Source of the DNA: a phage | Length of the DNA stretch: 64,000 nt | Direction: 5' to 3' (one strand) | Sequence record: PZ445489.1 | Part shown: positions 1 to 64,000 of the stretch, one piece after another | Layout: each line of letters begins with the position of its first letter | Position numbering within the stretch: the first letter of the stretch is position 1 | Notes under the pieces: model-generated | Databases searched by the model: none | Told to the model about the DNA's origin: nothing | What the model saw: the letters and a program-made list of their open reading frames with translations, nothing else | Translations under genes and position numbers: made by a program

Positions 1-1784
1 GTGATTGCTTTAGCTGCTTGACGCAGAGCTGGGAATAACTTTTTAACATCACGAGGTTCGCATTGGAGCTTAAATACCATGTGTGCGATGTTAGAGTGGA
101 AGTCAGGGTATTTATCAGGTTCATTTCTCATGTTGATAAATACCTGTTGCATATTTCTATCACCAGATAGAACAGCAGCATAATAAACTTCCGCAGTTGT
201 TAAGTCCCATGCGATTACACGGTATCCAGGTGGTGCAACCACACAACCCTTGATAATAGATTCATCACGAGGTAACTGTTGCAGGTTCAGTTTACCAGAA
301 GAACTCAGACGACCAGAAGTAGTCATGTGTTCGTGGAAGCCAGTACGAATGCAACCATCAGCATCAATGCTCAGAAGAATCTTCTCAACGTAAGTAGAGA
401 TCAGCTTAGTCAGCTTACGAATCTCTAGTAGAGTCTTAGCAATTGGATGCTGCGTAGACAATTCGTTCAGAGCTTCTGCATCTGTAGAGTCTGCTCCAGT
501 ATCCGTCAATTTACCTGTTGGGGTTAAGCCAACATAATCAAACAGAAGAACACGTAGCTGCTTAACAGAGTTTGGGTTAAACGCTTCGTTCTGATCTTTC
601 TCTAGCTGAACGACTTCTGGATAAGTATACAGCTTCTCACGAGCTTTATTCAGATTATGAGTTAACTGGTACTGAGCTTCTTTTAAACGATCAATAGAAA
701 TAGGTACACCACGATCCTCAACACGCTGGAGAAATACACAACCAGGCATTAGAACATCATAATACAGACTGCAAAGTTTTTCATTCTTCTCAATTTTTGG
801 TAAGAAGAAGTTGTGCAAACGTATGGTAGCATCTGTATCTTTTGCAGCGTAAGGCCACATAATATCAAACGGAATTAAATCATATGTGAAATCTTCTTTC
901 TTGATTTTATGTGCTTTGCAGTAATCATCCTTGAACTTATCTAGTTCAAAGTCATAGTCGCCCATATCGGTATACTTCATTGCTAGAGATTTCAAGCCAT
1001 GAGTACCACGACGCTCATCTAGAACATAATGCTGCAACATAGTATCATGGAGCCTGCGTTCTTTATGTGCTTTATCAAAAGTAAGTCCCAGATGGTACTT
1101 ATAAAAGTGCATATCAAACTTCAAGTTGTGAAAAACAATAGTGTGGTTTTCACTATCCAGAATTTTCTGGAGATAATATACTGCAACCTCTGTGAGACAA
1201 TCAGAATCGATATATACACCCTGGTACTCTTGGTGAGATATAGAAACACCAAGCAGATAACCATCTCGACAGTATAGTGCTGAGGTTTCAGAGTCAAATG
1301 CGACAGGTCCGATAACCATATTATACACCATCTTGATATATTCTTCCGCCTCGTCAGGGTCAGTAATAGGACGGTAATCACCAGCTTTTGCAATCTTCTC
1401 ACGACCATTGATAATATCGTGGATATTCTCTACTGTTGCATCGAAAACTGGTTTCATTTCAGGCTTAAAGTGTAACTGGGCTGGGCTGATACTCGCAATC
1501 CAGTTAGCATATCCATTATACTCTACACGTTTACCAGTATAATCACCAATGCCTTTCTTACCTGCGAAATACAGGAAAGGTTCAGCACCTACTAGTATAA
1601 CAAAATCATAATCATTCGGATCAAATGGGTTTTCTGGTGTTCCAATAGTAATGTGCTTTTTAAGCAAACGACCAGATAACTTCTCGTTACACATATGGAA
1701 TACATCAACTTCCTCGCCGTATAGCTGGAAATGTTTATCATACCGAGTGTTATTTAGAGCTTTATCAACTACTGCGATTTTCAA
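1..1784 (-). CDS. DNA polymerase, family A (N-terminal part with 3'-5' exonuclease domain; partial, continues beyond window start)
   Basis: Own translation of minus strand from TTG at 1784-1782 (RBS GAGGAG upstream): MKIAVVDKALNN...; contains exonuclease-like FHNLKFDMHFY and Pol I-type motif TSGRLSSSGKLNLQQLPR; ORF open to position 1. Start codon uncertain (no in-frame stop upstream). Confidence 0.8.
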   Translation of the reverse strand, partial: MKIAVVDKALNNTRYDKHFQLYGEEVDVFHMCNEKLSGRLLKKHITIGTPENPFDPNDYDFVILVGAEPFLYFAGKKGIGDYTGKRVEYNGYANWIASISPAQLHFKPEMKPVFDATVENIHDIINGREKIAKAGDYRPITDPDEAEEYIKMVYNMVIGPVAFDSETSALYCRDGYLLGVSISHQEYQGVYIDSDCLTEVAVYYLQKILDSENHTIVFHNLKFDMHFYKYHLGLTFDKAHKERRLHDTMLQHYVLDERRGTHGLKSLAMKYTDMGDYDFELDKFKDDYCKAHKIKKEDFTYDLIPFDIMWPYAAKDTDATIRLHNFFLPKIEKNEKLCSLYYDVLMPGCVFLQRVEDRGVPISIDRLKEAQYQLTHNLNKAREKLYTYPEVVQLEKDQNEAFNPNSVKQLRVLLFDYVGLTPTGKLTDTGADSTDAEALNELSTQHPIAKTLLEIRKLTKLISTYVEKILLSIDADGCIRTGFHEHMTTSGRLSSSGKLNLQQLPRDESIIKGCVVAPPGYRVIAWDLTTAEVYYAAVLSGDRNMQQVFINMRNEPDKYPDFHSNIAHMVFKLQCEPRDVKKLFPALRQAAKAI

Positions 1785-1877
1785 ATTTAATCTCCTCTTG
1801 GTAAGTAAGTATAACTTCAGTGTTTCTTCTCTAACTTACCAATATATTATATCAAAATATTGGGATAATAGCAAATA

Positions 1878-2207
1878 CTATTTATAAGTATGAAGTAATT
1901 TACGCATTTCATTACGCTGCTTTTCTAGTACCCGAAATTCTTCATCTATACGCAGAAAAGCACCTAACACTTTCATAGATTGCTCAGTATTTTCTACAAC
2001 AGCCCAATCATAAGTTAGATACACCTCTTGACCTGTATCTTTTACTTTAAAGAAAATATAAGATGCAGGTAATTTAGGATCACCAAATAAATGAAAATCC
2101 TTCCGTTTATTAAGGGACTCTAGTACTGTAAACAGCTCTAGTTTAATCTCTTCGTGTGTTATACTATCGTATACTGGAACATCTTCATAAATATATACAT
2201 ATTCCAT
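1878..2207 (-). CDS. hypothetical protein (109 aa)
   Basis: ORF between primase and polymerase genes, same strand, tight spacing. Confidence 0.5.
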   Translation of the reverse strand: MEYVYIYEDVPVYDSITHEEIKLELFTVLESLNKRKDFHLFGDPKLPASYIFFKVKDTGQEVYLTYDWAVVENTEQSMKVLGAFLRIDEEFRVLEKQRNEMRKLLHTYK

Positions 2208-2233
2208 AGTAGCTCCTCAGTTATTTAGGACTA

Positions 2234-3124
2234 TTATACCAAATCTTTAAGCGATTCAGCAACTAAAATTTCAATACGTTTTGCCAACATATCGATCTCT
2301 TCTTTATTTAAATCACCTGGATCTTTGCCTTCAGGCAGGAGGAAGTTAGCAACTACAGGTGTTAAACGCGTTTTTGTACGAATTAGCTTAGCCAATGCTT
2401 GTGCAGCTTTATTACCAGAAGCATCATTATCTAGTAAGATAACAACAACTTTTACCCCAGCAATAATATAAGGACTGAACTTATCTGCAATGTTATCCGA
2501 AGTAAACTGATGTGTACCAAAGCAGCAAGAAGCATAGTCTATACCATTATCCTCTAGGTTCAGCATATCAAAGATACCTTCAACTAGAATAAGAACTGGA
2601 GTATTATATCGTACAGGGAAAATTGGTGGTGAAACTTGTTTTGGTTTTACTAAGTATTTAGGAGGGGCAGAACTGTTTATAGAACGACCCAAAAATAGGA
2701 TATTGCGTCCAACAGCATCTGTGATTGGGAATACAATTCTGCCTTCCCAGTCTGCTTGGTGTTGGAAAGCAAAATATTTCTTCAAGGTCTTAGAACTTAT
2801 ACCTCGGAAATCACCTTCGAAAAGGTAAGCAGATTCAGGAATTGCAAGATTCGTAGATCCATTCCTAATCTCTGAAATCTTTTTACGTACCTGTGATAGT
2901 CTTGGGGACTGCCGGTACTGAGTCTCATTAAAATAATGGTAAATGCTCGGTATACCTTTACCGAAGCCACAACTCAAGCAGTGCATAATACCTGTTTCAG
3001 GATCAATACGCAAACTTGGGTGTTTATCGTCATGATCTGGATTGAGACAACAGATGAGGATGTCCCCACCTGTGTCTTTATATTCAATGCCTTTCAGATC
3101 AAGTAGTTCTGTTATTCTACTCAT
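2234..3124 (-). CDS. DNA primase (DnaG-like, CHC2 zinc finger + Toprim)
   Basis: CCLNPDHDDKHPSLRIDPETGIMHCLSCGFGKG zinc-binding motif; Toprim motifs VLILVEG and VVVILLDNDASG. Confidence 0.85.
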   Translation of the reverse strand: MSRITELLDLKGIEYKDTGGDILICCLNPDHDDKHPSLRIDPETGIMHCLSCGFGKGIPSIYHYFNETQYRQSPRLSQVRKKISEIRNGSTNLAIPESAYLFEGDFRGISSKTLKKYFAFQHQADWEGRIVFPITDAVGRNILFLGRSINSSAPPKYLVKPKQVSPPIFPVRYNTPVLILVEGIFDMLNLEDNGIDYASCCFGTHQFTSDNIADKFSPYIIAGVKVVVILLDNDASGNKAAQALAKLIRTKTRLTPVVANFLLPEGKDPGDLNKEEIDMLAKRIEILVAESLKDLV

Positions 3125-4593
3125 ATATCGCTGGCCTGTTCACCTGTTGAATTTTCAGTTTTATCTTTCTTAGCACGTTTAGGTTGAGCCGACTTATCCT
3201 TCTCAATAGGGATAACGAACTCAGCTTCCATTTGAGATATGTCTTCCATTGCTAGGTTAGTTGTATTATCCATTCGCAGAGTTTCCCAGTTCATCTTAGG
3301 CATAAACTTCACGCTATCAGAAGAACGAGTCTTAACGAAGTCAAACATAATAGCACCTTGACCATTATCAGCTTTTGCAGCATTAAGATTAGCAGCCATG
3401 TCTGCGGAGTCAAGAATCCCCTTTGACATACGTGTTCTACCATCTTGATCGATCTGGTAAGGAGCTACACCAGCCACGTTATGTTTCTGGCAGATAGATT
3501 TGAAAGATGAGCTAACAACCATCTGTTCTTTCCAGTCATACATATCAATGGTTTTAGAGTCTGGAAGTCGGGTTTGGTTAATATAGTCCAGTAAAGCTAC
3601 TGTAACTTTATCACCATATCTAGCAACTAATTTATTTAATTCTACGTCAACTGTTGTAATGGACAGTTCGGGGTCATAAACAATAATCATAGGAGTATGT
3701 AGTTCATATCCCTCTATTAGCTTACTCTCCATATCGTAGAAATCACTCATCTTAGCCATTGTGTACTGTTTAACGAAGCTATCGAAAAGCTCTTCACCAC
3801 CATTAAACATTCTAGCTCTAGTTCTGGCTAATCTCAACAGAGCTGCACCTTCTAGAGTATTATTACGCATTGCTAATGCTGATACACCAGCTAACATGGC
3901 TAGATTACGTCTAAATACTTCATGTTCTTTCATCTCAATTGAGAAGTATGGAGCAATATCCCCATTCAAATATTGCTGAACCTGTATGTTTGAACAGATA
4001 ATGGATTTACCAGTACCACGCCAACCACCAAGCAGTAACGTTTCTGTGCGAGCTAAACCAATTTGAGCGTCGAACTCATTACAAATACCAAGAGCGATTA
4101 AGTTCAGTTTGGTATCTTCTTCTCTCTGGAAAATACGCATGTTATCTGCGTTGAATACTTTTCCAGTATTCGTTACTTTCTCTTCTAATTTTAAGTGAAG
4201 GGAGGCAACTCGGTTGAGAATTTCTCCCTGATCCAGCATTGTTAAATCTTGAAGCACGTCTGTTTCTAGAAGCTTCAGGAATAAATCCTGTGTATATTCG
4301 GCCTCTAGGACTTCAAGTGCCTGTTCCATGCTCACTTCTGGAATTTGAGTGTTAGCTAAGACGACTAGAGCTTGAGAAAGGCGGGCGTTCCTATTAGCTT
4401 CAAGCATAAGTGCGTCAATGGACGGCATTGTGTTATATTTTTTATAATAATTCTGGACGGCTTGGTAAATTGAGGAGAAAGCGTCATTAAAATGATCTTT
4501 ATGCAGTTTTGAGAATGTTTCCAATGCTATTTGCTTCTGTTCGGAAGCTAGAAGCATCTTCAACACTACAGCTTGCACGTTAAACAAGGTCAT
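3121..4593 (-). CDS. DnaB-like replicative DNA helicase
   Basis: Walker A-like GWRGTGKS, RecA-like C-terminal half; start taken at ATG 4593-4591 preceded by AAGGAG (ORF track extends to 4644). Confidence 0.6.
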   Translation of the reverse strand: MTLFNVQAVVLKMLLASEQKQIALETFSKLHKDHFNDAFSSIYQAVQNYYKKYNTMPSIDALMLEANRNARLSQALVVLANTQIPEVSMEQALEVLEAEYTQDLFLKLLETDVLQDLTMLDQGEILNRVASLHLKLEEKVTNTGKVFNADNMRIFQREEDTKLNLIALGICNEFDAQIGLARTETLLLGGWRGTGKSIICSNIQVQQYLNGDIAPYFSIEMKEHEVFRRNLAMLAGVSALAMRNNTLEGAALLRLARTRARMFNGGEELFDSFVKQYTMAKMSDFYDMESKLIEGYELHTPMIIVYDPELSITTVDVELNKLVARYGDKVTVALLDYINQTRLPDSKTIDMYDWKEQMVVSSSFKSICQKHNVAGVAPYQIDQDGRTRMSKGILDSADMAANLNAAKADNGQGAIMFDFVKTRSSDSVKFMPKMNWETLRMDNTTNLAMEDISQMEAEFVIPIEKDKSAQPKRAKKDKTENSTGEQASDI

Positions 4594-4621
4594 TCTCCTT
4601 TGCACGCTTTCGTGCCTTCTA

Positions 4622-4658
4622 AATGCAAAAAGGGGAAGGAGCATAGCCCCCTCCCCTT
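4622..4658 (-). terminator. hairpin + T-run (minus strand) downstream of 4676..5443 gene
   Basis: AAGGGGA/TCCCCTT stem with T-rich tail on minus strand. Confidence 0.4.
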
Positions 4659-4675
4659 AGGTTTAATTTACCAGA

Positions 4676-5443
4676 TTATTCAGCAGCCGCAGCTTTTGCA
4701 TCCAGTTTAGCACGCTTAGCGGCACCATCATAGTCCTTAGCAACCAGACCACGACGAGACAGCATAGATTTAACACCACGCTCAGACTTACCAGTTTTCT
4801 CAGCGATCTCAGCAACAGTCATGTTAACCAGATCCAGACCTTCTAGCAGATCTTCACGAGTTTTAGCACTTGAAGTTTCCTGTACCGGCATAGCAGCGAT
4901 ACGACCTTCACGAAGCAGGCTCAGAGCTTTACCACGGATCTGCTTGATATTACGACCGAAGTGAGCAGCGATAGCTTCAATAGTAGCACCAGCAACAACC
5001 TGATTAACAAAATCAGTTTCTTCATCCGGAGTGAAGGAACGAACAGCAGCAGCTTTTTCAGTTGGCTTAACAGAAGCGGTCATTTCTAGACTCAGGATCT
5101 TACCCTGTACCTGTTTAGCACCGAACTGACCACCAGCTACAGCAGCAGCGATTTCAGCATAGGTATACTGACCAGCATGAGCGTTCAGGAAATCAACCAG
5201 TTCAGCTTCCTGCTCAGGAGTCCACGGAGATTTCTGCACTTCGTTAGCTTTTTGTACTTCAAAACCTTCTTTACGCAGTTTAGAGCCAACAGAGCGAGCA
5301 GTAACATCTTTGCCAGTTTCAGCAGCCAGTTCAGCAGCGATAGCCGCTACTTGTTCTTGAGAGATTACAGCAACACCCAGAGCAGTGGCTTTTGCTTTCA
5401 GAGACTCGGTTACACCTTCTACGTTCCAGTTCAGTTTAGACAT
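4676..5443 (-). CDS. hypothetical Ala-rich protein with internal tandem repeat (possible DNA-binding protein)
   Basis: Two similar segments TPEQEAELVDFLNAHAG... and TPDEETDFVNQVVAGA...; position in replication module. Confidence 0.5.
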   Translation of the reverse strand: MSKLNWNVEGVTESLKAKATALGVAVISQEQVAAIAAELAAETGKDVTARSVGSKLRKEGFEVQKANEVQKSPWTPEQEAELVDFLNAHAGQYTYAEIAAAVAGGQFGAKQVQGKILSLEMTASVKPTEKAAAVRSFTPDEETDFVNQVVAGATIEAIAAHFGRNIKQIRGKALSLLREGRIAAMPVQETSSAKTREDLLEGLDLVNMTVAEIAEKTGKSERGVKSMLSRRGLVAKDYDGAAKRAKLDAKAAAAE

Positions 5444-6209
5444 TATTATTTTTCTCCAATAGTTCTTTAATCGACAGGATTTCTATCCCATTCGTTTCGG
5501 CTTTCTTATAAGATGAGGAAGAACGCTTCGATTCATCCTCACAGATTAGGTATTTGACGTCTTTGGTAACGGATTTCTTAACCGTATATCCTAGACCTTC
5601 TAAATAGTTTGTTGCATCCGTTCTATTTGCAAAATCTTGCAAAGATCCGGTAATACATACCGCGATTCCATTTGGCTGGGCAACTAATTCATCTGCAATG
5701 ACGGTTTTAGCTTTAGCACCAGTTGAGAATTTCCACGGTAGTTCGATAACATCCTTGCCTTGTGGGGAACTTAGCCAGGCTTTGTAGTTTTCTCCAGCCT
5801 TGCCGTCAGCCTTCACATCGTGGAAGCTAGTGCAATTTTGGGATAATTTCTTTGCTGCAACCTCTCCGATTAGGGGGATTCCTAAAGAACCGAGAACTGA
5901 ACCAAAGTCAATGTCTCCGCGAACTTTAGTGTTTAATTCGCTAATTAATTTAGCGGCAACCTTGCTACCCACTGCTCTAACCAAATCTTCTTCGGTTAGG
6001 TAAAATAGTTCTGAAATCTTCGTCAGCTCCAGCTTCTCAATAGTTTTTGGGCCAAAGCCCTTTAACTTCATTTTTGTACAAAAGTTCTCAATTAGCTTAC
6101 TTGATTGCGCTGGACAGTTGGACTTATTCCTACAGAATAATTGCCCGTTGACAAGATCTAGCTTAGAACCACAAGAGGGACATTGTGTTGGAATTTCGAT
6201 TTTCATCAA
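5436..6209 (-). CDS. ligB: NAD-dependent DNA ligase, C-terminal subunit (Zn finger, HhH, BRCT)
   Basis: CPSCGSKL...C..NKSNCP zinc ribbon, HhH-like GFGPKTIEKL, C-terminal BRCT-like segment GIAVCITGSL; separate ORF from the adenylation domain. Confidence 0.8.
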   Translation of the reverse strand: MMKIEIPTQCPSCGSKLDLVNGQLFCRNKSNCPAQSSKLIENFCTKMKLKGFGPKTIEKLELTKISELFYLTEEDLVRAVGSKVAAKLISELNTKVRGDIDFGSVLGSLGIPLIGEVAAKKLSQNCTSFHDVKADGKAGENYKAWLSSPQGKDVIELPWKFSTGAKAKTVIADELVAQPNGIAVCITGSLQDFANRTDATNYLEGLGYTVKKSVTKDVKYLICEDESKRSSSSYKKAETNGIEILSIKELLEKNNNV

Positions 6210-6236
6210 ATTTCTTCCTTATCAATTTATATAAAT

Positions 6237-6265
6237 ATTATAGCAAGTATTTAAGCATTTAGCAA
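6237..6265 (-). promoter_or_regulatory. early-type sigma70 promoter (minus strand) between ligase subunit genes
   Basis: minus strand TTGCTA-17 nt-TATAAT followed by conserved ATTTATATAAATTGAT leader. Confidence 0.6.
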
Positions 6266-6408
6266 CTACAATTTTAACTAACTTTGCTTACCCTCGCCAT
6301 AACTTTCTATCCCTCAACTGAATGATAATAGTATATACCTAAGCGGCGAAAATGTCAATAACCACTTTATAATTCCGATATGGTAGATGGGTAGCAAAGG
6401 GTTATGTA

Positions 6409-7383
6409 TTAATCGTATACTCGCTCTACTATGCACGGGATTACACCACCAGCACGAATTACTCGAATCTGGCAACCGATCTCTAGATCGAGAGAGTTAA
6501 TATAATCAACGTTATTAAGAGTCGCTTTAACAATTGTAGCGTCATCAATAATTACCGGTTCGAAATAACCAACAGGAGTTACTTTACCAGAAGCCCCTAC
6601 CTGCCATTCAACTTTAGTAAGAGTTGTAATCTCGCCTTCTTCATCCTCTTTAATAGCGAATGCCCCACGAGGGAATTTATTAGTCCAGCCTTCTCGGAAG
6701 AATTTGTTGTTGTCATTAATACGAACAACTTTACCGTCCGTCGGAATCCATTTAAAGAAGGAACGCACATTAACAACTGTTAAGAAATCTTCATTCTCTA
6801 GCCAGAGCATATCTTTTAAATATGCTTCTGTAATACCTACAGACTCAGCAGAACATTGGATACCATAAGCAACGAAGATTAAACCACCTTCCCCGATACG
6901 TTGTACGAAATCATCACTATCTTTGAGGTTAATAGCACCAGAGGCAAAGTTACGTTTATTTTCTACTTCTTTTGTAATTAGAACTTCACCAGTGATTTGA
7001 GTAGGTACTTTTTGGGAAATCTTTTTAGGGATGTTCAGCAATCTTACGTTGCTTGTGACATCATTCCCTAGAATACCATTACCACGAGTTAGTGCTTGAA
7101 CAAATTCTCCATTAATATATAACAGAGAAATTGCACAACCATCTAACTTATCAGTTTCTACTTGACCTAATGGGTTAAATGGGGGTTTATCTCCACGATT
7201 ATAATAAACTTTCTGTAAAGAATACATACGATACAGATGTGGAATATCACCCTTAGGCCCGATCTCTTCTTCTAGTGGGAAGCGTTTTACCAGGCAATCA
7301 TACTCCTCATCAGAGATTAAAGACATACCTTGATAATATGCTTCTTGACAGCGTTTAATAAATTCTTTTACATTATTCATCAT
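6409..7383 (-). CDS. ligA: NAD-dependent DNA ligase, N-terminal adenylation subunit
   Basis: KxDG adenylation motif (ETDKLDGCAIS), ligase-like downstream motifs. Confidence 0.8.
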   Translation of the reverse strand: MMNNVKEFIKRCQEAYYQGMSLISDEEYDCLVKRFPLEEEIGPKGDIPHLYRMYSLQKVYYNRGDKPPFNPLGQVETDKLDGCAISLLYINGEFVQALTRGNGILGNDVTSNVRLLNIPKKISQKVPTQITGEVLITKEVENKRNFASGAINLKDSDDFVQRIGEGGLIFVAYGIQCSAESVGITEAYLKDMLWLENEDFLTVVNVRSFFKWIPTDGKVVRINDNNKFFREGWTNKFPRGAFAIKEDEEGEITTLTKVEWQVGASGKVTPVGYFEPVIIDDATIVKATLNNVDYINSLDLEIGCQIRVIRAGGVIPCIVERVYD

Positions 7384-7582
7384 CGGCGATTTCCATCTTG
7401 AGTTCTTTATTATATTGTGTAACCATATCCATCAAATCAGCAGATTCTTTCAGAAACGCATCTTTGTACACCTTTTGATTTACTGTGCCTATGCTATCTT
7501 GATAATTAATGCGTGCTGTGGAAAGTAGATTAAGTTTTGCTTGAATCTTGGGAAGTGTTACTTTCATAATTGATCCTCTCAT
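7373..7582 (-). CDS. hypothetical protein (69 aa)
   Basis: ORF directly downstream of a conserved promoter (7597-7625, minus). Confidence 0.45.
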   Translation of the reverse strand: MRGSIMKVTLPKIQAKLNLLSTARINYQDSIGTVNQKVYKDAFLKESADLMDMVTQYNKELKMEIADDE

Positions 7583-7596
7583 TAATTTATATAAAT

Positions 7597-7625
7597 ATTA
7601 TATAACAAAACTGAGTTGAAAGCAA
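7597..7625 (-). promoter_or_regulatory. early-type sigma70 promoter (minus strand)
   Basis: minus strand TTGCTT-17-TATAAT. Confidence 0.55.
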
Positions 7626-7652
7626 ATACATTTATAAAGAAAAAGCCAAGAA

Positions 7653-7961
7653 CTAGGCATTCTTGGCTTTGAGTTCTTCAGCTCGTTTCTGTACTTCATG
7701 TAAAACCTCAGATTCGCTAAGAATCTGTGTAAACGCATAGAAAAGCTGTGATGTTGTTTCCAGGGTGTAAGGAAAAGAGAAGCCAGATTTCGTTGGAAAC
7801 CATTCATCATTAATATCAAGAAGCCAGTAACGAATACCCATGTATAGATTCCCACGAAATTCAGATACTGTTAATCTTACTTGTTCCCCCTCCTTCTCCC
7901 AAAGTATGATGGACTGGTCATCAACGTGTCCTTCATAGTTTTGATTTACCTGTTCGCTCAT
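7653..7961 (-). CDS. hypothetical protein (102 aa)
   Basis: ORF in minus-strand gene series. Confidence 0.5.
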   Translation of the reverse strand: MSEQVNQNYEGHVDDQSIILWEKEGEQVRLTVSEFRGNLYMGIRYWLLDINDEWFPTKSGFSFPYTLETTSQLFYAFTQILSESEVLHEVQKRAEELKAKNA

Positions 7962-8011
7962 TTACATATCCCAAATACACAAAAAGCCCCATATAGGGGC
8001 TAATTGGTTTC

Positions 8012-8308
8012 TTATCGGCCTACTGGAGAAGCACGATCTAACTCTGATTGGAGGCTAGTCACACGACGGACTTTCTCGACAGGAATAAAACGGAAACTAT
8101 CATTAGTACGAGAGAAGACAAGAATTTCATCATCTTTCGCTTTACGAATACGTTCACGTTTAATACGCTCAGCCAGATATTTATCTTGGGCTGGATCAAA
8201 TTCCATCGTACCCTGAAGGTACGTGGTTCCTTTCTGACGAAGTTTCTCGTAATGAAGATAAAACTCACCAAATTTTTCGCACTGTGCAATAATTTCAGCT
8301 TTAGTCAT
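8012..8308 (-). CDS. hypothetical protein (98 aa)
   Basis: ORF in minus-strand gene series. Confidence 0.5.
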   Translation of the reverse strand: MTKAEIIAQCEKFGEFYLHYEKLRQKGTTYLQGTMEFDPAQDKYLAERIKRERIRKAKDDEILVFSRTNDSFRFIPVEKVRRVTSLQSELDRASPVGR

Positions 8309-8345
8309 AGCTATAGTTCCTTTTGTTGGTGGATTTATCTAAAAA

Positions 8346-8756
8346 TTACTTAGTGATAGCTCGGATTGCTTCTGCCAGATGAGCGGCCGCTTTACCAGTC
8401 AGTTTGTCGATAATTGCATCATCCAGAAAATCTGGTGCTAAGCCAGCATCAGAGAATGCTGCGCGAAGGTCGGCATGGGCTTGAGCTTTGGAGGTACGAG
8501 AACCACCGGAAGCTTTTTCTCCAGTAGATGCGCTAGATTTAGAAGTAGAACCAGCAGCTTTCTTAATATACAAACCTGCTTTAGTCAGCTTCATACGAAA
8601 ACCGTTCGGAGTTACACCATTTTCCTGGGCAATTTCGCTAACAATTTCCATGCTAACACCCGGACGTTCATCCTCTGGGAATTGCTCCATACGAGCAACG
8701 TATTCGGAAGACATTTTTTCGAACAGTTCATCAGTCCACTGAGTTGGAGTAGTCAT
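8346..8756 (-). CDS. hypothetical protein (136 aa)
   Basis: ORF with conserved promoter upstream (minus strand, ~8790-8830). Confidence 0.55.
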   Translation of the reverse strand: MTTPTQWTDELFEKMSSEYVARMEQFPEDERPGVSMEIVSEIAQENGVTPNGFRMKLTKAGLYIKKAAGSTSKSSASTGEKASGGSRTSKAQAHADLRAAFSDAGLAPDFLDDAIIDKLTGKAAAHLAEAIRAITK

Positions 8757-8862
8757 ATTTTATATTTCCTTAATTAAGAATTAAACAGAATAGTTCTTTC
8801 AAACTATGAGAATATTATATCAAGAATTGTAGGATTAAGCAACTGAAATTTTTCGGTAATTG

Positions 8863-9132
8863 CTACACATCTAGCTCAACAATCTCCCAATCATCTGCTA
8901 GAATTTCTTCTAAAGTTAACTCTACATCTTGCTTATGTGATCGTTTAAAATTTTCAAAAATACCTGTGGGCAATGGTGCAAAACTTTTGATAGTATCATT
9001 GTCAACATTAAACTCAAAAAGAAGCATAAAGTTTTTATCGTTTTTCCAGCAATCTCGCTGAAGATATTTTATGTCTCCAGCTTTAAGCAAATCTGTTAGC
9101 TTACTCACGACGTTTTCCTTTTTCTTTATCAA
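8863..9132 (-). CDS. hypothetical protein (89 aa)
   Basis: ORF in minus-strand gene series. Confidence 0.5.
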   Translation of the reverse strand: MIKKKENVVSKLTDLLKAGDIKYLQRDCWKNDKNFMLLFEFNVDNDTIKSFAPLPTGIFENFKRSHKQDVELTLEEILADDWEIVELDV

Positions 9133-9805
9133 GTTTCAGGGCAGCCTTAACAGCCTCATTAATCAACGTAATAATTTCTTCACGAGTCCACTTATACCCT
9201 AGAGATTTTACGTCAACCCCTAACTTTTCCAGATGTTTAACAGAAGCCAGCTCGTAATTCATATAATGAACGTTCTGTTGTTTGCTTTCTGATAGAAGCC
9301 ATACACGGTAACAACCAACAGGATTATCCATTGCTTTTTTGATTTCACCAATACACTGGTATCCAGGAACCCAAACAAGTTCTCCAACCTCAAATTCTTC
9401 TGCCACAGCATCGTCAGGAATAATTGGAGGATTCAATGGATCTACAATATCGTTCAAACGAAGTAGAGCACCATATCGTTCCAGAACAGATTTAACCATT
9501 GCTACAGAGCGGTAATTACGATCGGCAATTTCTTCAAAAGAATCACCAGATAGGTACTGTTCAATAACGTTGGCCAACTCAATACCTTCAATGAGTGTAC
9601 CACGTTTCTTTTTCTTCATTTCGGCAACTTGAATCTGGCGGTCTTGCCACTCTTCAATCATCCTTTCCATAGTCGGATTGGAAGATACGCCGAGCATTTC
9701 ACAAGCTGCTTTCTTGGTACCACCGTTCTCCAGATGCTCTATAACCTTTTTAAAGACTTCATCAGGGATTTCATGGATATGTTTCTTTCTGCGAGAACCA
9801 GCCAT
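9101..9805 (-). CDS. helix-turn-helix DNA-binding protein
   Basis: N-terminal HTH-like GGTKKAACEMLGVS; conserved promoter upstream on minus strand (~9815-9860). Confidence 0.5.
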   Translation of the reverse strand: MAGSRRKKHIHEIPDEVFKKVIEHLENGGTKKAACEMLGVSSNPTMERMIEEWQDRQIQVAEMKKKKRGTLIEGIELANVIEQYLSGDSFEEIADRNYRSVAMVKSVLERYGALLRLNDIVDPLNPPIIPDDAVAEEFEVGELVWVPGYQCIGEIKKAMDNPVGCYRVWLLSESKQQNVHYMNYELASVKHLEKLGVDVKSLGYKWTREEIITLINEAVKAALKLDKEKGKRRE

Positions 9806-9874
9806 ATTTAAACTCCTCTCTCAAATTTATGAATCTATTATACAGAAAAATTTTCCTGAAAGCAAATAAAATTT

Positions 9875-10117
9875 TTACGATTCCTTGAGCAGAGAAGAAA
9901 GTTCAGCATATACTTTATCTAACTCAAACCCTATGCGAAGGGATACGTTAGTCCTCCGTTGTTTAAGTAACCATTCGGATATGTTAGGGATGCCAGCTAA
10001 TCTGTGTGGTACCACCCTACATAGCTTTTCCGAAGTATCATAAACAGGAACTTTACGTTCTTTTACTGGAAACTTCCTTGTTTCCCATTTTTTATTCTTC
10101 ACTGTCATTTCTAGCAC
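9875..10117 (-). CDS. hypothetical protein (80 aa)
   Basis: ORF overlapping end of upstream 955-aa gene. Confidence 0.4.
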   Translation of the reverse strand: MLEMTVKNKKWETRKFPVKERKVPVYDTSEKLCRVVPHRLAGIPNISEWLLKQRRTNVSLRIGFELDKVYAELSSLLKES

Positions 10118-12959
10118 CTAGCTCTGACATTGCTTCATCATGCATATGTTTTTCCTCGTCAGTCATGAACTTATAAGGAATTGGCATACACTCGATTTTA
10201 CAATAGGTTCTGTACCAGTCTACAATATTTTCAGTGTTCATATCCTTACCAATACCCATCATACCAAGATACATTCTTGCATATTTTGGGTTAGCACTCT
10301 GACCTGTTTTAAGGAAGAAATCTTTCTTCTTACCTTTCAGAGCTTCTATGAATGGTTTGATAGTGACATTTGAACACTTCTTAATATCTTCCCAGAACAT
10401 CTCGTGCATTTTATGGAAGAATGCCGCTCGATCATTCGGTTTATCCTTGATATACTGTTCAACATGCTCAACTGTTACATCTTTAATAGACTCAAGATGA
10501 TAATAGCGAACAAGAAGTAGTTTAGCTTCATACGCATCCGCATGACGTGGAGCACAATAATCCGGAGTTGAATGTAGAATAGCTTTGATTCGCTCTTCTG
10601 TGTATTCTTTACCAGCACCTTCAATAGTTCCCCAGCTTTCGCTGAAAATATCAATAGTTGCACCCTGATCAAGCAAGTAATAACGTAAAGTACTAGTATA
10701 GTTCCTAGATTCCAGCTCTCTGCGACGTGCGTATAATTGCTGTGCTAACTCCGGCCAACCTTCATCAATATTATATTGCTCAGAACCTGCAGAGAACCCA
10801 CTAGTGGATTTATCAATAAAATAATAGATATTCTGAGCACCACGGTCGCGCCTGATTGCTTGGAAACGCATGTTTGGCGCTTGGTTACTAGTTCTAGTGA
10901 TAACGAATACGTTATCAAAATAGTTGAAGTCAACACCACTCGTTACGGATGGACTACATAATAAGCAATCAATTTGTTGATCAATTAGCTCATTAGTTGT
11001 GTAATCCAGAATACGTCTAATATCTACATCAGATGTAGAGTTTGAGTGGATTTCCTTAACTAACGCACCCGTATTACGACGCAATGCCATGCCCTTCTCA
11101 TTCAGTTCATCTGGACCACAGTCAGATACTAGGATAGATTTCTCACCCATCTCTAGAGAAGTCTGAAGTGCAACCCAAATACTGGACTCATCAGGGAACT
11201 CATAAGCATGAGCTTTTGACAGCATTTTACGGTGATGATTGTAAAATGCAACCGGTTTATCAAACTCAATCAAAGAACCATATGCTTCAATTGTTTCTGC
11301 ACTAATATCCCCATCAGATAATATAATGATTTTTGCAGTTGCAAGAATGTCCCGAAGAACCTGAATACATTCACGACGTTGTTTAACAACCGGGGCGAAT
11401 AATAGGTCATTCATTACAGCGTCACATTCATCGATAAAGATTGCATCAATTTGACCAATAAAACTCTTGAACTTATGCAAAGAGTGAATAGTTGTGGACA
11501 TACGGTCAATAGCACCACGCTTAAAATTAAGCATATCTACAGACTTATCATATTGTCCTGCACTAAATTTCTTAGCATTTGAAGATACCAGTGCTCGAGT
11601 ATTGGTAATTGCTAAGAAATTACCTTTAATAACTCCTGAATCCAGCCAACGCACAACCGCTGTAGTTTTACCTGTACCTAGACTTGCTTTTACAAAAGTC
11701 ATATAACCTTCTGGTGGCACGGTATTTAATTTCAAGAAGTTATCAGTTTCTAGAGAATTAGTTTCTAGCTTTTTAAGTGGAATACCTTTTAAAACATCTG
11801 GTATATCACGTTTAGAATTATTAACAAACGCTTTCAGAGCCTGTTTACGACCGTTGTTAAAATAATCTTGAATATTACGACTATTATCTTTAGTTGCAAT
11901 ATACTCAGATAAAGCTGGGCGGATCTCCTTCTCTAGCCAGCCAAAATCTACACCATCCTCTAGTGCTCGGTGATAGAGTTTAGGAATAATACGTAGATAT
12001 ACACCATCCTCAGCTTCTTCTAATTCGCTGATAGTTTCCTCTACTTTATCAGAGGCAGCTTTTTTACCTTTAATTTGGTCGAGTAAAGAATAGAACTCCT
12101 CCTTAAACTCACCTCTAGTTGTTTCATAGTCAACTAGATTATTAGGTAAATTTACTTTTGAGCCTTTAACAAATACCAGACGTGAAGTACCCTCCGCTTT
12201 AAACGGATCTACTATACCATCAGTAAATAAAGGATCTGCAAAGTAATGGAGCTGTACGGAAGAGTAATAAGCTAAGTCGGCAATATCAAAGCCATACTTT
12301 TGTCTACTACTTTCGTTGATAGATGTAAATAAGAACTTGATTTGACCCTGAGTTACTTTAACATTAGATTCTAGTATTAAGTGCATTCGGATACCTGGTT
12401 TTAGCCCAGCCGAAGATGACGCATGAGCGATAAACCCTGCATCAAGAGGAAACATATCCTCACTAATACTATTTAACATCCTAATAATATGTCGAGCCAT
12501 GCCAACAAGATCAAACTTGTTACAACCTCCTGTATCTACAATACCATCCACATCCATTGCGATTATATGACTTGGATTAGATACATTAAAGTTGCCCTTC
12601 TTACGTCGCACATTATTTTTAGGTGCAAGACATCGACCTCGTACCGCAACGATATGAGGGTCAGACGTTAAACGTCTCATAAGAGGAAGCATTTCTACTA
12701 GGGTTTGAGGATCAACTTCATCAATTACATCAAACTTGAAGGGCATTGAAGCTGGTTTACCTTCAGGATGCTTTGAGGAAAATCTTTTAGCAAAAAGATA
12801 ATCTTCTGCTTTAACTTCTCGCCAATTGCCTGTGGCTAAATCGCGATGAAATCCTGCATGACCTTGTAGGATTGAAAACACAACAATACTCCTGTATTGG
12901 AAATGAAATAAGTTTTCTTTAGGACTATTCAGAAAGAATAGAACAACTGTTACTGTCAA
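10092..12959 (-). CDS. putative replication origin-binding / helicase-like P-loop NTPase (955 aa)
   Basis: Walker A LGTGKTTAV and Walker B-like IFIDECD in central region; large size; position in replication module. Confidence 0.55.
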   Translation of the reverse strand: MTVTVVLFFLNSPKENLFHFQYRSIVVFSILQGHAGFHRDLATGNWREVKAEDYLFAKRFSSKHPEGKPASMPFKFDVIDEVDPQTLVEMLPLMRRLTSDPHIVAVRGRCLAPKNNVRRKKGNFNVSNPSHIIAMDVDGIVDTGGCNKFDLVGMARHIIRMLNSISEDMFPLDAGFIAHASSSAGLKPGIRMHLILESNVKVTQGQIKFLFTSINESSRQKYGFDIADLAYYSSVQLHYFADPLFTDGIVDPFKAEGTSRLVFVKGSKVNLPNNLVDYETTRGEFKEEFYSLLDQIKGKKAASDKVEETISELEEAEDGVYLRIIPKLYHRALEDGVDFGWLEKEIRPALSEYIATKDNSRNIQDYFNNGRKQALKAFVNNSKRDIPDVLKGIPLKKLETNSLETDNFLKLNTVPPEGYMTFVKASLGTGKTTAVVRWLDSGVIKGNFLAITNTRALVSSNAKKFSAGQYDKSVDMLNFKRGAIDRMSTTIHSLHKFKSFIGQIDAIFIDECDAVMNDLLFAPVVKQRRECIQVLRDILATAKIIILSDGDISAETIEAYGSLIEFDKPVAFYNHHRKMLSKAHAYEFPDESSIWVALQTSLEMGEKSILVSDCGPDELNEKGMALRRNTGALVKEIHSNSTSDVDIRRILDYTTNELIDQQIDCLLCSPSVTSGVDFNYFDNVFVITRTSNQAPNMRFQAIRRDRGAQNIYYFIDKSTSGFSAGSEQYNIDEGWPELAQQLYARRRELESRNYTSTLRYYLLDQGATIDIFSESWGTIEGAGKEYTEERIKAILHSTPDYCAPRHADAYEAKLLLVRYYHLESIKDVTVEHVEQYIKDKPNDRAAFFHKMHEMFWEDIKKCSNVTIKPFIEALKGKKKDFFLKTGQSANPKYARMYLGMMGIGKDMNTENIVDWYRTYCKIECMPIPYKFMTDEEKHMHDEAMSELGARNDSEE

Positions 12960-13380
12960 TTTCTCAACAAATTAATCGCAAATACTGAAGGGGGGTGGCA
13001 ACTTCCCCTTTCACGCTACACTGCCGCTTCACTATACCGCACAAATCCTTGAGGATGGCCGCTAAGCCAGATTTGCTCACCTAATGCTTCATGTACTAGC
13101 TCATACTAGATGTAGTATACCTTACGTCATCACTTCTCAGAGTTTTTCACTCTTCCCGTCTCACTTCACAACCACCTCACACTAGGTTGCTTCGAGGCCT
13201 TACCAGGGTTCCTACGGGATGTAGATCGCTAAGTATTCTATTAACTATTTGTTTAAAAACTAACACGTAACAGTTAAAACAACCCTTAATGGGGCAGCCT
13301 AACTGTTCCGTATCGCGGATTGTAAACAAGAAAAATTAGCAAAATCAATTTTTACTAATGTCTCTCAATTCAATATAAAT

Positions 13381-13409
13381 ATTATATCAAGATTTTGGGC
13401 ATCATGCAA
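13381..13409 (-). promoter_or_regulatory. early-type sigma70 promoter (minus strand) upstream of long 5' leader of the 955-aa gene
   Basis: minus strand TTGCAT-17-TATAAT + ATTTATATTGAATTGAGAG leader. Confidence 0.55.
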
Positions 13410-13485
13410 GTAAAATTTTCCGGATGGTGCTATCATTGGTCTTGAGTACGGATAAAACCGAGCCAAAATGACTCGGTTATGTGGA

Positions 13486-13683
13486 TTAGACACTTAAAAT
13501 ACTTCTAATCTCTTCTATATACTTATCTACTTTTTTAGCATCTACTTTATTTAGTTTTCCTATATCAAAACTAGGATCAGTAAACATTCTAGCTATCTCT
13601 ATCTCTAGAGACTTACTAATTTTCCCTGTAGTATTCCACTTAGAAATCTTACCTTTTATTTTCCAAAATTCCTTATTCATCAT
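13486..13683 (-). CDS. hypothetical protein (65 aa)
   Basis: ORF only. Confidence 0.4.
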   Translation of the reverse strand: MMNKEFWKIKGKISKWNTTGKISKSLEIEIARMFTDPSFDIGKLNKVDAKKVDKYIEEIRSILSV

Positions 13684-14065
13684 TTAATCCCGGAACATAT
13701 ATCCCAACACGGTTTAATTGTTCTTTAGCTTCTTTGAGAATATCTGGAGTGTACTCCCAAATATCATCTTCCACCTGTAAAAGATGGGGCGAACAACCAT
13801 CATCAGGCACACGACATATGGCAAAACCACGTGGATGGAACAAAGAGAAATTTAGTGCAACAATTAAACCCATAGCAGACAATTCATTCCAATCCAATTC
13901 CCATTCCCCAGCGTAGCCTGATAGGCAAACACCAATACAGGGATCGTCTATTTGCTGCTCCGGAAAAGTGAAGGAGACTTGTCTTACTCCCAACCAACGT
14001 TGTAGCAGCTTCTCCGCACGTTTCACCAAACTAGGGTCAATCTGACGCCAATATACTTGTTCCAT
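13673..14065 (-). CDS. hypothetical protein, paralog of adjacent 14075..14503 product
   Basis: Shared motifs with neighbour: PCIG, W.EL.EMGL..ALN..LF.P, G(Y/I).PGL. Confidence 0.55.
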   Translation of the reverse strand: MEQVYWRQIDPSLVKRAEKLLQRWLGVRQVSFTFPEQQIDDPCIGVCLSGYAGEWELDWNELSAMGLIVALNFSLFHPRGFAICRVPDDGCSPHLLQVEDDIWEYTPDILKEAKEQLNRVGIYVPGLNDE

Positions 14066-14074
14066 TCTGCCTCC

Positions 14075-14503
14075 TTAAGCAGTTAAACCTGGGATCATAT
14101 ACCCGAAACGTCGAAGTTTCTGAATCCCCTCATTTACTTCTTCCGGTGAGTAAGACCAACCATAACGTTCATTAACCTGAAAACCAGGAGATTCACTAGT
14201 TTTATAGTTAACAACGAGGCGATGCTTAGCAGGCATAAACAGCTTATAGTTTAACGCAAAAACTAAGCCCATTTCATCTAACTCTTTCCAGCCAACAATT
14301 TCTTCAAGACCATCTTCTACCTGCACAATTAAACCAATACAGGGGGCCTCATCAATATCATCTTTAAAAGCAAAGGAGATTTCATTATTCTCACACCATA
14401 TTTTCAGAGCATTAATAGCCTCATTGTACAGGTTGGCTGGAAGAGTATGCCAAAAATTAACCAATATTGGGTTAGCTTCTTTAGAGAATACATTATTGAA
14501 CAT
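14075..14503 (-). CDS. hypothetical protein, paralog of adjacent 13673..14065 product
   Basis: Tandem duplicate, see above. Confidence 0.55.
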   Translation of the reverse strand: MFNNVFSKEANPILVNFWHTLPANLYNEAINALKIWCENNEISFAFKDDIDEAPCIGLIVQVEDGLEEIVGWKELDEMGLVFALNYKLFMPAKHRLVVNYKTSESPGFQVNERYGWSYSPEEVNEGIQKLRRFGYMIPGLTA

Positions 14504-14505
14504 AT

Positions 14506-15012
14506 TTACACCTTAAATTGTTGTAAGGATTTACACATTTCAAGATCTGGGCTAAATTCTAGCATATAGCTAACAGCTTTTAAATCTTGAAGATTTATTC
14601 CAGTTCTACCATTGACTATAACTGTTGGATACTGATACATCATAGCACCAGCGTCATCCAGTACACACCAATGTTTGAGCTTATGCTTTTCAACGAAGCG
14701 AAGAACAGAATTACCCCTAGATAGCCCACCACCAGTAAAATCCGTTGTACCAAGAAAACGATCGATAAGACCTAATCCGGTCATAATCTGAACGTTCTCC
14801 ATCTCATTCCTGACAGAGAACCATGAGGATACTCCAACAATCATTATCGGAGAAGGACGAATAAAGTCCTGAAAAGCCTTGAGAAGCGGTTTGAAAACCC
14901 AGTCACTTCCAAAGAAAATCTTTTCATCATCAGGTGCATGATGGTGGGAGATGCTCGAATTGAGCACCCCATCAATGTCTAGAAAAATAATTGGAGTATT
15001 ACTTATTTCCAT
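14506..15012 (-). CDS. HAD-superfamily phosphatase-like protein
   Basis: N-terminal FLDIDGVL (HAD motif I DxDG), C-terminal VLDDAG. Confidence 0.55.
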   Translation of the reverse strand: MEISNTPIIFLDIDGVLNSSISHHHAPDDEKIFFGSDWVFKPLLKAFQDFIRPSPIMIVGVSSWFSVRNEMENVQIMTGLGLIDRFLGTTDFTGGGLSRGNSVLRFVEKHKLKHWCVLDDAGAMMYQYPTVIVNGRTGINLQDLKAVSYMLEFSPDLEMCKSLQQFKV

Positions 15013-15181
15013 TTTTGTTCCTTTCTAAGAACGTATCATACTCAACCGTATTCACATATATAACACCATAGTCATCGGATTTATAGTCCATTTCCCACAA
15101 CTCACAGCGATAGTACCAACTACCGTCCGCCCATACAAATATATCATCAGGGTGTGTATACACAGATTTAATTATGGACAT
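14999..15181 (-). CDS. hypothetical protein (60 aa)
   Basis: ORF only. Confidence 0.4.
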   Translation of the reverse strand: MSIIKSVYTHPDDIFVWADGSWYYRCELWEMDYKSDDYGVIYVNTVEYDTFLERNKNGNK

Positions 15182-15996
15182 ATTTGTTTCCCTGGCATAT
15201 AAGGTCTACCCTCTAGATGAGCTTCTACACGAGCAATAAAATCAGGGTCACTAAAAGCATCTACCGCACCTTTACTCCAGTAAGGAATACCACGATCTTC
15301 CAACTGGTACATCTCACTACGAGTCATACCTTGATAGCCCGGTTCTGCCGCTAGGGCACTATCGTAGTAGTTAACTACCATTAATTTGGCAGCAGTCAAA
15401 TTAAGAACAGGAAATAATTCCCAGTAGAAGTTAATTACTTGGTTAGAACAACCAACCACAATGATCATATCTTGACTGGTAATATCATCAAAAACATTGT
15501 ACATTTCTGTATATGCTGGAGCATGCTCACCAAAGAAGATTACATTAGGTTTAACCCATTTATAATCATCTGGGTCAATAGAGCTATACCCAACATCAAT
15601 AATTCGTTTATTACTACTATTGTAGCTGTCAGCTACAACAACCTCTTTTAAATATCCGTGAATGTGCAGAATGTCACTATGTGGAACGCCAGCACGTTCA
15701 ATAAGGTCATCAACATTGGTAGTCAAGTTTACTACTTGACCTGGATATTGTTTATACCATTCACCAATACGCAAATGTGCAAGATTGGGTTCAACAGTTT
15801 TTAGCTCTTCACGACGCTTGTTGTAAAACATATGGGTTTTATGATAAAAATTACCACGAAAGGCATGAATATTACATACTTCTTCTAGATTATAATCATC
15901 CCACAATGCTTTACCACTAGCAGTATCAGTACGAAAAGCTCGTACACCACTTTCAACACTCAAACCCGCACCGCTAATAATAATTAATCTACGCAT
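15172..15996 (-). CDS. Sir2/CobB-family NAD-dependent deacylase-like protein
   Basis: ISGAGLSVESGVRAFR (GAGIS..SGIPxFR), NxAHxxI, NVDDLIERAG...HIHGYL (catalytic His), PNVIFFGE, IIVVGCS motifs line up with CobB as recalled. Confidence 0.7.
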   Translation of the reverse strand: MRRLIIISGAGLSVESGVRAFRTDTASGKALWDDYNLEEVCNIHAFRGNFYHKTHMFYNKRREELKTVEPNLAHLRIGEWYKQYPGQVVNLTTNVDDLIERAGVPHSDILHIHGYLKEVVVADSYNSSNKRIIDVGYSSIDPDDYKWVKPNVIFFGEHAPAYTEMYNVFDDITSQDMIIVVGCSNQVINFYWELFPVLNLTAAKLMVVNYYDSALAAEPGYQGMTRSEMYQLEDRGIPYWSKGAVDAFSDPDFIARVEAHLEGRPYMPGKQICP

Positions 15997-16210
15997 TTTT
16001 CACCTGTTCTCTGAAGTTTTGCCCAATACTGTCTAATAGCTCAGCTAATTCTTTATTGCCTTTCTCCATTAAGGTGTTAGCAATAACTTCTAGCATAGTA
16101 GCGCAGGATTCAACCCCATCCTTATAGCCAGTTTCCCAGTGCTGCATTAATGCGTTTTCCAAAGCGGCGTTTAAACCCTTATCTGGTAGCATCGGCTTCG
16201 AGAATGCCAT
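15989..16210 (-). CDS. hypothetical protein (73 aa)
   Basis: ORF only. Confidence 0.45.
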   Translation of the reverse strand: MAFSKPMLPDKGLNAALENALMQHWETGYKDGVESCATMLEVIANTLMEKGNKELAELLDSIGQNFREQVKNA

Positions 16211-16382
16211 AAAGTTTCTCCTCTAGTTCCATAACACGATTTTCATAAGAGGCACGCAACTTTTCAATTGCCAGTGCACGCACTGTAACCTCATTAGAAT
16301 TAATAGCTAACTGGGCCAGATCTTCTGTTTCCATACGTCCGTTGTAAATTAAGCGATATTTAAGATGTTTTACGTTTTTCAT
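16179..16382 (-). CDS. hypothetical protein (67 aa)
   Basis: ORF only. Confidence 0.45.
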   Translation of the reverse strand: MKNVKHLKYRLIYNGRMETEDLAQLAINSNEVTVRALAIEKLRASYENRVMELEEKLYGILEADATR

Positions 16383-16391
16383 TCTTGTTCC

Positions 16392-16673
16392 TTAGTTCTG
16401 TACTGTAAATTCATTCTTATCACAGTGAGCATAATAATACCCATACATACGATAAATTTTCACAGCCTTAGTAGACCCCTTCGATTCTTCATAATCAATC
16501 CAGAGCCACTTGTCTTTACCTACATAATGTACCCGAAACTTCTTAGCTTTCTTATCATTCCATGTTGCAACAACACGACGATAATCAAATCCGCCCAACC
16601 AATCTAGAGCCTTACGTTCTTCACTAGGCTCTCCAAGATGGGAGACATCTACTTTAGGAAGCAATTCGCTCAT
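16392..16673 (-). CDS. hypothetical protein (93 aa)
   Basis: ORF with conserved promoter upstream (minus, ~16690-16735). Confidence 0.5.
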   Translation of the reverse strand: MSELLPKVDVSHLGEPSEERKALDWLGGFDYRRVVATWNDKKAKKFRVHYVGKDKWLWIDYEESKGSTKAVKIYRMYGYYYAHCDKNEFTVQN

Positions 16674-16737
16674 AGCTTTCTCCTCTCAAATTTATAAATC
16701 TATTATATATAAATTTTTGGCTGAAAGCAAATAAAAT

Positions 16738-16770
16738 AAAAGCCAGGTCGACTAGCAACCCGGCTGATTA
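16738..16770 (-). terminator. hairpin + T-rich tail downstream of nrdD (minus strand)
   Basis: AGCCAGG...CCCGGCT stem followed on minus strand by TTTTATTTTATTT. Confidence 0.45.
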
Positions 16771-16772
16771 GC

Positions 16773-18647
16773 TTACTTAGCTCGAATATCCTGATGCTTC
16801 ACTCTACCCATCACCTCGTGCTGTTTGCCAGGGTTAAATGGACGAGCACCCGGATTTCCAAGATACCCACAAACTCGACGAGTTACTTCAAGAGTTTCGG
16901 GGTCATGATTACCACAGATAGGACACTTAAACCCATCTTCGGATGCTATTGTTTCACCTAAGAATCCGCATTTACCGCAAGAATCCACTGGAGTATTAAT
17001 ACCGAAGTAATGAACTTTACTAGCAGCATAATTAATAACCCATTCCAGTGCATCTGGGAATCGTTTCATATCCGGTAGTTCTACATAGGAAATGCACCCA
17101 CCAGAAGCAATAGGCGTAAAGTTAGATTCATAATCAAATTTCACGTTAGGAGCAACTTTACGCTCTACATCAAGGTGGTGCGAGTTAGTGTAGTATCCTT
17201 TAGACAGAATATCTTCATGCTCTGGGAAATATTCACGGTCTAAACGGCAAAACCTATCACATAGGGACTCTGACGGTGTAGCATACAGGCTATAACCTAA
17301 CTTAGTCTCTTCCTTCTTCTGATCGACTCTATCTCGCATGTACTGCAATACACGCTGAACAAACTTGATGCAGGTCTCTGACATTGTGTCTACATCTTTG
17401 CCAAACATGAACTGTAGCATTTCATGGCAACCAATATACCCTAGAGATACAGAAGCACGGTTATAGAAATGATCGAATACATATTCATCAGGCTCCAAGC
17501 GTAACCCAAAGGCTCCTGACATATAGAGGATGGGTGCAGCTTTAGCTTGGATGTATTTTAAGCGATCAACTCTCCACTCCAATGCTTTTAACGCTGTATC
17601 CACACGTAGCTCAAGCAAATCAAAGAATAGATCAATATTTCCTTCAGCTTCGATAGCAATTCTAGGCAAGTTTACAGAAACAACACCTAAGTTATTACGG
17701 CCAGCAGTTTCACCATCTTCTGCAGCAGCTAGGAATGAACGGCAGCCCATAGAAACTTTATAGTCTCCAGTAACTTCTACAACCTTGTCATAGCTGATAT
17801 AATCTGGATACATACGTTCAGCAGTACATTTCATAGCTAACTTCTTGATGTCATAATTAACATCTCCTGGTTTCATATTTACGCCATCGCGAAGTACAAA
17901 TACCAGTTTCGGGAAGATAGCTGTACGTTTATTGATACCTAAACCATCCATGCGTACTTTCAGTATTGCTTTCTGTACTAGACGTGCTTCCCAGGAAGTT
18001 CCTAGACCAAAACCAAAGGTAATAAATGGACTCTGACCATTAGAGTTGAACATGGTATTGATTTCATATTCTAAACCCTGACAAGCGTCATAGACTTCTT
18101 TTTCAGTCATCTCCGTAGCCATTACTGATGCTTTGGCTTCATCCTTAGTCCAACGTTTTGCAAACGCATGATTTTTGTCATAGGATTTACGAACATAAGG
18201 GGCTAATACTTCATCAAGGCGATCTACAGAAGTACCACCGTACTGATGGGAGCTAACCTGAGTGATAATCTGAGCAGTAATAGCCGCCGCAGTAGTGATA
18301 GAGTTTGGAGTGCTAATTTCAGCATTACCAACCTTCATACCATTCTTCAACATATCTTCCAAAGCTACCAGACAACAGTTAGTCATGCCTAATGCAGCAT
18401 AATCAGCATCGTGGAAATGAATATCCCCAATCATATGAGCATTTCGAATCTGAATAGGCATTTCTTCTAGAATTAGATACTTACTCAATTCACCTGCAAG
18501 CATATCCCTTTGTGTAGGGAAACGTTCTGAGGGTTTATTGGCATTATTAAACAGCAGCTCTTCATCTGCTGACCCTTCGATAATCTCTTTGCAGTTTCTA
18601 ATTAACGCCTGCATTTCTTTATACTTTAGTTCTTCATTACGATTCAT
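16773..18647 (-). CDS. nrdD: anaerobic ribonucleoside-triphosphate reductase (class III RNR)
   Basis: C-terminal glycyl radical motif TRRVCGYLG and zinc ribbon CGKCGF...CPICG. Confidence 0.85.
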   Translation of the reverse strand: MNRNEELKYKEMQALIRNCKEIIEGSADEELLFNNANKPSERFPTQRDMLAGELSKYLILEEMPIQIRNAHMIGDIHFHDADYAALGMTNCCLVALEDMLKNGMKVGNAEISTPNSITTAAAITAQIITQVSSHQYGGTSVDRLDEVLAPYVRKSYDKNHAFAKRWTKDEAKASVMATEMTEKEVYDACQGLEYEINTMFNSNGQSPFITFGFGLGTSWEARLVQKAILKVRMDGLGINKRTAIFPKLVFVLRDGVNMKPGDVNYDIKKLAMKCTAERMYPDYISYDKVVEVTGDYKVSMGCRSFLAAAEDGETAGRNNLGVVSVNLPRIAIEAEGNIDLFFDLLELRVDTALKALEWRVDRLKYIQAKAAPILYMSGAFGLRLEPDEYVFDHFYNRASVSLGYIGCHEMLQFMFGKDVDTMSETCIKFVQRVLQYMRDRVDQKKEETKLGYSLYATPSESLCDRFCRLDREYFPEHEDILSKGYYTNSHHLDVERKVAPNVKFDYESNFTPIASGGCISYVELPDMKRFPDALEWVINYAASKVHYFGINTPVDSCGKCGFLGETIASEDGFKCPICGNHDPETLEVTRRVCGYLGNPGARPFNPGKQHEVMGRVKHQDIRAK

Positions 18648-18756
18648 TATACTCTCCTTCTCTAACTAAGACTACTATTATAACTCATTCGAGGGCGGAT
18701 GTCAACAATATTTTACTATAAAGTTCTGTAACATGATCTGAGTCAAAAAATTTTAT

Positions 18757-18785
18757 TTGCCAATCTCTATTAAAAATTGTATAAT
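18757..18785 (+). promoter_or_regulatory. sigma70-type promoter (first of two tandem promoters upstream of phoH)
   Basis: TTGCCA-17-TATAAT. Confidence 0.55.
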
Positions 18786-18897
18786 CACGCACTCGTGCAC
18801 GCGATATAAAATGATTATCTAGTATCACACATCTCACGTTAAAAGCAAGCAAATTTTTTATTTAAATGCAATATCATAGGCTTATTTAAAATTGTAG

Positions 18898-18926
18898 TTG
18901 CTTTTTACTGTATATATTGGTATAAT
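18898..18926 (+). promoter_or_regulatory. sigma70-type promoter (second of tandem pair)
   Basis: TTGCTT-17-TATAAT. Confidence 0.55.
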
Positions 18927-18999
18927 ATATTTGTAAGTTGATAAACAAGATCTTTTTGTTGATCCTCTGTTAGCGAAGTACACTATAGGAGTGTTATTT

Positions 19000-19752
19000 A
19001 TGGGAAAAGCACGTCAAAAAAGAGAGAACCGCAATGGTTCAAGAAAGCGTGGCAACAAATATGAGAATAACGTAATTCAGGCTGATTTTTCTAATGATTA
19101 CGCTAACCCAGTTGCTAAATCCCTAGTAGGTAAAAACCGCGAGCAAAAATCATATATCAATATGATCAAGAACAACACAGTGACTGTGGGTATCGGTGAG
19201 CCAGGTACTGGTAAAACCTTTATTCCGTCCGTTCTTGCAGCTCAGGAACTAGTAGACATTCACTCAGATATTGAGCAAGTGATTCTCGTACGTCCTAATG
19301 AACCTCTAGGTAAGTCTCTTGGTATGCTTCCTGGTGATCTAGCGGAAAAGCTAGAGCCTTGGTTGGAGCCAATAGCTGATGGTATGAAATGGGCCATCGG
19401 CGATCATGCATATAAAGGATATGTCGAACGTCAGAAAATTAAATTTTTGGCTATCGAACATGCTCGTGGCAGAACTTTCAACAACTCCTATGTAATTGTC
19501 GACGAAGCTCAGAATATTTCCGTTGAGGCAATGATTTGTCTCCTAACTCGTGTAGGGCAAGACTGCCGTTTAATTATCTGCGGAGATATAGCTCAGAAAG
19601 ACATTAAAGGTGACTCAGGTCTAGCACTCCTTCTGGAAGTCTATGAGAAATATGAAAATGCCCCATTCTCAATGATCGAATTGATTGATAACGTTCGTTC
19701 TGTTGAGTCTAAAGCATTCTATGACATTTTTAAAGACATGGGGAAGGTGTAA
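19000..19752 (+). CDS. phoH: PhoH-like ATPase
   Basis: Walker A GIGEPGTGKTF, Walker B VIVDEAQN; ATG 19000 with AGGAG RBS (track start 18991 is GTG). Confidence 0.8.
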   Translation: MGKARQKRENRNGSRKRGNKYENNVIQADFSNDYANPVAKSLVGKNREQKSYINMIKNNTVTVGIGEPGTGKTFIPSVLAAQELVDIHSDIEQVILVRPNEPLGKSLGMLPGDLAEKLEPWLEPIADGMKWAIGDHAYKGYVERQKIKFLAIEHARGRTFNNSYVIVDEAQNISVEAMICLLTRVGQDCRLIICGDIAQKDIKGDSGLALLLEVYEKYENAPFSMIELIDNVRSVESKAFYDIFKDMGKV

Positions 19753-19753
19753 T

Positions 19754-19975
19754 ATGGGAAACGTCGTTCATCTGAGCCGTAAAACTAAAATACATCGTAC
19801 TTCACTGAGTGCTGCTAATATGATTACACGTAAGGAAGGGGAAGAAAGTCCTAAGACAACCCTAGCGTGGAAAATTGTAACCTCAAACCCAAATAAACCA
19901 TTCAATTATAACGAGCTGAGCACCTCCATAGATATTCTATTAAAAGAAGTAGCTAGAGCTAAAGTAATTGAATAA
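19754..19975 (+). CDS. hypothetical protein (73 aa)
   Basis: ATG 19754 after GGGGAAGG RBS; track ORF 19685 overlaps phoH. Confidence 0.45.
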   Translation: MGNVVHLSRKTKIHRTSLSAANMITRKEGEESPKTTLAWKIVTSNPNKPFNYNELSTSIDILLKEVARAKVIE

Positions 19976-20116
19976 GCTAAAAAGCTAGACTGGTAATATA
20001 CAGGCCTGGGTATGAAAATACTCGGGCCTTTTCTATCAGAAAATTTTATTTGCCTAATGACCAATAATAATGTAGAATATTCCTTAAATCCTGATAACTA
20101 TAAAAAGGAAAGCCAA

Positions 20117-22447
20117 ATGAGCCATCGCATTGAAAAAGTAATTAAACGTGACGGTACTGTAGAAGACTTTGCTCCTGAAAAACTCAATGGTTGGGCAGAG
20201 TATGGTTGCAAAACAGTTGATGTAAGTTGGTCAGCCATTACTATGGCTGCTCAAAAAACTCTACCTAAAGGGGTTGTAGATTCCGACACTCTGATGGACG
20301 CATTAATTAAAGCTGCTGAAAGTCTTATCAAAGATAATCCAGCATACGATGTGCCAGCAAAGGAATTACGTCTTGCGCAAATGCGTAAACGCCTTTATGA
20401 TTCTTTCGAACCACCCTCTCTACGCTTCTTCCATGACCATATGGTTAGCGTAGGTGCATGGGAAGACATGAGTGCATGGATTACCGATGAGCAATTTGAA
20501 GCTCTGAATCAGGTTATAGACCACGATCGTGACCGTCTTTTTACTAGTGGTGGACTGAAGCAGTTCTTTGATAAGTATTCCCGTCGTAACATAGCCACTG
20601 GTGAAATTTACGAAACCCCGCAGTTTGCCTACATGGGTATGGCAATGGCGATGTTATCTCAACCTAACTGGACAATTCTAGATGCAATCGACCTCTACAA
20701 CGCAATGTCACTCCACAAAATCAACGTTCCTACGCCGCCACTGGTTGGTCTGCGCTCTAGTGACCGTGGATTTGCTAGTTGCTGCCTCGTGGATTCCACT
20801 GACACGTTGGATTCAATCGACACCGCCGAGCACATCGTCTTCAAAATGGTCGCAGCCAGAGCGGGAATCGGGTATCATCTTGAAAGCCGATCAATTGCTG
20901 ATCCGGTGCGAAATGGGGCATTCCCACATTCCGGAAAACTGCCATATTATCGACACATTGACCGCTCAGTAAAGGCCAATACTCAGCAAACTCGTGGTGG
21001 TTCTGCCACAGTGTCTTATCCATACTTCGACCCTGAAATCATTCAATTGATGCAGGTTAAGCAACAACGTGCTACAGATGAGAATAAAATCGATAAGATG
21101 GATTATTCTCTGAGCTTTAACAATCTTTTGTTAAAACGTTATCTTAAAAACGAGGATATTACGCTAATGTCATACTTCTATGCTCCAGAAGTTCATGAAG
21201 CGTTTTATAGTGATGACGAGGCTAAATTTGAAGAAATCTACGTGGCAGCGGAGAAACGTGTGGCATCTCTTACAAAGATCGACCACGAAGGAAAAACAGT
21301 TCCTGCAGCTCCTAAAGTCTCTGCAAAAGAAATCCTAGATACTTGGCTACGTATCCGAATGGAAACAGGACGTATGTATGCTCATCACATCGGGGAATCT
21401 AATCGTCACGGTAACTTCCTTGATCCAATCCGTATGACAAACCTTTGTGTTGAAATTACTCAGCCTACGCGCCCGTTCCATCATATCACAGAACTGTATA
21501 AGACAAAAGAGCAGCTTGATCAAATGAAGCCGGAGGATATTGGTGAAGTATCTCTGTGTAACTTAGGTGGTGTTGTACTGGGGCGCATGGAATCTCTGGC
21601 TGAGTGGGAAAAAACTTGCTACATCCTCCTGAAATTCGTTGATACAATTATTGAAATTCAGGATTATCCGTTCCCAACTATGGAATATACGGCTAAGAAA
21701 CGTCGTAATGTTGGTATTGGCCTAATGAACGCAGCAGGTGCAATGGCAGCAGAAGGTCTGGCTTATGAAGGTATTGAAGCCCGTAACTGGATTCACCGTG
21801 AGGCTGAAAAACTGTCCTACTTCCTGCATAAAGCCTCTGTACGCCTAGCTAAAGAACAGGGTGCATGTGAGTGGTTTGATCGTACTAAACCATCTAAAGG
21901 AATTCTGGTAATCGACACGTACAAGAAAACTGTTGATGAACTGGTATCCGTAGGTCTAGAAATGGATTGGGAGTCTCTGCGTGCAGATATTCTGAAATAC
22001 GGTATGCGTAACTCTGTTCTGACTGCTCAGATGCCAGGAGAAAGTTCTTCTGTTCTGTTAGGTGTTACTAATTCTATTGAACCGCCTCGTAAGATTGTAT
22101 CTATCAAGGGTAGTGCAGTGAATAAAGTAATTGCAATTGCTCCGGGTGCAACCGATTGGGAAACGTTAATGAGCTATAAACTGGCTTATGATGTAGATCG
22201 TATCGAGTGGATCAAATGGGTAGCAACTATGCAGAAATTCTTCAGTCAGTCTATCAGTACGAATATGTACTATGACTACACCAAGTTTGAGAATGAAATC
22301 ATTCCTGGTCCAGTAGTAGTTCGTGATTTCATGACTGCTGTTAAGTATGGGTGGAAGACTTTCTACTACGCAAACTTCAACACCGCTAATGGTGGTGGTG
22401 CAGGGGAAGAATCCGCAGGCTGCGCTTCTGGTGGTTGTACCATCTAA
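20117..22447 (+). CDS. nrdA: ribonucleotide reductase large subunit (class Ia)
   Basis: ATP-cone VIKRDGTVEDFAPEKL at N-terminus, active-site NLCVEI, C-terminal Cys pair; ATG 20117 with RBS AAAGGAAAG. Confidence 0.9.
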   Translation: MSHRIEKVIKRDGTVEDFAPEKLNGWAEYGCKTVDVSWSAITMAAQKTLPKGVVDSDTLMDALIKAAESLIKDNPAYDVPAKELRLAQMRKRLYDSFEPPSLRFFHDHMVSVGAWEDMSAWITDEQFEALNQVIDHDRDRLFTSGGLKQFFDKYSRRNIATGEIYETPQFAYMGMAMAMLSQPNWTILDAIDLYNAMSLHKINVPTPPLVGLRSSDRGFASCCLVDSTDTLDSIDTAEHIVFKMVAARAGIGYHLESRSIADPVRNGAFPHSGKLPYYRHIDRSVKANTQQTRGGSATVSYPYFDPEIIQLMQVKQQRATDENKIDKMDYSLSFNNLLLKRYLKNEDITLMSYFYAPEVHEAFYSDDEAKFEEIYVAAEKRVASLTKIDHEGKTVPAAPKVSAKEILDTWLRIRMETGRMYAHHIGESNRHGNFLDPIRMTNLCVEITQPTRPFHHITELYKTKEQLDQMKPEDIGEVSLCNLGGVVLGRMESLAEWEKTCYILLKFVDTIIEIQDYPFPTMEYTAKKRRNVGIGLMNAAGAMAAEGLAYEGIEARNWIHREAEKLSYFLHKASVRLAKEQGACEWFDRTKPSKGILVIDTYKKTVDELVSVGLEMDWESLRADILKYGMRNSVLTAQMPGESSSVLLGVTNSIEPPRKIVSIKGSAVNKVIAIAPGATDWETLMSYKLAYDVDRIEWIKWVATMQKFFSQSISTNMYYDYTKFENEIIPGPVVVRDFMTAVKYGWKTFYYANFNTANGGGAGEESAGCASGGCTI

Positions 22448-22506
22448 TATTAACAAGGGGACATACGTCCCCTTTATTAGACCTTCTATGGCTGTAATTT
22501 TAAATT

Positions 22507-22989
22507 ATGGAAGAAAAATACAAAGAAATAGTGGGGTTATTTGATTATAATCCAGAAACAGGGATATTTACCCATAAAGCTAGAGAAGATAAATCCTTCA
22601 ATACTAGATTTGCTGGCAAAGAAGCTGGTTCTCTAGAAAAATGCTCTGGATATATTGTAATGCAAGTAAAAGGCACTAAGTATTACGCGCATATCCTAGC
22701 ATTCCTTATCGTTAATGGGTATATTCCAAAGGAAGTAGATCACGATAATAGAATACGGCACGATAACCGAGCTATTAATTTAAAGGCCTCTGACAGACAC
22801 AGTAATGGTAAAAATGTCGGGGCGCACAAAGATAATAAATTAGGTATTAAAAATATTCACCAAAAAGCGAGTGGATCTTACCAGGTACAGATAGCCCGTA
22901 AAGGTGTAAAATATACTAAAACATTCAAAGAACTTGAGGATGCTATAGAGTGGCGCGATATGAAACTATTGGAGCTTGATAGTTTATAA
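22507..22989 (+). CDS. HNH homing endonuclease
   Basis: VDHDNRIRHDNRAINL HNH motif; sits between nrdA and nrdB. Confidence 0.65.
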   Translation: MEEKYKEIVGLFDYNPETGIFTHKAREDKSFNTRFAGKEAGSLEKCSGYIVMQVKGTKYYAHILAFLIVNGYIPKEVDHDNRIRHDNRAINLKASDRHSNGKNVGAHKDNKLGIKNIHQKASGSYQVQIARKGVKYTKTFKELEDAIEWRDMKLLELDSL

Positions 22990-22995
22990 TTTTAC

Positions 22996-23024
22996 TTGCT
23001 AATCGCTACCAGATTTGCTATAAT
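22996..23024 (+). promoter_or_regulatory. early-type promoter upstream of nrdB
   Basis: TTGCTA-17-TATAAT. Confidence 0.55.
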
Positions 23025-23055
23025 ATTCCTGAAATAGTGAGAAAGAGGAAAATCA

Positions 23056-24201
23056 ATGACTACTTTACTAAACCTGAATTGGGATCATACTAATGCTGAC
23101 CTTTTCCTGGGAGATTCTCTCGGTATCGCAGATTATGTACGTGTAGCACATCCAGAACTAGAACGTCTGGCACTTCTGCAACGCTCTCAATTTTGGACTG
23201 AAACTGAGATCAGTCTGGAAGCAGATAAGAAACAATGGCCTAACCTCCCACGGGAAATTCAGGAAATTACACTCCTGAACTTAGCATGGCAGACTCAAAC
23301 AGACTCCTTTATCAGTCGTGCTCCTGAAGCAGCTATTATGCCACTTGTAAGTCGTCCAGAATTGGAAGGTATGCTCAAACAGTGGAGCTATTTTGAAGAC
23401 CTGCATAGTCGTGCTTATAGCAATATTATTCGTAATGTGCTGACTGACCCAGCAGAATTTATTGATTCTGTAACCAAAAACCAAGAAGCATTCGCACGCA
23501 TCGCTGATTCTGTTGAACTATTCGATGAACTGTACCTGTTAGGTCAGTATTTCATTGCAGTACGCGATCATCGTGGCGACAATACATACCCAGAAACTGA
23601 GTTCCCTGAAGTTAAACGTGAAACTCAGGCTAAACTATTAGACGCTTACTTTGCGATCTACGGTCTGGAAGCAATGCAGTTTTACGCATCCTTTGCATGT
23701 ACCTTTGCATTAGCAGAGAATGATATTCTGCAAGGTATTGCTAAAAATCTGCAATTAATCGCTAAAGATGAAGCTCTGCATACTCAGATGTCCAAAGCAA
23801 TCATCCAGATTATGTTTCAGCAATTTGACAAAGATCTGGTAGATGAAGCAGTGGCTAAAGCACCAGCACAGCTCCTGAAAACTCTGAAAACTGAAATTGA
23901 ATGGGGTCATTTCATTTTCAAAGGTCGTAGTCTGATTGGCTTGAACGCAGAACTTCTAGAAGAATATCTGTACTTTGTGGGGCGTAATGCATTTATGCAC
24001 ATTGGTGTAGAATGGCCTAGTCACTTACCAGTAATCACCAAAAACCCTATTCCGTGGATCATGAACTGGTTGGATACTACTTCTCTACAGCCTGCTCCAC
24101 AAGAAATTCAGATTGGTGCAGCTTACCGTGTAGGTCAGGTAACTGAGACATCTACTGATACTCTGAAAGATCTGGGTAATGAATTTGGAGATTTCTTATG
24201 A
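23056..24201 (+). CDS. nrdB: ribonucleotide reductase small subunit
   Basis: Size, adjacency to nrdA, ferritin-like helical pattern with E..H pairs. Confidence 0.8.
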   Translation: MTTLLNLNWDHTNADLFLGDSLGIADYVRVAHPELERLALLQRSQFWTETEISLEADKKQWPNLPREIQEITLLNLAWQTQTDSFISRAPEAAIMPLVSRPELEGMLKQWSYFEDLHSRAYSNIIRNVLTDPAEFIDSVTKNQEAFARIADSVELFDELYLLGQYFIAVRDHRGDNTYPETEFPEVKRETQAKLLDAYFAIYGLEAMQFYASFACTFALAENDILQGIAKNLQLIAKDEALHTQMSKAIIQIMFQQFDKDLVDEAVAKAPAQLLKTLKTEIEWGHFIFKGRSLIGLNAELLEEYLYFVGRNAFMHIGVEWPSHLPVITKNPIPWIMNWLDTTSLQPAPQEIQIGAAYRVGQVTETSTDTLKDLGNEFGDFL

Positions 24202-24731
24202 TTACAGCAATGTATGCAGTTGGGCCGAATGGGGAGTTCGGCCTCCGCGGTAAACTTCCATGGGGTTCCTTCAAAGAAGAACTAGATGCTTTCTATTCTC
24301 AACTGGACGTGTTGAATCCAGATAACATCATCATTGGTGCGGGTACTTATTTAGCTCTTCCATACGCCGTTAGAGAACGTATGATTGGAGCTTCTGACCT
24401 ATTTATTCGTGCTGATCGTCCACTGCCAGACGATATTACACATGATATTTACACTCCAATTTCTAAGATTGGGGATGCTTTACCTACATTTCTGAAAGAT
24501 CAGCAGACAGTAGTTCTAGGTGGGGCTAACCTTCTTCTAGAAATGTATATTCATGGACATATTGAAAGTGCTTTTGTATCCACAATCTTTAGTGATCAAA
24601 AACTAGAGGCAGATGTACATCTGGATAATACGATTCTAGATTACAACTACGAATCTACTCGTTTAGTTTACGCAACTGGCGCAAACAGTGATAACAGCCT
24701 GCGATTTGTACAGGAATTGGTTACTTATTAA
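24198..24731 (+). CDS. frd: dihydrofolate reductase
   Basis: N-terminal AVGPNGEFG..GKLPW resembles DHFR motif; located upstream of thyA. Confidence 0.6.
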   Translation: MITAMYAVGPNGEFGLRGKLPWGSFKEELDAFYSQLDVLNPDNIIIGAGTYLALPYAVRERMIGASDLFIRADRPLPDDITHDIYTPISKIGDALPTFLKDQQTVVLGGANLLLEMYIHGHIESAFVSTIFSDQKLEADVHLDNTILDYNYESTRLVYATGANSDNSLRFVQELVTY

Positions 24732-25570
24732 TGCAACAATACTTAAAAATTTTGACAGATGTAACTTTACTAGGTGAACCCCGTAATGACCGTACAGGAA
24801 CGGGCACAGTTTCAATTTTTGATTCCTATGCTAAGTTCGACCTACGTGAGGGATTCCCGGCTGTAACTACTAAACGCCTGGCCTGGAAATCAGTAGTAGG
24901 AGAACTCTTATGGTTCTTGTCTGGTTCCACAAATCTCCATGATCTACGTGTATTCACATTTGGTCGTGACGAAGGACAGTGGACCATCTGGACTCCAAAT
25001 TATGAAGACCAAGCTATAAGTATGGGGTATGATAAGGGTAATCTAGGACCAGTATATGGTAAACAGTGGCGCAACTTTGGTGGGCGAGATCAGATTCTAG
25101 AACTTATTGAAGGACTCAAGAATAATCCTCATGGCCGCAGACATCTAGTTTCTGCATGGAACGTAGCTGAACTTGATAAAATGGCATTACCACCCTGTCA
25201 CTACGGCTTCCAGTGCTATGTAAGCAACGATGGATACCTAGATCTTAAATGGACACAACGTTCTGTAGACTGTTTTCTAGGCCTACCTTTCAATATTGCT
25301 AGTTATGCTTTATTAACACATATCCTGGCAAAACTGACCGGGTTAAAACCTCGCTACCTTATCTTTAGTGGCGGTGATACTCATATCTATAATGACCATA
25401 TGGAACAGGTAGAAGAACAGGTAAAACGTAAACCTCGTTCTTTACCAACTCTAGTAATGCCAGAATTTGTAGATCTCTACGATTTACTGGAGAATAATAC
25501 TGCAGCTTGGTCATTCCATTTAGAGGGGTACGATCCTCACCCAGCTCTTAAAGCTAAGATGTCTTCTTAA
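24731..25570 (+). CDS. thyA: thymidylate synthase
   Basis: Active site PCHYGFQCYV, DRTGTGT, folate-binding region. Confidence 0.85.
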   Translation: MQQYLKILTDVTLLGEPRNDRTGTGTVSIFDSYAKFDLREGFPAVTTKRLAWKSVVGELLWFLSGSTNLHDLRVFTFGRDEGQWTIWTPNYEDQAISMGYDKGNLGPVYGKQWRNFGGRDQILELIEGLKNNPHGRRHLVSAWNVAELDKMALPPCHYGFQCYVSNDGYLDLKWTQRSVDCFLGLPFNIASYALLTHILAKLTGLKPRYLIFSGGDTHIYNDHMEQVEEQVKRKPRSLPTLVMPEFVDLYDLLENNTAAWSFHLEGYDPHPALKAKMSS

Positions 25571-25611
25571 CTCAAATAGCCCTTTCGGGGGCTATTATAT
25601 TTAAATTTCAT

Positions 25612-25640
25612 TTGCTTATTTAGTGAAATTTAAATATAAT
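25612..25640 (+). promoter_or_regulatory. early-type promoter
   Basis: AAATTTCATTTGCTT..17..TATAAT + ATATTTTATAAATTGGAGG. Confidence 0.55.
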
Positions 25641-25665
25641 ATATTTTATAAATTGGAGGTATACA

Positions 25666-25947
25666 ATGATTTCAGCCAAAGAAGCCCAAGAACTTGCAGG
25701 ATTAACAGAAGTACCCGCATTTCTAAAGTTTATAGAAGAAAAGATTGTAGAAGCTGCTAAGTCTGGAAATACAGAAGTAATTATTCGAGATAATCCTTAC
25801 GCTAGGTGGCTATATAATCCTAGAGAAATGCCAGGAGCAGCTAAATCGGTACTAAAAACCTTATCGGATAAGGGGTATCATCTCTCACAATACTACCGAG
25901 AAGCCGCCTTTGTAGACATGGGTCTTAAAATTAGTTGGGAGGTATAA
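25666..25947 (+). CDS. hypothetical protein (93 aa)
   Basis: ORF with promoter and RBS. Confidence 0.5.
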   Translation: MISAKEAQELAGLTEVPAFLKFIEEKIVEAAKSGNTEVIIRDNPYARWLYNPREMPGAAKSVLKTLSDKGYHLSQYYREAAFVDMGLKISWEV

Positions 25948-26423
25948 TGTCGGTTTTCCACATTTATACAGATGGTGCTTGTAAGTCTAACCCAGGTCCA
26001 GGTGCCTGGGGTTTTATTGTCTATGATGATAACGACGATCGTTTAGGTTCTAAATCTGGTTATAATCCTAAAACTACAAATAATGAGATGGAACTCACAG
26101 CTATCGTAGAAGCCCTACGTTGGTCTGTTAAAAAAGATAATAGACCAATTGCTATCTATACTGACTCTGCTTATTGCAAAAATGGTATGGAAAGTTGGAT
26201 GTTTTCTTGGCAAAGGAAAGGCTGGAAGAAAGCAGATGGTGAAGTTCCTCTTAATCTAGAACTTTGGCAGGAAGCATTTAAATTAACACAGCAGTATATC
26301 AACTTTCATAATACTAATCCTACCTTTATTAAGGTTAAAGGACATTCTGGTATTAGTGGTAATGAAGCTGTAGATGCATTGTGTAACACAGTTATTACTG
26401 AGCAAGAACTTGCCGAGATGTGA
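25935..26423 (+). CDS. rnh: ribonuclease H
   Basis: IYTDGACKSNPGPGAWGF classic RNase HI N-terminal motif. Confidence 0.8.
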   Translation: MGGIMSVFHIYTDGACKSNPGPGAWGFIVYDDNDDRLGSKSGYNPKTTNNEMELTAIVEALRWSVKKDNRPIAIYTDSAYCKNGMESWMFSWQRKGWKKADGEVPLNLELWQEAFKLTQQYINFHNTNPTFIKVKGHSGISGNEAVDALCNTVITEQELAEM

Positions 26424-26499
26424 TAAATAAATTAAAAATCTTCTTGCTTAAAGCCCTCTAATTTAGTATAATATTCGTATTGAAAGTGAGGAGGGCTTT

Positions 26500-26778
26500 A
26501 TGCGAATTTATAACTCAAATTCATTAGGATTTAAACCGTTGAGAAAACGTGCACAATCACCTCGTCAAATAAGAAAGGCTAATATTGGTGAGCCAGAGAC
26601 ACGTCTTCCGCCTCCTCCAGAACAACGTTTAGTTTATCTGGACGAAGAGTTAGCTGAACGCGAAAGAAAAGCTCAAGAAGAGATTGAGCGTAAGAAAATG
26701 TGTACTGCTCCAGCGTATAATAAAGGAGCGTATCAATATGTTTCCGACGCAGAACAAGCTAAGATGGTTGGTAGATAA
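26500..26778 (+). CDS. hypothetical protein (92 aa)
   Basis: ORF with RBS. Confidence 0.5.
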   Translation: MRIYNSNSLGFKPLRKRAQSPRQIRKANIGEPETRLPPPPEQRLVYLDEELAERERKAQEEIERKKMCTAPAYNKGAYQYVSDAEQAKMVGR

Positions 26779-26794
26779 TTTTTAAAAAATTCAT

Positions 26795-26823
26795 TTGCTA
26801 AACGCTTCAAATTCTTGTATAAT
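26795..26823 (+). promoter_or_regulatory. early-type promoter
   Basis: TTGCTA-17-TATAAT. Confidence 0.55.
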
Positions 26824-26861
26824 ATACTTCATAAATTGATAAACAAAAAGGAAAACAAATA

Positions 26862-27377
26862 ATGGCTAAGCAGAAAAACGCAAAAACTCAAGCAGCTACT
26901 ACAGTTAAAACTTTCCCGCAGACTGAGGCTAACCGCAAAGCTCGTCTGGAACGCCACCTGCGCAAGCACCCTACTGATGCTCAAGCTGCACAGGCACTGA
27001 ATCGTCCGGCTCCGATTCGTCAAAAGCCGAAGGCTAAGAACGCTACTCGTTCTGTAGCCCGCCTTGTGACCTATGTACAAGGTTATGGTCACAAATCTGT
27101 TCCAGTAACACTGAGTTTCAATGCTGGTGCAGAATTGTTCCCTCGTAATGGCATGGCCATGAAAGATTACGAGAAAGCAGTTAACCAGAAACGCAAACCA
27201 ACGGCAGATGTACTGCGTGATGCTCGTGGACAGTTTGGTTCTGTTAAGCCAAATATCTTCGGTGTAGAGTATAGCAAAGATAACGTTCGTGCTCTGTGTT
27301 ACGGTGTAGGCATTAAGTTCACGGGTGATTCTGCTCGTAAATCTGCTAAACCAGCTCGCAAGCGTAAAGCGAAGTAA
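26862..27377 (+). CDS. hypothetical basic protein (171 aa)
   Basis: ORF with promoter, Lys/Arg-rich. Confidence 0.5.
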   Translation: MAKQKNAKTQAATTVKTFPQTEANRKARLERHLRKHPTDAQAAQALNRPAPIRQKPKAKNATRSVARLVTYVQGYGHKSVPVTLSFNAGAELFPRNGMAMKDYEKAVNQKRKPTADVLRDARGQFGSVKPNIFGVEYSKDNVRALCYGVGIKFTGDSARKSAKPARKRKAK

Positions 27378-27384
27378 TAGATAA

Positions 27385-27404
27385 GTAGGGGCGAAAGCCC
27401 CTAC
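27385..27404 (+). terminator. GNRA-loop hairpin GTAGGGGC-GAAA-GCCCCTAC (terminator or processing site)
   Basis: 8-bp GC stem with GAAA tetraloop immediately after stop codon. Confidence 0.45.
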
Positions 27405-27441
27405 AATCTACTAATTCTCTAACTAATCAAGGATATTTTTT

Positions 27442-27657
27442 ATGTTCTCTAAGAAACCACGTTCTGTTACTGAAATCGTTGCTTCCTTTACCACTATCAC
27501 TGATGAGCTTCAAGCTCGTATTGAGGCTGATCAAAAAATCGCAGCTGATATTCAGAAACAGCAGGAAGAACTCGCTTTAAAGTTGGCTGAAACTAACAAG
27601 AGTGAAAAGTCTGCCCAAACTATTATGGAAAATATCCTTAAACTGCTGGGCAAGTGA
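27442..27657 (+). CDS. hypothetical protein (71 aa)
   Basis: ORF. Confidence 0.45.
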   Translation: MFSKKPRSVTEIVASFTTITDELQARIEADQKIAADIQKQQEELALKLAETNKSEKSAQTIMENILKLLGK

Positions 27658-27665
27658 TTTAAATC

Positions 27666-27684
27666 AGGGGGCGAAAGCCCCTCT
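27666..27684 (+). terminator. GNRA-loop hairpin GGGGGC-GAAA-GCCCCT (near-copy of 27385 hairpin)
   Basis: Same stem-loop sequence class as at 27385. Confidence 0.45.
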
Positions 27685-27698
27685 TATTTGGAGAAACT

Positions 27699-27935
27699 AT
27701 GCGTAATTTTGTAGCAAAGAATGATTTTAACCGTGCTAGCACCCATAAGTCCACTAGAGATTATACACGACTTTCTAGTCATGAGGTAATGGATACCTGT
27801 TATGAAGAGCTGGAAGGTAGCTGGAATGAATGGCCTGACTTTTCTATGGAAGAGAACTGGGATGTCAGTGAGGATATGCTTCCTGGTTTTAAAGACCCCA
27901 AGAAGTGGGAGTCTATTAAAGAGACAGCTCTTTAA
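27699..27935 (+). CDS. hypothetical protein (78 aa)
   Basis: ORF. Confidence 0.45.
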   Translation: MRNFVAKNDFNRASTHKSTRDYTRLSSHEVMDTCYEELEGSWNEWPDFSMEENWDVSEDMLPGFKDPKKWESIKETAL

Positions 27936-27963
27936 TAGTTTTCTACACAATAAAGGATAAGTT

Positions 27964-28665
27964 ATGAAAGTAAAACCATTTGGTATGCTAGATATTGAAT
28001 CTCTAGGAACTCCGGGAGATTGTGGTACTACTCATATTGTAATGCCTTCTTTCGCTTTTGTGGCTATGCATGGGATTGATAAAGACCCTGATCTAGTGTT
28101 TGTTACTTTAGATGTACAAGATCAGCTTAATTCTGGAGCTAAAGTTACGGCATCTACTCTAGCATTCTGGATGGATCAAGCTAAACATAGCCCGTCTGCT
28201 ATCCACATTATGGAAGCTATGAAGGAACGTAATCCAAAACTGATTGCCTTCCAAAATGGTAAACATCATTGCACTAATAAACTCGGCTCTAACTATGCTG
28301 CCTTCTCTATGGCTAAAAACATTATGGAATTGGCTCTAGGCGACAATGCTTTGTACTATGGCAATGGCCCAGAGTTTGATATGACTATCTACTCTGCAAA
28401 TACGTTCCATGCTGGAACCAATGAAGAGGTAGTTCCGTGGAAATTCTGGAATTTGGGCAATGTTCGATCTCTTCGTAATCTCTGGATGCAAGCTGGATAC
28501 AGTTATAAGGCTCTAGAGACCGAAGGTATTAGCTGGGCAATAGCTAAAATGGAGAAGATGGACACTATTCGTTATGGGATCTATCCGGTTAAGCATGATC
28601 CTGCATTTGATGCCTTAGTTGAAAGCTATTGTGTTGCAGCTATGATCGAAAAAATGAAAATTTGA
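27964..28665 (+). CDS. putative DEDD-type 3'-5' exonuclease
   Basis: N-terminal FGMLDIESLG (exo motif I D.E), C-terminal H..AFDA (motif III-like). Confidence 0.45.
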   Translation: MKVKPFGMLDIESLGTPGDCGTTHIVMPSFAFVAMHGIDKDPDLVFVTLDVQDQLNSGAKVTASTLAFWMDQAKHSPSAIHIMEAMKERNPKLIAFQNGKHHCTNKLGSNYAAFSMAKNIMELALGDNALYYGNGPEFDMTIYSANTFHAGTNEEVVPWKFWNLGNVRSLRNLWMQAGYSYKALETEGISWAIAKMEKMDTIRYGIYPVKHDPAFDALVESYCVAAMIEKMKI

Positions 28666-28666
28666 T

Positions 28667-28695
28667 TTGCTTCCGGCCCCAAAATTCTGTATAAT
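28667..28695 (+). promoter_or_regulatory. early-type promoter
   Basis: TTGCTT-17-TATAAT. Confidence 0.55.
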
Positions 28696-28735
28696 ATATT
28701 CATAAATTTGAGAAAACAATAAAAGGAAAACAAAT

Positions 28736-28918
28736 ATGCCAGTATCTAAAAATGTTCGTAAAAATGGTAAGAAAGCTACTCGTAATCTGGGTATCCGTCG
28801 TATGGCTGAACGTCAATCAGGTATCCAGAAAATCTTTGATCTGCTAAATCGTGCTAATCCTAAAATTGATAACAGTAACGATACTGTTCTGCGCACTCTG
28901 CTGGCAATTGGTCTGTAA
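28736..28918 (+). CDS. hypothetical protein (60 aa)
   Basis: ORF with promoter + RBS. Confidence 0.45.
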   Translation: MPVSKNVRKNGKKATRNLGIRRMAERQSGIQKIFDLLNRANPKIDNSNDTVLRTLLAIGL

Positions 28919-28971
28919 TAGACCAAATTTAAACAAATTCAAATCTCAAACTTCATATAAGGAAGCAAATA

Positions 28972-29610
28972 ATGACTACTCGTATCTCTAAAACTCGCGC
29001 TCTGGCAACTATCAAATCTCTGGAAGCTAAAATCCGTAAAGCTACTGAACAACAGCTTCTGATCGCTGTTGGTGAAGGTAAGGATAAAAATAAGGTTGTA
29101 GTTGGCGCTGCAATCGAAGTAGACGATCTATCTGCTCGTATTAAGGCAGATTTCCAGTCTCTGCTGGATATGATGTCCCAGCGTGATCGTATCAAAGCTG
29201 CTCTGATTAAGAGCAATGCGGAAACAATCGTTGAGATTGGCTCTCGTAAGATGACTGTTGCGGAAGCAATTGAAGCTAAGCGTTCTATGGAACTTAAAGC
29301 TCAACTGCTGGCTAACATGCGTAAGCAGTTCCATGCTGCTACGGTTAAGTTTAACACGCAGAAAGTACAGTTTGATGCTAAATATGAGCGTTTGCAGGAT
29401 AGCATGGCTACCCGCGATAAGAAAACTTCCGAAGATGAAGTTAAAATGCAGCTCAACCTGCTGGAACTCAAGAATACTCCATTCTTGATTGATCCGCTGG
29501 AACTGGAGAAGCTGATTAAGCAGCATGACGAGGAATATCAGGACTTTGCAACAAATGTTGACTTTGTTCTGTCCGAGTCTAACGCCTCTACCTTCATTGA
29601 AGTAGAGTAA
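28972..29610 (+). CDS. hypothetical protein (212 aa)
   Basis: ORF with RBS AAGGAAG. Confidence 0.5.
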   Translation: MTTRISKTRALATIKSLEAKIRKATEQQLLIAVGEGKDKNKVVVGAAIEVDDLSARIKADFQSLLDMMSQRDRIKAALIKSNAETIVEIGSRKMTVAEAIEAKRSMELKAQLLANMRKQFHAATVKFNTQKVQFDAKYERLQDSMATRDKKTSEDEVKMQLNLLELKNTPFLIDPLELEKLIKQHDEEYQDFATNVDFVLSESNASTFIEVE

Positions 29611-29993
29611 TAATTTAAAAGCTAGTAAATCGGTAGACGAAAGCCCAAGCATCTTACCTCGCAGCAGCGGTTGAAATACGAGGTTAAATAAGACCGCTGA
29701 CCATACTATAAGGTATAATCTATTGGAGATTATGTTTATTACATCAGACATTTAATCTGACACGTAAAAACAAAGCGTCGTTGATATTACCGACACAACT
29801 TCAAAGATCAACATTTAAGTATGAAAGCTGAAAAGTTTAAAGAACTCAAACTTCTAAACTTCTAAAGCTAAAAGATGCAAAGTATTCGTTGATGATTCAA
29901 ACCCTAGATCAAAGGTACATGGCTCATAAGATATGGCCTGTGGCGCCTCTAGGCTGTTTATCGGTTTACTAGTTTCACAATTTAAAAATGTAT

Positions 29994-30022
29994 TTGCTAA
30001 TTTACTAAATTATATGTATAAT
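29994..30022 (+). promoter_or_regulatory. early-type promoter
   Basis: TTGCTA-17-TATAAT. Confidence 0.55.
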
Positions 30023-30052
30023 ATATTTTTAAATTGATGAAACGAGGCTATT

Positions 30053-30370
30053 ATGACTTTTCATATTTTGATTGATGATGTGCGTAATCTTCACGGAATG
30101 GACATTATCATTCGAACCCCAGAAGCCGCTGTCGAGTTTCTGAATAAAACTGATACCACAGGCCACTTCGTTTATATGGATAATGACTTGGCTGTAGATG
30201 GTATGGAAGGTTATCAAATTCTTCGTTTACTCTTAGAATTTGGGCAGAGACCAAAGAAAGTGGTACTAGTAACCTCGAACCCAGTAGCTAAGCAACATAT
30301 GCGTAATGATTTGCTTGACTTAGGGTACAAAGAAAACCCCAATCGTGTTGAATATGATTGGCAGGAGTAA
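30053..30370 (+). CDS. small protein with CheY-like receiver (REC) domain features
   Basis: ILIDD acidic pair, FVYMDNDL..DGMEGYQIL (phospho-acceptor-like Asp), KVVLVTSNP (conserved Thr/Ser), downstream Lys. Confidence 0.45.
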   Translation: MTFHILIDDVRNLHGMDIIIRTPEAAVEFLNKTDTTGHFVYMDNDLAVDGMEGYQILRLLLEFGQRPKKVVLVTSNPVAKQHMRNDLLDLGYKENPNRVEYDWQE

Positions 30371-30375
30371 AAAGA

Positions 30376-30825
30376 ATGAAGGCAGCTTTGCTTTTAGTAG
30401 CTGCCCTTACCTTCAGCTTTAGTAGTCAGGCATCGCACGATGCAAAAGAAATAGATTGCATTGCTAAAAATATCTATTTCGAAAGTCGTGGTGAGGGCAT
30501 AAAGGGAATGACGGCGATTGCACACGTTACTAAAAACCGTGTAAACTCCGGTAAATTCCCAGATTCCTACTGTAAAGTAGTATATCAGTCTAACCAGTTC
30601 TCTTGGGTATCTAAGAGACCAAAAGTTGATAAAACTGATGAGGCTTGGCAAACCGCTAAGAATTTAGCTAGAGTGATATACTACGTTGATTTACCACAAG
30701 ATCCTACACATGGAGCACTATACTTCCATAGTGGTAAAGATAAACCTTACTGGACAAAGAAGTTTAAGAAAACAACTAAGATTAAGGGACATACGTTTTA
30801 TAAACCTGTTGTCACTAAAACTTAA
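30376..30825 (+). CDS. secreted SleB/CwlJ-family cell wall hydrolase-like protein
   Basis: Signal peptide MKAALLLVAALTFSFSSQA; NIYFESRGE...AIAHVTKNR characteristic of SleB-type hydrolase domain. Confidence 0.6.
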   Translation: MKAALLLVAALTFSFSSQASHDAKEIDCIAKNIYFESRGEGIKGMTAIAHVTKNRVNSGKFPDSYCKVVYQSNQFSWVSKRPKVDKTDEAWQTAKNLARVIYYVDLPQDPTHGALYFHSGKDKPYWTKKFKKTTKIKGHTFYKPVVTKT

Positions 30826-30833
30826 AAATTTAC

Positions 30834-30862
30834 TTGCTTAAATACTTAAATTTCCGTATAAT
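30834..30862 (+). promoter_or_regulatory. early-type promoter
   Basis: TTGCTT-17-TATAAT. Confidence 0.55.
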
Positions 30863-30893
30863 ACTTCCATAAATTAATGAGAGGAAGCGAAAT

Positions 30894-31064
30894 ATGAAAT
30901 CAGTTGTAATTATTGGTGTTAACACTCGCGGTATTCGTACTACGAAAATTGTTAAAACTTCTAACGTTGCTGAGATCACTACGAACCCTAAAAAGTTTGA
31001 TTTCGCCAAAGTCTCAGCAGTTATGACAGAACAATCTTTTAACCAAGCGTTAGGAATGAAATAA
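30894..31064 (+). CDS. small hypothetical protein (56 aa, not in ORF track)
   Basis: ATG with GAGAGGAAG RBS directly after promoter. Confidence 0.35.
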   Translation: MKSVVIIGVNTRGIRTTKIVKTSNVAEITTNPKKFDFAKVSAVMTEQSFNQALGMK

Positions 31065-31507
31065 TGGAAGAGAATATTTTAGATGTTTTGCGTAGAGCTT
31101 TGCAGGATTCTAAGTTTAATGGTTCTGATAAAGAAGTCGCTAAAAGCTATCAGACCATAATCGGGGATCTTCAGCGTATTAATAAAGATTTCATCACTTC
31201 TGAACAATTTGTGTCTTATCTCAAAGCTCAACTAAAAAGCATTAACCAGATGAAAGCTAAACTTCATGGTCAAGATCTTGATAGTTATAGCTTGCAGTCC
31301 GCTCAGTATGAGTACATTCTAAATAAGTGGTTGCAGGAGTATCTGCCCCCTCAGTTATCTGATACTGAGATTCGTAAATACTTTGCAGAATTAGTTAAGC
31401 TAAACCCTGGAATTACAAAAGGTATGCTGATGAAAGCGATTAAGGAAGAATTTCCTGGGCGTTATGATGGTGGTACTGCTGCTCAGATTGCTGGTGAATT
31501 TAATTAA
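31064..31507 (+). CDS. GatB/YqeY-domain-like protein
   Basis: C-terminal ...GMLMKAIKEEFPGRYDGGTAAQIAGE resembles YqeY domain. Confidence 0.45.
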   Translation: MEENILDVLRRALQDSKFNGSDKEVAKSYQTIIGDLQRINKDFITSEQFVSYLKAQLKSINQMKAKLHGQDLDSYSLQSAQYEYILNKWLQEYLPPQLSDTEIRKYFAELVKLNPGITKGMLMKAIKEEFPGRYDGGTAAQIAGEFN

Positions 31508-31515
31508 AAATTTAT

Positions 31516-31544
31516 TTGCTAAATGCTTATAAATTCTGTATAAT
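31516..31544 (+). promoter_or_regulatory. early-type promoter driving ORF-free region
   Basis: TTGCTA-17-TATAAT. Confidence 0.55.
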
Positions 31545-32356
31545 ATATTCATAAATTAGAGAACAGCGAGCCGATTACGCTGAACTTGTCTTAATGTAAG
31601 ATGCGTCGAGCACTAAGATTCGTTGAATAGAGTCGGTAGGTTAGTTGTAAAACTAGTACACAGGGGGCGGCAATCCCGGTTAGTGGCTAGAACGTGTAAA
31701 ATGAGGCGTCTGAAACCTCTCCCCTAAACTCTTCTCTAATTTATAAATAGTGGGGTGTGGAAATCACTTATGTAGTAACACTGCCGTCCTAGTATAATTG
31801 GTATTATCAAGCCGTAACTGGTGGAAGATATAGATTCGAATCCTACGGTCGGTAAGAACTGGATAACTGATGCTTTTAACGTAAAAGCTTCCGAGGTTAG
31901 TTGCGCACTGCCTAAACCACGCGGTAGTTGGTTCCAGGCTAACCAACCAGTCTGCTGAATAGTTTTATTACGATTTAACTATGTCCAGGCTAAAGAAGAA
32001 CTTTAGAAGGTATTCTAGGATAGTGAAGTTTTTTCTCCATATCGGAGTAGTTTTTCAAGCTATCCACAAAGTGGGAAATGCTGACATGAGAGATGTCACT
32101 AATGGTGCACAATAGCACAGGTAATTCGCGATAACTCCTGTTGAGTAGCAGCAAAAGGCGGGAAGTCATGACCCCAAGCCTAACCGAGTCCTCAATATAC
32201 CGCAGGACATAACCACTAAGTCACCCTGACTTAAACTGGAAAATAATAGACGTTACTGTATTTTGTCTTGAAATACTTAATGAGTGAGACTTATGACTCT
32301 CCCGGTATCGTCTGTATTTTTAAGAGTTTTTACGAGAGTTCTTAAAAATATTTAAA

Positions 32357-32431
32357 CGGGGTGTAGTCTAAGGGAGAGGCAGGAGTCTTCTAAATTCCTT
32401 TATGCAGGTTCGAATCCTGTCACCTCGGCCA
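32357..32431 (+). tRNA. tRNA-Arg (anticodon UCU)
   Basis: Acceptor CGGGGTG/CACCTCG, anticodon stem GGAGU/AUUCC loop CUUCUAA, T-arm GCAGG-TTCGAAT-CCTGT, encoded CCA. Confidence 0.7.
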
Positions 32432-32465
32432 ATTTTATTAACTGTAACTAAAACAAAGGAAATAT

Positions 32466-33413
32466 ATGTTTAATACTAAAAATATGAAAGAACTGACTTC
32501 TGAGCAGAAAGTAATTCGTACTATTAAACGTTGGGGTATTGGTGCTGTAGTTGGTTTAGCAGGCTTGATTCTAGCCTTTAATTCATATACTATTGTTTCT
32601 GATGGTACGGTTAAAACCCAAACATTTCTGGGTAAAGTAGATCCTAACCCAGTATTACCAGGTTTCCATCTTGTAAACCCATTTGCATCTTTCGACACTT
32701 TTAGTACAAAAGATATTGCTGTAAAATTAGATAAACTTCAGGTTCCTAGCCAGGATAAGTTTAAATCCACTGTTGACCTGACTGTTATGTTGCAGTTTGA
32801 TGGTTCTAAGGCACCAATTAACCGTATTAACGCAGGTACTCAGGATCAAGCGTTAGACAAATATGTAACTGAAAAATTACTGTCTACTATTCGTGAGTTT
32901 GGTAAGTCTGTACCTAAAGCACAAGATTTGTTTGATGCTAAAATTCAGGCTCAATTGCAAACTGCAATTCAACAGGAAGTTGAAGAGTATGCACGCCCAT
33001 ATGGTTACACAGTTAAGCAGGTATTCCTTCAGGATATTACTTTGCCACCGGTAATCATGGAACAGGTACAGAATACCAAAGTTCGTGAAGAACAGGTTAA
33101 TGCTGCTAAAGCTGAATTAGCTCGTGTTGAACAGGAAGCACAGCAAAAAGTTAAACAAGCAGAAGCAGATCGTGAAGCTCGCAACAACCAAGCTATCGCT
33201 AATGAACGTGACGCAGATGCTAAACTGTACGCAGCTAAGAAAGAAGCTGAAGCTAACGCCGCACTGCAACGTACCATTACTCCTGAGATGATTCGTTGGA
33301 AACAACTGGAAGTCGAAATGATTCGTGCTCAGAAATATCAAGGTGGTGTACCACAGACTGTGGTAGGTACTGGCTACGATGGTCAAATGATCATGGATAT
33401 GCGTAATAAATAA
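32466..33413 (+). CDS. SPFH/band-7 (prohibitin/HflK-like) membrane protein
   Basis: N-terminal TM segment, SPFH-like core, C-terminal Ala/Glu/Gln-rich coiled coil. Confidence 0.6.
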   Translation: MFNTKNMKELTSEQKVIRTIKRWGIGAVVGLAGLILAFNSYTIVSDGTVKTQTFLGKVDPNPVLPGFHLVNPFASFDTFSTKDIAVKLDKLQVPSQDKFKSTVDLTVMLQFDGSKAPINRINAGTQDQALDKYVTEKLLSTIREFGKSVPKAQDLFDAKIQAQLQTAIQQEVEEYARPYGYTVKQVFLQDITLPPVIMEQVQNTKVREEQVNAAKAELARVEQEAQQKVKQAEADREARNNQAIANERDADAKLYAAKKEAEANAALQRTITPEMIRWKQLEVEMIRAQKYQGGVPQTVVGTGYDGQMIMDMRNK

Positions 33414-33437
33414 TATCCGCATGTAACATCTGAAGTA

Positions 33438-33476
33438 AGCCCTGCGTTCCCTGGAGAGCGCAGGGCTTTTCTTTTA
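33438..33476 (+). terminator. rho-independent terminator
   Basis: AGCCCTGCG...CGCAGGGCT hairpin + TTTTCTTTT. Confidence 0.6.
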
Positions 33477-33486
33477 TCTTAAATAC

Positions 33487-33526
33487 AGAAAAGCCCCTAA
33501 GTCTTTCGACTAGGGGCTTTATTGTT
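33487..33526. terminator. bidirectional rho-independent terminator
   Basis: AAAAGCCCCTAAGTCTTTCGACTAGGGGCTTTATTGTTT: GC stem flanked by A-run and T-run. Confidence 0.6.
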
Positions 33527-33737
33527 TGGTTCTTCAGAACCACACTCTCGGTGTACAGCAACCACCCATACGGGAGGCCAATCTTGACTGAAAATCTACT
33601 CTAGGGGGCAGGATAAGAGTAGGCTTAAAGGCAAAGGGATTGAACGCCGGTATTTGTGTAAACATTGCTGGAGAGCAACAACGTGCTACAGGCATTGGGC
33701 AGCACGAAACAGGTTTTCTGCAACACATAATTTCTCC

Positions 33738-34154
33738 TTAGGAGTTATTACCACCATTTTGAGCTTTTGCAACTTGGCTTTGGCAGAAGCTATTAAACTT
33801 ACCCATAAGTGATACAAGCTGCTTCCCATCCTCTGTCTTTGCGAAGTCTTCGAAAAGGGCTAGTACTGCCTGTCCTTCCGCAGAAACCTGCGGTTGTTGG
33901 GTTTGCTGCTGAACTTGCTGCTGCGGCATCTGTTGTTGCATTTGTTGAGGCATTTGCGACTGCCCGCTCATTTGCTGCATCATTTGCATAGGACTCACAC
34001 TTCCAGGGTTTTGCTGGAGTTGTTGTTGCATCTGTTGCGCTTCTGCTAAACGCTGTTGCAATTGTTGTAAGTAGGGGTTATCCAGACCCGGAATGGGCTG
34101 CTGGGAGCCCATACTTTGATTAAGTCCGTTATTTACAAAACCATATTTACTCAT
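33738..34154 (-). CDS. glutamine-rich low-complexity protein (138 aa)
   Basis: ORF; long Q/M/P runs. Confidence 0.5.
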   Translation of the reverse strand: MSKYGFVNNGLNQSMGSQQPIPGLDNPYLQQLQQRLAEAQQMQQQLQQNPGSVSPMQMMQQMSGQSQMPQQMQQQMPQQQVQQQTQQPQVSAEGQAVLALFEDFAKTEDGKQLVSLMGKFNSFCQSQVAKAQNGGNNS

Positions 34155-34175
34155 AATGGGCTCCTCCCCTTAATA

Positions 34176-35158
34176 TTAAGCCGGCAGTTTAGCCTGCAGA
34201 CCAGCCAGAGTCTGAGTGATAGCACCAAGACTTACAGCGATTTGATTAATTACCTGACCGTTAGCACCGTTACCCGCAGCGATTGCTTCACGTAGGCGAC
34301 ATGCATCTAACTCATCCTGAATACGAGCAGTAGTTACACCAGCGATAGCAGTCTGAAGTTCACAGCAACATTCAGCGATCTGACGTTCCAGAGAGTTCTG
34401 GTTAGCACACATCTGAGCCTGAACAGCGGCAAACTGGTTATTAGTTTGTAAAGTCTGCTGGAAAGCGATCTGTGCAGAATCAAACTTATCTTGTGCACGA
34501 GCTATCTGATTAGCTGCGAAAGATTGATCAATCTGGCGAGAAAGATCGAACTGACCCTGAATAACGTTGCGAGTTTCCTGACAGATCTGATTAGACAGAT
34601 TAGCACCTGTACCATAGATCGTAGTTAGTACAGACTGAGTATCACGGCTCTGGTTTTGGGATGTCTGGCTAAACCCATTGTTAACTGCGCTTAAAACAGC
34701 TCCAGTACCCTGGTTAGCTTCTGTACGAGTAGTGTTAATAGCTGCTAGAATACTAGCGGTATCTTGGTTCTGAAGTACTGCATCAACTGCGGTACCATCA
34801 CCAACTACACCACGTCCACCGAATCCACCGAAACCACCGAATCCGCCTGTTAATAGAGCACCGATTAGGATAGCTCCGAATAGTCCCATACCTTCACCAC
34901 CGAAAGCACCTGCGTTTGCTGGGTAACCACCCAGTAGGCCAGGGAAGCCACTAGTAAATACGTTTACTGGTTCTTGCATTTTATGTTTTCCATATTTATG
35001 ACAATGTTCATCGTCATCTTCTTCATCATCGTGTTCACGATGTTTTTCTTCGTAGGCTCTGACCTTCTCCCACTTTTTCTTATCTGATTCCTCGTGACGG
35101 TGCAGTTCTGCTGCAACGCTAGCGACGGTCTCAGGACTCTTAGCTACTTCTTCTGTCA
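34176..35158 (-). CDS. glycine-zipper membrane protein with His/acidic N-terminus and Q/N/A-rich C-terminal region
   Basis: AGGAGGTG RBS then ATG at 35158-35156; GLFGAILIGALLTGGFGGFGGFGG segment. Confidence 0.5.
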
Positions 35159-35365
35159 TTTTTGACACCTCCTAGTATATAGAAAATGTGTGTCTCTTTG
35201 ATCACTCATCCATAACATATACTTTACACTACCCCAGCGAAAATGTCAAGGGGTCTTTAAAAATTGCCCCTGAATTTTTAGTGGGGTCACAAATTTTGGT
35301 CCTCACCACTTATCTGCTATCCTTAAGTGCCCTATGATTTTCCTCTAAAAAGTTAAAAAATTTGA

Positions 35366-35394
35366 TTGCTTGAATGCTAAATTCTCTGTATAAT
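35366..35394 (+). promoter_or_regulatory. early-type promoter
   Basis: AAAAATTTGATTGCTT-17-TATAAT + ATATCTATAAATTTGAAAGAGG. Confidence 0.55.
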
Positions 35395-35424
35395 ATATCT
35401 ATAAATTTGAAAGAGGAACCAAAT

Positions 35425-35943
35425 ATGAATGTTGATGAGCTAACACAGCACCTCTTATCTAGAGGATTTGATACAGATAAATATCATTGCTGGTTAAGTC
35501 CGGAAGGATGGCTAACAGTCCCGTTGTATGACTTCTCTGGGATGTTGAGGGGCTATCAAACTTATAATCCTTCTGCTCCAAAAGGTCATGGTAAGTGCCC
35601 CTTTGAAGCTAAATACTTTACTTATTCTACTACCCAGTGTGTATGGGGACTAGAAACTCTCAATGGAGATGAAAAAGTAGTATTGATTGCTGAATCTGTA
35701 TTTAAGGCAGTTGCGTTACATAATGCTGGTTATCCAGCCCTAGCAATGTTGGGTTCTTCTCCAGGAAAAGCGTTATTAAAGCAACTGAAATTACTACCTT
35801 TTAAATTGGTAGCTGTCGGAGATAATGATCCTGCGGGTGAAAAATTTGCTAGAAAATTAAACGGCTTTGTTTCTCCCGTAGATGTGGATGAGATGTCTAC
35901 CGAAAACTTGAAAAATTTTCTTGCTATGAAGCTAAATTTCTAA
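35425..35943 (+). CDS. standalone Toprim-domain protein
   Basis: VVLIAESVFKAV (Toprim Glu) and LVAVGDNDPAGEKFA (DxD) motifs; ATG 35425 with GAAAGAGGAA RBS. Confidence 0.55.
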   Translation: MNVDELTQHLLSRGFDTDKYHCWLSPEGWLTVPLYDFSGMLRGYQTYNPSAPKGHGKCPFEAKYFTYSTTQCVWGLETLNGDEKVVLIAESVFKAVALHNAGYPALAMLGSSPGKALLKQLKLLPFKLVAVGDNDPAGEKFARKLNGFVSPVDVDEMSTENLKNFLAMKLNF

Positions 35944-35964
35944 TATAATATATCTTATAAATTC

Positions 35965-36053
35965 GGAAGAATAGCATAACGGTATTGCAGCAGATTGCTA
36001 ATCTGTCGGTTTGAAATATAGCCTTGTGGGTTCGATTCCCGCTTCTTCCGCCA
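35965..36053 (+). tRNA. tRNA-Ser (GCU), type II
   Basis: Acceptor GGAAGAA/TTCTTCC, anticodon loop TTGCTAA, long variable arm, T-arm GTGGG-TTCGATT-CCCGC, CCA. Confidence 0.75.
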
Positions 36054-36059
36054 AATTCT

Positions 36060-36137
36060 GGTTCTCAAGCTCATATGGTATGAGCACCCGGCTCATAACC
36101 GGAAGGTACGTAGGTTCGAATCCTCGGGGAGCCACCA
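36060..36137 (+). tRNA. tRNA-like, anticodon CAU (Met/Ile2), imperfect T stem
   Basis: Acceptor GGTTCTC/GGGAGCC (2 GU), D stem GCTC/GAGC, anticodon loop CTCATAA, T loop TTCGAAT with 2 mismatches in stem. Confidence 0.45.
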
Positions 36138-36156
36138 AATTAAATAGAGGTCACAA

Positions 36157-36345
36157 ATGGATCTATATATAGTTTATGTTGTGTTTATCCAAGATAGAGA
36201 ATACCCGGATGAATATAAAAAAGGATATAGGTTAGCCAGAGCTACCTCTGAAGCCCAAGCTATGGATAAAGTGGCAGATTATATGATTACGGTAGAAAAC
36301 ATACACTATATCGACTACCTTGAAGCCTCAAAAGTAATTGACTAA
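36157..36345 (+). CDS. hypothetical protein (62 aa)
   Basis: ORF. Confidence 0.4.
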   Translation: MDLYIVYVVFIQDREYPDEYKKGYRLARATSEAQAMDKVADYMITVENIHYIDYLEASKVID

Positions 36346-36354
36346 GGAGACTAT

Positions 36355-36540
36355 ATGTCTAAGTTTCAAGAACTCAAGCAAGAGCTAGAAGAATGTGCCT
36401 GCCCTGAGTGTAGAGGAATTGGTGAAAGTTCTGATGCAGAAGCAGGAGATACTTTTTGCAATATCTGGGTTTGCCCAAATTGCAATGGTACAGGTATTAA
36501 TCCTAACTGTGGTATTTCCCTAGATATTGAACGAGGATAA
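36355..36540 (+). CDS. small zinc-ribbon protein (61 aa)
   Basis: CACPEC...CPNCNG. Confidence 0.45.
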   Translation: MSKFQELKQELEECACPECRGIGESSDAEAGDTFCNIWVCPNCNGTGINPNCGISLDIERG

Positions 36541-36641
36541 TACCTGTAAAACTAAAAGATTATTATATTGGTTGGTTTGTGGGACTAGTAGTAGGATTTT
36601 CACTAGGCTATAATATGTATCAACTAATAAACTGATTACAC

Positions 36642-36718
36642 GGGGGTGTAATCGAATTGGCATAGGTACTGGACTTAAAATTCAGGTTTTGTGGGTTCGA
36701 ATCCCACCACCCCTACCA
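36642..36718 (+). tRNA. tRNA-like, anticodon UAA (Leu-type anticodon on short-variable-arm scaffold), atypical D arm
   Basis: Acceptor GGGGGTG/CACCCCT, anticodon stem CTGGA/TTCAG loop CTTAAAA, T-arm GTGGG-TTCGAAT-CCCAC, disc A, CCA. Confidence 0.5.
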
Positions 36719-36893
36719 AACTAAGGAAATAAGATGTATAGACATCCACCTCCGCCAACACGTCGTTCTAGAGAAGTTATCCTCATGGAATTGACTAAAA
36801 ACTTCAAGGCAACTCTTGAAGATAGAGATCTAGGTACAGATGAAGACGTTGATTTCATTTGTAAACTATTAAAAATGAAGCTGGAGAAACATC

Positions 36894-37100
36894 ATGGCTA
36901 ACCGTGAAATTACTATGCAACGAATCATGACTAAAGGCATGATAGCCGAGGCAGGTATTGAACAAGAAGTAAAAGGCTATTACGAACAGATTAAGACTAT
37001 TATAGACTCTGCTAAAAACACCGGAGAAAAAGAACACGGTGCAGCAATTATGGCTATAACTCTTATTAGCCTAGACTTAGCTGAAGAATCTGGAGTTTAG
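36894..37100 (+). CDS. hypothetical protein (68 aa)
   Basis: ORF. Confidence 0.4.
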   Translation: MANREITMQRIMTKGMIAEAGIEQEVKGYYEQIKTIIDSAKNTGEKEHGAAIMAITLISLDLAEESGV

Positions 37101-37130
37101 CTCCTCCAAACAGAATTTTTAAAAATGTAC

Positions 37131-37160
37131 TTGCCTTTTGCTTTAAATTTCTGATATAAT
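37131..37160 (+). promoter_or_regulatory. early-type promoter
   Basis: TTGCCT-18-TATAAT. Confidence 0.5.
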
Positions 37161-37190
37161 AGTTGTATAAATTGATGAAGGAGTTAACGA

Positions 37191-37466
37191 ATGCAAAATC
37201 GTGTTGTAGCAACTGGTATTGAAAGTGCAATCTGCAAATCCTGGGAAGACTGGGAAGGTGAGATTGAGTGGCTCTATCTCTATAACGTAGATCTTCTACC
37301 GGAGGTTAAAGCTAAATGTATTGAAGCTGGCATGGCTCCAGATGCAAAAGCTGATATTGATATTTCAATGTCTGAACTTAAAGGTCGTGTAATTACTGTT
37401 AGTGATGAGGGCGAAGAAGTTTTCGAACTTCCGTTCTCCTTAACTGTCACTCCTAAGTTCGACTAA
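37191..37466 (+). CDS. hypothetical protein (91 aa)
   Basis: ORF with promoter and GAAGGAG RBS. Confidence 0.45.
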   Translation: MQNRVVATGIESAICKSWEDWEGEIEWLYLYNVDLLPEVKAKCIEAGMAPDAKADIDISMSELKGRVITVSDEGEEVFELPFSLTVTPKFD

Positions 37467-37503
37467 CTAATACAGCACTGAGCAAGTTCTTTAAAATTTG
37501 ACT

Positions 37504-37531
37504 TGCTCAGTGCCTTAAAACTTGGTATAAT
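37504..37531 (+). promoter_or_regulatory. early-type promoter driving tRNA sub-cluster
   Basis: TTGCTC-16-TATAAT. Confidence 0.5.
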
Positions 37532-37596
37532 ATTTACCTAATTTGGAAACATATTTAAAAGTGTTTAAATGAGAATTTTTGAATACTTCTAAATAT

Positions 37597-37687
37597 GTTG
37601 GATTAGTATCGTAGAGGTAGCGAAGCAGACTGTAAATCTGCCGACTCGGAAGGGTCTCGGGTGGTTCGACTCCATCATCCAACACCA
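37597..37687 (+). tRNA. tRNA-Tyr (GUA), type II
   Basis: Acceptor GTTGGAT/ATCCAAC, anticodon stem GCAGA/TCTGC loop CTGTAAA, long variable arm, T-arm GGTGG-TTCGACT-CCATC, CCA. Confidence 0.75.
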
Positions 37688-37694
37688 AATTTAA

Positions 37695-37771
37695 GTCCTG
37701 TTAGACAAACTGGTAAAGTCACTACCCTTTCAAGGTAGGATTTGCGGGTTCGATCCCCGCACAGGACGCCA
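37695..37771 (+). tRNA. tRNA-Glu (UUC)
   Basis: Acceptor GTCCTGT/ACAGGAC, anticodon stem CTACC/GGTAG loop CTTTCAA, T-arm GCGGG-TTCGATC-CCCGC, CCA. Confidence 0.75.
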
Positions 37772-37779
37772 ATTTCTGC

Positions 37780-37856
37780 ATTCCTAGAGTGTTACTGGAC
37801 AGCATGTCGGTCTCCAAAACCGTACGGTCTAGGTTCGAGTCCTAGTAGGTTTGCCA
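37780..37856 (+). tRNA. tRNA-like, anticodon CCA (Trp), acceptor stem with mismatches
   Basis: Anticodon loop CTCCAAA, T-arm CTAGG-TTCGAGT-CCTAG, 3' GCCA; acceptor pairing imperfect. Confidence 0.5.
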
Positions 37857-37862
37857 AAATTT

Positions 37863-37937
37863 GCACCTTTAGCTGAGATGGATTAGCGCTTGCCTGAAGA
37901 GCTTGAGAGGTTCGTTCGATACGAACAGGGTGCACCA
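37863..37937 (+). tRNA. tRNA-like, anticodon uncertain (possibly GAA, Phe)
   Basis: Acceptor GCACCTT/AGGGTGC, T-arm GTTCG-TTCGATA-CGAAC, CCA; anticodon stem poorly paired. Confidence 0.45.
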
Positions 37938-37954
37938 AATTGAAGGAGCTGCTG

Positions 37955-38227
37955 ATGCATCCTGAAAACTTCTTTATTTACTGCGCTGATAAGTCGCTAA
38001 AACGTAGAATTAACAAAGTCTACCATTATCGTGCTAGTCAACAGCCTTATGTATATGCTTTTGACGGTGATCACATTCCATTAGAACAATTATCTTGTGA
38101 TTACATGATATTAAAGAACTTTGACGAGACGAAGATCTCAAGCGTTCACAATCGGCAGAATCCATTAACGTGGAAATATAAGAAGAAAAAGAAAGGCATC
38201 AAATTCTTAAAAAATATAGTTGCTTAG
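37955..38227 (+). CDS. hypothetical protein (90 aa)
   Basis: ATG 37955 after AAGGAG. Confidence 0.45.
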   Translation: MHPENFFIYCADKSLKRRINKVYHYRASQQPYVYAFDGDHIPLEQLSCDYMILKNFDETKISSVHNRQNPLTWKYKKKKKGIKFLKNIVA

Positions 38228-38248
38228 TTTCCAAAAGTTCTGTATAAT
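38220..38248 (+). promoter_or_regulatory. early-type promoter
   Basis: TTGCTT-17-TATAAT. Confidence 0.55.
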
Positions 38249-38296
38249 AATTACATAAATTGAACTGGAGAAGCAACATGACAGAACAAGATAAAC

Positions 38297-38372
38297 CGAC
38301 CGTTGGCTGAATGGCTTAGGCGAAGGATTGCAAATCCTTTTTATGTGAGTTCAAATCTCATGCGGTCGTCCA
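38297..38372 (+). tRNA. tRNA-Cys (GCA)
   Basis: Acceptor CGACCGT/GCGGTCG, anticodon stem AAGGA/TCCTT loop TTGCAAA, T-arm GTGAG-TTCAAAT-CTCAT, CCA. Confidence 0.7.
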
Positions 38373-38379
38373 AATTTTA

Positions 38380-38462
38380 GGGTCGTTAGCCAAGCGGTTT
38401 GGCGGTGGACTGTTAATCCATGTCGAAAGACAACGTAGGTTCGAATCCTACACGGCCCGCCA
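38380..38462 (+). tRNA. tRNA-Asn (GUU) with extended variable region
   Basis: Acceptor GGGTCGT/ACGGCCC, anticodon loop CTGTTAA, T-arm GTAGG-TTCGAAT-CCTAC, CCA. Confidence 0.6.
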
Positions 38463-38564
38463 AATTCTGTGTAGAGTTAAGTAAACCGGTAGCCAACCAG
38501 CTATCATTGCTGACATCGAATTCAGCCACAGATACCATTTTCATTAATAACTGAGGAAACAAGC

Positions 38565-38750
38565 ATGTCCAAGAATGTAATTGCGCAGCTAGAAGTTCAT
38601 CGTGATAGCACTATCAACAATATTGAAGTTGAAAAGAAATACATCGAAGAACTTAAACATGATATACTAGTGAGTCTCAACCGTCTTAATGTACGAAAAG
38701 AGTTTCTTAAAGAACTTAATGCAGCTATTGAAAAACTCAAAGCTGAGTAA
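38565..38750 (+). CDS. hypothetical protein (61 aa)
   Basis: ORF with GAGGAAACAAGC RBS. Confidence 0.4.
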   Translation: MSKNVIAQLEVHRDSTINNIEVEKKYIEELKHDILVSLNRLNVRKEFLKELNAAIEKLKAE

Positions 38751-38759
38751 ATGAATTAT

Positions 38760-38836
38760 GCGACCGGGGCTGGCTTGGTAATGGTACTCCCCTGTCACGG
38801 GAGAGAATGTGGGTTCAAATCCCATCGGTCGCGCCA
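38760..38836 (+). tRNA. tRNA-Asp (GUC)
   Basis: Acceptor GCGACCG/CGGTCGC, anticodon stem CTCCC/GGGAG loop CTGTCAC, T-arm GTGGG-TTCAAAT-CCCAT, CCA. Confidence 0.8.
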
Positions 38837-38862
38837 AATTAATTTAGTATGAGAAATATGCT

Positions 38863-39210
38863 ATGATTAATGCTAAAGAAGAATTGTTACTTGCCCTAAA
38901 GAATACTAATTCTGAAGTTAAGTGTATTAAGATAGAATTCGGTTATTATGGAGACAAAGAAGTTTGGGTATTACCCGTAGGTTATACAGAAAAAGATATT
39001 GAAGATTTTCTAAATAATCTAGACTTTAAATATGATTCTGGTTTCGGTGGACAATTGCTTTATGGTAACGTATGGTTTACTGATGGAACTTGGTTAGAAC
39101 GTGGTGAATATGATGGTTCTGAATGGTGGGAATATAAGACTACACCAGCAATTCCAGAGGAATGCCGAACAATTAATGGTGAAGTAGATCGTACTTTACT
39201 ATTAAATTAA
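38863..39210 (+). CDS. hypothetical protein (115 aa)
   Basis: ORF. Confidence 0.5.
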   Translation: MINAKEELLLALKNTNSEVKCIKIEFGYYGDKEVWVLPVGYTEKDIEDFLNNLDFKYDSGFGGQLLYGNVWFTDGTWLERGEYDGSEWWEYKTTPAIPEECRTINGEVDRTLLLN

Positions 39211-39450
39211 CAAAATCTCAGTGCAGAACACGGAGCTAGCAATTCGGAAGTGCTGACTCATGATAAGCTGCCTATGTACTTGCGAAGCGGTCGTGTCCAA
39301 GACTCGGACTCTTGCACTGAAAACAATCAAACATTCTAGCGTGGTTGATGGGGAAACCAGCTTGGCTAGGGCAGAAGCTCGTTCGATTCGAGTGAAAGAA
39401 TGGTTCTCGTAAGTCCGCACAAGTGATAGCAGGTTCGAGTCCTGTCTAGA

Positions 39451-39642
39451 ATGACATATTCTGGAGGTTTTGTGAATTACAAAGAATTAGATCTTTTAGC
39501 AAATAAATTCACAGAGCTATCTGATAACGTTGTATCAAAGGACTCCAACATAGATAATTTTATTACTGAATATCGTGATGGTATAATCTCTAAACAAGAG
39601 TTGTTAGATAAAACGTATAAATATTTAAAGGGGTTCAGCTAA
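39451..39642 (+). CDS. hypothetical protein (63 aa)
   Basis: ORF. Confidence 0.4.
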   Translation: MTYSGGFVNYKELDLLANKFTELSDNVVSKDSNIDNFITEYRDGIISKQELLDKTYKYLKGFS

Positions 39643-39953
39643 ACGGTTAAGCACTGTCCTACTTCGGACAGAGGGAGTAACACGTAGTCTCCCAAACTCC
39701 CCCAAATTTAGATTTCTGCTTCCTAGAGAACGGACTTCTGAATAAACAAGGCGATGAAGTTTCCGGCCGGTTCTAGTCGCTAAAGTCCCTCTAACGGGGC
39801 GTAAGTAAATGAAAGTTTACTTATTATGTAGGTTCCGATAGATCGGCGGGTCTATTCTGGCATTTAAGAGAGGTCTCGCAAACTTCTTTGTCAGCCGTGG
39901 GGTTGGTAGCCTCCAGGTGGCCTACACAATAAGTAAATTTATTAAAAATTCAT

Positions 39954-39982
39954 TTGCTATTCTGCTATATTATCTGTATAAT
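39954..39982 (+). promoter_or_regulatory. early-type promoter
   Basis: TTGCTA-17-TATAAT. Confidence 0.55.
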
Positions 39983-40014
39983 ATATTTTATAAAGTGAAG
40001 AGAAGGAAAGCAAA

Positions 40015-40173
40015 ATGAAACACAAGATAGCTCAAGTTTTTATGACATTATGGTGTATGCCAATAGCTATAACAGCATTTAATCTAGATACTTTTACTAT
40101 AGAAGAAAAATGTATCGGATTAGTTAGCGGCTTTAGTATGCTGGGCTTATCTTTGTTGTGGTTGAAGAAATAA
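40015..40173 (+). CDS. small hydrophobic protein (52 aa, not in ORF track)
   Basis: ATG after GAGAAGGAAAG RBS and promoter; two hydrophobic segments. Confidence 0.35.
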   Translation: MKHKIAQVFMTLWCMPIAITAFNLDTFTIEEKCIGLVSGFSMLGLSLLWLKK

Positions 40174-40177
40174 TATT

Positions 40178-40255
40178 CTCCGTGTAGCTCAGTTTGGCCA
40201 GAGCGTTTCGTTTGGGGCGATAGGGTCGGGGGTTCAAATCCTCCCACGGAGACCA
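40178..40255 (+). tRNA. tRNA-Pro (UGG)
   Basis: Acceptor CTCCGTG/CACGGAG, D stem GCTC/GAGC, anticodon loop TTTGGGG, T-arm GGGGG-TTCAAAT-CCTCC, CCA. Confidence 0.7.
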
Positions 40256-40261
40256 AACAAT

Positions 40262-40339
40262 TGCGGGTTAGATCTCTGGTAGAGATCGCTAGTCTCATAA
40301 GCTAGAAAGAGGTAGGTTCGATTCCTGCACCCGCTTCCA
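40262..40339 (+). tRNA. tRNA with anticodon CAU (Met/fMet/Ile2)
   Basis: Anticodon stem CTAGT/GCTAG loop CTCATAA, T-arm GTAGG-TTCGATT-CCTGC, CCA. Confidence 0.6.
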
Positions 40340-40359
40340 CTTTAATAGAGGATTTCGAA

Positions 40360-40527
40360 ATGAAAGTATTTCGATTAGTAGTAAGTGACAAACGTTTAGG
40401 TAATAATACCTCAAGATCCTTACTTGCACATTATGGTAAAAATTGGGATGAAGTAATGGCAGAGTTTAATACTAATCACCCTTACTTGAAAGTTCACTCT
40501 ATTAAAGAGGTATATAATGGTTACTAA
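40360..40527 (+). CDS. small hypothetical protein (55 aa, not in ORF track)
   Basis: ATG 40360 between tRNAs. Confidence 0.3.
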   Translation: MKVFRLVVSDKRLGNNTSRSLLAHYGKNWDEVMAEFNTNHPYLKVHSIKEVYNGY

Positions 40528-40528
40528 T

Positions 40529-40606
40529 AGATCGCTAGCTCAACTGGATAAGAGTAGCGGACCTTTAATCCGTCAGTTCTGGGTTCGAATCCCAGGCGAT
40601 CTACCA
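40529..40606 (+). tRNA. tRNA-Lys (UUU), C at position 33
   Basis: Acceptor AGATCGC/GCGATCT, anticodon stem GCGGA/TCCGT loop CCTTTAA, T-arm CTGGG-TTCGAAT-CCCAG, CCA. Confidence 0.6.
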
Positions 40607-40610
40607 AATT

Positions 40611-40684
40611 GCTCGGTTAGTTTAATGGGAGAACCCCGTCTTTACACGGCGGTTGTGATAGTTCGATTCTATCACCGAGTACCA
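40611..40684 (+). tRNA. tRNA-like with non-canonical anticodon loop (identity unclear)
   Basis: Acceptor GCTCGGT/ACCGAGT, T-arm GATAG-TTCGATT-CTATC, CCA; anticodon region CCGT-CTTTAC-ACGG (6-nt loop). Confidence 0.45.
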
Positions 40685-40703
40685 ATTAACTCAAAATAAG
40701 GAA

Positions 40704-41072
40704 TTGCAAATGCAATTATCAAACAAGATTCAAGGTTATTTCGGTCATGTGACAATGGAGTTCGCATTGCAGCATGGCTGGGATATGGAAAAAGATCTAT
40801 CGGAATTTTATGAGTCTCATAAAGAGATTGATCTTAGTTCTGTCTATTTGGGATTATCTACTGGTCAAGAACTTACAGAATATGATGTATTCAAGGCAAG
40901 TCAAGGTGAGATAACACCTAGTTTTGCCGAGTTCTGGCTAGGAATTACCTTGAAGGATAATGCACCAGATGAAGGTGTGGTTATGCAAAGTATGCACTCT
41001 GGAAGCTCTGATTACCTTTACGTTCGTGATGTAAAGGAACTACAGGAAATCGCTAAAAATGTACTTGCTTAA
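40704..41072 (+). CDS. hypothetical protein (122 aa)
   Basis: ORF with RBS AAGGAATTG. Confidence 0.5.
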   Translation: MQMQLSNKIQGYFGHVTMEFALQHGWDMEKDLSEFYESHKEIDLSSVYLGLSTGQELTEYDVFKASQGEITPSFAEFWLGITLKDNAPDEGVVMQSMHSGSSDYLYVRDVKELQEIAKNVLA

Positions 41073-41093
41073 TGCTTAATTTCTTGTTATAAT
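41065..41093 (+). promoter_or_regulatory. early-type promoter
   Basis: TTGCTT-17-TATAAT. Confidence 0.55.
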
Positions 41094-41432
41094 ATTTATA
41101 TAAATTGATGCGAAAATAGCTGCCTAGATACCAGGTGTATGACGTCTACACTAGCAGAGCTACCGAAAAAGAGATCCTCAGGATAAACGTCGTAGCAAAA
41201 TTAGTCTGGTATCCATCAATTTAGTTCACTAAGGTATTAGCTCGACCTAGGACTGGCTGCCAAAAAGCACGATCCCTACAATTCGGGAGAAGTTCTAGAT
41301 TAGTCCACTAGATTCAGCGGCAACTGAATAGTGTATCGGGTTTGCGAGATGACGCAGTTCCTTCCGCTCGAAGCGAAGGTGCTGTAGTTACGCCGAGCTA
41401 ATAGCCTTAGTAAACTTACAGGGGTTAACGCA

Positions 41433-41819
41433 GTGTGTACAAAAACATGTAGAGCCTGTGGGAATGAATATCCGTTAACAACCGAATATTTTTATTCGAA
41501 TGGATTTACTCCTAATGGCACAAAGAAGTGGAAGCCAACATGTAAAGCATGTGAAAAAGCTGAACGAGTAGCTGGACATGAAGAATTAATTAAAGAAGTA
41601 TTTCCTGTATTAGAATGTAGTATTTGTGGATATAATAGGTGTAAACAAGCCCTAGATTTCCACCGTACTAATCCAGAAGAAAAGGAATACTCCATTGCAA
41701 GGTTTAGAACTTCTCGTAGAAACAGAGAAGTAGTAATAGCAGAACTTAAAAAGTGCGTACTATTATGCTCTAACTGCCATAGAGAAGTACATGCTGGATT
41801 AATAAATTTGGGCGAATAG
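41433..41819 (+). CDS. HNH endonuclease
   Basis: C-terminal CVLLCSNCHREVHAG HNH motif plus CxxC pairs; GTG start per ORF track; 3' end overlaps tRNA-Ala. Confidence 0.65.
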   Translation: MCTKTCRACGNEYPLTTEYFYSNGFTPNGTKKWKPTCKACEKAERVAGHEELIKEVFPVLECSICGYNRCKQALDFHRTNPEEKEYSIARFRTSRRNREVVIAELKKCVLLCSNCHREVHAGLINLGE

Positions 41820-41884
41820 TGTCAGCGGGAGCACACCAGACTTGCAATCTGGTAGGGAGGGTTCGAGTCCCTCTTTGTCCACCA
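41810..41884 (+). tRNA. tRNA-Ala (UGC)
   Basis: Acceptor GGGCGAA/TTTGTCC (2 GU), D stem GTGT/ACAC, anticodon stem CCAGA/TCTGG loop CTTGCAA, T-arm GAGGG-TTCGAGT-CCCTC, CCA. Confidence 0.65.
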
Positions 41885-41889
41885 AATAC

Positions 41890-41966
41890 GCGTGATTGAT
41901 GGAATTGGCATACATACCGTCCTTAGAAGTCGGGTTTTGAGGGTTCGAATCCCTTGTCACGCACCA
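41890..41966 (+). tRNA. tRNA-like, anticodon UAG (Leu-type) on short-variable-arm scaffold; paralog of 36642 element
   Basis: Acceptor GCGTGAT/GTCACGC, loop CTTAGAA, T-arm GAGGG-TTCGAAT-CCCTT, CCA; shares GAATTGGCATA D-region with 36642 tRNA. Confidence 0.5.
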
Positions 41967-42078
41967 AATTTGATGGTCAGAGTAAATTAAACCTACTATC
42001 TCGGTTGAGCTGTTTTAATGGGTTCGAATCCCAGCGAGGCGTAACTGCCTGGTGTGATAGAGGCATCATCTTATTATT

Positions 42079-42169
42079 GGAAGAGCAAATCGAATTGGCG
42101 ACGAAAACCGCTTGGAAAGTGGCTGACTGGTAAAACGGCTTGAGAGTTCAAATCTCTCCTCTTCCGCCA
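42079..42169 (+). tRNA. type II tRNA, probably Ser (GGA)
   Basis: Acceptor GGAAGAG/CTCTTCC, T-arm GAGAG-TTCAAAT-CTCTC, CCA, 91 nt; anticodon loop assignment TTGGAAA tentative. Confidence 0.55.
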
Positions 42170-42175
42170 AATAAT

Positions 42176-42265
42176 AGAAGATAGGACGTAGTGGTACGTA
42201 ACTGGTCTTGAAAACCAGCCCGCTGTAGCGATACGGTGATGGTTCGACTCCATTATCTTCTGCCA
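42176..42265 (+). tRNA. tRNA-Ser (UGA), type II
   Basis: Acceptor AGAAGAT/ATCTTCT, anticodon stem CTGGT/ACCAG loop CTTGAAA, long variable arm, T-arm GATGG-TTCGACT-CCATT, CCA. Confidence 0.75.
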
Positions 42266-42285
42266 ATTAGCTATAAGGAAACCTT

Positions 42286-42459
42286 ATGAGCAAAACAGTT
42301 ACTGTAACAATGAAGGATGGCAAAAAATTTAAAGCATGTCTTCATGAAACAGATAAGGGATGGATGGCTTACTTGCCACACCTAGATTCCACCGGGTATG
42401 GAATGACCCAACGTGAAGCTATTGTTGATGCTTTAAATGAGGCTTCTGCTGGTTTATAA
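42286..42459 (+). CDS. small hypothetical protein (57 aa, not in ORF track)
   Basis: ATG after AAGGAAACC RBS. Confidence 0.35.
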   Translation: MSKTVTVTMKDGKKFKACLHETDKGWMAYLPHLDSTGYGMTQREAIVDALNEASAGL

Positions 42460-42828
42460 AAAATTCTTGAAGTATGCCGGAATCGGTAGACGGGGCTGCC
42501 TAAAAGGTTTATAGGGAACATCCACTCCCTGCAACATACCTCATAAAGCGGCTGAGATAAATGGTCTATCTCGTGAAGGTTCAAGTCCTTCTGCTTCTTG
42601 ATACATCTATGGCTCAAAGTGTAACGGTGCTATTTGATGCTCTTGGTAAGACTTCCCCGACATGCGTTCGGGAGTAAGCTGCTAAGACTAGAGTAGAAGA
42701 GTTTCTGAGAGCCGCCACAATTGAAAATTCGTACTCGTCTTGAGCTGCGTGCAATAGGAGATAACTTGATTAGTATTCTAGAACATGCTAATTGAGGAAG
42801 GTTTCGCTAACCCTGCGAGTTTTCAATT

Positions 42829-42905
42829 GTGGCTATATCATAATTGGTTAATGATCCTGATTGTGAATCAGGCCTATGTGGATTCGAATTCCACTAGCCA
42901 CCCCA
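42829..42905 (+). tRNA. tRNA-His (GUG)
   Basis: Acceptor GTGGCTA/TAGCCAC, anticodon stem CCTGA/TCAGG loop TTGTGAA, T-arm GTGGA-TTCGAAT-TCCAC, CCA. Confidence 0.75.
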
Positions 42906-42930
42906 AATTAACTTAAATAGGAAATAAAAT

Positions 42931-43137
42931 ATGGCTGATTTCTGCAAACAATGCTCCATTGATATGTGGGGCAGAGATACTGGTGATCTTTCTGGTTTGA
43001 TTACAGAAGCTGAGGTCAAAGAAGGTTATGGTGTAGTTGTGGTTTGCGAAGGGTGCGGAGTTATTCGAGTAGATCATGAAGGCAAACGTTTAGAAGATCC
43101 AAAAAGTATTAAGAAGAAGGTTAGCCAAGTCGGTTAA
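42931..43137 (+). CDS. hypothetical Cys-rich protein (68 aa); 3' end overlaps tRNA-Gln
   Basis: CKQC...CEGCG; RBS AGGAAATAAAAT. Confidence 0.4.
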   Translation: MADFCKQCSIDMWGRDTGDLSGLITEAEVKEGYGVVVVCEGCGVIRVDHEGKRLEDPKSIKKKVSQVG

Positions 43138-43190
43138 GGCTGGGGTCTCTGAAACCCCGATCAGTGGTTCGAACCCACTACCTTCTGCCA
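43115..43190 (+). tRNA. tRNA-Gln (CUG)
   Basis: Acceptor AGAAGGT/ACCTTCT, anticodon stem GGGGT/ACCCC loop CTCTGAA, T-arm AGTGG-TTCGAAC-CCACT, CCA. Confidence 0.7.
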
Positions 43191-43196
43191 AACAGT

Positions 43197-43274
43197 TGGG
43201 GATTAGCTTAGCCTGGTCTAAAGCTTCGGCCTTTGAAGTCGAGATCATTGGTTCAAATCCAATATCCCCTGCCA
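43197..43274 (+). tRNA. tRNA-Gln (UUG)
   Basis: D stem GCTT/AAGC, anticodon stem TCGGC/GTCGA loop CTTTGAA, T-arm ATTGG-TTCAAAT-CCAAT, CCA. Confidence 0.65.
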
Positions 43275-43282
43275 AACAATAA

Positions 43283-43357
43283 GCGGTTAAGCACACGGGT
43301 TGTGTCGCAGGCCTTCCAAGCCTCGCTGAGTAGGGTTCGATTCCCTCTAGCCGCTCC
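43283..43357 (+). tRNA. tRNA-Gly (UCC)
   Basis: Acceptor GCGGTTA/TAGCCGC, anticodon loop CTTCCAA, T-arm TAGGG-TTCGATT-CCCTC, CCA. Confidence 0.6.
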
Positions 43358-43374
43358 AACTTTAAGGGAACATT

Positions 43375-43596
43375 ATGCACGTTTTTGAGTTTCGTAATAA
43401 AAGTACTGATAAACGAGTTATTGTTATTGGGGAAACATACCGAGCATACGAACAAACTGACGGTTCTGTTATCCTGAATGATGAGAAAGGAGGTTTTAGC
43501 TTTTATCCCAAAGAAACTTACGAAGAATTTCGTACAAAGTTTCTTCTACCAGACTGGCTAGAAGTAGCGCAGCAACGAGAACCCGAAGATGGCTGA
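43375..43596 (+). CDS. hypothetical protein (73 aa)
   Basis: ORF. Confidence 0.45.
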   Translation: MHVFEFRNKSTDKRVIVIGETYRAYEQTDGSVILNDEKGGFSFYPKETYEEFRTKFLLPDWLEVAQQREPEDG

Positions 43597-43753
43597 CAAC
43601 CTAAAAGTCAAGATCGATAAACAAAAGAAACGTGTAGAAGTAGAGATTGGTGAAGAACGTGTAGCCTTCACCTTTGAATTTCTACAACAAATGGCAATGA
43701 CAGTTATGACTGATAAGTCTCCTGTTATTGAAAAAGAAATCCCGTTGAAATAA
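43589..43753 (+). CDS. small hypothetical protein (54 aa, not in ORF track)
   Basis: ATG overlapping upstream stop. Confidence 0.3.
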   Translation: MADNLKVKIDKQKKRVEVEIGEERVAFTFEFLQQMAMTVMTDKSPVIEKEIPLK

Positions 43754-43763
43754 CGGGATCATC

Positions 43764-43838
43764 GCTCCTAAAGCATTGCTGGCGATGCAGTTGCCTTGTA
43801 AGCATCTGAACCGGGTTCGATTCCTGGTGGGAGCACCA
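43764..43838 (+). tRNA. tRNA-Thr (UGU)
   Basis: Acceptor GCTCCTA/TGGGAGC, D stem GCAT/ATGC, anticodon loop CTTGTAA, T-arm CCGGG-TTCGATT-CCTGG, CCA. Confidence 0.65.
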
Positions 43839-43863
43839 AATTTAAAAATTCATTTGCCTTCTC

Positions 43864-43892
43864 TCTTATTTCTTGTTATAATATCTATATAA
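43864..43892 (+). promoter_or_regulatory. early-type promoter
   Basis: TTGCCT-17-TATAAT. Confidence 0.55.
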
Positions 43893-43912
43893 ATTAATGA
43901 GAGGGAAACCAA

Positions 43913-44203
43913 ATGAAACGTTATCTTTCTGTAGTATTCCAAACTGGTGGTCAAAGATATACCTATGAATTTCCATCTTCTTGGAAAATCAAAGAAGGTG
44001 ATCAAGTAGTAGTGTTAACACCGCGTGAAGGATATAAAGTAGTAACGGTTAAACAAGTATTCCCAAAAGATCATGAACCAGCTAAAGGCATTCGCTATAA
44101 GATGATTCATGGTGTGGTTCGTCAAGTACCACGAACTGAGGTAGAAGTAGATAAGACTGGAGAAGCTAAATTCCATTATACTTCTTACTTAGACAGTGTA
44201 TGA
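43913..44203 (+). CDS. hypothetical protein (96 aa)
   Basis: ORF with GAGAGGGAAACC RBS. Confidence 0.5.
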   Translation: MKRYLSVVFQTGGQRYTYEFPSSWKIKEGDQVVVLTPREGYKVVTVKQVFPKDHEPAKGIRYKMIHGVVRQVPRTEVEVDKTGEAKFHYTSYLDSV

Positions 44204-44218
44204 TGTAAATATTCTAAT

Positions 44219-44295
44219 ACTTCGGTAGCTTAGCGATCTAAAGCACTCGGCTGATAACCGAGAGATCGGGGGTTTAAATCCCTCCCGGAGTACCA
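44219..44295 (+). tRNA. tRNA-Ile (GAU) with variant T loop TTTAAAT
   Basis: Acceptor ACTTCGG/CCGGAGT, anticodon stem CTCGG/CCGAG loop CTGATAA, T-arm GGGGG-TTTAAAT-CCCTC, CCA. Confidence 0.65.
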
Positions 44296-44391
44296 AATCT
44301 AGGAATTAAGACTATGCGTCCAGGAAAGTTTAAAAAAGCTAATTGGTCTAAAGAGTATAAAGAATACTTACTTAGTCTAGTAAAACATAAC

Positions 44392-44467
44392 AGTTAGTTG
44401 GCAGAGTGGTTATGCACCTCCTTCATACGGAGCGACTACAGTGGTTCAAATCCACTACTAACTACCA
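44392..44467 (+). tRNA. tRNA with anticodon CAU (Met/fMet/Ile2), third CAU species
   Basis: Acceptor AGTTAGT/ACTAACT, anticodon loop TTCATAC, T-arm AGTGG-TTCAAAT-CCACT, CCA. Confidence 0.65.
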
Positions 44468-44504
44468 TTAAAAGAGCTAGAGATAGCTAAATATAGGAGC
44501 AATT

Positions 44505-44699
44505 ATGTTAACAGTTAAAATAATGTCCACTGATGGTGGTGAGCAGATTCATGTTGGTAAAAGCGTAGGGTTTAATCCCAGAAATAAAAGCATAGCTATT
44601 TCTGGAATAGATCAAGCAATCTTCTTAAAAGAAGATGAAGTAGCATACGTTATGAACCAAACTGGTAAGACAGTTTCTGTATATCGTGGTAAACTATAG
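44505..44699 (+). CDS. hypothetical protein (64 aa)
   Basis: ORF with RBS AGGAG. Confidence 0.4.
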   Translation: MLTVKIMSTDGGEQIHVGKSVGFNPRNKSIAISGIDQAIFLKEDEVAYVMNQTGKTVSVYRGKL

Positions 44700-44741
44700 A
44701 CAATAAAGAGCTGAGCCAAATTCTAACATCAGGGAGATCTA

Positions 44742-45110
44742 ATGAAAGCATATCAAAATCTTAAGTCTGGCGTAATTAACCTTGTTCATGAAAATCAGAT
44801 TATTCAGCTATACTCCGACAATGGTGAACTTAAACAGAAAGTTCTAGTTGAAGATCTAGAAGGTATCACACCACAATTCGATCCCGAAGCCTTCCGTGAA
44901 GTTAAGGTGGAAGTCGCCCCTCAAATCGAAGGTGGTCAGCACCTAAATGTCAATGTGTTAAGCCGTGATCAGCTTTTGGATGCGCAGAAACATCCTGAAA
45001 AATATCCTCAGTTGACCATCCGTGTCTCTGGCTACGCTGTTCGATTTAATGCACTGACTCGTGAACAACAGAACGACGTTATTAGTCGTACATTTACTCA
45101 GGCGATGTAA
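44742..45110 (+). CDS. grcA: autonomous glycyl radical cofactor (GrcA/YfiD-like)
   Basis: C-terminal ...[45 protein letters not shown] matches the PFL/GrcA glycyl radical domain (RVSGY) as recalled. Confidence 0.75.
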
Positions 45111-45191
45111 TGGGGTTTGGATACGATTTCTCCCAGCTACGCAAGGTAGTCGAGCAAACTCCGTTTATCTCCCAAGTTTTAGGAGAAATGT

Positions 45192-45506
45192 GTGGATCGA
45201 GCATTAAGACGCCATCACCGGCAACGTGTGAAGAACAACCGCAAGAAGTATTGGACAGTCTTCCCACATGAAGAAAGCCCTAAGCGGTTAGGTATTATCA
45301 CTACTACTCCTTGCATCTGTTCTTGTTGGATGTGCGGGAACCCTCGCAAATATTATAAGAATAGTAAAGCAGGCATGAAAATTTCGGAGATTAGGAAAAT
45401 GGAAGCAATGATTATGGGCATCTCAAATGATGAATTTGATGGCTTTGTAGGATTCGGAGAAGGAATTAGCTCAGGCTGTTTCGAAGATGAACGCCCCGAT
45501 CTGTAA
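45192..45506 (+). CDS. hypothetical Cys-containing protein (104 aa)
   Basis: ORF. Confidence 0.4.
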   Translation: MDRALRRHHRQRVKNNRKKYWTVFPHEESPKRLGIITTTPCICSCWMCGNPRKYYKNSKAGMKISEIRKMEAMIMGISNDEFDGFVGFGEGISSGCFEDERPDL

Positions 45507-45515
45507 TTAATAACA

Positions 45516-45551
45516 AACCCCAGCTATTGAATAAGTAGTCTGGGGTTTTTC
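45516..45551 (+). terminator. rho-independent terminator
   Basis: AACCCCAG...CTGGGGTTTTT. Confidence 0.6.
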
Positions 45552-45627
45552 TGTATAAAGGTACATAATATATGTATAACAAAATTCATCCACATTAGGT
45601 TAATTTAAAAGACTTAATGGAGGTAAT

Positions 45628-45975
45628 ATGAGCCGTACTTATCGTAAACAATCTGGTGATCAGTGGTGGAAGTCTAAAGAACAATTCTCTCAAGAATATT
45701 CTTTCATCAAAGAAAATGGCTACTGGATTCGTGTTATTTATGCTAAATCCTGGGATGATGTAGAACAGGAAATGAAGGAAGCAACCATTCGTAATGAGAA
45801 AAAGGATGGTTATAACTGGAATTCTATTAGTAAGAATGTTAAGTGGCATTCTAATAAAATGGTTCGTCAAGGGAATCGTCAAGAACTCCACCGCGTGATG
45901 AAAGATCCAGAAAATTATGATTATAATCGCGATCATGACATGCGTAAGCGTGGATTATGGTGGTGCTATGACTAA
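45628..45975 (+). CDS. hypothetical protein (115 aa)
   Basis: ORF with GGAGGT RBS. Confidence 0.5.
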   Translation: MSRTYRKQSGDQWWKSKEQFSQEYSFIKENGYWIRVIYAKSWDDVEQEMKEATIRNEKKDGYNWNSISKNVKWHSNKMVRQGNRQELHRVMKDPENYDYNRDHDMRKRGLWWCYD

Positions 45976-45992
45976 ATTCTGAAATAATTCAT

Positions 45993-46021
45993 TTGCTAAA
46001 CCTCTCTTTTCTTGCTATAAT
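45993..46021 (+). promoter_or_regulatory. early-type promoter
   Basis: TTGCTA-17-TATAAT. Confidence 0.55.
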
Positions 46022-46051
46022 ATATTTATAAATTGATGAGAGAGGTTTGAA

Positions 46052-46333
46052 ATGAAAACTCGTCTAGACTGTGCTGTTCATGTTCTTGAACATGATGTTG
46101 TGGGAACCTGTATGTCTTATCACGAAGCAGGTCGTTTAATTAAAGAACGTGTGGCAGATGTGTGCGGATTGAAGATTACTGCTGAGGAAGCTGATGATCT
46201 TTTAGGTCAAGCACTAGAGAAAACCGAAATGTTTCTCTGCGATTCTTGTTCTTGGTGGTGTGAAGCTCACGAACGTTCTTTCAACGATTATGATGTATGT
46301 CGTGATTGTAGTGGGGAGGATGAAGATGAATAA
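46052..46333 (+). CDS. hypothetical Cys-rich protein (93 aa)
   Basis: CDSCSWWC...CRDCSG. Confidence 0.45.
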   Translation: MKTRLDCAVHVLEHDVVGTCMSYHEAGRLIKERVADVCGLKITAEEADDLLGQALEKTEMFLCDSCSWWCEAHERSFNDYDVCRDCSGEDEDE

Positions 46334-46625
46334 GTTTATTATTGCACTGATGATCTCCACAGTTAGTTTCGGTTCTCTGGCATCTATCAAAGTTTCTATG
46401 AAAAATGGTAATGTTAAAGTCCAACAGAACGGCATTATTACCGAGTATGGTAAAGTTCGTGATGTTAAGGAACGTAATGGTAAAGTAGAAATATATACTA
46501 ATAAAAACTTCTCTACTCCAGCCGTTACTATTAGCAAACGCGGTGAAATAACCACTCAACGTACTAATAGCTCCAGTTCTTTTACTTGTCGTTATGATTG
46601 CGACTTTGAAGGTGAAGATGAATAA
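46324..46625 (+). CDS. hypothetical secreted protein (signal peptide)
   Basis: ATG 46324 MNKFIIALMISTVSFGSLAS; track ORF 46260 overlaps upstream gene. Confidence 0.45.
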
Positions 46626-47037
46626 TTTAGACCCTAGAATTAAATTTGCAATTACAGAAATCCAAGATCAAATTGATGAGGATTTCACTGTTTGGTCAAG
46701 ATCTGGTAATGGAGAATATTGCCAGCTTTATAGCATGAAAATGGGTATCTCAATTGATCTTAATATCAACTCTGAAGGTAGAGTGGAAGCCCAACCCATG
46801 TTCAGTGTTCCAGGCTTCTCTGGATTTGTTGCAGGTATAAAATTGTGTCTACCAAATAACCATCTTCATCGAGTTATTTGTCAGCTAGAGACTATTAAGC
46901 ATTTCTTGCCAGAAGGTAACATTAATGACTACTACCATGAAGTTGTAGCAGCTCATATGATGAAAGAATGCAAACGTAGGAGAGAAGAACGTGAAAAAGC
47001 TAAACATCAACAGCACGGTGCAGATTCCAGCAACTAA
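46618..47037 (+). CDS. hypothetical protein
   Basis: ATG 46618 (track ORF 46594..47037). Confidence 0.45.
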   Translation: MNNLDPRIKFAITEIQDQIDEDFTVWSRSGNGEYCQLYSMKMGISIDLNINSEGRVEAQPMFSVPGFSGFVAGIKLCLPNNHLHRVICQLETIKHFLPEGNINDYYHEVVAAHMMKECKRRREEREKAKHQQHGADSSN

Positions 47038-47287
47038 GGATGTTTTAACATTCCTACGTAGTGAGAATACCCAGTTTTGGCATGACTATATTCAGGAAAA
47101 TAAAAATAATCCAGATGTAGTTGCCTTTGCCAAAAAACGTATCGAAGAATATAAAGATCCAGAGATTAAAGATGGGATGATCACTATGCAGCTGTGGGTA
47201 GCTATGAATACGTTTGGACCTGCTATGAGTCTAGGGGTTATTCCACTGTTTACTAATATTCTAATTAATGAAAAGGATCTGAAATGA
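46991..47287 (+). CDS. hypothetical protein (98 aa)
   Basis: ORF; start uncertain. Confidence 0.4.
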   Translation: MKKLNINSTVQIPATKDVLTFLRSENTQFWHDYIQENKNNPDVVAFAKKRIEEYKDPEIKDGMITMQLWVAMNTFGPAMSLGVIPLFTNILINEKDLK

Positions 47288-47568
47288 TTATCTCTCCATT
47301 TGCTCTTTGGTTCGTCATTGGATCTATAGTAGCTATTTACAGCTTGGTTGATGATCTGTATATTTCTAAGAATAAAGATGTAATATTATACGTTATACAT
47401 AAAACTCGACCGTTAGATCTGCCTCCTCTTGATGATAAAACATTACTCAGATGTGCTAGATCTATGATATTTATTGTGGATATTCTTCTAGGCCCAACAT
47501 CTGTGTTTTTCTTTTATAGAAAGACTCGTAATATGAAAAAATTTAAAGCTGAAATGCAGAATACCTAA
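47284..47568 (+). CDS. hypothetical membrane protein (94 aa)
   Basis: ORF; hydrophobic segments. Confidence 0.4.
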   Translation: MIISPFALWFVIGSIVAIYSLVDDLYISKNKDVILYVIHKTRPLDLPPLDDKTLLRCARSMIFIVDILLGPTSVFFFYRKTRNMKKFKAEMQNT

Positions 47569-47678
47569 AGAACTCGCGTAGGACCGAGTTGCGTCACCTG
47601 CAACTGTTACGGATAAGGGAGTCGTGCCCCTTAGTGCGGTAAGTGGTGAGTTGGTCGCTGACCTTAACTGGAGATTAT

Positions 47679-48023
47679 ATGACTATAATACTAATTCTTG
47701 TTACCACTTGGTTTTTAATTGGCGCTGGGTATGCAGTAGCTATACTTAGACACTTAGATGAATATTCTGCTGAATGGTTCATTAAACACCTTCGTATAGA
47801 CAACAAGGAGCACGAGTTTGAAAACGAAAAACAAAGAAAAGCAGTTGAAGAAATGACAGGCGAAGAATGCTTGTTCTATATGCGTGCAATAGGATTCTTA
47901 GGGTTATTTAGTGCTGGCCCACTAGGTTTTACCATAGCTCCTTATAAAGAAACAGTAGACGATATTAAGTTATGGAGAAATGCAGGGGTACTACGCAAAG
48001 CTAGAGAAACTAATATTACATAA
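47679..48023 (+). CDS. hypothetical membrane protein
   Basis: ATG 47679 MTIILILVTTWFLIGAG (track start 47643). Confidence 0.45.
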   Translation: MTIILILVTTWFLIGAGYAVAILRHLDEYSAEWFIKHLRIDNKEHEFENEKQRKAVEEMTGEECLFYMRAIGFLGLFSAGPLGFTIAPYKETVDDIKLWRNAGVLRKARETNIT

Positions 48024-48065
48024 GATTGACACTAAGTCAACTTACTAGCAAAAGCAAATAATGAC

Positions 48066-48104
48066 AAAGCCCAGCACGCACTTTTGCGACTGGGCTATTT
48101 TTAT
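48066..48104 (+). terminator. rho-independent terminator
   Basis: AGCCCAG...CTGGGCT hairpin + ATTTTTA. Confidence 0.55.
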
Positions 48105-48117
48105 AATAAAATTTTAG

Positions 48118-48146
48118 TTGCTTAGATGCCCAAACTTTTGTATAAT
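48118..48146 (+). promoter_or_regulatory. early-type promoter
   Basis: TTGCTT-17-TATAAT. Confidence 0.55.
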
Positions 48147-48177
48147 ATGTTTATAGATTGAGGCAAGAGGATTAAAT

Positions 48178-48876
48178 ATGAGGATTATTTCTAAGTTCGC
48201 CGATGTGTATGATTTGCAGAACAGTTTGTTCGACCCCGATCGTGTTTGGGAGCGTAAAACTGAAGAGCTACTGGTTAAGGTAACTGATGATGCAGAAAAG
48301 AACATTGTGCATACTCGCCAAGTATTTCGGGATGGTTCACTATCTTTCCGTGGCGACTTCGAATACTTTGTAAACCCACTGTTTGTTGCAGGTGAAGTTT
48401 ACTGGTTACACGAGCTGTACTGCTGGCATCCAGCATTTAGCTTCAAAACGTTTAATCTCGACACTATGTTTGATAAAATGGAAGAGATGGGATTACATGC
48501 TCGCTCTTACTTAATGGATAAGAGTCGTGGAGATGTTCGTGAAACAATGCGTGATCTGCTCGCTGAAGCAAAACCTAAAGCAGAACGTATCTTATCCGAA
48601 CTGCGTGTACCAATTGCATATGTGAAAGGTATTAAAAAGAACGATAACGATGATGTTCGTAACTTCGTAATTCAGACTAACATTCGTTTCCATCAGTCCG
48701 GTATTCCGTGGCAGGAAATTGAAAGTAACTTATACCGTTTACACCAAGTTCTCGAACAGTATATCTTCGGTGTACTAGGAACTGGTGAGCCTGATATGAT
48801 TAAAGTATCAGATAAAGACAGGTTAGCAGCGCATGGATTTGATACAAAAACTTCTTTCAGGAATATGGCACGGTAA
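48178..48876 (+). CDS. hypothetical protein (232 aa)
   Basis: ORF with promoter + RBS. Confidence 0.5.
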   Translation: MRIISKFADVYDLQNSLFDPDRVWERKTEELLVKVTDDAEKNIVHTRQVFRDGSLSFRGDFEYFVNPLFVAGEVYWLHELYCWHPAFSFKTFNLDTMFDKMEEMGLHARSYLMDKSRGDVRETMRDLLAEAKPKAERILSELRVPIAYVKGIKKNDNDDVRNFVIQTNIRFHQSGIPWQEIESNLYRLHQVLEQYIFGVLGTGEPDMIKVSDKDRLAAHGFDTKTSFRNMAR

Positions 48877-49282
48877 GTGGTGTATCCTGGGAGCAGGTCT
48901 AGCGATAGGCATCGGGTTCGGTGCTTATCACTTAGTAGATAAAGTGGAGACTTTAGCGGGTGATCTTGCGGTAGCTACTAAAAAGATCTCTTCTCTAGAA
49001 ACTTCCTTGAATAATGTAAAAGTTGAGAGTGAACGTCGTGAGACACGCATGAATCAATATTTTACACTGAATAATGTATCTCAAGCAGATCTAGACAAAA
49101 AGATTAAGCAGCTAGATAAAGCTCTTAGTCGCCAAGATGTTATCGCTGCAAAGCCTGGATTGGTAACATTAATTGCTAAAAAGCAGAATAAAGAGTTCGA
49201 GGAAAGATTAGCGTGTTTAACTGGAAACTTGGAGTACTGCTCGCAGCCACAATCACAATCACAGGCTGTGCAGAAGAAATAA
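48833..49282 (+). CDS. hypothetical membrane-anchored coiled-coil protein
   Basis: ORF; N-terminal hydrophobic segment. Confidence 0.45.
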   Translation: MDLIQKLLSGIWHGKWCILGAGLAIGIGFGAYHLVDKVETLAGDLAVATKKISSLETSLNNVKVESERRETRMNQYFTLNNVSQADLDKKIKQLDKALSRQDVIAAKPGLVTLIAKKQNKEFEERLACLTGNLEYCSQPQSQSQAVQKK

Positions 49283-49566
49283 AACCAGAGCCATCTCATG
49301 AGTTAAAGCAAGCTCATGTAGACTGGCCTAAAGGACTTCAACCTTGTAGCTTTGACTTTAAGTTTGAAAAGAAATTAGCTACAAATGGAGAAGATGGCGT
49401 AGTAGTTGTTGTACCGTATAAAGATTGGAATGCAAAAGCAAAATGTGAGGAAGCAGTTTACTCTTACATTTCACGACTGACTGGTATGGTTTGCTTCTAT
49501 CGCCAAGATTTACAAGAAAAACGTTGCTTAGTTTACTATCCACCAATTAACAATAGGAAAGATTAA
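49213..49566 (+). CDS. putative lipoprotein
   Basis: N-terminal LLAATITITGC lipobox-like signal; GTG start per track. Confidence 0.45.
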   Translation: MFNWKLGVLLAATITITGCAEEIKPEPSHELKQAHVDWPKGLQPCSFDFKFEKKLATNGEDGVVVVVPYKDWNAKAKCEEAVYSYISRLTGMVCFYRQDLQEKRCLVYYPPINNRKD

Positions 49567-50318
49567 TGTCAGTATTAGTCGGTTTACATGGTGAAGCTGG
49601 TTCGGGAAAAGATACCGTTGCAAAATTAATTATCGATTGGTGTAATGACACGTATCCAACGTGTTTATCCCGTCGTTATAGTTTTGCTAAGCCCGTTTAT
49701 GAACTTGCATCCGTAATCCTCGGTGTAACTCCAGAGTTTTTAGGAGAGCGCAGGGGAAAAGAGATTGACCAATGGTTTACGGTCACACAATCTCAATTGG
49801 AGCGAGCCAGAGATGTGTGGTTTAAGTACGGTATCGATAAGTTTGAAGACTTCTCGTACGTTTGGCCTATTTTTGAGGAAAAATATCTTAATCCTCAACA
49901 ACTTATCTCAGAGAATAAAGAAGACGGACTTTATAGTTTATTTAGTTCTCCGAGAAAAATGTTACAGCTCATAGGGACAGAGCTAGGAAGGCAGCTGGTG
50001 CATGAACGCATTTGGCTCATAATTCTGGAGCAATCCATCGCTAAAGACGACCCAGACGTCGCCGTAATAACAGATGTTAGATTCCCCAATGAAGGAGAGT
50101 TACTCAGAGAAACAAACCATTTAGATATGGATTCTTTGATAGTAAATGTAGTACCCGCTGAGCAGAAGTTCACTATTAAATCAGATCATCCATCTGAAAG
50201 TGGTATTCCTGCAAAATATATTACTCACGAATTAGTTAATAAATTCGATGGTATCAATAACCTTAAACTAGAAGTTTATAACTTCTGTGACTTAGAGCTA
50301 GAACCACTAGTTGGATAA
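49566..50318 (+). CDS. dnk: P-loop nucleotide kinase, probably deoxynucleoside monophosphate kinase
   Basis: N-terminal LVGLHGEAGSGKDT P-loop typical of phage dNMP kinases. Confidence 0.55.
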   Translation: MSVLVGLHGEAGSGKDTVAKLIIDWCNDTYPTCLSRRYSFAKPVYELASVILGVTPEFLGERRGKEIDQWFTVTQSQLERARDVWFKYGIDKFEDFSYVWPIFEEKYLNPQQLISENKEDGLYSLFSSPRKMLQLIGTELGRQLVHERIWLIILEQSIAKDDPDVAVITDVRFPNEGELLRETNHLDMDSLIVNVVPAEQKFTIKSDHPSESGIPAKYITHELVNKFDGINNLKLEVYNFCDLELEPLVG

Positions 50319-50330
50319 TCAAGGATCGCT

Positions 50331-50930
50331 ATGACTAATAAAAAAGAAGAAAAGACTAACCTGTTTCACTCCATTCGCCAATCTAATGAGTATACCTTTT
50401 TCTTTGATGAAGAATTAGGCCCGCCGGATGAATACCGTGATTTATCAATGGTACTTATGCAAGCAAATGAGGACGACGAAATTAATCTGATGATTAATGG
50501 CCCGGGTGGTTATGTTGATACTGCTGCACAGTTATCTAACTTAATTGCTAATTGCCGTGGAACAGTTATAGGGCATCTGATTGGTCCTAGTGCTTCTGCT
50601 TACTGCACAATTTTCCTATCTTGCCATGGATGGGTAGTACATCCACATGCTACGCTAATGGGACACACGTTCTCTGGCGGGTTCTGTGAGAAAGGTCAAG
50701 AAATCAAGAAAGCCTATGAATCTTACAACAAGTTTGTAGAAGATATGATGCTAGATGTCTACTATCCGTTCTTCTCAATAGATGAAATCGACGAGATGGT
50801 AAAAGACAACAAAAATATCTATCTAGATAGCAAGGAAATCCGTAAGCGTATTGAAATCTTGGCAAAATATCGATCTGAGCAATATAATAAAGCCCAGTTA
50901 CCTCAATCAGAGGAGCATAACGAAGAGTAA
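50331..50930 (+). CDS. ClpP-like serine peptidase (S14 family)
   Basis: LMINGPGGYV (ClpP INSPGG-like), GPSASAY (Ser nucleophile region), downstream His. Confidence 0.55.
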   Translation: MTNKKEEKTNLFHSIRQSNEYTFFFDEELGPPDEYRDLSMVLMQANEDDEINLMINGPGGYVDTAAQLSNLIANCRGTVIGHLIGPSASAYCTIFLSCHGWVVHPHATLMGHTFSGGFCEKGQEIKKAYESYNKFVEDMMLDVYYPFFSIDEIDEMVKDNKNIYLDSKEIRKRIEILAKYRSEQYNKAQLPQSEEHNEE

Positions 50931-50940
50931 GTAATTTTAA

Positions 50941-50971
50941 GCCAGGGTTTAACGACCCTGGCTTTTCTTTT
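50941..50971 (+). terminator. rho-independent terminator
   Basis: GCCAGGGTTTAACGACCCTGGC + TTTTCTTTT. Confidence 0.6.
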
Positions 50972-51086
50972 ATCTAAAATTCTTCTTGACAACGACAAAA
51001 TTTTATGCTCCAGAAGTGATCTTTAAAAACACATTGTAATTTTCCTCCAAAATTAGTATAATGGTATTGGTTAGAGGAGGTTACAA

Positions 51087-51743
51087 TTGGAAAAGTTCTT
51101 ACAATTATTAACGGTACTGCTCCAAGAAGCGAAAGATCCAGCATCGCTTCTTAAACGTCTGCTAACTATCTTAGTTGCTGTCATTATTTTCTTATTTGTT
51201 AGTAATACTAGCGAGGTGATGTCATTCTTAAAGACTTTCTCCACGTCTGCGGTTCTACAGGATGTTCAAACTCAAAGGATAGATAACTTTCCTAATGTAG
51301 CTAGAGAAAAGAGCATGGTACTCTTTTCTCAAACGGGTGCGGATGCTGTTTTTGTCGTCAAGTATAAACCCGATGCCATTAATGATTATTCTAACATTAT
51401 TGCATGGGAAAGCAATGCGCAATTAGATAGGGCTGACTTGGCCGATAAAGCGGTAAATAAAACGTCTGAGCTATATAGACGTCACTTGGAAGGCTTTAAC
51501 TACGCATCGGATTTAAGTGTAAAAGTAAATAAATACATGGGGTTAAATATACCTGCGTTTAAGAACGTTACTTTTAATTACATATACACTTGTCCGTATT
51601 TCAATCTAAACAATATCTATGCTGGATATATTGGTATTGCTTGGAAAGATAACCCTGTAGATGCAGCCGATTCTGAGAAATTTAAGGAATATTTAACAAA
51701 GCTCTGTTCACCACAACAGAGATCTTTAGGTAGATCAATATGA
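51087..51743 (+). CDS. putative holin / membrane protein immediately upstream of endolysin
   Basis: TTG start 8 nt after GAGGAGG RBS; N-terminal TM segment; position before endolysin. Confidence 0.45.
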   Translation: MEKFLQLLTVLLQEAKDPASLLKRLLTILVAVIIFLFVSNTSEVMSFLKTFSTSAVLQDVQTQRIDNFPNVAREKSMVLFSQTGADAVFVVKYKPDAINDYSNIIAWESNAQLDRADLADKAVNKTSELYRRHLEGFNYASDLSVKVNKYMGLNIPAFKNVTFNYIYTCPYFNLNNIYAGYIGIAWKDNPVDAADSEKFKEYLTKLCSPQQRSLGRSI

Positions 51744-52153
51744 GTTTTAAATTTGGTAAAAATAGCGAAAAACAATTAGCTACCGTCAAGCCAGAGCTAC
51801 AAAAAGTAGCTCGTAGAGCTTTAGAATTATCTCCATATGATTTTACGATCGTACAGGGTATTCGTACAGTAGCACAAAGTGCCCAGAATATTGCTAATGG
51901 TACTTCATTTTTAAAAGATCCTAGTAAAAGTAAGCATATTACTGGGGATGCTCTTGATTTTGCTCCATACATTAATGGCAAAATTGATTGGAATGATTTA
52001 GAAGCATTTTGGGCAGTTAAGAAGGCTTTTGAACAAGCTGGTAAAGAGCTAGGCATTAAACTTCGTTTTGGTGCTGATTGGAATGCTTCGGGAGACTATC
52101 ACGATGAAATAAAACGTGGTACCTATGATGGCGGTCATGTCGAACTAGTTTAA
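51740..52153 (+). CDS. lys: endolysin, L-alanyl-D-glutamate peptidase (M15 family)
   Basis: H..GDALDF...DWNASGD..H..GGHVEL zinc-peptidase motifs; 137 aa. Confidence 0.7.
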   Translation: MSFKFGKNSEKQLATVKPELQKVARRALELSPYDFTIVQGIRTVAQSAQNIANGTSFLKDPSKSKHITGDALDFAPYINGKIDWNDLEAFWAVKKAFEQAGKELGIKLRFGADWNASGDYHDEIKRGTYDGGHVELV

Positions 52154-52163
52154 TTAATAACTT

Positions 52164-52188
52164 AGGCGGGAGTATTCCCGCCTTTTTA
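52164..52188 (+). terminator. rho-independent terminator
   Basis: GGCGGGAGTATTCCCGCC + TTTTT. Confidence 0.6.
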
Positions 52189-52231
52189 GGCAAAGGGGGC
52201 TTTAATAATTTTTTGAAGATAGGAGAAAGCC

Positions 52232-52648
52232 ATGTTTGCAGAACTATTCACTATGATGCTGCTAGGTATCTGGAAAATAAGTCTAGTAGTATTCGTTTTA
52301 ATGATAGTCTTTACTATCATTGCATTAACTACCCGAAATAGCTTATTAATAAAGGTTATTCACGGACTAGAGTATATAATTATGGGTTCATTCGGCGTTT
52401 GTAAATGCAATTGCCATAGAGATACGAAATATTGTTGGTTATGGATGGAACTAGAGAATCCTATATCCATAGCTTTGGCTGTTTCATTCGGCATGATTCT
52501 TATGGCCCTTACTCTAGCATTAATACCTTTGATGTTAGCTGGGGGAGTTACAGCGTATTTCACCCTTTTCTCCCCGATACTTATGTACTCAATTTACCCA
52601 ATAACTATGTATCTAGTTAGGAAAAGATTTATACATGCAGTAGATTAA
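52232..52648 (+). CDS. hypothetical integral membrane protein (138 aa)
   Basis: Multiple hydrophobic segments. Confidence 0.45.
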   Translation: MFAELFTMMLLGIWKISLVVFVLMIVFTIIALTTRNSLLIKVIHGLEYIIMGSFGVCKCNCHRDTKYCWLWMELENPISIALAVSFGMILMALTLALIPLMLAGGVTAYFTLFSPILMYSIYPITMYLVRKRFIHAVD

Positions 52649-52661
52649 GATAAAAAAGTAG

Positions 52662-52690
52662 TTGACTTTTAGCCCTAGTTATTATATAAT
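52662..52690 (+). promoter_or_regulatory. sigma70-type promoter
   Basis: TTGACT-17-TATAAT. Confidence 0.55.
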
Positions 52691-52723
52691 ATATACATAA
52701 ATTAGTTAAGAGAGGTATATAAT

Positions 52724-53155
52724 ATGTCTGATCGTTTCTACACTCAAATGGCGGAACATTTTCGTATACCACATTACGAGCTAAACATTGCACTCCGCGA
52801 TCATGACTCTCCTGAGTACAAAAAGCTCGAAAAGAAAGCGGAAAAATCTATTGATACAAAGGTAGGTGCATCTATGTCTAAGGGCAAAAAGTTAACTCGT
52901 CTTGATCTTAATAAAATTTTAACTGAACTTTTGGGTACTGATATTGAGGGTGCTAAATTACCGCTTCTTGTACTAGAGACTATGATTAAAAAGGTCAAAA
53001 ATAAAGAATATAAGAAGGTAGAAGTCCCAGAAGGCAGATTAAAGGCTCCTTATCAGGAAGCATTAACCGAGTGTTTGGGTGTAAATCTTGATCTGAGCAC
53101 CGCAACCGTAAAAACTATGAAAAACTTCTTAGAGGCCATTAATAACTATGAGTAA
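52724..53155 (+). CDS. hypothetical protein (143 aa)
   Basis: ORF with promoter + RBS. Confidence 0.5.
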   Translation: MSDRFYTQMAEHFRIPHYELNIALRDHDSPEYKKLEKKAEKSIDTKVGASMSKGKKLTRLDLNKILTELLGTDIEGAKLPLLVLETMIKKVKNKEYKKVEVPEGRLKAPYQEALTECLGVNLDLSTATVKTMKNFLEAINNYE

Positions 53156-53438
53156 ATTAGTATATCTATTGAAAGGTTCTACTTGCAATCCTTGCAAAAT
53201 GTTTGAGCCAGTATTTGATAAAGTAGTCAATGACTATAATTTGGAAGTCCATAAAGAGACTGATAATACAGAATTAATGCAGAAATTTGGTGTACGCCAA
53301 GTTCCTGTAGTAGTTCTAGCGGATCGCTTACCTAATGGTCGAGTAGAAGCTAATCATATTTTGATTGGACGCCAGCTTCGTAAAGAAACTATGCACGAAG
53401 CTATTAAAAATTTCCTGGATGATAATCCAGAGGATTAA
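53148..53438 (+). CDS. thioredoxin/glutaredoxin-like protein
   Basis: CNPC redox motif near N-terminus, VPVVV beta strand. Confidence 0.5.
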   Translation: MSKLVYLLKGSTCNPCKMFEPVFDKVVNDYNLEVHKETDNTELMQKFGVRQVPVVVLADRLPNGRVEANHILIGRQLRKETMHEAIKNFLDDNPED

Positions 53439-53442
53439 TAAA

Positions 53443-53477
53443 CCAAGCCTGATCTTAGCGGATCAGGCTTTTATTTT
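53443..53477 (+). terminator. rho-independent terminator
   Basis: AAGCCTGATC...GATCAGGCTT + TTATTTT. Confidence 0.6.
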
Positions 53478-53479
53478 AC

Positions 53480-53508
53480 TTGCTTTTTGCTAAAAATTTT
53501 GGTATAAT
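53480..53508 (+). promoter_or_regulatory. early-type promoter
   Basis: TTGCTT-17-TATAAT. Confidence 0.55.
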
Positions 53509-53565
53509 AATTATATAAATTGATAAGAAGGCTATCTACACACTACAAGAAATAGGGGTATTCCA

Positions 53566-53943
53566 ATGAACTATGCATATCTAATTATTAATAATAACGT
53601 AGTTTGTGGTACTCGCGCTGTTGAGATGGGTATTACAGAAGAAAAGTATAAGTCACTTCCAGAAAAGGAACAACAATATTATGTTGAAGAAGCTGCTTGG
53701 GAGTATGCTGAGGTTTATCCCGAAGAACGTGAAGATTGTCTTACTCTTGTTGTGTCTCTGGGTTTGGTTGGCTGTGATACCGAAGTTGATACAGACCTAG
53801 AGACTTTAGAGGAGTGGGAAGAGTTAGATATTTCAGCTAAAAACTCCTTAATCCGTGAAGCCTTTTGGGAAGCTGTAGATTGCCACGTAGTATTTGAACC
53901 TAATGATGAAGAGGCTGAAAAACATACTAACCATTGGGGATAA
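53566..53943 (+). CDS. hypothetical acidic protein (125 aa)
   Basis: ORF. Confidence 0.45.
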   Translation: MNYAYLIINNNVVCGTRAVEMGITEEKYKSLPEKEQQYYVEEAAWEYAEVYPEEREDCLTLVVSLGLVGCDTEVDTDLETLEEWEELDISAKNSLIREAFWEAVDCHVVFEPNDEEAEKHTNHWG

Positions 53944-53947
53944 TTAA

Positions 53948-54193
53948 ATGTTAGCAGAACAAGCAAAACGTTTAGCTAGAATAAATAGAGCTGCACTCCT
54001 TAAGAGCCGAAAGAAGCCGTATAGATACGTTAAAAGACGGATTCTAGCTTCTGTAGAGGCTGGGGGTTCTTTTATACAATTTAATCGTGATGAAATTAGT
54101 TATGAAGCTATAAAAGCCCTCTATAAAGATGGTTATACTCTAAAACTATCAAATAATTATGGTACAACTATTTTAAATGTTATTTGGGAATAA
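53948..54193 (+). CDS. hypothetical protein (81 aa)
   Basis: ORF. Confidence 0.45.
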   Translation: MLAEQAKRLARINRAALLKSRKKPYRYVKRRILASVEAGGSFIQFNRDEISYEAIKALYKDGYTLKLSNNYGTTILNVIWE

Positions 54194-55059
54194 TTATGAA
54201 AAAAGAATTTAATGTGCATAAAACACTAGTAGTACCTGATGACGTTAATTTATTCTTTGTTGGTGATATTCATGGATGCAACGATTTACTAGAAGATGCA
54301 CTACAATTAGCTGGCTATAACGGCAAGAAAGACTGCGTTGTATGCGTGGGGGATTTAATTGATCGAGGCACGCAGAACCTACAAGTTTTAGCCAAATTCC
54401 TGTATAATCCACGCTTTATCAGTGTCCGTGGTAATCATGACCAATTTATGATTGTGGGAGATTGGGCTAACTGGATGTATAACGGTGGTATGTGGGCCAT
54501 GAATGAACTAGATGCAGATACCATTAAAAATATTGCTGAAGACATGGCTGAAAAAATGCCAGTATTTCTGACTGTATTGCATCGTGGTAAAAAGTATGGT
54601 GTTGTTCATGGTGGTGTACCTTTTACGTACAAAGAATGCGGTAACGAAGTAGAAACCCCAGTATGGGATAGTCTTATTGCACAAGTAGAAGCAGCTAAGG
54701 AAGACCCCCATGACCATCCTGGATACCATGTTGAGCCATACTTATGGGATCGAGATGTAATCCAAGAAATAGGTTTTCACTTAGCTAAAAATGGTGAAGA
54801 ACACTCATATTTCCAGCGTTATGCAGGGTTTAAAGAGAAATACATGGTAGAAGTACCTCCAGTTAAAGGTGTAGATTTCGTGTTTCACGGACATACTGGA
54901 GTTCCTTACCCACTTCTTTATAAGAACCGTGTTTATCTTGATACTGGCGGTGTTTTCAACGGGCAGTTGACGGTTGCGCAGGTTAACGATGAAACTGGCA
55001 AAATCACCACATTTACCACAGACAAAAATGATAGCTGCGGTGTACAGAGGATCCTTTAA
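54184..55059 (+). CDS. Ser/Thr protein phosphatase (PPP-family metallophosphoesterase)
   Basis: GDIHGC, GDLIDRG, RGNHD motifs. Confidence 0.8.
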   Translation: MGIIMKKEFNVHKTLVVPDDVNLFFVGDIHGCNDLLEDALQLAGYNGKKDCVVCVGDLIDRGTQNLQVLAKFLYNPRFISVRGNHDQFMIVGDWANWMYNGGMWAMNELDADTIKNIAEDMAEKMPVFLTVLHRGKKYGVVHGGVPFTYKECGNEVETPVWDSLIAQVEAAKEDPHDHPGYHVEPYLWDRDVIQEIGFHLAKNGEEHSYFQRYAGFKEKYMVEVPPVKGVDFVFHGHTGVPYPLLYKNRVYLDTGGVFNGQLTVAQVNDETGKITTFTTDKNDSCGVQRIL

Positions 55060-55358
55060 TGAATGATAGAATGAAAGAAGTACAAGAAGAATTACGAGCA
55101 ATGCGTATTGATGCCCTTCGTTGGAGGGCATTAGTTAATGCTTTCGTCAAAGGAGACACCGGAGTAATATATTCTGGAATAGCAGTCAATTTTTGTTTTA
55201 ATTCTCCTGCTGAAATAGAGATAGAAACAAGGCTTACTACCTACCTTAATGAGGTAGATCTTAAGGAAGGAGAGACTCCCGAGGAGTTTAAAACCAAAGT
55301 GTTAACCTCTTGGGTTGATAGTTTAATACAGAATAAGGAAAAGAGTAATGAAAGTTAA
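55059..55358 (+). CDS. hypothetical protein (99 aa)
   Basis: ORF. Confidence 0.45.
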   Translation: MNDRMKEVQEELRAMRIDALRWRALVNAFVKGDTGVIYSGIAVNFCFNSPAEIEIETRLTTYLNEVDLKEGETPEEFKTKVLTSWVDSLIQNKEKSNES

Positions 55359-55938
55359 ATTCTGGTCAGACTTGCATCTAGACCACCCTGGAGCGTTACG
55401 TTTCCGTCCGTGGTTTAAGAACATGAAAGAGCACGATGAGTATATTCTAGATACTTTGTCTAAGCATATTGGTAAACGAACAAAACTTATTTTGCTAGGA
55501 GATATTGCAGTAGGTCGTGAAGGTCTAACCAAATTAAAGTCGGTTATCCACAATGTCCCTAATCAACTTATTATGGGTAATCATGATGCGGAACGTCAAG
55601 GACTGAGCATCAGGGATTTAGCGGAAGTTTATGACGATATCCAGGCTCTAGGTAAACAGACTGGAGGCGGCAAAAAGTTTTGGCTATCTCACTGCCCTTT
55701 GCACCCTAATGAACTTCGTGGCAAACTAAATATTCACGGACATGTACATACTACTTCTCTACGTGATCCACGTTATATTAATGTCTCATTTGAAATGAGT
55801 AAAACTCCAATCCCACTGGAGGATATTGTATCTGGTAAGTTTACTAGCTATGATAGAGTAGTTAATTGTACTACCGGCGAAGTATTACAAATAGGGGAAG
55901 ATGTAGCTGCCGTATTGCGTGGAGATATAAATGTCTAA
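55348..55938 (+). CDS. calcineurin-like metallophosphoesterase
   Basis: SDLHLD, LGDIAVG, MGNHDAE motifs. Confidence 0.65.
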   Translation: MKVKFWSDLHLDHPGALRFRPWFKNMKEHDEYILDTLSKHIGKRTKLILLGDIAVGREGLTKLKSVIHNVPNQLIMGNHDAERQGLSIRDLAEVYDDIQALGKQTGGGKKFWLSHCPLHPNELRGKLNIHGHVHTTSLRDPRYINVSFEMSKTPIPLEDIVSGKFTSYDRVVNCTTGEVLQIGEDVAAVLRGDINV

Positions 55939-56046
55939 GTATATAGCTGAGGCTATTATTAAACGAATCATACAAACAGTAGCAATACTTATAATCATTT
56001 GTATTGCTATTGGCACAGGATTAGGCATTTTAACTAAAAGTTTTAT

Positions 56047-56075
56047 TTGCTAAAATGCTTAAGTTTCTGTATAAT
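56047..56075 (+). promoter_or_regulatory. early-type promoter
   Basis: TTGCTA-17-TATAAT. Confidence 0.55.
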
Positions 56076-56105
56076 TACTTTATAAATTGATGAGAAGGAA
56101 TCAAA

Positions 56106-56537
56106 ATGAACAAAGTTGATAAAGCTCTAGTTTTCGCAGCAGCAGATAAGTTTGAACAAGTTAAGGCAACTTTCCGAACCCTGTTTCAGTCTTACGTTCA
56201 GGATAAGTCTAATCCTATTTCTGAACGCTTGATGGTTTGGGAGTGTCATGCTTGCAATGCCCTATTAATTGCGGATTATCGTAGCGATATAGATAAAGAT
56301 CTTTGTGAAATCCTTATCCCCGAGGAAGCAGAACGTTATCAGCTAATCTCTTTCCAAGATTTGGCGGAGCACATCATCCCCGATGATCTTTGGGATAAAT
56401 ACTATGGTGATCCTGAAGATGAAGGAATGACTCCAGAAGCATGCATTGAGCTGATCTGCAAAGATCATCCTGAAATTACAGAGAAATTTGAAAAAGTTTT
56501 TGCTTCTGAGTTCTCCGGCGTTGTTAATGATTGGTAA
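56106..56537 (+). CDS. hypothetical protein (143 aa)
   Basis: ORF with promoter + RBS. Confidence 0.5.
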   Translation: MNKVDKALVFAAADKFEQVKATFRTLFQSYVQDKSNPISERLMVWECHACNALLIADYRSDIDKDLCEILIPEEAERYQLISFQDLAEHIIPDDLWDKYYGDPEDEGMTPEACIELICKDHPEITEKFEKVFASEFSGVVNDW

Positions 56538-56554
56538 GTAATTAAAAAATTCAG

Positions 56555-56583
56555 TTGCTTTAAGCCTTAAAATTCTGTATAAT
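56555..56583 (+). promoter_or_regulatory. early-type promoter
   Basis: TTGCTT-17-TATAAT. Confidence 0.55.
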
Positions 56584-56615
56584 AAGTTCATAAATTAATG
56601 AGAGAGGAAATTCTA

Positions 56616-56867
56616 ATGGAAAACATGACTAAAAATGAAATGGCTAACGTTCTGGCAATTCTCCTCGACATGCAGGGTTTTGAGGGTCAGCTCATGAAGA
56701 TGTCTATTCCGGCAATGAAAAAGATGTATGATTCTCTGAATAAGAATGCTATGGCATTCAACCTTGCAAAACAGGAAGCACGTTTTGCTAAAGAGCATCA
56801 AGCGACTGCCGAACGTCGTGCAGCATCTTTTGAGCGTGAAGTTAAGCAACTGAAAGGTAAGAAATAA
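56616..56867 (+). CDS. hypothetical protein (83 aa)
   Basis: ATG 56616 after GAGAGAGGAAA. Confidence 0.45.
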   Translation: MENMTKNEMANVLAILLDMQGFEGQLMKMSIPAMKKMYDSLNKNAMAFNLAKQEARFAKEHQATAERRAASFEREVKQLKGKK

Positions 56868-57031
56868 TGGAAAGAGTATCAATTTCAATACTGTCATTCC
56901 TTATAGGAATACTAATATATAATATGGTTTCTCTTAACATACGCTTAACTGAAGTAGACAAGTCTCTTCATGAGCTAAACGTAGAGATTTGCAAAGTAAC
57001 GCCAAATAACGAAAAATGTAGGGGCATTTAA
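56867..57031 (+). CDS. small hydrophobic protein (54 aa, not in ORF track)
   Basis: ATG overlapping upstream stop; hydrophobic N-terminus. Confidence 0.3.
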   Translation: MERVSISILSFLIGILIYNMVSLNIRLTEVDKSLHELNVEICKVTPNNEKCRGI

Positions 57032-57312
57032 TGTTAACTGAAATTCTCATTGGATTGCTAGTGCTTATGACACTAGTAGCGATTGGCGGGATTATTGGTA
57101 TTGTAAGCATGCGAAAAAATATAGAGAGTATGCTTACTACTAATAGTGGACTTCACTGCCGCTTAATAGAACAAGAACAAGATATTGAACTAGCACAGAG
57201 ACGCTCAGATATTCTAAAAGAAAAACTAAATAATATTGAAGCAATAGCTGGGAATACAAAATTACCTAATAAAGTAATGCGTGCACAGATAATTACGGAG
57301 ATTAAAAAATGA
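57031..57312 (+). CDS. hypothetical membrane protein (93 aa)
   Basis: ORF. Confidence 0.45.
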   Translation: MLTEILIGLLVLMTLVAIGGIIGIVSMRKNIESMLTTNSGLHCRLIEQEQDIELAQRRSDILKEKLNNIEAIAGNTKLPNKVMRAQIITEIKK

Positions 57313-57554
57313 TGATGTTTATTCTAGCGTTTTATCTAATTGTGGTTGGTGTACTGGTTACCAAGTACCACACATGGACGCCAAAGAATGTTGTTAAGGT
57401 AGCTTTATTTGTTATTCCAGTCCCACTTATTATATTTTCTATGTTACTGGTGATGTTAATCGGTAGAGTGACGAAGACCGATATTAAGCGCATTGCTGAC
57501 GAATTGCAACAGTCCTGTGATATGGTTGAGGATATTCTTAAAGATGAAGCTTAA
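57309..57554 (+). CDS. hypothetical membrane protein (81 aa)
   Basis: ORF. Confidence 0.45.
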   Translation: MMMFILAFYLIVVGVLVTKYHTWTPKNVVKVALFVIPVPLIIFSMLLVMLIGRVTKTDIKRIADELQQSCDMVEDILKDEA

Positions 57555-57870
57555 TTTTAATGAATTAAATACCTTACATGAGATATTACAGTTTGTGAAT
57601 AATAATATTAGTATTCCAGATGATACACTAGAAGTCCTCATGGTAATCGAGAAAAAGGTAGGAATTGAGATTGAGGACTTCTGGAAACCGCTTTCTGTAT
57701 TAACACCTCTTAATATGAAAGTGATAGTTAAAAATATCGATACTGGTGAAGAATGTAAGATGATTCGTAAAGAGCTAGCTGATAGCTATTCACCAAAGTC
57801 TGTAGTAATGTATCATGATGACACACCTAAGGTTCTACAGACAGCTAATTACGTATGGCGTCTCCCATGA
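57544..57870 (+). CDS. hypothetical protein
   Basis: ATG 57544 (track start 57493). Confidence 0.45.
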   Translation: MKLNFNELNTLHEILQFVNNNISIPDDTLEVLMVIEKKVGIEIEDFWKPLSVLTPLNMKVIVKNIDTGEECKMIRKELADSYSPKSVVMYHDDTPKVLQTANYVWRLP

Positions 57871-57969
57871 TTGATTTAGTACCAATTACTGCGGGGCTAA
57901 TAGCACTATTAGTGCTCGCAGTTTTCATTATTGTGGAGCAGGCCAAAGTAATAAGGAGACTTAAAAACA

Positions 57970-58170
57970 ATGATAAAACGTCTTGTTTATCGGGCACCAA
58001 AGATTGTAACTGAGTATTTTGTATTACTGCCCCAGATTGTATTTCTAACAGCATTATTTAATATACTTTTTCGACATCTAGGAATAACGGAAAATATCTT
58101 CTACACTTCTGAACTACTTCCTTTTATGTATGAAGGCATCATCGTGGCAATTAACGGAGTTCGTAAATGA
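57970..58170 (+). CDS. hypothetical protein (66 aa)
   Basis: ORF; an alternative 50-aa ORF from 57867 in another frame also possible. Confidence 0.35.
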   Translation: MIKRLVYRAPKIVTEYFVLLPQIVFLTALFNILFRHLGITENIFYTSELLPFMYEGIIVAINGVRK

Positions 58171-58628
58171 CAGCACTACAACAACTACAGAATTACTGGT
58201 TTGATAACCAATTTAACGATCTTTTCATCCAGTTGTTTGTCGAAACGAACGGACGCTTCAACTACCGATTCTTTAATAAGTTTCACGAAACAAAATTCTC
58301 GCATACAGAAATTAATGCAGCGATCCAAGACCTAACTGGTTCTAAAGTAGTTCAATATCGTGAAGTAGACTTTACACCAGATTGTTTTGGGTTTGAATTG
58401 TTTAAGAAAGCATATAAATTTGGTAAGTTTGAGGATGCTCGTCAATGGGTTCATGATTTCTGGTACAACACTGATATTGTTCCTAGTCGTGTACTGATTC
58501 TTAGCTGGATTGCTAAACAACATCCGCCTAAAGCTCAATCATCCTTCTTACCGACTGACACAGGAAACCTCTACCATGACAGAAAAGAAAAATCCATTAT
58601 TGGAGCAGATGAAGGAGTGGGAGAGTAA
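58167..58628 (+). CDS. hypothetical protein (153 aa)
   Basis: ORF. Confidence 0.45.
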   Translation: MTALQQLQNYWFDNQFNDLFIQLFVETNGRFNYRFFNKFHETKFSHTEINAAIQDLTGSKVVQYREVDFTPDCFGFELFKKAYKFGKFEDARQWVHDFWYNTDIVPSRVLILSWIAKQHPPKAQSSFLPTDTGNLYHDRKEKSIIGADEGVGE

Positions 58629-58947
58629 TATTGAATCTGGTCTAATAGATGGTGAAGATATTGTTAACTCCATGCTAGAAGTAACAGTAGATAATATTAA
58701 TCCTATTCTGGCTGGAGAAACCTCAGATCTTATAGGACTCTCTAGCACATTTGATTCTTTGGCTAAATTAGCCTTAGACGATGAAGAGATAACCAAAGAA
58801 GATCTCGCTACAGCTATGAATATGGCTATTAACGCTTACATTGGTAAACGTACCGATGAACTCGGTAAACAGATCAATAAGCGTGATACTACGCTAGGTC
58901 TTATGGAAACGGCCACTATGTTAAGAAGTGGTAAACAACTTCATTAA
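58576..58947 (+). CDS. hypothetical protein
   Basis: ATG 58576 (track start 58510). Confidence 0.4.
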   Translation: MTEKKNPLLEQMKEWESNIESGLIDGEDIVNSMLEVTVDNINPILAGETSDLIGLSSTFDSLAKLALDDEEITKEDLATAMNMAINAYIGKRTDELGKQINKRDTTLGLMETATMLRSGKQLH

Positions 58948-58954
58948 TTTTAAG

Positions 58955-58986
58955 GGGCCAGGACTTAGTTGTTCTGGCCTTTTGTG
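58955..58986 (+). terminator. rho-independent terminator
   Basis: GGCCAGGACTTAGTTGTTCTGGCC + TTTT. Confidence 0.6.
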
Positions 58987-59002
58987 CTTCAAGGAACTTC
59001 AA

Positions 59003-59206
59003 ATGCAAGTATATGTCCTTACTAGAGATATAAATGAGTATAATCAGGATGGTGAGTATTTTGTAAAAGTATTCGCTGAAAAGCCAAGTAAACAACAATT
59101 ATTAGATGCTGGAGTACCGGAAGACCAAGCTAAGTGTTTACTGCAGGATAAAGAGTTTACTGGGGATGCTTACGAATGTTTCTACCTTAACTGTGAGACT
59201 ATTTAA
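59003..59206 (+). CDS. hypothetical protein (67 aa)
   Basis: ATG 59003. Confidence 0.4.
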   Translation: MQVYVLTRDINEYNQDGEYFVKVFAEKPSKQQLLDAGVPEDQAKCLLQDKEFTGDAYECFYLNCETI

Positions 59207-59207
59207 T

Positions 59208-59654
59208 ATGAGAGAGAAAGTAAATGAATTATTAATCGAGGAAGCTAACAACTTTCCAATAAATAGGTTCATTAAATCGGATGGATCTATTAATAGAACT
59301 AAGATTAAGCAGCTACACCCCGACTTTCAACAAGAAGCACTAAACCTTATATTTATCAAGAAAGCCGTTGCAGCTCACGGGGCTTTCTTCGGATATGAGC
59401 GTGTAAATTATAAAACAATGCAGCAGCAAGTCGAGATTTATTGTCCAGATCATGATGGTTATTACTGGCAGACTGCTAGATCTCATTTAGAAGGGCATGG
59501 TTGTCGACTGTGTGCACACAAGGTTGTGCAGCGCGTCACGGATTATGGAACTTATACCGTACCAGCATGTTACCATAAATTTGTGATTGACGATAATCAT
59601 ATAGTTTGGTATAATAAGTTTTCAAAGCTAAGAATGGAGATAAATAGTGAGTAG
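59208..59654 (+). CDS. hypothetical Cys/His-containing protein
   Basis: ATG 59208; CPDHDG...HGCRLCAHK. Confidence 0.45.
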   Translation: MREKVNELLIEEANNFPINRFIKSDGSINRTKIKQLHPDFQQEALNLIFIKKAVAAHGAFFGYERVNYKTMQQQVEIYCPDHDGYYWQTARSHLEGHGCRLCAHKVVQRVTDYGTYTVPACYHKFVIDDNHIVWYNKFSKLRMEINSE

Positions 59655-59937
59655 CTATATTGTATGGTCAAACCCACTAGCAGCACTTAGTAACAAACTA
59701 TTTAAAACAACGTGGGGATATAATGAGATAGACTTAGGTAGTCGCCCAATACCAAACAAACACCCCTTAGTTCCAGAGCTGTATAGGGTAGTAATAAATG
59801 GCGCAGAGTATTTGGTTGATAAATTTGACAGAAAACGTTTACTAGAGGGTATCTACGATAATTCTACATCAATAAATGAATTAGTAGAACATGCTCAAAT
59901 ATATGATAAAAGCTGGATGTTAATATGGAGATCATAG
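59647..59937 (+). CDS. hypothetical protein (96 aa)
   Basis: ORF, GTG start. Confidence 0.4.
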   Translation: MSSYIVWSNPLAALSNKLFKTTWGYNEIDLGSRPIPNKHPLVPELYRVVINGAEYLVDKFDRKRLLEGIYDNSTSINELVEHAQIYDKSWMLIWRS

Positions 59938-60158
59938 TAATTATTTTAGCAGTTATGTTATTTATTGTAACATTTGTATCATTTGCTATTATGCGCAGAG
60001 CTAGAGAACTAGCGGAAGATATAACAAAATTACGTGGTGAGTTAGCTGCTCTTAAATTACAGCGTGAGGCTTTAAAGTTGTTTGTGGTTCAGGGTAGCGT
60101 AGAACATACAACAGAAGACTTCATCACGTATCTCAAACGTTACATGGGAATTAAATAA
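59925..60158 (+). CDS. hypothetical membrane protein (77 aa)
   Basis: ORF. Confidence 0.4.
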   Translation: MEIIVIILAVMLFIVTFVSFAIMRRARELAEDITKLRGELAALKLQREALKLFVVQGSVEHTTEDFITYLKRYMGIK

Positions 60159-60343
60159 TGGAAACTCTTTTTCTTTTAATGCTCGTAGGTTCCCTGCTAG
60201 TTATACTAGCACTTCTACTAATCTGTAATATTCTTAATAATAAGAATTTAGAGTTAAAGTGTGAGAACCAAATCCTTAACCGTGAACTTAAACAATATAA
60301 CCTAGCAGCTCATAAGCTGTTAGACAAACTGGAGAATAAATAA
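60158..60343 (+). CDS. hypothetical membrane protein (61 aa)
   Basis: ORF. Confidence 0.4.
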   Translation: METLFLLMLVGSLLVILALLLICNILNNKNLELKCENQILNRELKQYNLAAHKLLDKLENK

Positions 60344-60963
60344 TGACTTTATATGCACAACAATCTATTCAAGTAGTACCAGAGCATGAACTGAATACAT
60401 GGGATTATAGCTTTAAAGATTTAACTGCTACTGTACAATTCAAATCTATGAAGCTAACCTTTGCACACACTAGTATTAAAGCATGTAAAGATCTTGAAGG
60501 TAAGCTCGAAGATGCTCGCAAGATTTTTGGTACGGCTCGCATCCCGGCGGATAACCTGATTAATGCACTGATCGATGCAGGGTACAAACTTGTGAAGACT
60601 GAGGTGAACCGCCCCAGTACTCCAGTGACTATTAGAGATCCGTGGCAGTCAGGGACAATCTCAATGCTGAATAACTCCGATAAAAGATTAATGTCGGATA
60701 TGCACAATGTTCCTTGTGGGGGTGTGGTAAGTAGTACGAAGTCATATAAGTTTGGGGAAGATTACGGCCCTTCTGTACAGTTGAAACATACCCAAGAAGC
60801 TTTTGAATCTGATATGCGAAGCGTAGCACCTGTGGATGCTGGAGTTTCTAGGAGTTCTGTTTGTACTATTCATTTTAATAATCCTAGTAAACATGGAAGT
60901 CTAGAAGATGCAATTATGGAAGCACTGGGAGCTGTTATTAATGAAGATAAGAGGGGTAATTAA
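60343..60963 (+). CDS. hypothetical protein (206 aa)
   Basis: ORF. Confidence 0.5.
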   Translation: MTLYAQQSIQVVPEHELNTWDYSFKDLTATVQFKSMKLTFAHTSIKACKDLEGKLEDARKIFGTARIPADNLINALIDAGYKLVKTEVNRPSTPVTIRDPWQSGTISMLNNSDKRLMSDMHNVPCGGVVSSTKSYKFGEDYGPSVQLKHTQEAFESDMRSVAPVDAGVSRSSVCTIHFNNPSKHGSLEDAIMEALGAVINEDKRGN

Positions 60964-61694
60964 TGAAAGATTTGGCAGTAAAATTTAAGAATATTCTAGC
61001 CCTCGCTAAGGGGGCTGATCATCGCTGTTTCTCTGATCTAACTGCTCAAGAGAAACATGCAGTAATGTTTGTTTGTGAGATGTTCCCAGCTAGGTGGGAA
61101 GGTGGTAAGATTAAGTATGATAACAAAGCTGCAAAAGCTGACCTTGCTTACTCTTATGTTGATATGAATAAACTTCTCAAGTCTTTAGATCCAACTGCTA
61201 AAGGTCACATGGGAAACTATATTCATGTTATTATTGATGAACCTCTCCCAGCGTATAGAGAAACATCCGCTAGAGAAGCGTTAGAAGCGTATCCTGAGCA
61301 ACTTCTTATCCCACCTAAGAAATGTAAGTTCGATCATCTTCCAGCATTAGCTTTTGAAACTAGCATTACGTTTGAAGATATTTATAGAACGATTGGAGCT
61401 GTAGTAGCACGGATTGCAGTGGCACATCATCGTGATATAGAACTAACTACAGCGGAAGATTACATTCTATATGCTATCCACGATGAAAAGGACTCCTTCA
61501 AACGTTTAATGGATGCGCTAGGATTAGGTAGTCTCACTGCACTTGTGCTTAACCAGGCTCCTAGAACTAAGCGTTATGCAAAAGGATCTATTACTCTTGA
61601 AGAAACAGGATCTACATCTTCATTCCTTGCTACGTATATTTATCTAGCATCTAAAGGAATCTATCTAAAGGCTAGAAAGAATGTCACTATATAA
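60963..61694 (+). CDS. hypothetical protein (243 aa)
   Basis: ORF. Confidence 0.5.
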   Translation: MKDLAVKFKNILALAKGADHRCFSDLTAQEKHAVMFVCEMFPARWEGGKIKYDNKAAKADLAYSYVDMNKLLKSLDPTAKGHMGNYIHVIIDEPLPAYRETSAREALEAYPEQLLIPPKKCKFDHLPALAFETSITFEDIYRTIGAVVARIAVAHHRDIELTTAEDYILYAIHDEKDSFKRLMDALGLGSLTALVLNQAPRTKRYAKGSITLEETGSTSSFLATYIYLASKGIYLKARKNVTI

Positions 61695-62037
61695 AGTATA
61701 TATTCTTGCAAATAGGGATCTGACGAAGATCCCTAAGAGAACAAAGATCGGTATTAGTATGAATCCACATAATAGGATTCAAACACTAAACTTAGATAAG
61801 ATAGTTTATCGTGGTTTTGACGATTTATACGTGTATGGGATCTATGAAACCCATAATCCTAGAGATCTAGAAGCCGCTGCACATATCTACTTTAAGAAAT
61901 ACCGCTGTAATTTAAAGGGATTCGAAGGATGCACAGAGTTCTTTGATATTCACCCACAACTTGCAGAACGATTCCTATTAAATACAGGAGCCAAGAAGAT
62001 TTACGACCCCAATATCAATCTCGAAGGAGATGTATAA
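61681..62037 (+). CDS. hypothetical protein (118 aa)
   Basis: ORF. Confidence 0.5.
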   Translation: MSLYKVYILANRDLTKIPKRTKIGISMNPHNRIQTLNLDKIVYRGFDDLYVYGIYETHNPRDLEAAAHIYFKKYRCNLKGFEGCTEFFDIHPQLAERFLLNTGAKKIYDPNINLEGDV

Positions 62038-62054
62038 ACGTTAACAAAATCTTC

Positions 62055-62084
62055 TTGACAACTCATTGCGGAACATGTTATAAT
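62055..62084 (+). promoter_or_regulatory. strong sigma70-type promoter reading into ORF-free repeat region
   Basis: TTGACA-18-TATAAT. Confidence 0.55.
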
Positions 62085-62359
62085 AATCTCATAGATTAAA
62101 AACAACTCTTGTTTTGAACTCTAGGGGCGATGATTATTACACTTAGTATTACGTCTATACGTTGCGACAGCACGAGTATAGATCTAATTACTAAGTCTTC
62201 CGTAATACTCACGCGCCCCACGAGGAATCTCACATGAAATGGGGGTATATTTACTTTTAAATAACTAAAAATATTTAAAGGCAATATCTGTGTTCAAGAT
62301 GATACACCTGTTGCCGCTCATCTGCTAGGATGGCACAACACTTTCTAGTAGACTCCTAA

Positions 62360-62563
62360 GTTTCTAGGAATAGTTGAGCACTAACTCTAGAGTTTACATT
62401 AAACTTTAAATCTGTTTCTCTAGCCAACTCAGGCGGTTTTCATTGTTCCTAGAAACTCTAGCAATAGGCGGTTATAGGGAGGGCGGTTATTTCTAGAAGA
62501 CATTTTTTGAAAACACATTTCCAGAAATTACTGTCGGATTTGCACACTGCATTTCTAGAAATT
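62360..62563. repeat. cluster of palindromic (A)TTTCTAGAAA-like sites (~5 copies)
   Basis: TTTCTAGGAA 62361, TTCCTAGAAA ~62446, TTTCTAGAA 62489, ATTTCCAGAAAT ~62517, ATTTCTAGAAAT ~62551. Confidence 0.6.
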
Positions 62564-63133
62564 TATGGTCGGATTTGCACAAACGCCTAAGTTTTTAGGG
62601 ACACATAATCTCCTGAAAATAGCAGCATTATTTCGGGCCGAAGGCCCATGATTGCCTGAGTTTTTAGAGCCACAGAAATTTTCACTTGTCAAGCTATTTT
62701 GCCCCGTTTAGCTAATAAAATTTTACTTTTTCTGCACCTATCTCAAATTAACCCAAATTATCTCACATCTTCCCCAAAATCCCCGCAAATCAGGTGCTCC
62801 GCACCAAACATGCGCCCCATCCTTCTAGCCTCCCAAATTTCTCTCACTCTCTCATCTTCTCCTCAAACCCACACAATCACACACCCTCCAATCGAAGTCA
62901 CAAAAATCTTGTCGGATTCGCACAAATAAACCCATGTCGGATTTGCACATATTCTAGCTAATTCCACAGGATTGATGCGCAGCATCGGATTGCTGGAGTT
63001 TTTGGGAAAATTCATTGTCGGATTTGCACACTATAAAAATTTTTCGGGTCGGATTTGCACACTACCAAAAATTGTCGGATTCGCACATACATGCCCGCAC
63101 GTAACACCCGTGGAGCAATGTCGGATTTGCACA
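62533..63133 (+). repeat. 8 direct copies of 14-bp motif GTCGGATT(T/C)GCACA
   Basis: Copies start at 62533, 62568, 62911, 62936, 63017, 63048, 63074, 63120, all in same orientation, variable spacing. Confidence 0.8.
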
Positions 63134-63138
63134 AAAGC

Positions 63139-63156
63139 GCAGGGCAATTGCCCTGC
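63139..63156. repeat. 18-bp perfect palindrome GCAGGGCAATTGCCCTGC
   Basis: Self-complementary. Confidence 0.75.
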
Positions 63157-63164
63157 TAGCCTGA

Positions 63165-63300
63165 ATGCGAATGATAATAAGAATCATTATCATTTAAAAA
63201 GCGAAATGAGAACTATTCAAAAAGTGAAATGATTCTCATTTAGGAAAGGAAATGATTATCGGTTAGAAAGTGAAATGCGAATGAGAATAATTCTCATTTA
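63165..63300. repeat. series of inverted repeats built on GAAATGA / TCATTTC and AATGAGAAT / ATTCTCATT half-sites
   Basis: ATGATAATAAGAATCATTATCAT, GAAATGATTCTCATTT, AATGAGAATAATTCTCATT. Confidence 0.65.
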
Positions 63301-63331
63301 AGAATGGAAGTGAGAAACACTGTTATTTAAG

Positions 63332-63340
63332 TTATCCACA
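63332..63340 (+). promoter_or_regulatory. DnaA box (TTATCCACA)
   Basis: Exact 9-mer match to consensus. Confidence 0.5.
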
Positions 63341-63404
63341 GACTTATTAACAGCACGATTTGACTTGACAGAATCCTAGCCATTTTGAGGCGTTATTAAC
63401 AGAC

Positions 63405-63413
63405 TTATCCACA
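63405..63413 (+). promoter_or_regulatory. DnaA box (TTATCCACA)
   Basis: Exact 9-mer match; flanked by repeated GACTTAT / TTATTAACAG motifs. Confidence 0.5.
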
Positions 63414-63421
63414 GCTTATCC

Positions 63422-63441
63422 TACTGTATAAATATACAGTA
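63422..63441. promoter_or_regulatory. LexA-box-like palindrome TACTGTATAAATATACAGTA
   Basis: CTG-N10-CAG with AT-rich spacer, 9-bp arms perfectly self-complementary. Confidence 0.55.
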
Positions 63442-63644
63442 TTCCTACGTAGTGAATAATTCTAATATACCGCTAAAACGTCCTAGATCGCATTCTAACG
63501 CGTTTAATTTTGGTGGGGATACTAAAACAAGGGCAAAATTGGAGGAGGCTTAAAAATTAGTTAGCCCGCTAACGATCACACAAGTCGACACGTAACACCC
63601 TAATCATTAGCAGGCTAACCATCGCGGGCGCGCTCAAATGAGAA

Positions 63645-63669
63645 TGATTCTCATTTGAGAATTGGGGGC
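63645..63669. repeat. 25-bp near-perfect palindrome TCAAATGAGAATGATTCTCATTTGA
   Basis: Same half-site family as 63165-63300 repeats. Confidence 0.65.
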
Positions 63670-63697
63670 ACTCCCTGGTAGTTGCGCCCCGTTATTA

Positions 63698-63892
63698 TTA
63701 ATCCGGTAATTGATGCGTGATCTTCTCCTCTTCCCCATAGGAATCGACCAAATGCTGATAATAACCATCGGCATCATAAATAACGCTATCATATTCCCCC
63801 CGCTCGACCGCTTGCCGGTTTTCCGGCGTATCGGGCACGTAAAAAACATCAACCATTGTACTGATTTTGGTTACAACAATTTTATTGCTCAT
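63698..63892 (-). CDS. hypothetical protein (64 aa)
   Basis: ORF only; beyond the repeat region, opposite strand. Confidence 0.3.
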   Translation of the reverse strand: MSNKIVVTKISTMVDVFYVPDTPENRQAVERGEYDSVIYDADGYYQHLVDSYGEEEKITHQLPD

Positions 63893-64000
63893 TGCGCCAC
63901 CTTTCGAAACGCTGTTTCAATACTATCCGCAGTGGATTGAATATACGCGCCTTTCATTACTAGGCGCTCGGTGCATACCTTGCGGAAAATATTAATAAAA

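What the first reader, a model, noticed from the sequence alone, without database searches (positions are those of the whole stretch)
35366..35394. About 30 copies of a nearly invariant early promoter module on both strands
The module AAAAATT(C/T)ATTTGCT(A/T)A - 17 nt - TATAAT - ATAT(A/T)TTCATAAATTGATGAGAGG recurs upstream of most small ORFs and tRNA blocks on the plus strand, and also on the minus strand upstream of ligB, ligA-proximal genes and others. The conserved A-tract UP element, fixed 17-nt spacer and conserved downstream ATAAATTGA box imply extremely strong, uniformly regulated host-RNAP promoters; the downstream box may be a shared regulatory or translation-enhancer element. Representative -35..-10 coordinates: 22996-23024, 25612-25640, 26795-26823, 28667-28695, 29994-30022, 30834-30862, 31516-31544, 38220-38248, 39954-39982, 41065-41093, 43864-43892, 45993-46021, 48118-48146, 53480-53508, 56047-56075, 56555-56583; minus strand 6237-6265, 7597-7625, 13381-13409.
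Basis: partly seen in the sequence, partly recalled or inferred. Interest (0 to 1): 0.4.

Follow-up and report, generated by a model that had tools for sequence, protein, structure and literature searches.

The report
Phage T5 early promoters, already known
The repeated module is the well-known set of very strong early promoters of a T5-like phage, read by the host's RNA polymerase. The "downstream box" is the first few transcribed bases, so the finding is correct but ordinary.

Summary
TTGCTW-N17-TATAAT occurs 30 times against about 2 expected by chance. A matrix built from these sites finds 34 in total: 8 on the minus strand at 1846-18677 and 26 on the plus strand at 18757-59587. All face the same way as their genes.

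The window is the early region of a T5-like phage (Tequintavirus), about 92-96% identical to T5. Of the 34 sites, 33 are orthologous to promoters already annotated in the T5 GenBank record. These include the classic PN25, PN26, PK28a, PH207, PD/E33, P16-17, P15a-c, P14a-b, P13a-b, P11 and PF30.

The same consensus has been published for T5-like phage AKFV33: TTGCTw, a 17-18 bp spacer, TATAATA, AAAAATT at -43 and TAAATT at +1, in 32 promoters.

The ATAAATT box is +1 to +7 of the transcript. It is the initial transcribed sequence, which for N25 is known to speed promoter escape. It also precedes tRNA and non-coding RNA genes and is absent from promoterless genes, so it is not a general translation enhancer.

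In T5 the module marks the early gene class only. Verdict: already known, low interest.

The parts
1846..1874 (-). Early promoter core (-35 to -10). Predicted +1 at 1839. Upstream of the DNA polymerase gene.
   Evidence: Matrix score 53.6. Orthologue of the T5 promoter at 70987-71061, before pol. Early transcripts from a promoter called Ppol were seen by primer extension in T5 infection; that this is the same promoter is inferred from the name.
6237..6265 (-). Early promoter core. Predicted +1 at 6230, ATG at +25. Upstream of ligB.
   Evidence: Score 66.9. 100% identical to T5 PK28a.
7597..7625 (-). Early promoter core. Predicted +1 at 7590. Upstream of a 69-aa ORF and then ligA.
   Evidence: Score 56.4. 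Orthologue of the T5 promoter at 65284-65358, before ligA.
8814..8842 (-). Early promoter core. Predicted +1 at 8807. Upstream of D3. The +1 box is degenerate (ATAGTTT).
   Evidence: Score 52.7. Orthologue of T5 PN26.
9837..9865 (-). Early promoter core. Predicted +1 at 9830, ATG at +26. Upstream of D2.
   Evidence: Score 64.2. Orthologue of T5 PN25. The sequence is identical from the -35 hexamer through +20 (ATAAATTTGAGAGAGGAGTT).
13381..13409 (-). Early promoter core with a TTGCAT -35. Predicted +1 at 13374. Long leader before the gene for the replication-origin-binding protein.
   Evidence: Score 54.9. Orthologue of the T5 promoter at 58999-59073.
16702..16730 (-). Early promoter core. Predicted +1 at 16695, ATG at +23.
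   Evidence: Score 55.8. Orthologue of the T5 promoter at 55708-55782.
18677..18705 (-). Variant promoter for nrdD: TTGACA-17-TATAAT, without the ATAAATT box.
   Evidence: Score 13.7. Orthologue of the T5 nrdD promoter at 53884-53958.
18757..18785 (+). Variant promoter: A-tract, TTGCCA-17-TATAAT, and a GC-rich start region with no +1 box. It lies in tandem with the site at 18898.
   Evidence: Seed match. Orthologue of the T5 promoter at 53776-53850.
18898..18926 (+). Early promoter core. Predicted +1 at 18933 (GTAAGTT). Upstream of phoH.
   Evidence: Score 56.2. Orthologue of the T5 promoter at 53638-53712.
20050..20078 (+). Weak candidate (TTGCCT-17-TAGAAT) upstream of nrdA.
   Evidence: Score 20.8. 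This is the only one of the 34 sites with no promoter annotated at the orthologous T5 position.
22996..23024 (+). Early promoter core. Predicted +1 at 23031, ATG at +26. Upstream of nrdB.
   Evidence: Score 48.3. Orthologue of the T5 promoter at 50061-50135.
25612..25640 (+). Early promoter core. The box is shifted by 1 nt. ATG at +20.
   Evidence: Score 39.6. Orthologue of the T5 promoter at 46937-47011.
26444..26472 (+). Early promoter core with a degenerate +1 box (ATTGAAA). ATG at +22.
   Evidence: Score 42.3. Orthologue of the T5 promoter at 46337-46411.
26795..26823 (+). Early promoter core. The box is shifted by 1 nt. ATG at +33.
   Evidence: Score 54.7. Orthologue of T5 PH207.
28667..28695 (+). 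Early promoter core. Predicted +1 at 28702, ATG at +35.
   Evidence: Score 59.9. Orthologue of the T5 promoter at 44393-44467.
29994..30022 (+). Early promoter core. Predicted +1 at 30029 (TTAAATT), ATG at +25.
   Evidence: Score 62.5. Orthologue of the T5 promoter at 43067-43141.
30834..30862 (+). Early promoter core. Predicted +1 at 30869, ATG at +26.
   Evidence: Score 63.6. Orthologue of T5 PD/E33.
31516..31544 (+). Early promoter core. Predicted +1 at 31551. No ORF follows. It drives the RNAX-like non-coding region and tRNA-Arg (32357).
   Evidence: Score 64.9. Orthologue of T5 P16-17. No ORF downstream.
35366..35394 (+). The site named in the finding. Early promoter core. Predicted +1 at 35401, ATG at +25.
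   Evidence: Score 62.0. Orthologue of T5 P15a. A product from P15A was barely visible by primer extension, with early timing.
35921..35949 (+). Early promoter core. The start A is at 35957 and tRNA-Ser(gct) begins at 35965, so the leader is only the 8-nt box AUAAAUUC.
   Evidence: Score 44.3. Orthologue of T5 P15b. tRNA coordinates, distance.
37131..37160 (+). Early promoter core with an 18-nt spacer (TTGCCT-18-TATAAT). Predicted +1 at 37167, ATG at +25.
   Evidence: Score 26.0 in the 17-nt register. Orthologue of T5 P15c.
37503..37531 (+). Early promoter core (TTGCTC). Drives the tRNA block Tyr-Glu-Trp-Phe, which starts 59 nt downstream.
   Evidence: Score 54.0. Orthologue of T5 P14a.
38220..38248 (+). 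Early promoter core. Predicted +1 at 38255. tRNA-Cys begins 42 nt downstream.
   Evidence: Score 55.2. Orthologue of T5 P14b.
39954..39982 (+). Early promoter core. The box is shifted by 1 nt (ATAAAGT). A small ORF follows, then tRNA-Pro and tRNA-Met.
   Evidence: Score 50.9. Orthologue of T5 P13a.
41065..41093 (+). Early promoter core. Predicted +1 at 41100. No ORF start follows the promoter. Drives non-coding RNA and the tRNA-Ala/Leu block.
   Evidence: Score 62.8. Orthologue of T5 P13b.
43854..43882 (+). Early promoter core (TTGCCT). Predicted +1 at 43889, ATG at +25.
   Evidence: Score 59.4. Orthologue of T5 P11.
45993..46021 (+). Early promoter core. Predicted +1 at 46028, ATG at +25.
   Evidence: Score 60.0. 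Orthologue of the T5 promoter at 26722-26796.
48118..48146 (+). Early promoter core. Predicted +1 at 48153 (ATAGATT), ATG at +26.
   Evidence: Score 58.8. Orthologue of the T5 promoter at 24443-24517.
52662..52690 (+). Early promoter with a TTGACT -35. Predicted +1 at 52697 (ATAAATT), ATG at +28.
   Evidence: Score 35.8. Orthologue of the T5 promoter at 19368-19442.
53480..53508 (+). Early promoter core. Predicted +1 at 53515. Longer leader, with ATG at +52.
   Evidence: Score 57.7. Orthologue of the T5 promoter at 18550-18624.
56047..56075 (+). Early promoter core. Predicted +1 at 56082, ATG at +25.
   Evidence: Score 60.9. Orthologue of T5 PF30.
56555..56583 (+). Early promoter core and the best match to the matrix. 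Predicted +1 at 56590, ATG at +27.
   Evidence: Score 68.5. Orthologue of the T5 promoter at 16245-16319.
59587..59615 (+). Variant promoter (TTGACG-17-TATAAT) without the +1 box. It is the last promoter before the boundary with the terminal repeat.
   Evidence: Score 14.1. Orthologue of the T5 promoter at 13212-13286.

Best explanation
These are the early-class sigma-70 promoters of a T5-like phage (Tequintavirus). There are about 34, roughly one every 1.7 kb. Each heads a short operon of early genes or a block of tRNA or small-RNA genes, and all are read by unmodified host RNA polymerase.

Proposed roles of each part of the module:
- The A-tract at -45..-38 acts as an UP-like contact for the alpha C-terminal domains.
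- TTGCTW, an optimal 17-bp AT-rich spacer and a perfect TATAAT give very fast and very tight binding.
- The AT-rich discriminator (ATATTY) melts easily.
- Transcription starts at the A of ATAAATT. This AT- and purine-rich initial transcribed sequence lets the polymerase escape quickly from an otherwise escape-limited, over-stable open complex.
- The rest of the roughly 25-nt leader is a strong Shine-Dalgarno sequence (GAGAGG/AGGAG) placed 7-9 nt before the ATG.

Shown here: the motif itself, its statistics, its orientation, its orthology to the annotated T5 promoters, and its restriction to the early class.
Taken from the literature on N25: the start site, the UP elements, and the effect of the initial transcribed sequence on escape.
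Inferred: that all 34 copies behave like N25.
For: Motif and statistics:
- 30 seed matches against 2 expected.
- Flanking positions not used for selection are conserved.
- The matrix finds 34 sites and shuffles never come close.

Orientation: the 34 sites divide by strand at about 18.7 kb, minus-strand sites at 1846-18677 and plus-strand sites at 18757-59587, matching the divergent gene orientation of the T5 early region.

Identity of the phage and the sites:
- The window is a T5-like phage.
- 33 of 34 sites map onto promoters annotated in T5 AY543070, 16 of them carrying historical names.
- A second T5 record labels the orthologous sites in the stretch examined (62.0-67.5 kb) 'putative early promoter T5P33-37'.

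Start site and function:
- The N25 start site is the A of CATAAAT.
- For N25 the literature reports a near-consensus -35/17 bp/-10 arrangement, a canonical UP element, a spacer UP element and a 6-bp discriminator. Its native initial transcribed sequence gives roughly 10-fold more productive RNA than an 'anti' version, and an escape half-life of 3 min against about 45 min.

Prior description: the same consensus, including AAAAATT at -43 and TAAATT at +1, is published for 32 promoters of T5-like phage AKFV33.

Class specificity in T5: 28 matrix hits in 8-74 kb but only 2 in 74-121.75 kb. One is P31A in the D region; the other sits 60 nt before the lytic conversion lipoprotein gene (lpp) at 110.4 kb, beyond the virion genes. 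There are none in the terminal repeat.

The architecture persists in Klebsiella, Proteus and Vibrio members of the Demerecviridae.
Against: No transcript data exist for this particular phage. In T5 only 11 of 19 in-vitro-mapped promoters gave primer-extension products in vivo, so some copies may be weak or silent in infection.

Five or six sites lack the +1 box or deviate in the -35 (18677, 18757, 20050, 59587, 26444, 22996). They may belong to a different kinetic subclass.

The escape role of the initial transcribed sequence has been measured only for N25.
Confidence: 0.93

Rival explanations
1. The ATAAATT(G/T/A)A box mainly acts at the RNA level. As an AU-rich 5' leader it would enhance ribosome loading (an S1-type enhancer) or stabilise the mRNA.
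For: The box lies directly 5' of a strong Shine-Dalgarno sequence. The ATG sits at a narrow distance, +20 to +35 with a mode of +25. Promoter-proximal translation-initiation regions are more AU-rich at -25..-13 (0.81 against 0.67, p = 7e-6) and slightly less structured (-3.0 against -4.3 kcal/mol, p = 0.045) than those of internal genes.
Against: The box is kept in promoters with no ORF behind them: 31516, 41065 and 35921, where an 8-nt leader runs straight into tRNA-Ser. ATAAATT occurs 22 times away from predicted +1 positions against about 28 expected, so there is no enrichment there, and all 8 copies of ATAAATTGA are at predicted start sites. The box is locked at 6-7 nt from the -10 hexamer. 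For N25 the transcriptional effect of this sequence has been measured directly.
Confidence: 0.12
2. The class-specific discriminator and +1 sequence (ATATTY-ATAAATT) is a recognition tag. A phage factor such as the RNA-polymerase-binding protein gpT5.026 or the D5 DNA-binding protein would use it to switch all early promoters down together late in infection.
For: Klimuk et al. report that all known T5 early promoters share ATATT in the discriminator. They also report that gpT5.026 weakens polymerase binding to the -5/+2 segment, and that early transcripts are over-abundant in the gene 026 mutant. In T5 the module marks early genes only. The +1 box drifts between genera, reaching A[CT]AAA[AG]T in a Vibrio phage, which would be compatible with co-evolution with a phage factor.
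Against: [quoted passage not shown] No sequence-specific operator protein is known. AT-rich discriminators and start regions are sufficiently explained by easy melting and escape. This would add to promoter function, not replace it.
Confidence: 0.2
3. The copies are dispersed repeats whose main significance is recombinational. They would act as linkers for swapping gene cassettes between T5-like phages, like the promoter-stem-loop cassettes of T4-type phages.
For: 8 of 54 homology breakpoints against T5 fall inside modules, against 2.7 expected for random positions, and seven of them lie at 0..+16. One T5 record annotates parts of the module as 'repeat b' and 'repeat c'.
Against: With the proper control the enrichment disappears. 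Breakpoints hit promoter-proximal gene starts no more often than promoterless gene starts:
- T5: 4/26 against 19/86
- OSYSP: 2/19 against 5/54
- DT57C: 4/22 against 11/76
- S131: 0/21 against 3/61
. Breakpoints simply fall at gene boundaries.
Confidence: 0.04

Closest known systems
Bacteriophage T5 early promoters (PN25, PN26, PK28a, PH207, PD/E33, P11-P16; Gentz & Bujard 1985, as cited in PMC7472727; annotated in GenBank AY543070 and AY587007)
   Same: They are positional orthologues at 79-100% identity. They share the -35 TTGCTW, the 17-bp spacer, the TATAAT, the -43 A-tract and the +1 ATAAATT. The PN25 core is identical from the -35 hexamer to +20.
   Different: There are only point differences and a few local gene-content differences around them. 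Examples are the 69-aa ORF between the promoter and ligA, and the loss of T5.069/T5.070 after P14b.
The 32 'T5-like' promoters of phage AKFV33 (Niu et al. 2012, PMC3326045)
   Same: The published consensus is the same one: TTGCTw, 17-18 bp, TATAATA, AAAAATT around -43 and TAAATT at +1. The number of promoters per genome is also about the same.
   Different: A different isolate. That paper gave only the logo and made no analysis of the +1 box.
UP-element-dependent strong sigma-70 promoters (rrnB P1, lambda PR), compared from my own knowledge and from PMC12464699
   Same: An A/T-rich tract upstream of -35 contacted by the alpha C-terminal domains, with near-consensus hexamers and a 17-bp spacer.
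   Different: The T5 modules have an AT-rich discriminator and a conserved initial transcribed sequence, whereas rRNA promoters have a GC-rich discriminator. They are limited by escape, not by open-complex lifetime.
T4-type early promoters and promoter-stem-loop (PeSL) cassettes (from my own knowledge)
   Same: Many near-identical strong early promoters for the host polymerase, dispersed through a region of small early genes.
   Different: No associated stem-loop cassette was found here, and there is no evidence that the copies mediate shuffling. T5 is not known to ADP-ribosylate the polymerase.

Membership tests
T5-type early sigma-70 promoters | -35 hexamer TTGCTW (TTGC at minimum) | tested here: met
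   TTGCT[AT] in 25 of 34 sites and TTGC in 31 of 34. The published consensus is TTGCTw.
T5-type early sigma-70 promoters | 17-bp (rarely 18-bp) spacer and a perfect TATAAT(A) at -10 | tested here: met
   The spacer is 17 nt in 33 of 34 sites and 18 nt in one. TATAAT is present in 33 of 34, and A at -6 in 27 of 29.
T5-type early sigma-70 promoters | A-rich block around -43 (AAAAATT) | tested here: met
   AAAA at -45..-42, allowing one mismatch, in 32 of 34 sites. It matches the published -43 element.
T5-type early sigma-70 promoters | AT-rich discriminator (ATATT) and TAAATT at the start site | tested here: met
   ATATT within one mismatch in 15 of 34 sites, and at least 5 of 6 A/T in 24 of 34. 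ATAAATT is exact in 20 of 34 and within one mismatch in 23 of 34, at 6-7 nt from the -10. The literature gives the same features. About a third of the sites are degenerate here.
T5-type early sigma-70 promoters | Position orthologous to a mapped or annotated T5 promoter, co-oriented with early genes | tested here: met
   33 of 34 sites overlap annotated T5 promoters, 16 of them named.
T5-type early sigma-70 promoters | Restricted to the early temporal class | tested here: met
   In T5 there are 28 matrix hits in the early region and 2 elsewhere (P31A and the promoter before lpp). There are none in the terminal repeat or upstream of virion genes. This was tested on T5, because the window itself holds only early DNA.
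T5-type early sigma-70 promoters | Initiation by E. coli sigma-70 holoenzyme at the A of ATAAATT, with early kinetics in vivo | not testable with these tools
   Known for N25 and a few other T5 promoters. No transcript data exist for this phage.
UP element (alpha-CTD binding site) | A/T-rich tract at about -60 to -38 matching the UP consensus and increasing transcription through alpha-CTD contact | tested here: inconclusive
   The sequence is conserved only from about -47 to -37, which resembles the proximal subsite (my own knowledge). N25 is stated to have a canonical UP element with about 66% homology to consensus. Binding cannot be tested here.
Extended -10 (TGn) promoters | TG at -15/-14, one base upstream of TATAAT | tested here: not met
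   The frequent TG lies at -14/-13, directly abutting TATAAT. Of the sites in the scanned 26000-45900 stretch, only 43854 and 37131 are flagged as having TG in the extended -10 position.

The most novel reading that the evidence does not exclude
The conserved discriminator and start-site sequence (ATATTY-ATAAATT) could be more than an escape-optimised start. It could be the tag by which a phage-encoded factor (gpT5.026, D5 or an unknown partner) recognises polymerase bound at early promoters and shuts the whole early class down together. This would explain why the sequence is class-specific in T5 and drifts between genera of the Demerecviridae.
Probability: 0.15. Interest if true: 0.4.

Novelty: already known. 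Interest (0 to 1): 0.07.

Why it matters
The finding matters little as a discovery. These promoters were mapped in the late 1970s and 1980s. PN25 is a standard model promoter and the basis of commercial T5-promoter expression vectors (my own knowledge). The consensus, including the -43 and +1 elements, has been published for T5-like genomes.

What the result provides is a clean promoter and operon map for annotating this particular phage. It also gives two small confirmations. The +1 box behaves as a transcriptional element, because it also precedes tRNA genes. And the module marks the early class only.

Tried and rejected
1. My first pattern used an 18-nt spacer by mistake and gave only chance-level hits. 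One search corrected it.

2. The generic sigma-70 scanner is uninformative here: 41 sites against 48.7 expected. TTGCTT matches TTGACA at only 3 of 6 positions, so many true sites are missed.

3. Recombination-linker idea. There is an apparent excess of homology breakpoints in the modules. It vanishes when promoter-proximal gene starts are compared with promoterless gene starts in four genomes. Rejected.

4. A second promoter class, TTGACATTTTC (T5 PK28b and P12). Only 2 exact copies are present, which is not above chance as a motif. They are noted but not counted with the module.

5. A loose inverted symmetry between -42..-36 (AATTYAT) and the +1 box (ATAAATT). It is exact in only 1 of 34 sites and 6 of 7 in 11. 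Most likely an effect of base composition; not pursued.

6. The original paper by Gentz & Bujard (1985) is not held in the library. It is cited only through the reference list of PMC7472727 and from my own knowledge.

7. No transcriptome or TSS-mapping paper for T5 was found in the library.

Full report
**Observation.** The named site at 35366-35394 reads TTGCTT, a 17-nt spacer, then TATAAT. AAAAAATTTGA lies upstream. Downstream come ATATCT, ATAAATTTGAAAGAGG and an ATG. Searching TTGCTW-N17-TATAAT with at most one mismatch returns 30 matches on both strands. Dinucleotide-preserving shuffles give 2.06 +/- 1.46, and none of 100 reaches 30. My first attempt used an 18-nt spacer by mistake and gave chance-level hits. 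One of the 30 matches (39985, minus strand) is a spurious overlap of the 39954 site.

Aligning the other 29 shows strong conservation at positions that played no part in the selection:
- AAAA at -45..-42, T at -40 and A at -37
- an AAAATTT-like stretch at -21..-15
- A at -6 and T at -3
- T-A-A-A-T-T at +2..+7
- a purine-rich GAGAGG-like stretch at +11..+17

A weight matrix covering -51..+18 recovers 34 sites. Most score 40-68 bits, against a maximum of 6.9 in 20 shuffles. Eight sites lie on the minus strand between 1846 and 18677, and 26 on the plus strand between 18757 and 59587.

Across the 34 sites, the -10 is a perfect TATAAT in 33, the spacer is 17 nt in 33, the -35 begins TTGC in 31, the A-tract is present in 32, and ATAAATT is exact in 20. 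'Most small ORFs' is an overstatement, because about 26 of about 112 predicted gene starts are promoter-proximal. Every tRNA block, however, does lie downstream of a module.

**What the window is.** The DNA is 94-98% identical to many T5-like phages. The region around 9837 is 96-98% identical to T5 and its relatives. In the T5 records the match falls on a feature annotated as a promoter. A full comparison shows the window is collinear with T5 AY543070 from about 72.9 kb down to about 8.5 kb, in reverse orientation. It therefore holds essentially the entire early region, plus the inner end of the left terminal repeat.

**Identity of the modules.** The T5 record AY543070 annotates 37 promoters in this interval, many under the names given when they were mapped in vitro. 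Mapping each window site onto T5 shows that 33 of the 34 overlap an annotated T5 promoter. Among them:
- 9837(-) = PN25
- 8814(-) = PN26
- 6237(-) = PK28a
- 26795 = PH207
- 30834 = PD/E33
- 31516 = P16-17
- 35366, 35921 and 37131 = P15a, P15b and P15c
- 37503 and 38220 = P14a and P14b
- 39954 and 41065 = P13a and P13b
- 43854 = P11
- 56047 = PF30

The only site without a T5 annotation is the weak candidate at 20050 (TAGAAT). The PN25 orthologue is identical to T5 from the -35 hexamer through +20. The second T5 record (AY587007) calls the same sites 'putative early promoter T5P33-37'. It also marks part of the module as dispersed 'repeat b' and 'repeat c'.

The genome paper for T5-like phage AKFV33 reports 32 promoters with the consensus TTGCTw, 17-18 bp, TATAATA, plus AAAAATT around -43 and TAAATT at +1. 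That is the same observation as the present finding.

**What the downstream box is.** Klimuk et al. give TATAATAGATTCAT as positions -12 to +2 of the N25 non-template strand. This places +1 on the A of ATAAATT, so the box is the initial transcribed sequence and the GAGAGG that follows is the ribosome-binding site.

Hsu and Han summarise the published dissection of N25:
- a near-consensus -35, 17-bp spacer and -10
- a canonical UP element
- an additional AT-rich 'spacer UP element' centred at -19
- a 6-bp discriminator
- a native AT-rich initial transcribed sequence evolved for fast escape from an escape-limited promoter

Replacing +3..+20 with an 'anti' sequence cuts productive RNA about 10-fold. 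It also lengthens the escape half-life from 3 to about 45 minutes.

I tested the translational alternative on the sequence itself.
- The box sits at a fixed 6 nt (7 nt in three cases) after the -10.
- It is retained in promoters with no ORF start behind them (31516, 41065). At 35921 the start A is at 35957 and tRNA-Ser begins at 35965, so the whole leader is AUAAAUUC.
- ATAAATT occurs 42 times on both strands. Twenty of these are at predicted start sites and 22 elsewhere, against about 28 expected by chance. All eight copies of ATAAATTGA are at start sites.

The box therefore belongs to the promoter and not to gene starts in general. Promoter-proximal ribosome-binding regions are somewhat more AU-rich and slightly less structured than internal ones. 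A secondary benefit for translation therefore cannot be excluded.

**Class specificity and spread.** Scanning the rest of T5 with the matrix built from the window gives 28 hits in 8-74 kb and only two in 74-121.75 kb. One is P31A in the D region. The other is at 110369, 60 nt before the lytic conversion lipoprotein gene (lpp), beyond the virion genes. From my own knowledge, that gene is expressed early. There are no hits in the terminal repeat, which carries the pre-early genes, or upstream of virion genes. Klimuk et al. likewise state that early and late T5 promoters differ mainly in the discriminator, and that all early ones carry ATATT.

The architecture is kept in distant Demerecviridae, with 12-16 matrix hits per 40 kb of early region: Klebsiella phage GlastoCabaret (Sugarlandvirus), Proteus phage RP7 (Novosibvirus) and Vibrio phage D308. 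The +1 box drifts to A[CT]AAA[AG]T in the Vibrio phage.

**Rival ideas.** An apparent excess of homology breakpoints inside the modules (8 of 54 against 2.7 expected) suggested that the repeats might serve as recombination linkers. Compared with the proper control, in four genomes, promoter-proximal gene starts are hit no more often than promoterless gene starts. Breakpoints simply lie at gene boundaries, and the idea is not supported.

A role for the discriminator and start sequence as a class tag for a phage regulator remains possible. Klimuk et al. already suggested it for gpT5.026. It would add to promoter function and not replace it.

**Verdict.** The secondary speculation about the box is better replaced by 'initial transcribed sequence plus ribosome-binding site'. 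Everything essential is already in the literature and in GenBank annotation, so the novelty is 'already known' and interest is low.

Noticed in passing
window 35921-36053 (+): The promoter orthologous to T5 P15b starts transcription only 8 nt before tRNA-Ser(gct). The start A is at 35957 and the tRNA begins at 35965. The 5' leader that RNase P must remove is therefore just the conserved AUAAAUUC box.
   Followed up: partly
window 38255-38462 (+): After the P14b orthologue the leader keeps a Shine-Dalgarno sequence and an ATG (38278), but tRNA-Cys starts at 38297. The T5 ORFs T5.070 and T5.069 are missing here: 143 nt in the window stand against 762 nt in T5.
   Followed up: partly
window 6348-6358 (-) and 35239-35249 (-): Two promoters of a different type share TTGACATTTTC at -35 and lack the A-tract/ATAAATT module. 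They are orthologous to T5 PK28b and P12. P12 diverges from P15a and drives the short minus-strand gene block at 33.7-35.2 kb. As a motif it is not above chance in the window.
   Followed up: partly
window 7373-7582 (-): A 69-aa ORF with no Pfam match lies between the ligA promoter and ligA. T5 has nothing there, but Salmonella phage S131 annotates a small ORF at the same place.
   Followed up: partly
window 22507-22989 (+) and 61681-62037 (+): A 160-aa HNH_3 endonuclease lies between nrdA and nrdB. At the DNA level it is not homologous to T5 hegH, which occupies the same position. A 118-aa T5orf172/MUG113 (GIY-YIG-like) protein lies in a 1.3-kb segment absent from T5. These are probably homing endonucleases that differ between isolates.
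   Followed up: partly
window 62293-64000: This stretch is homologous to T5 9.3-10.6 kb and 8.5-9.1 kb. That is the inner end of the left terminal repeat, which in T5 carries the injection stop signal and a major nick. No early-type module occurs beyond 59587.
   Followed up: no
window 33437-33468: A strong 13-bp stem terminator lies between convergent genes, at the position of the 'efficient bidirectional terminator' annotated in T5 at 39678-39720.
   Followed up: no
L010 (T5 AY543070) 110369-110397 (+): A full early-type module sits inside the T5 late region, just upstream of the lytic conversion lipoprotein gene (lpp/llp). It is one of only two such modules outside 8-74 kb.
   Followed up: partly
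L005 (Vibrio phage D308) early region: The same promoter architecture is present: A-rich -43, TTGCxx, 17 bp, a perfect TATAAT and an AT-rich discriminator. The start box has drifted to ACAAAAT/ATAAAGT.
   Followed up: partly

What the first reader, a model, noticed from the sequence alone, without database searches (positions are those of the whole stretch)
35425..35943. Standalone Toprim-domain protein at the head of the tRNA cluster
A 173-aa protein with Toprim Glu and DxD motifs but no primase zinc finger or helicase domain, separate from the bona fide primase at 2234-3124. Small Toprim proteins can be nucleases (OLD/RNase M5-like); its position next to the tRNA array suggests a possible RNA-processing role.
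Basis: partly seen in the sequence, partly recalled or inferred. Interest (0 to 1): 0.4.

Follow-up and report, generated by a model that had tools for sequence, protein, structure and literature searches.

The report
Phage T5 anti-retron protein Rad
This small gene at the head of the tRNA cluster of a T5-like phage encodes the already described protein Rad (T5 ORF071, SP15 ORF75), a stripped-down primase-like enzyme that phages use to switch off bacterial retron defences, so the finding is real but not new.

Summary
The ORF is real: 35425-35943 (+), 172 aa, with its own early promoter and Shine-Dalgarno sequence. It passes the Pfam Toprim_2 cut-off and has no zinc finger or helicase domain. 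It is distinct from the true primase at 2234-3124.

It is more than a bare Toprim domain. A confident AlphaFold model (pLDDT 93.6) superposes over 162 of 172 residues on DnaG RNA-polymerase domains. RNase M5 matches only the ~87-residue Toprim half.

The protein is 97% identical to T5 ORF071 ("DNA primase"). The literature equates ORF071 with Rad, ORF75 of phage SP15, which rescues T5-like phages from retrons Eco2 and Eco7. A 2023 preprint reported that Rad lowers retron ncRNA and msDNA. The 2024 peer-reviewed version left the mechanism open.

The family is large, with 256 clusters at E<=1e-30, mostly stand-alone. Its Toprim acidic residues are nearly invariant, which argues for an enzyme.

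A role in maturing the phage's own tRNAs is not supported. The gene lies in a deletable region, Rad works without phage tRNAs, and all 24 window tRNA genes encode CCA.

However, the family recurs beside tRNA arrays and beside, or fused to, CCA-adding enzymes. An RNA-end or tRNA-directed activity therefore stays open.

Verdict: already known; low to moderate interest.

The parts
35425..35943 (+). Coding sequence of Rad (172 aa plus stop), orthologue of T5 ORF071 and SP15 ORF75
   Evidence: ORF list. 97% identical to AAX12008.1 of T5 AY587007. The residues R13, P33, I88, D135 and E156 that were mutated in the Rad study are present at the same numbering.
35425..35673 (+). Residues 1-83: N-terminal subdomain of a DnaG-type catalytic core. 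It carries the family motifs HLLSR, GxQxY, (K/R)Y and WGLE.
35674..35940 (+). Residues 84-172: Toprim domain. Catalytic residues are E90 (35692-35694), D133/D135 (35821-35829) and D153/E156 (35881-35892).
   Evidence: Pfam Toprim_2 above its cut-off. Profile match to the E. coli DnaG Toprim. hhalign to the T5 primase motifs IV-VI. Conservation: E90 202/202, D133 180, D135 194, D153 190.
35412..35417 (+). Shine-Dalgarno sequence AGAGGA, 7 nt upstream of ATG 35425
   Evidence: Sequence. An RBS is annotated at the same place in AJ604531.
35345..35394 (+). Early promoter (P15a of phage 5): an A/T-rich upstream element and the -10 box TATAAT at 35389-35394. It contains the upstream ATG 35374, which is therefore unlikely to be the start codon.
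   Evidence: Sequence. Promoter P15a is annotated over the equivalent bases in AJ604531. My consensus scan did not call it because the -35 box is weak.
35921..35949 (+). Promoter-like site TTGCTA-17-TATAAT (P15b) overlapping the last codons of the gene. It drives the tRNA-Ser at 35965.
   Evidence: Promoter scan, 10 of 12 matches. Annotated as P15b in AJ604531.

Best explanation
The ORF encodes Rad (retron anti-defence; T5 ORF071, SP15 ORF75), an early, non-essential counter-defence protein of T5-like phages.

Anatomy (shown here). It is a minimal DnaG-type RNA-polymerase domain, made of the N-terminal subdomain plus Toprim. It lacks the zinc-binding domain that gives primases their template specificity, and it lacks any helicase-binding part. 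The Toprim metal-binding residues are retained and almost invariant across the family.

Function (taken from the literature). When expressed alone, it restores plating of T5 and SP15 deletion mutants on cells carrying retron Eco2 (Ec67) or Eco7 (Ec78).

Mechanism (inferred, and the weakest step). The protein uses the primase-like single-strand/hybrid binding groove to dock on the nucleic-acid part common to retrons, the msr-msd ncRNA or msDNA. Its Toprim metal centre then cuts or otherwise destabilises that nucleic acid, so the retron complex is not built or cannot signal.

Its place at the head of the tRNA array reflects the clustering of counter-defence functions in the deletable tRNA-rich region, not maturation of the phage's own tRNAs.
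For: Identity:
- 97% identity over 172 aa to T5 ORF071.
- PMC10644984 states that ORF071, once annotated as a primase because of its Toprim domain, is Rad.
- The preprint's mutated residues R13, P33, I88, D135 and E156 match this sequence exactly.
- The preprint's 189-aa length equals the longest ORF here.

Function:
- ORF75 alone rescues phages from retrons Eco2 and Eco7 (PMC11555353).
- SP15m, which lacks Rad and tRNA-Tyr, is sensitive to Eco7 (PMC12673091).

Mechanism:
- The preprint reports reduced msDNA and msr-msd RNA, but unchanged RT and effector transcripts. D135H and E156H weaken the activity.

Enzyme-like conservation:
- E90 is 202/202 conserved, D133 180, D135 194, D153 190, K/R63-Y64 202/202.

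Fold:

Counter-defence context elsewhere:
- Fusions to Mom, Arr-like ADP-ribosyltransferase, GNAT and an NMNAT-like domain.
- NAMPT as a neighbour.
- Homologues in Privateervirus phages; the preprint reports that Rad of Proteus phage Privateer is active against retron Ec78.
Against: - The ncRNA-degradation claim exists only in the 2023 preprint. The peer-reviewed version dropped it and says the mechanism could not be determined. No in vitro nuclease assay is reported in the papers I could read.
- In several retrons, loss or cleavage of msDNA activates the toxin rather than silencing it. Simple destruction of msDNA is therefore not an obvious way to disarm them.
- T5 carrying ORF75 does not escape the FORC82 type I-A retron.
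- The fold is that of a polymerase (primase), not of a known Toprim nuclease.
- The T5-type proteins have Lys at the position of DnaG D269, whereas 123 of 202 family members keep Asp.
Confidence: 0.8

Rival explanations
1. Rad-family proteins act on tRNA or RNA 3' ends rather than on retron ncRNA. They would work with a CCA-adding enzyme as a repair or end-healing module, either by templated refilling or by trimming of a damaged acceptor stem. This would neutralise effectors that cut tRNAs, such as the Toprim of retron Eco2.
For: - Three independent fusions with CCA-adding enzymes, in both domain orders: P0068, P0078 and P0160.
- A CCA enzyme gene lies directly adjacent in Vibrio phage F99 and Shewanella phage 1/40, and tblastn places the Vibrio phage helene 12B3 homologue in the same F99-like setting. 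It is also adjacent in IMG/VR loci L047 and L054.
- The gene sits in or next to tRNA arrays in T5-like phages and in about 6 further sequence clusters.
- Activated Eco2 nicks tRNA acceptor stems 6-7 nt upstream of CCA. That lesion would need templated refilling plus CCA addition.
- The fold is a template-dependent RNA polymerase domain.
Against: - The preprint reports inhibition of retrons with non-tRNA effectors (Ec48, Se72) and a fall in msDNA and ncRNA.
- Type I-A retrons are said to cut tRNA D-loops, which refilling cannot repair.
- The 64-kb window holds no CCA enzyme.
- DnaG-type enzymes copy DNA templates, not RNA (general knowledge).
- The tRNA adjacency may be inherited synteny, or a by-product of accessory genes gathering in tRNA regions.
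Confidence: 0.1
2. Rad is a non-catalytic binder or decoy. The primase-like groove sequesters msDNA or ncRNA, or blocks the retron reverse transcriptase or the phage-nuclease trigger, without any chemistry.
For: - Single substitutions of the acidic residues (D135H, E156H) only slightly reduce activity; double mutants are needed to abolish it.
- ZBD-less DnaG-like domains can be catalytically silent, for example the primase-like domain of human Twinkle, a top structural match (the inactivity is general knowledge).
- Binding that shields msDNA from D15 or DenB would explain inhibition without triggering the toxin.
Against: - Near-invariance of all Toprim metal ligands across 202 family representatives is hard to explain without catalysis.
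- The preprint reports lower ncRNA and msDNA amounts, not just masking.
Confidence: 0.12
3. It is a second, auxiliary DNA primase subunit used in phage replication, as many GenBank and RefSeq records annotate it.
For: - PHROG 849 and RefSeq call it 'DNA primase'.
- The fold and motifs II-VI are DnaG-like.
- In Jerseyvirus and Privateervirus the homologue lies among replication genes.
- One family member (P0079) has an N-terminal zinc-finger domain, DUF3268.
Against: - No zinc-binding domain and no helicase contact domain.
- The phage has a complete primase next to its helicase.
- The gene lies in a region deleted in the viable mutants T5n and SP15m, and reportedly in one BF23 isolate.
- Privateervirus encodes a separate annotated primase/helicase, and Jerseyvirus a separate 728-aa RepA-type replicative helicase.
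- ZBD-less DnaG cores are not known to make template-directed primers on their own (general knowledge).
Confidence: 0.03

Closest known systems
Rad (retron anti-defence) = ORF75 of phage SP15 = ORF071 / AAX12008.1 of phage T5 (Azam et al., bioRxiv 2023 and Nat Commun 2024)
   Same: 97% identical to the T5 protein. Same length and same position, between a divergent promoter region and the tRNA-Ser that opens the tRNA-rich region. The residues mutated in the Rad study fall at identical numbering.
   Different: Nothing substantive; this is an orthologue in another T5-like phage. The published length of 189 aa corresponds to an upstream ATG that lies inside the promoter. The functional protein is most likely 172 aa.
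DnaG-type primase RNA-polymerase domain (E. coli DnaG 1DD9/3B39, Aquifex 2AU3, T7 gp4 1NUI, Twinkle)
   Same: Same two-subdomain fold over about 160 residues. It has the Toprim Glu, the DxD and the third acidic motif, and also the KY and (Y/W)GL motifs of the N-terminal subdomain.
   Different: No CHC2 zinc-binding domain, no C-terminal helicase-binding domain and no helicase. The 'GGR' arginines appear to be replaced by Q45/Y47 (my alignment from memory of DnaG, not a tool result). Lys replaces DnaG D269 in the T5 type. It is dispensable for replication.
Toprim ribonucleases: RNase M5, and the Toprim effectors of OLD, PARIS AriB and retron Eco2
   Same: Shared Toprim core with acidic metal ligands. 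These enzymes show that a Toprim domain can cut structured RNA, including tRNA stems.
MG010-type truncated DnaG paralogues of Mycoplasma (TIGR00646)
   Same: A DnaG-like catalytic core without a zinc finger. There is a weak profile match over nearly the whole protein (E=7.7e-5, residues 9-165).
   Different: The score is far below the family cut-off (22 against 261 bits). MG010 is cellular rather than viral, and its function is unknown.

Membership tests
Rad / T5 ORF071 / SP15 ORF75 anti-retron protein | Close sequence identity to the characterised protein | tested here: met
   167 of 172 residues identical to T5 AAX12008.1. 100% identical to the ORF trn 2.1 product of Salmonella phage 5.
Rad / T5 ORF071 / SP15 ORF75 anti-retron protein | The functionally tested conserved residues (R13, P33, I88, D135, E156) are present | tested here: met
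   All five are present at exactly those positions of the 172-aa form.
Rad / T5 ORF071 / SP15 ORF75 anti-retron protein | Location in the deletable tRNA-rich early region of a T5-like phage | tested here: met
   The window is a T5-like genome. The gene lies 22 nt upstream of tRNA-Ser, at the head of a run of 23 tRNA genes. The order is the same as in T5.
Rad / T5 ORF071 / SP15 ORF75 anti-retron protein | Neutralises retron defence when expressed | not testable with these tools
   Known only from the literature, for the SP15 and T5 proteins.
DnaG-type DNA primase | Toprim domain with a catalytic Glu, a DxD and a third acidic motif | tested here: met
   E90, D133/D135 and D153/E156.
DnaG-type DNA primase | N-terminal subdomain of the catalytic core | tested here: met
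DnaG-type DNA primase | CHC2 zinc-binding domain | tested here: not met
   No Zn_ribbon_DnaG hit. Only three scattered Cys. The true primase of the window has the domain.
DnaG-type DNA primase | A helicase-binding or helicase domain, or a neighbouring replicative helicase | tested here: not met
   The protein ends right after the Toprim domain. Its neighbours are tRNA genes and small ORFs. The T5 primase sits next to the 507-aa ORF at 3121-4644.
DnaG-type DNA primase | Template-directed primer synthesis | not testable with these tools
   Requires an enzyme assay.
OLD-family nucleases | N-terminal ABC-type ATPase coupled to the Toprim domain | tested here: not met
   No ATPase domain in the 172 aa. 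No OLD, Gabija or PARIS model hit in PADLOC; the only hit is a Toprim-only match to 'RTasDnaG-like'.
RNase M5 | Toprim domain plus a C-terminal rRNA/uL18-binding domain, with best fold similarity to RNase M5 | tested here: not met
Pfam Toprim_2 (PF13155) | Score above the gathering threshold | tested here: met
   24.9 bits against a cut-off of 22.1.

The most novel reading that the evidence does not exclude
The Rad family is not primarily a retron-ncRNA nuclease. It would be an RNA-end-directed enzyme that cooperates with CCA-adding enzymes to mend or re-trim tRNA acceptor ends damaged by defence nucleases, such as the acceptor-stem nicks made by retron Eco2. Its recurrent fusion to CCA-adding enzymes and its placement in tRNA arrays would then reflect a new phage tRNA-repair pathway built on a zinc-finger-less primase.
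Probability: 0.1. Interest if true: 0.75.

Novelty: already known. Interest (0 to 1): 0.22.

Why it matters
The gene itself is a documented anti-retron factor, so rediscovering it adds nothing new.

Two points are still worth knowing. First, many database records still call it "DNA primase" or "hypothetical protein", which misleads annotation of T5-like therapeutic phages. Second, how a zinc-finger-less primase core disarms retrons is unresolved in the literature I could read.

- the full DnaG-core fold;
- the near-invariant metal ligands;
- the links to CCA-adding enzymes, NAD-salvage genes and tRNA arrays.

Tried and rejected
- **PDB search with the single sequence.** It gave only spurious weak hits, to xylanases. 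A family profile was needed to reach DnaG, at E~1e-3 and over the Toprim part only.
- **hhalign of the family against the window's own primase.** It aligned only the Toprim half. The N-terminal subdomain relationship therefore rests on the predicted structure, not on sequence.
- **PADLOC.** It returned only a Toprim-only match to an RT-associated DnaG-like model. I judged this uninformative.
- **The 189-aa reading from ATG 35374.** I considered and rejected it, because that ATG lies upstream of the -10 box of the gene's own promoter.
- **tRNA adjacency in six named phages** (Jerseyvirus, Privateervirus x2, Vibrio, Shewanella, Dickeya). I found no tRNA within 5 kb, and at first took adjacency to be T5-specific. 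A wider IMG/VR sample then showed adjacency in several more clusters, so I withdrew that conclusion.
- **The Jerseyvirus homologue as that phage's only primase.** Rejected as unproven: the genome has a separate 728-aa RepA-type replicative helicase with an unassigned N-terminal half.
- **Later mechanistic or structural papers on Rad.** Four literature searches found none.

Full report
**What is there**

The window is a T5-like phage genome. The region 34900-36400 is 97-98.6% identical to many Tequintavirus and related Salmonella, Escherichia and Shigella phages.

An ORF ends at 35943 on the + strand. Its longest form starts at ATG 35374 (189 aa). The 172-aa form is the better reading for three reasons:
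- ATG 35425 is preceded by AGAGGA at 35412-35417.
- A perfect -10 box, TATAAT, sits at 35389-35394, downstream of the first ATG.
- In the hand-annotated record of the identical gene in Salmonella phage 5 (AJ604531, "ORF trn 2.1; putative DNA primase-related protein"), promoter P15a covers the upstream ATG and the RBS precedes the 172-aa start.

A second promoter-like site, TTGCTA-17-TATAAT at 35921-35949, lies within the last codons of the gene. It precedes tRNA-Ser at 35965 and is annotated P15b in AJ604531.

**Checking the observation**

The Toprim assignment holds:
- Pfam Toprim_2 scores E=2.6e-5, 24.9 bits, above its 22.1 cut-off.
- PHROG 849 "DNA primase" scores E=1e-62, covering profile positions 141-337 of 435.
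- There is a weak NCBIfam match to the zinc-finger-less DnaG paralogue MG010.

The Toprim Glu is E90 and the DxD is D133-N-D135. A third acidic motif, D153-V-D-E156, aligns with motif VI of the phage's own primase.

There is no zinc finger: only three scattered Cys. There is no helicase domain.

The ORF at 2234-3124 is a complete DnaG-type primase, with CHC2 zinc ribbon, DNAG_N and Toprim. It is only remotely similar to the ORF under study (23% identity, E=0.07). A profile of the small protein's family does not detect that primase at E<=0.01.

**It is more than a Toprim domain**

An AlphaFold2 model built on 41 homologues is confident (mean pLDDT 93.6, pTM 0.89).

The protein is therefore a minimal DnaG catalytic core: the N-terminal subdomain plus Toprim, with the zinc-binding and helicase-binding modules removed.

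**Identity**

The 172-aa protein is 97% identical (167/172) to AAX12008.1, the "DNA primase" between ORF070 and ORF072 of T5 AY587007, that is, ORF071.

The literature links this protein to Rad:
- The source preprint (10.1101/2023.03.15.532788) describes Rad, ORF75 of the T5-like phage SP15, as a 189-aa protein with primase/Toprim similarity.
- The substitutions it reports (R13E, P33T, I88T, D135H, E156H) fall on exactly those residues in the 172-aa numbering of the window protein.

What the literature reports about function:
- The peer-reviewed version (PMC11555353) confirms that ORF75 alone is the determinant that lets the phage evade retrons Eco2 and Eco7. It explicitly leaves the mechanism undetermined.
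- PMC12475279 shows that T5 carrying ORF75 does not escape a different type I-A retron, FORC82.

The finding is therefore an already described gene.

**Mechanism: what is shown and what is inferred**

Shown in the literature: genetic sufficiency against Eco2 and Eco7.

Reported only in the preprint: lower msDNA and msr-msd RNA with unchanged RT and effector mRNA, partial loss of function in single mutants including D135H and E156H, and activity against Ec83, Ec48 and Se72.

Shown here:
- The family is large. It has 256 clusters at 50% identity with E<=1e-30, and 1,400 at E<=1e-3.
- It is mostly stand-alone proteins of 166-210 aa.
- It keeps its catalytic residues almost without exception. Across 202 representatives, E90 is 202/202, D133 180, D135 194 and D153 190, and position 156 is acidic in 180.
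- The N-subdomain residues are equally conserved: G43 202, Y47 199, K/R63 202, Y64 202 and R13 193.

This pattern argues for an enzyme rather than a passive binder.

The position equivalent to DnaG D269 is Asp in 123 members and Lys in 67, including the T5 type.

My best mechanistic reading is inferred. The primase-like groove docks on the nucleic-acid component shared by retrons, and the Toprim centre cuts or destabilises it.

Weak points:
- The claim was withdrawn from the published paper.
- msDNA loss activates several retrons rather than silencing them.
- The fold is that of a polymerase.

**The tRNA question**

Evidence against a role in maturing the phage's own tRNAs:
- The gene lies in the ~8 kb region missing from the viable mutants T5n and SP15m.
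- ORF75 works from a plasmid without phage tRNAs.
- All 24 tRNA genes in the window encode their CCA end.
- The window has no CCA-adding enzyme.
- Homologues in Jerseyvirus, Privateervirus, Vibrio, Shewanella and Dickeya phages have no tRNA gene within 5 kb.

Evidence that a link with tRNA biology nevertheless exists at family level:
- Among 55 non-T5 IMG/VR loci, which fall into 19 sequence clusters at 70% identity, the gene lies inside or within 4 kb of a tRNA array in about 6 clusters (the L042/L084, L043-L051, L058, L060, L062 and L091 clusters), and also at L065, a truncated match that was not clustered.
- A CCA-adding tRNA nucleotidyltransferase gene lies directly next to it in Vibrio phage F99 and Shewanella phage 1/40. 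The Vibrio phage helene 12B3 homologue, seen only in tblastn, lies in the same F99-like setting.
- The same enzyme is also adjacent in IMG/VR loci L047 and L054.
- Three family representatives are fusions with a CCA-adding enzyme, in both domain orders: P0068, P0078 and P0160.

Other fusion partners and neighbours:
- Mom.
- An Arr-like ADP-ribosyltransferase, in one case together with GNAT.
- HAD, ParB_N, an NMNAT-like domain and a DUF3268 zinc finger.
- NAMPT, as a recurrent neighbour.

Mom, the Arr-like domain, NAMPT and the NMNAT-like domain fit a counter-defence role. The simplest reading is co-localisation of counter-defence functions.

A bolder reading is a primase-derived enzyme that works with the CCA enzyme on damaged tRNA acceptor ends. 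It gains some interest from the report that activated retron Eco2 nicks acceptor stems 6-7 nt upstream of CCA. I rate it at about 10%.

**Verdict**

It is partly wrong: the fold is not OLD/RNase M5-like, and there is no support for tRNA precursor processing.

The gene is the known anti-retron protein Rad. Novelty: already known. Interest is low to moderate because the mechanism is still open.

Noticed in passing
window 36060-36134 (+): Rfam finds a tRNA here (40.3 bits, above the gathering score) that ARAGORN missed. It matches the position of the T5 'tRNA-Met' and phage 5 'tRNA-Ile2 (AUG)' gene right after tRNA-Ser. The window therefore has 24 tRNA genes, not 23.
   Followed up: partly
window 32357-44467, 3' ends of all tRNA genes: All 24 tRNA genes encode the terminal CCA. 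In 17 of them the trailer begins with AA, and in 10 it begins with AATT. This suggests a shared 3'-processing signal.
   Followed up: no
window 35389-35410 and 35944-35965: The sequences around the two -10 boxes flanking the gene are near-identical repeats (tataatatatct[a/t]taaatt). One of them coincides with T5's annotated 'repeat c', just upstream of the gene. It is a reiterated early-promoter module.
   Followed up: no
L012 4986-5510 (Escherichia phage PhiR41_1), and E. coli plasmids such as NZ_CP172110.1 86603-87127: A 42%-identical Rad homologue sits in an ea22/eaA-type accessory region. The same gene occurs on 108-115 kb plasmids in 152 of 5,426 complete E. coli genomes and never on a chromosome. 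It is annotated 'toprim domain-containing protein'. These look like phage-plasmids.
   Followed up: partly
L010 5034-5529 (Dickeya phage JA33); tblastn gives the same two-piece match in Erwinia and Serratia jumbo phages: The homologue is split by a frame change exactly between the N-terminal subdomain (WGTE motif) and the Toprim half. This recurs in many independent genomes, so it is not a sequencing error. It could be two polypeptides, a programmed frameshift or a decayed gene.
   Followed up: partly
Proteins P0068, P0078, P0160; loci L004 3724-5558, L009 3703-5558, L047 6392-8744, L054 7974-10310: Rad-family domains are fused to, or directly adjacent to, CCA-adding tRNA nucleotidyltransferases (PolyA_pol head plus an HD domain). 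I found no mention of this association in the papers searched.
   Followed up: partly
Proteins P0062, P0070, P0073, P0079, P0084, P0099, P0150, P0151: Other fusions of the family domain: Arr-like ADP-ribosyltransferase (with or without GNAT, in proteins of up to 1,046 aa), Mom, HAD phosphatase, the DUF3268 zinc finger, ParB_N and a cytidylyltransferase-like (NMNAT-type) domain.
   Followed up: no
L073 3266-4705, L077 6513-7883, L009 7118-8701: Nicotinamide phosphoribosyltransferase (NAMPT) genes recur within one to three genes of Rad homologues. In Shewanella phage 1/40 they sit together with a PRPP synthase and a peptidyl-tRNA hydrolase, which looks like a counter-defence island.
   Followed up: no
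L044 9056-9127, L045 4184-4255, L050 9159-9230: The tRNA arrays that flank Rad homologues in uncultured phages contain a tRNA with anticodon UCA, which ARAGORN labels 'SeC'. It may be an opal suppressor.
   Followed up: no
window 34176-35168 (-) and 33738-34154 (-): The two ORFs transcribed divergently from the Rad gene (330 aa and 138 aa) have no Pfam match. Both have low-complexity stretches: Gly-rich in the 330-aa ORF and Gln-rich in the 138-aa ORF. T5 AY587007 annotates this stretch differently (ORF072, ORF073, 'kapc').
   Followed up: no
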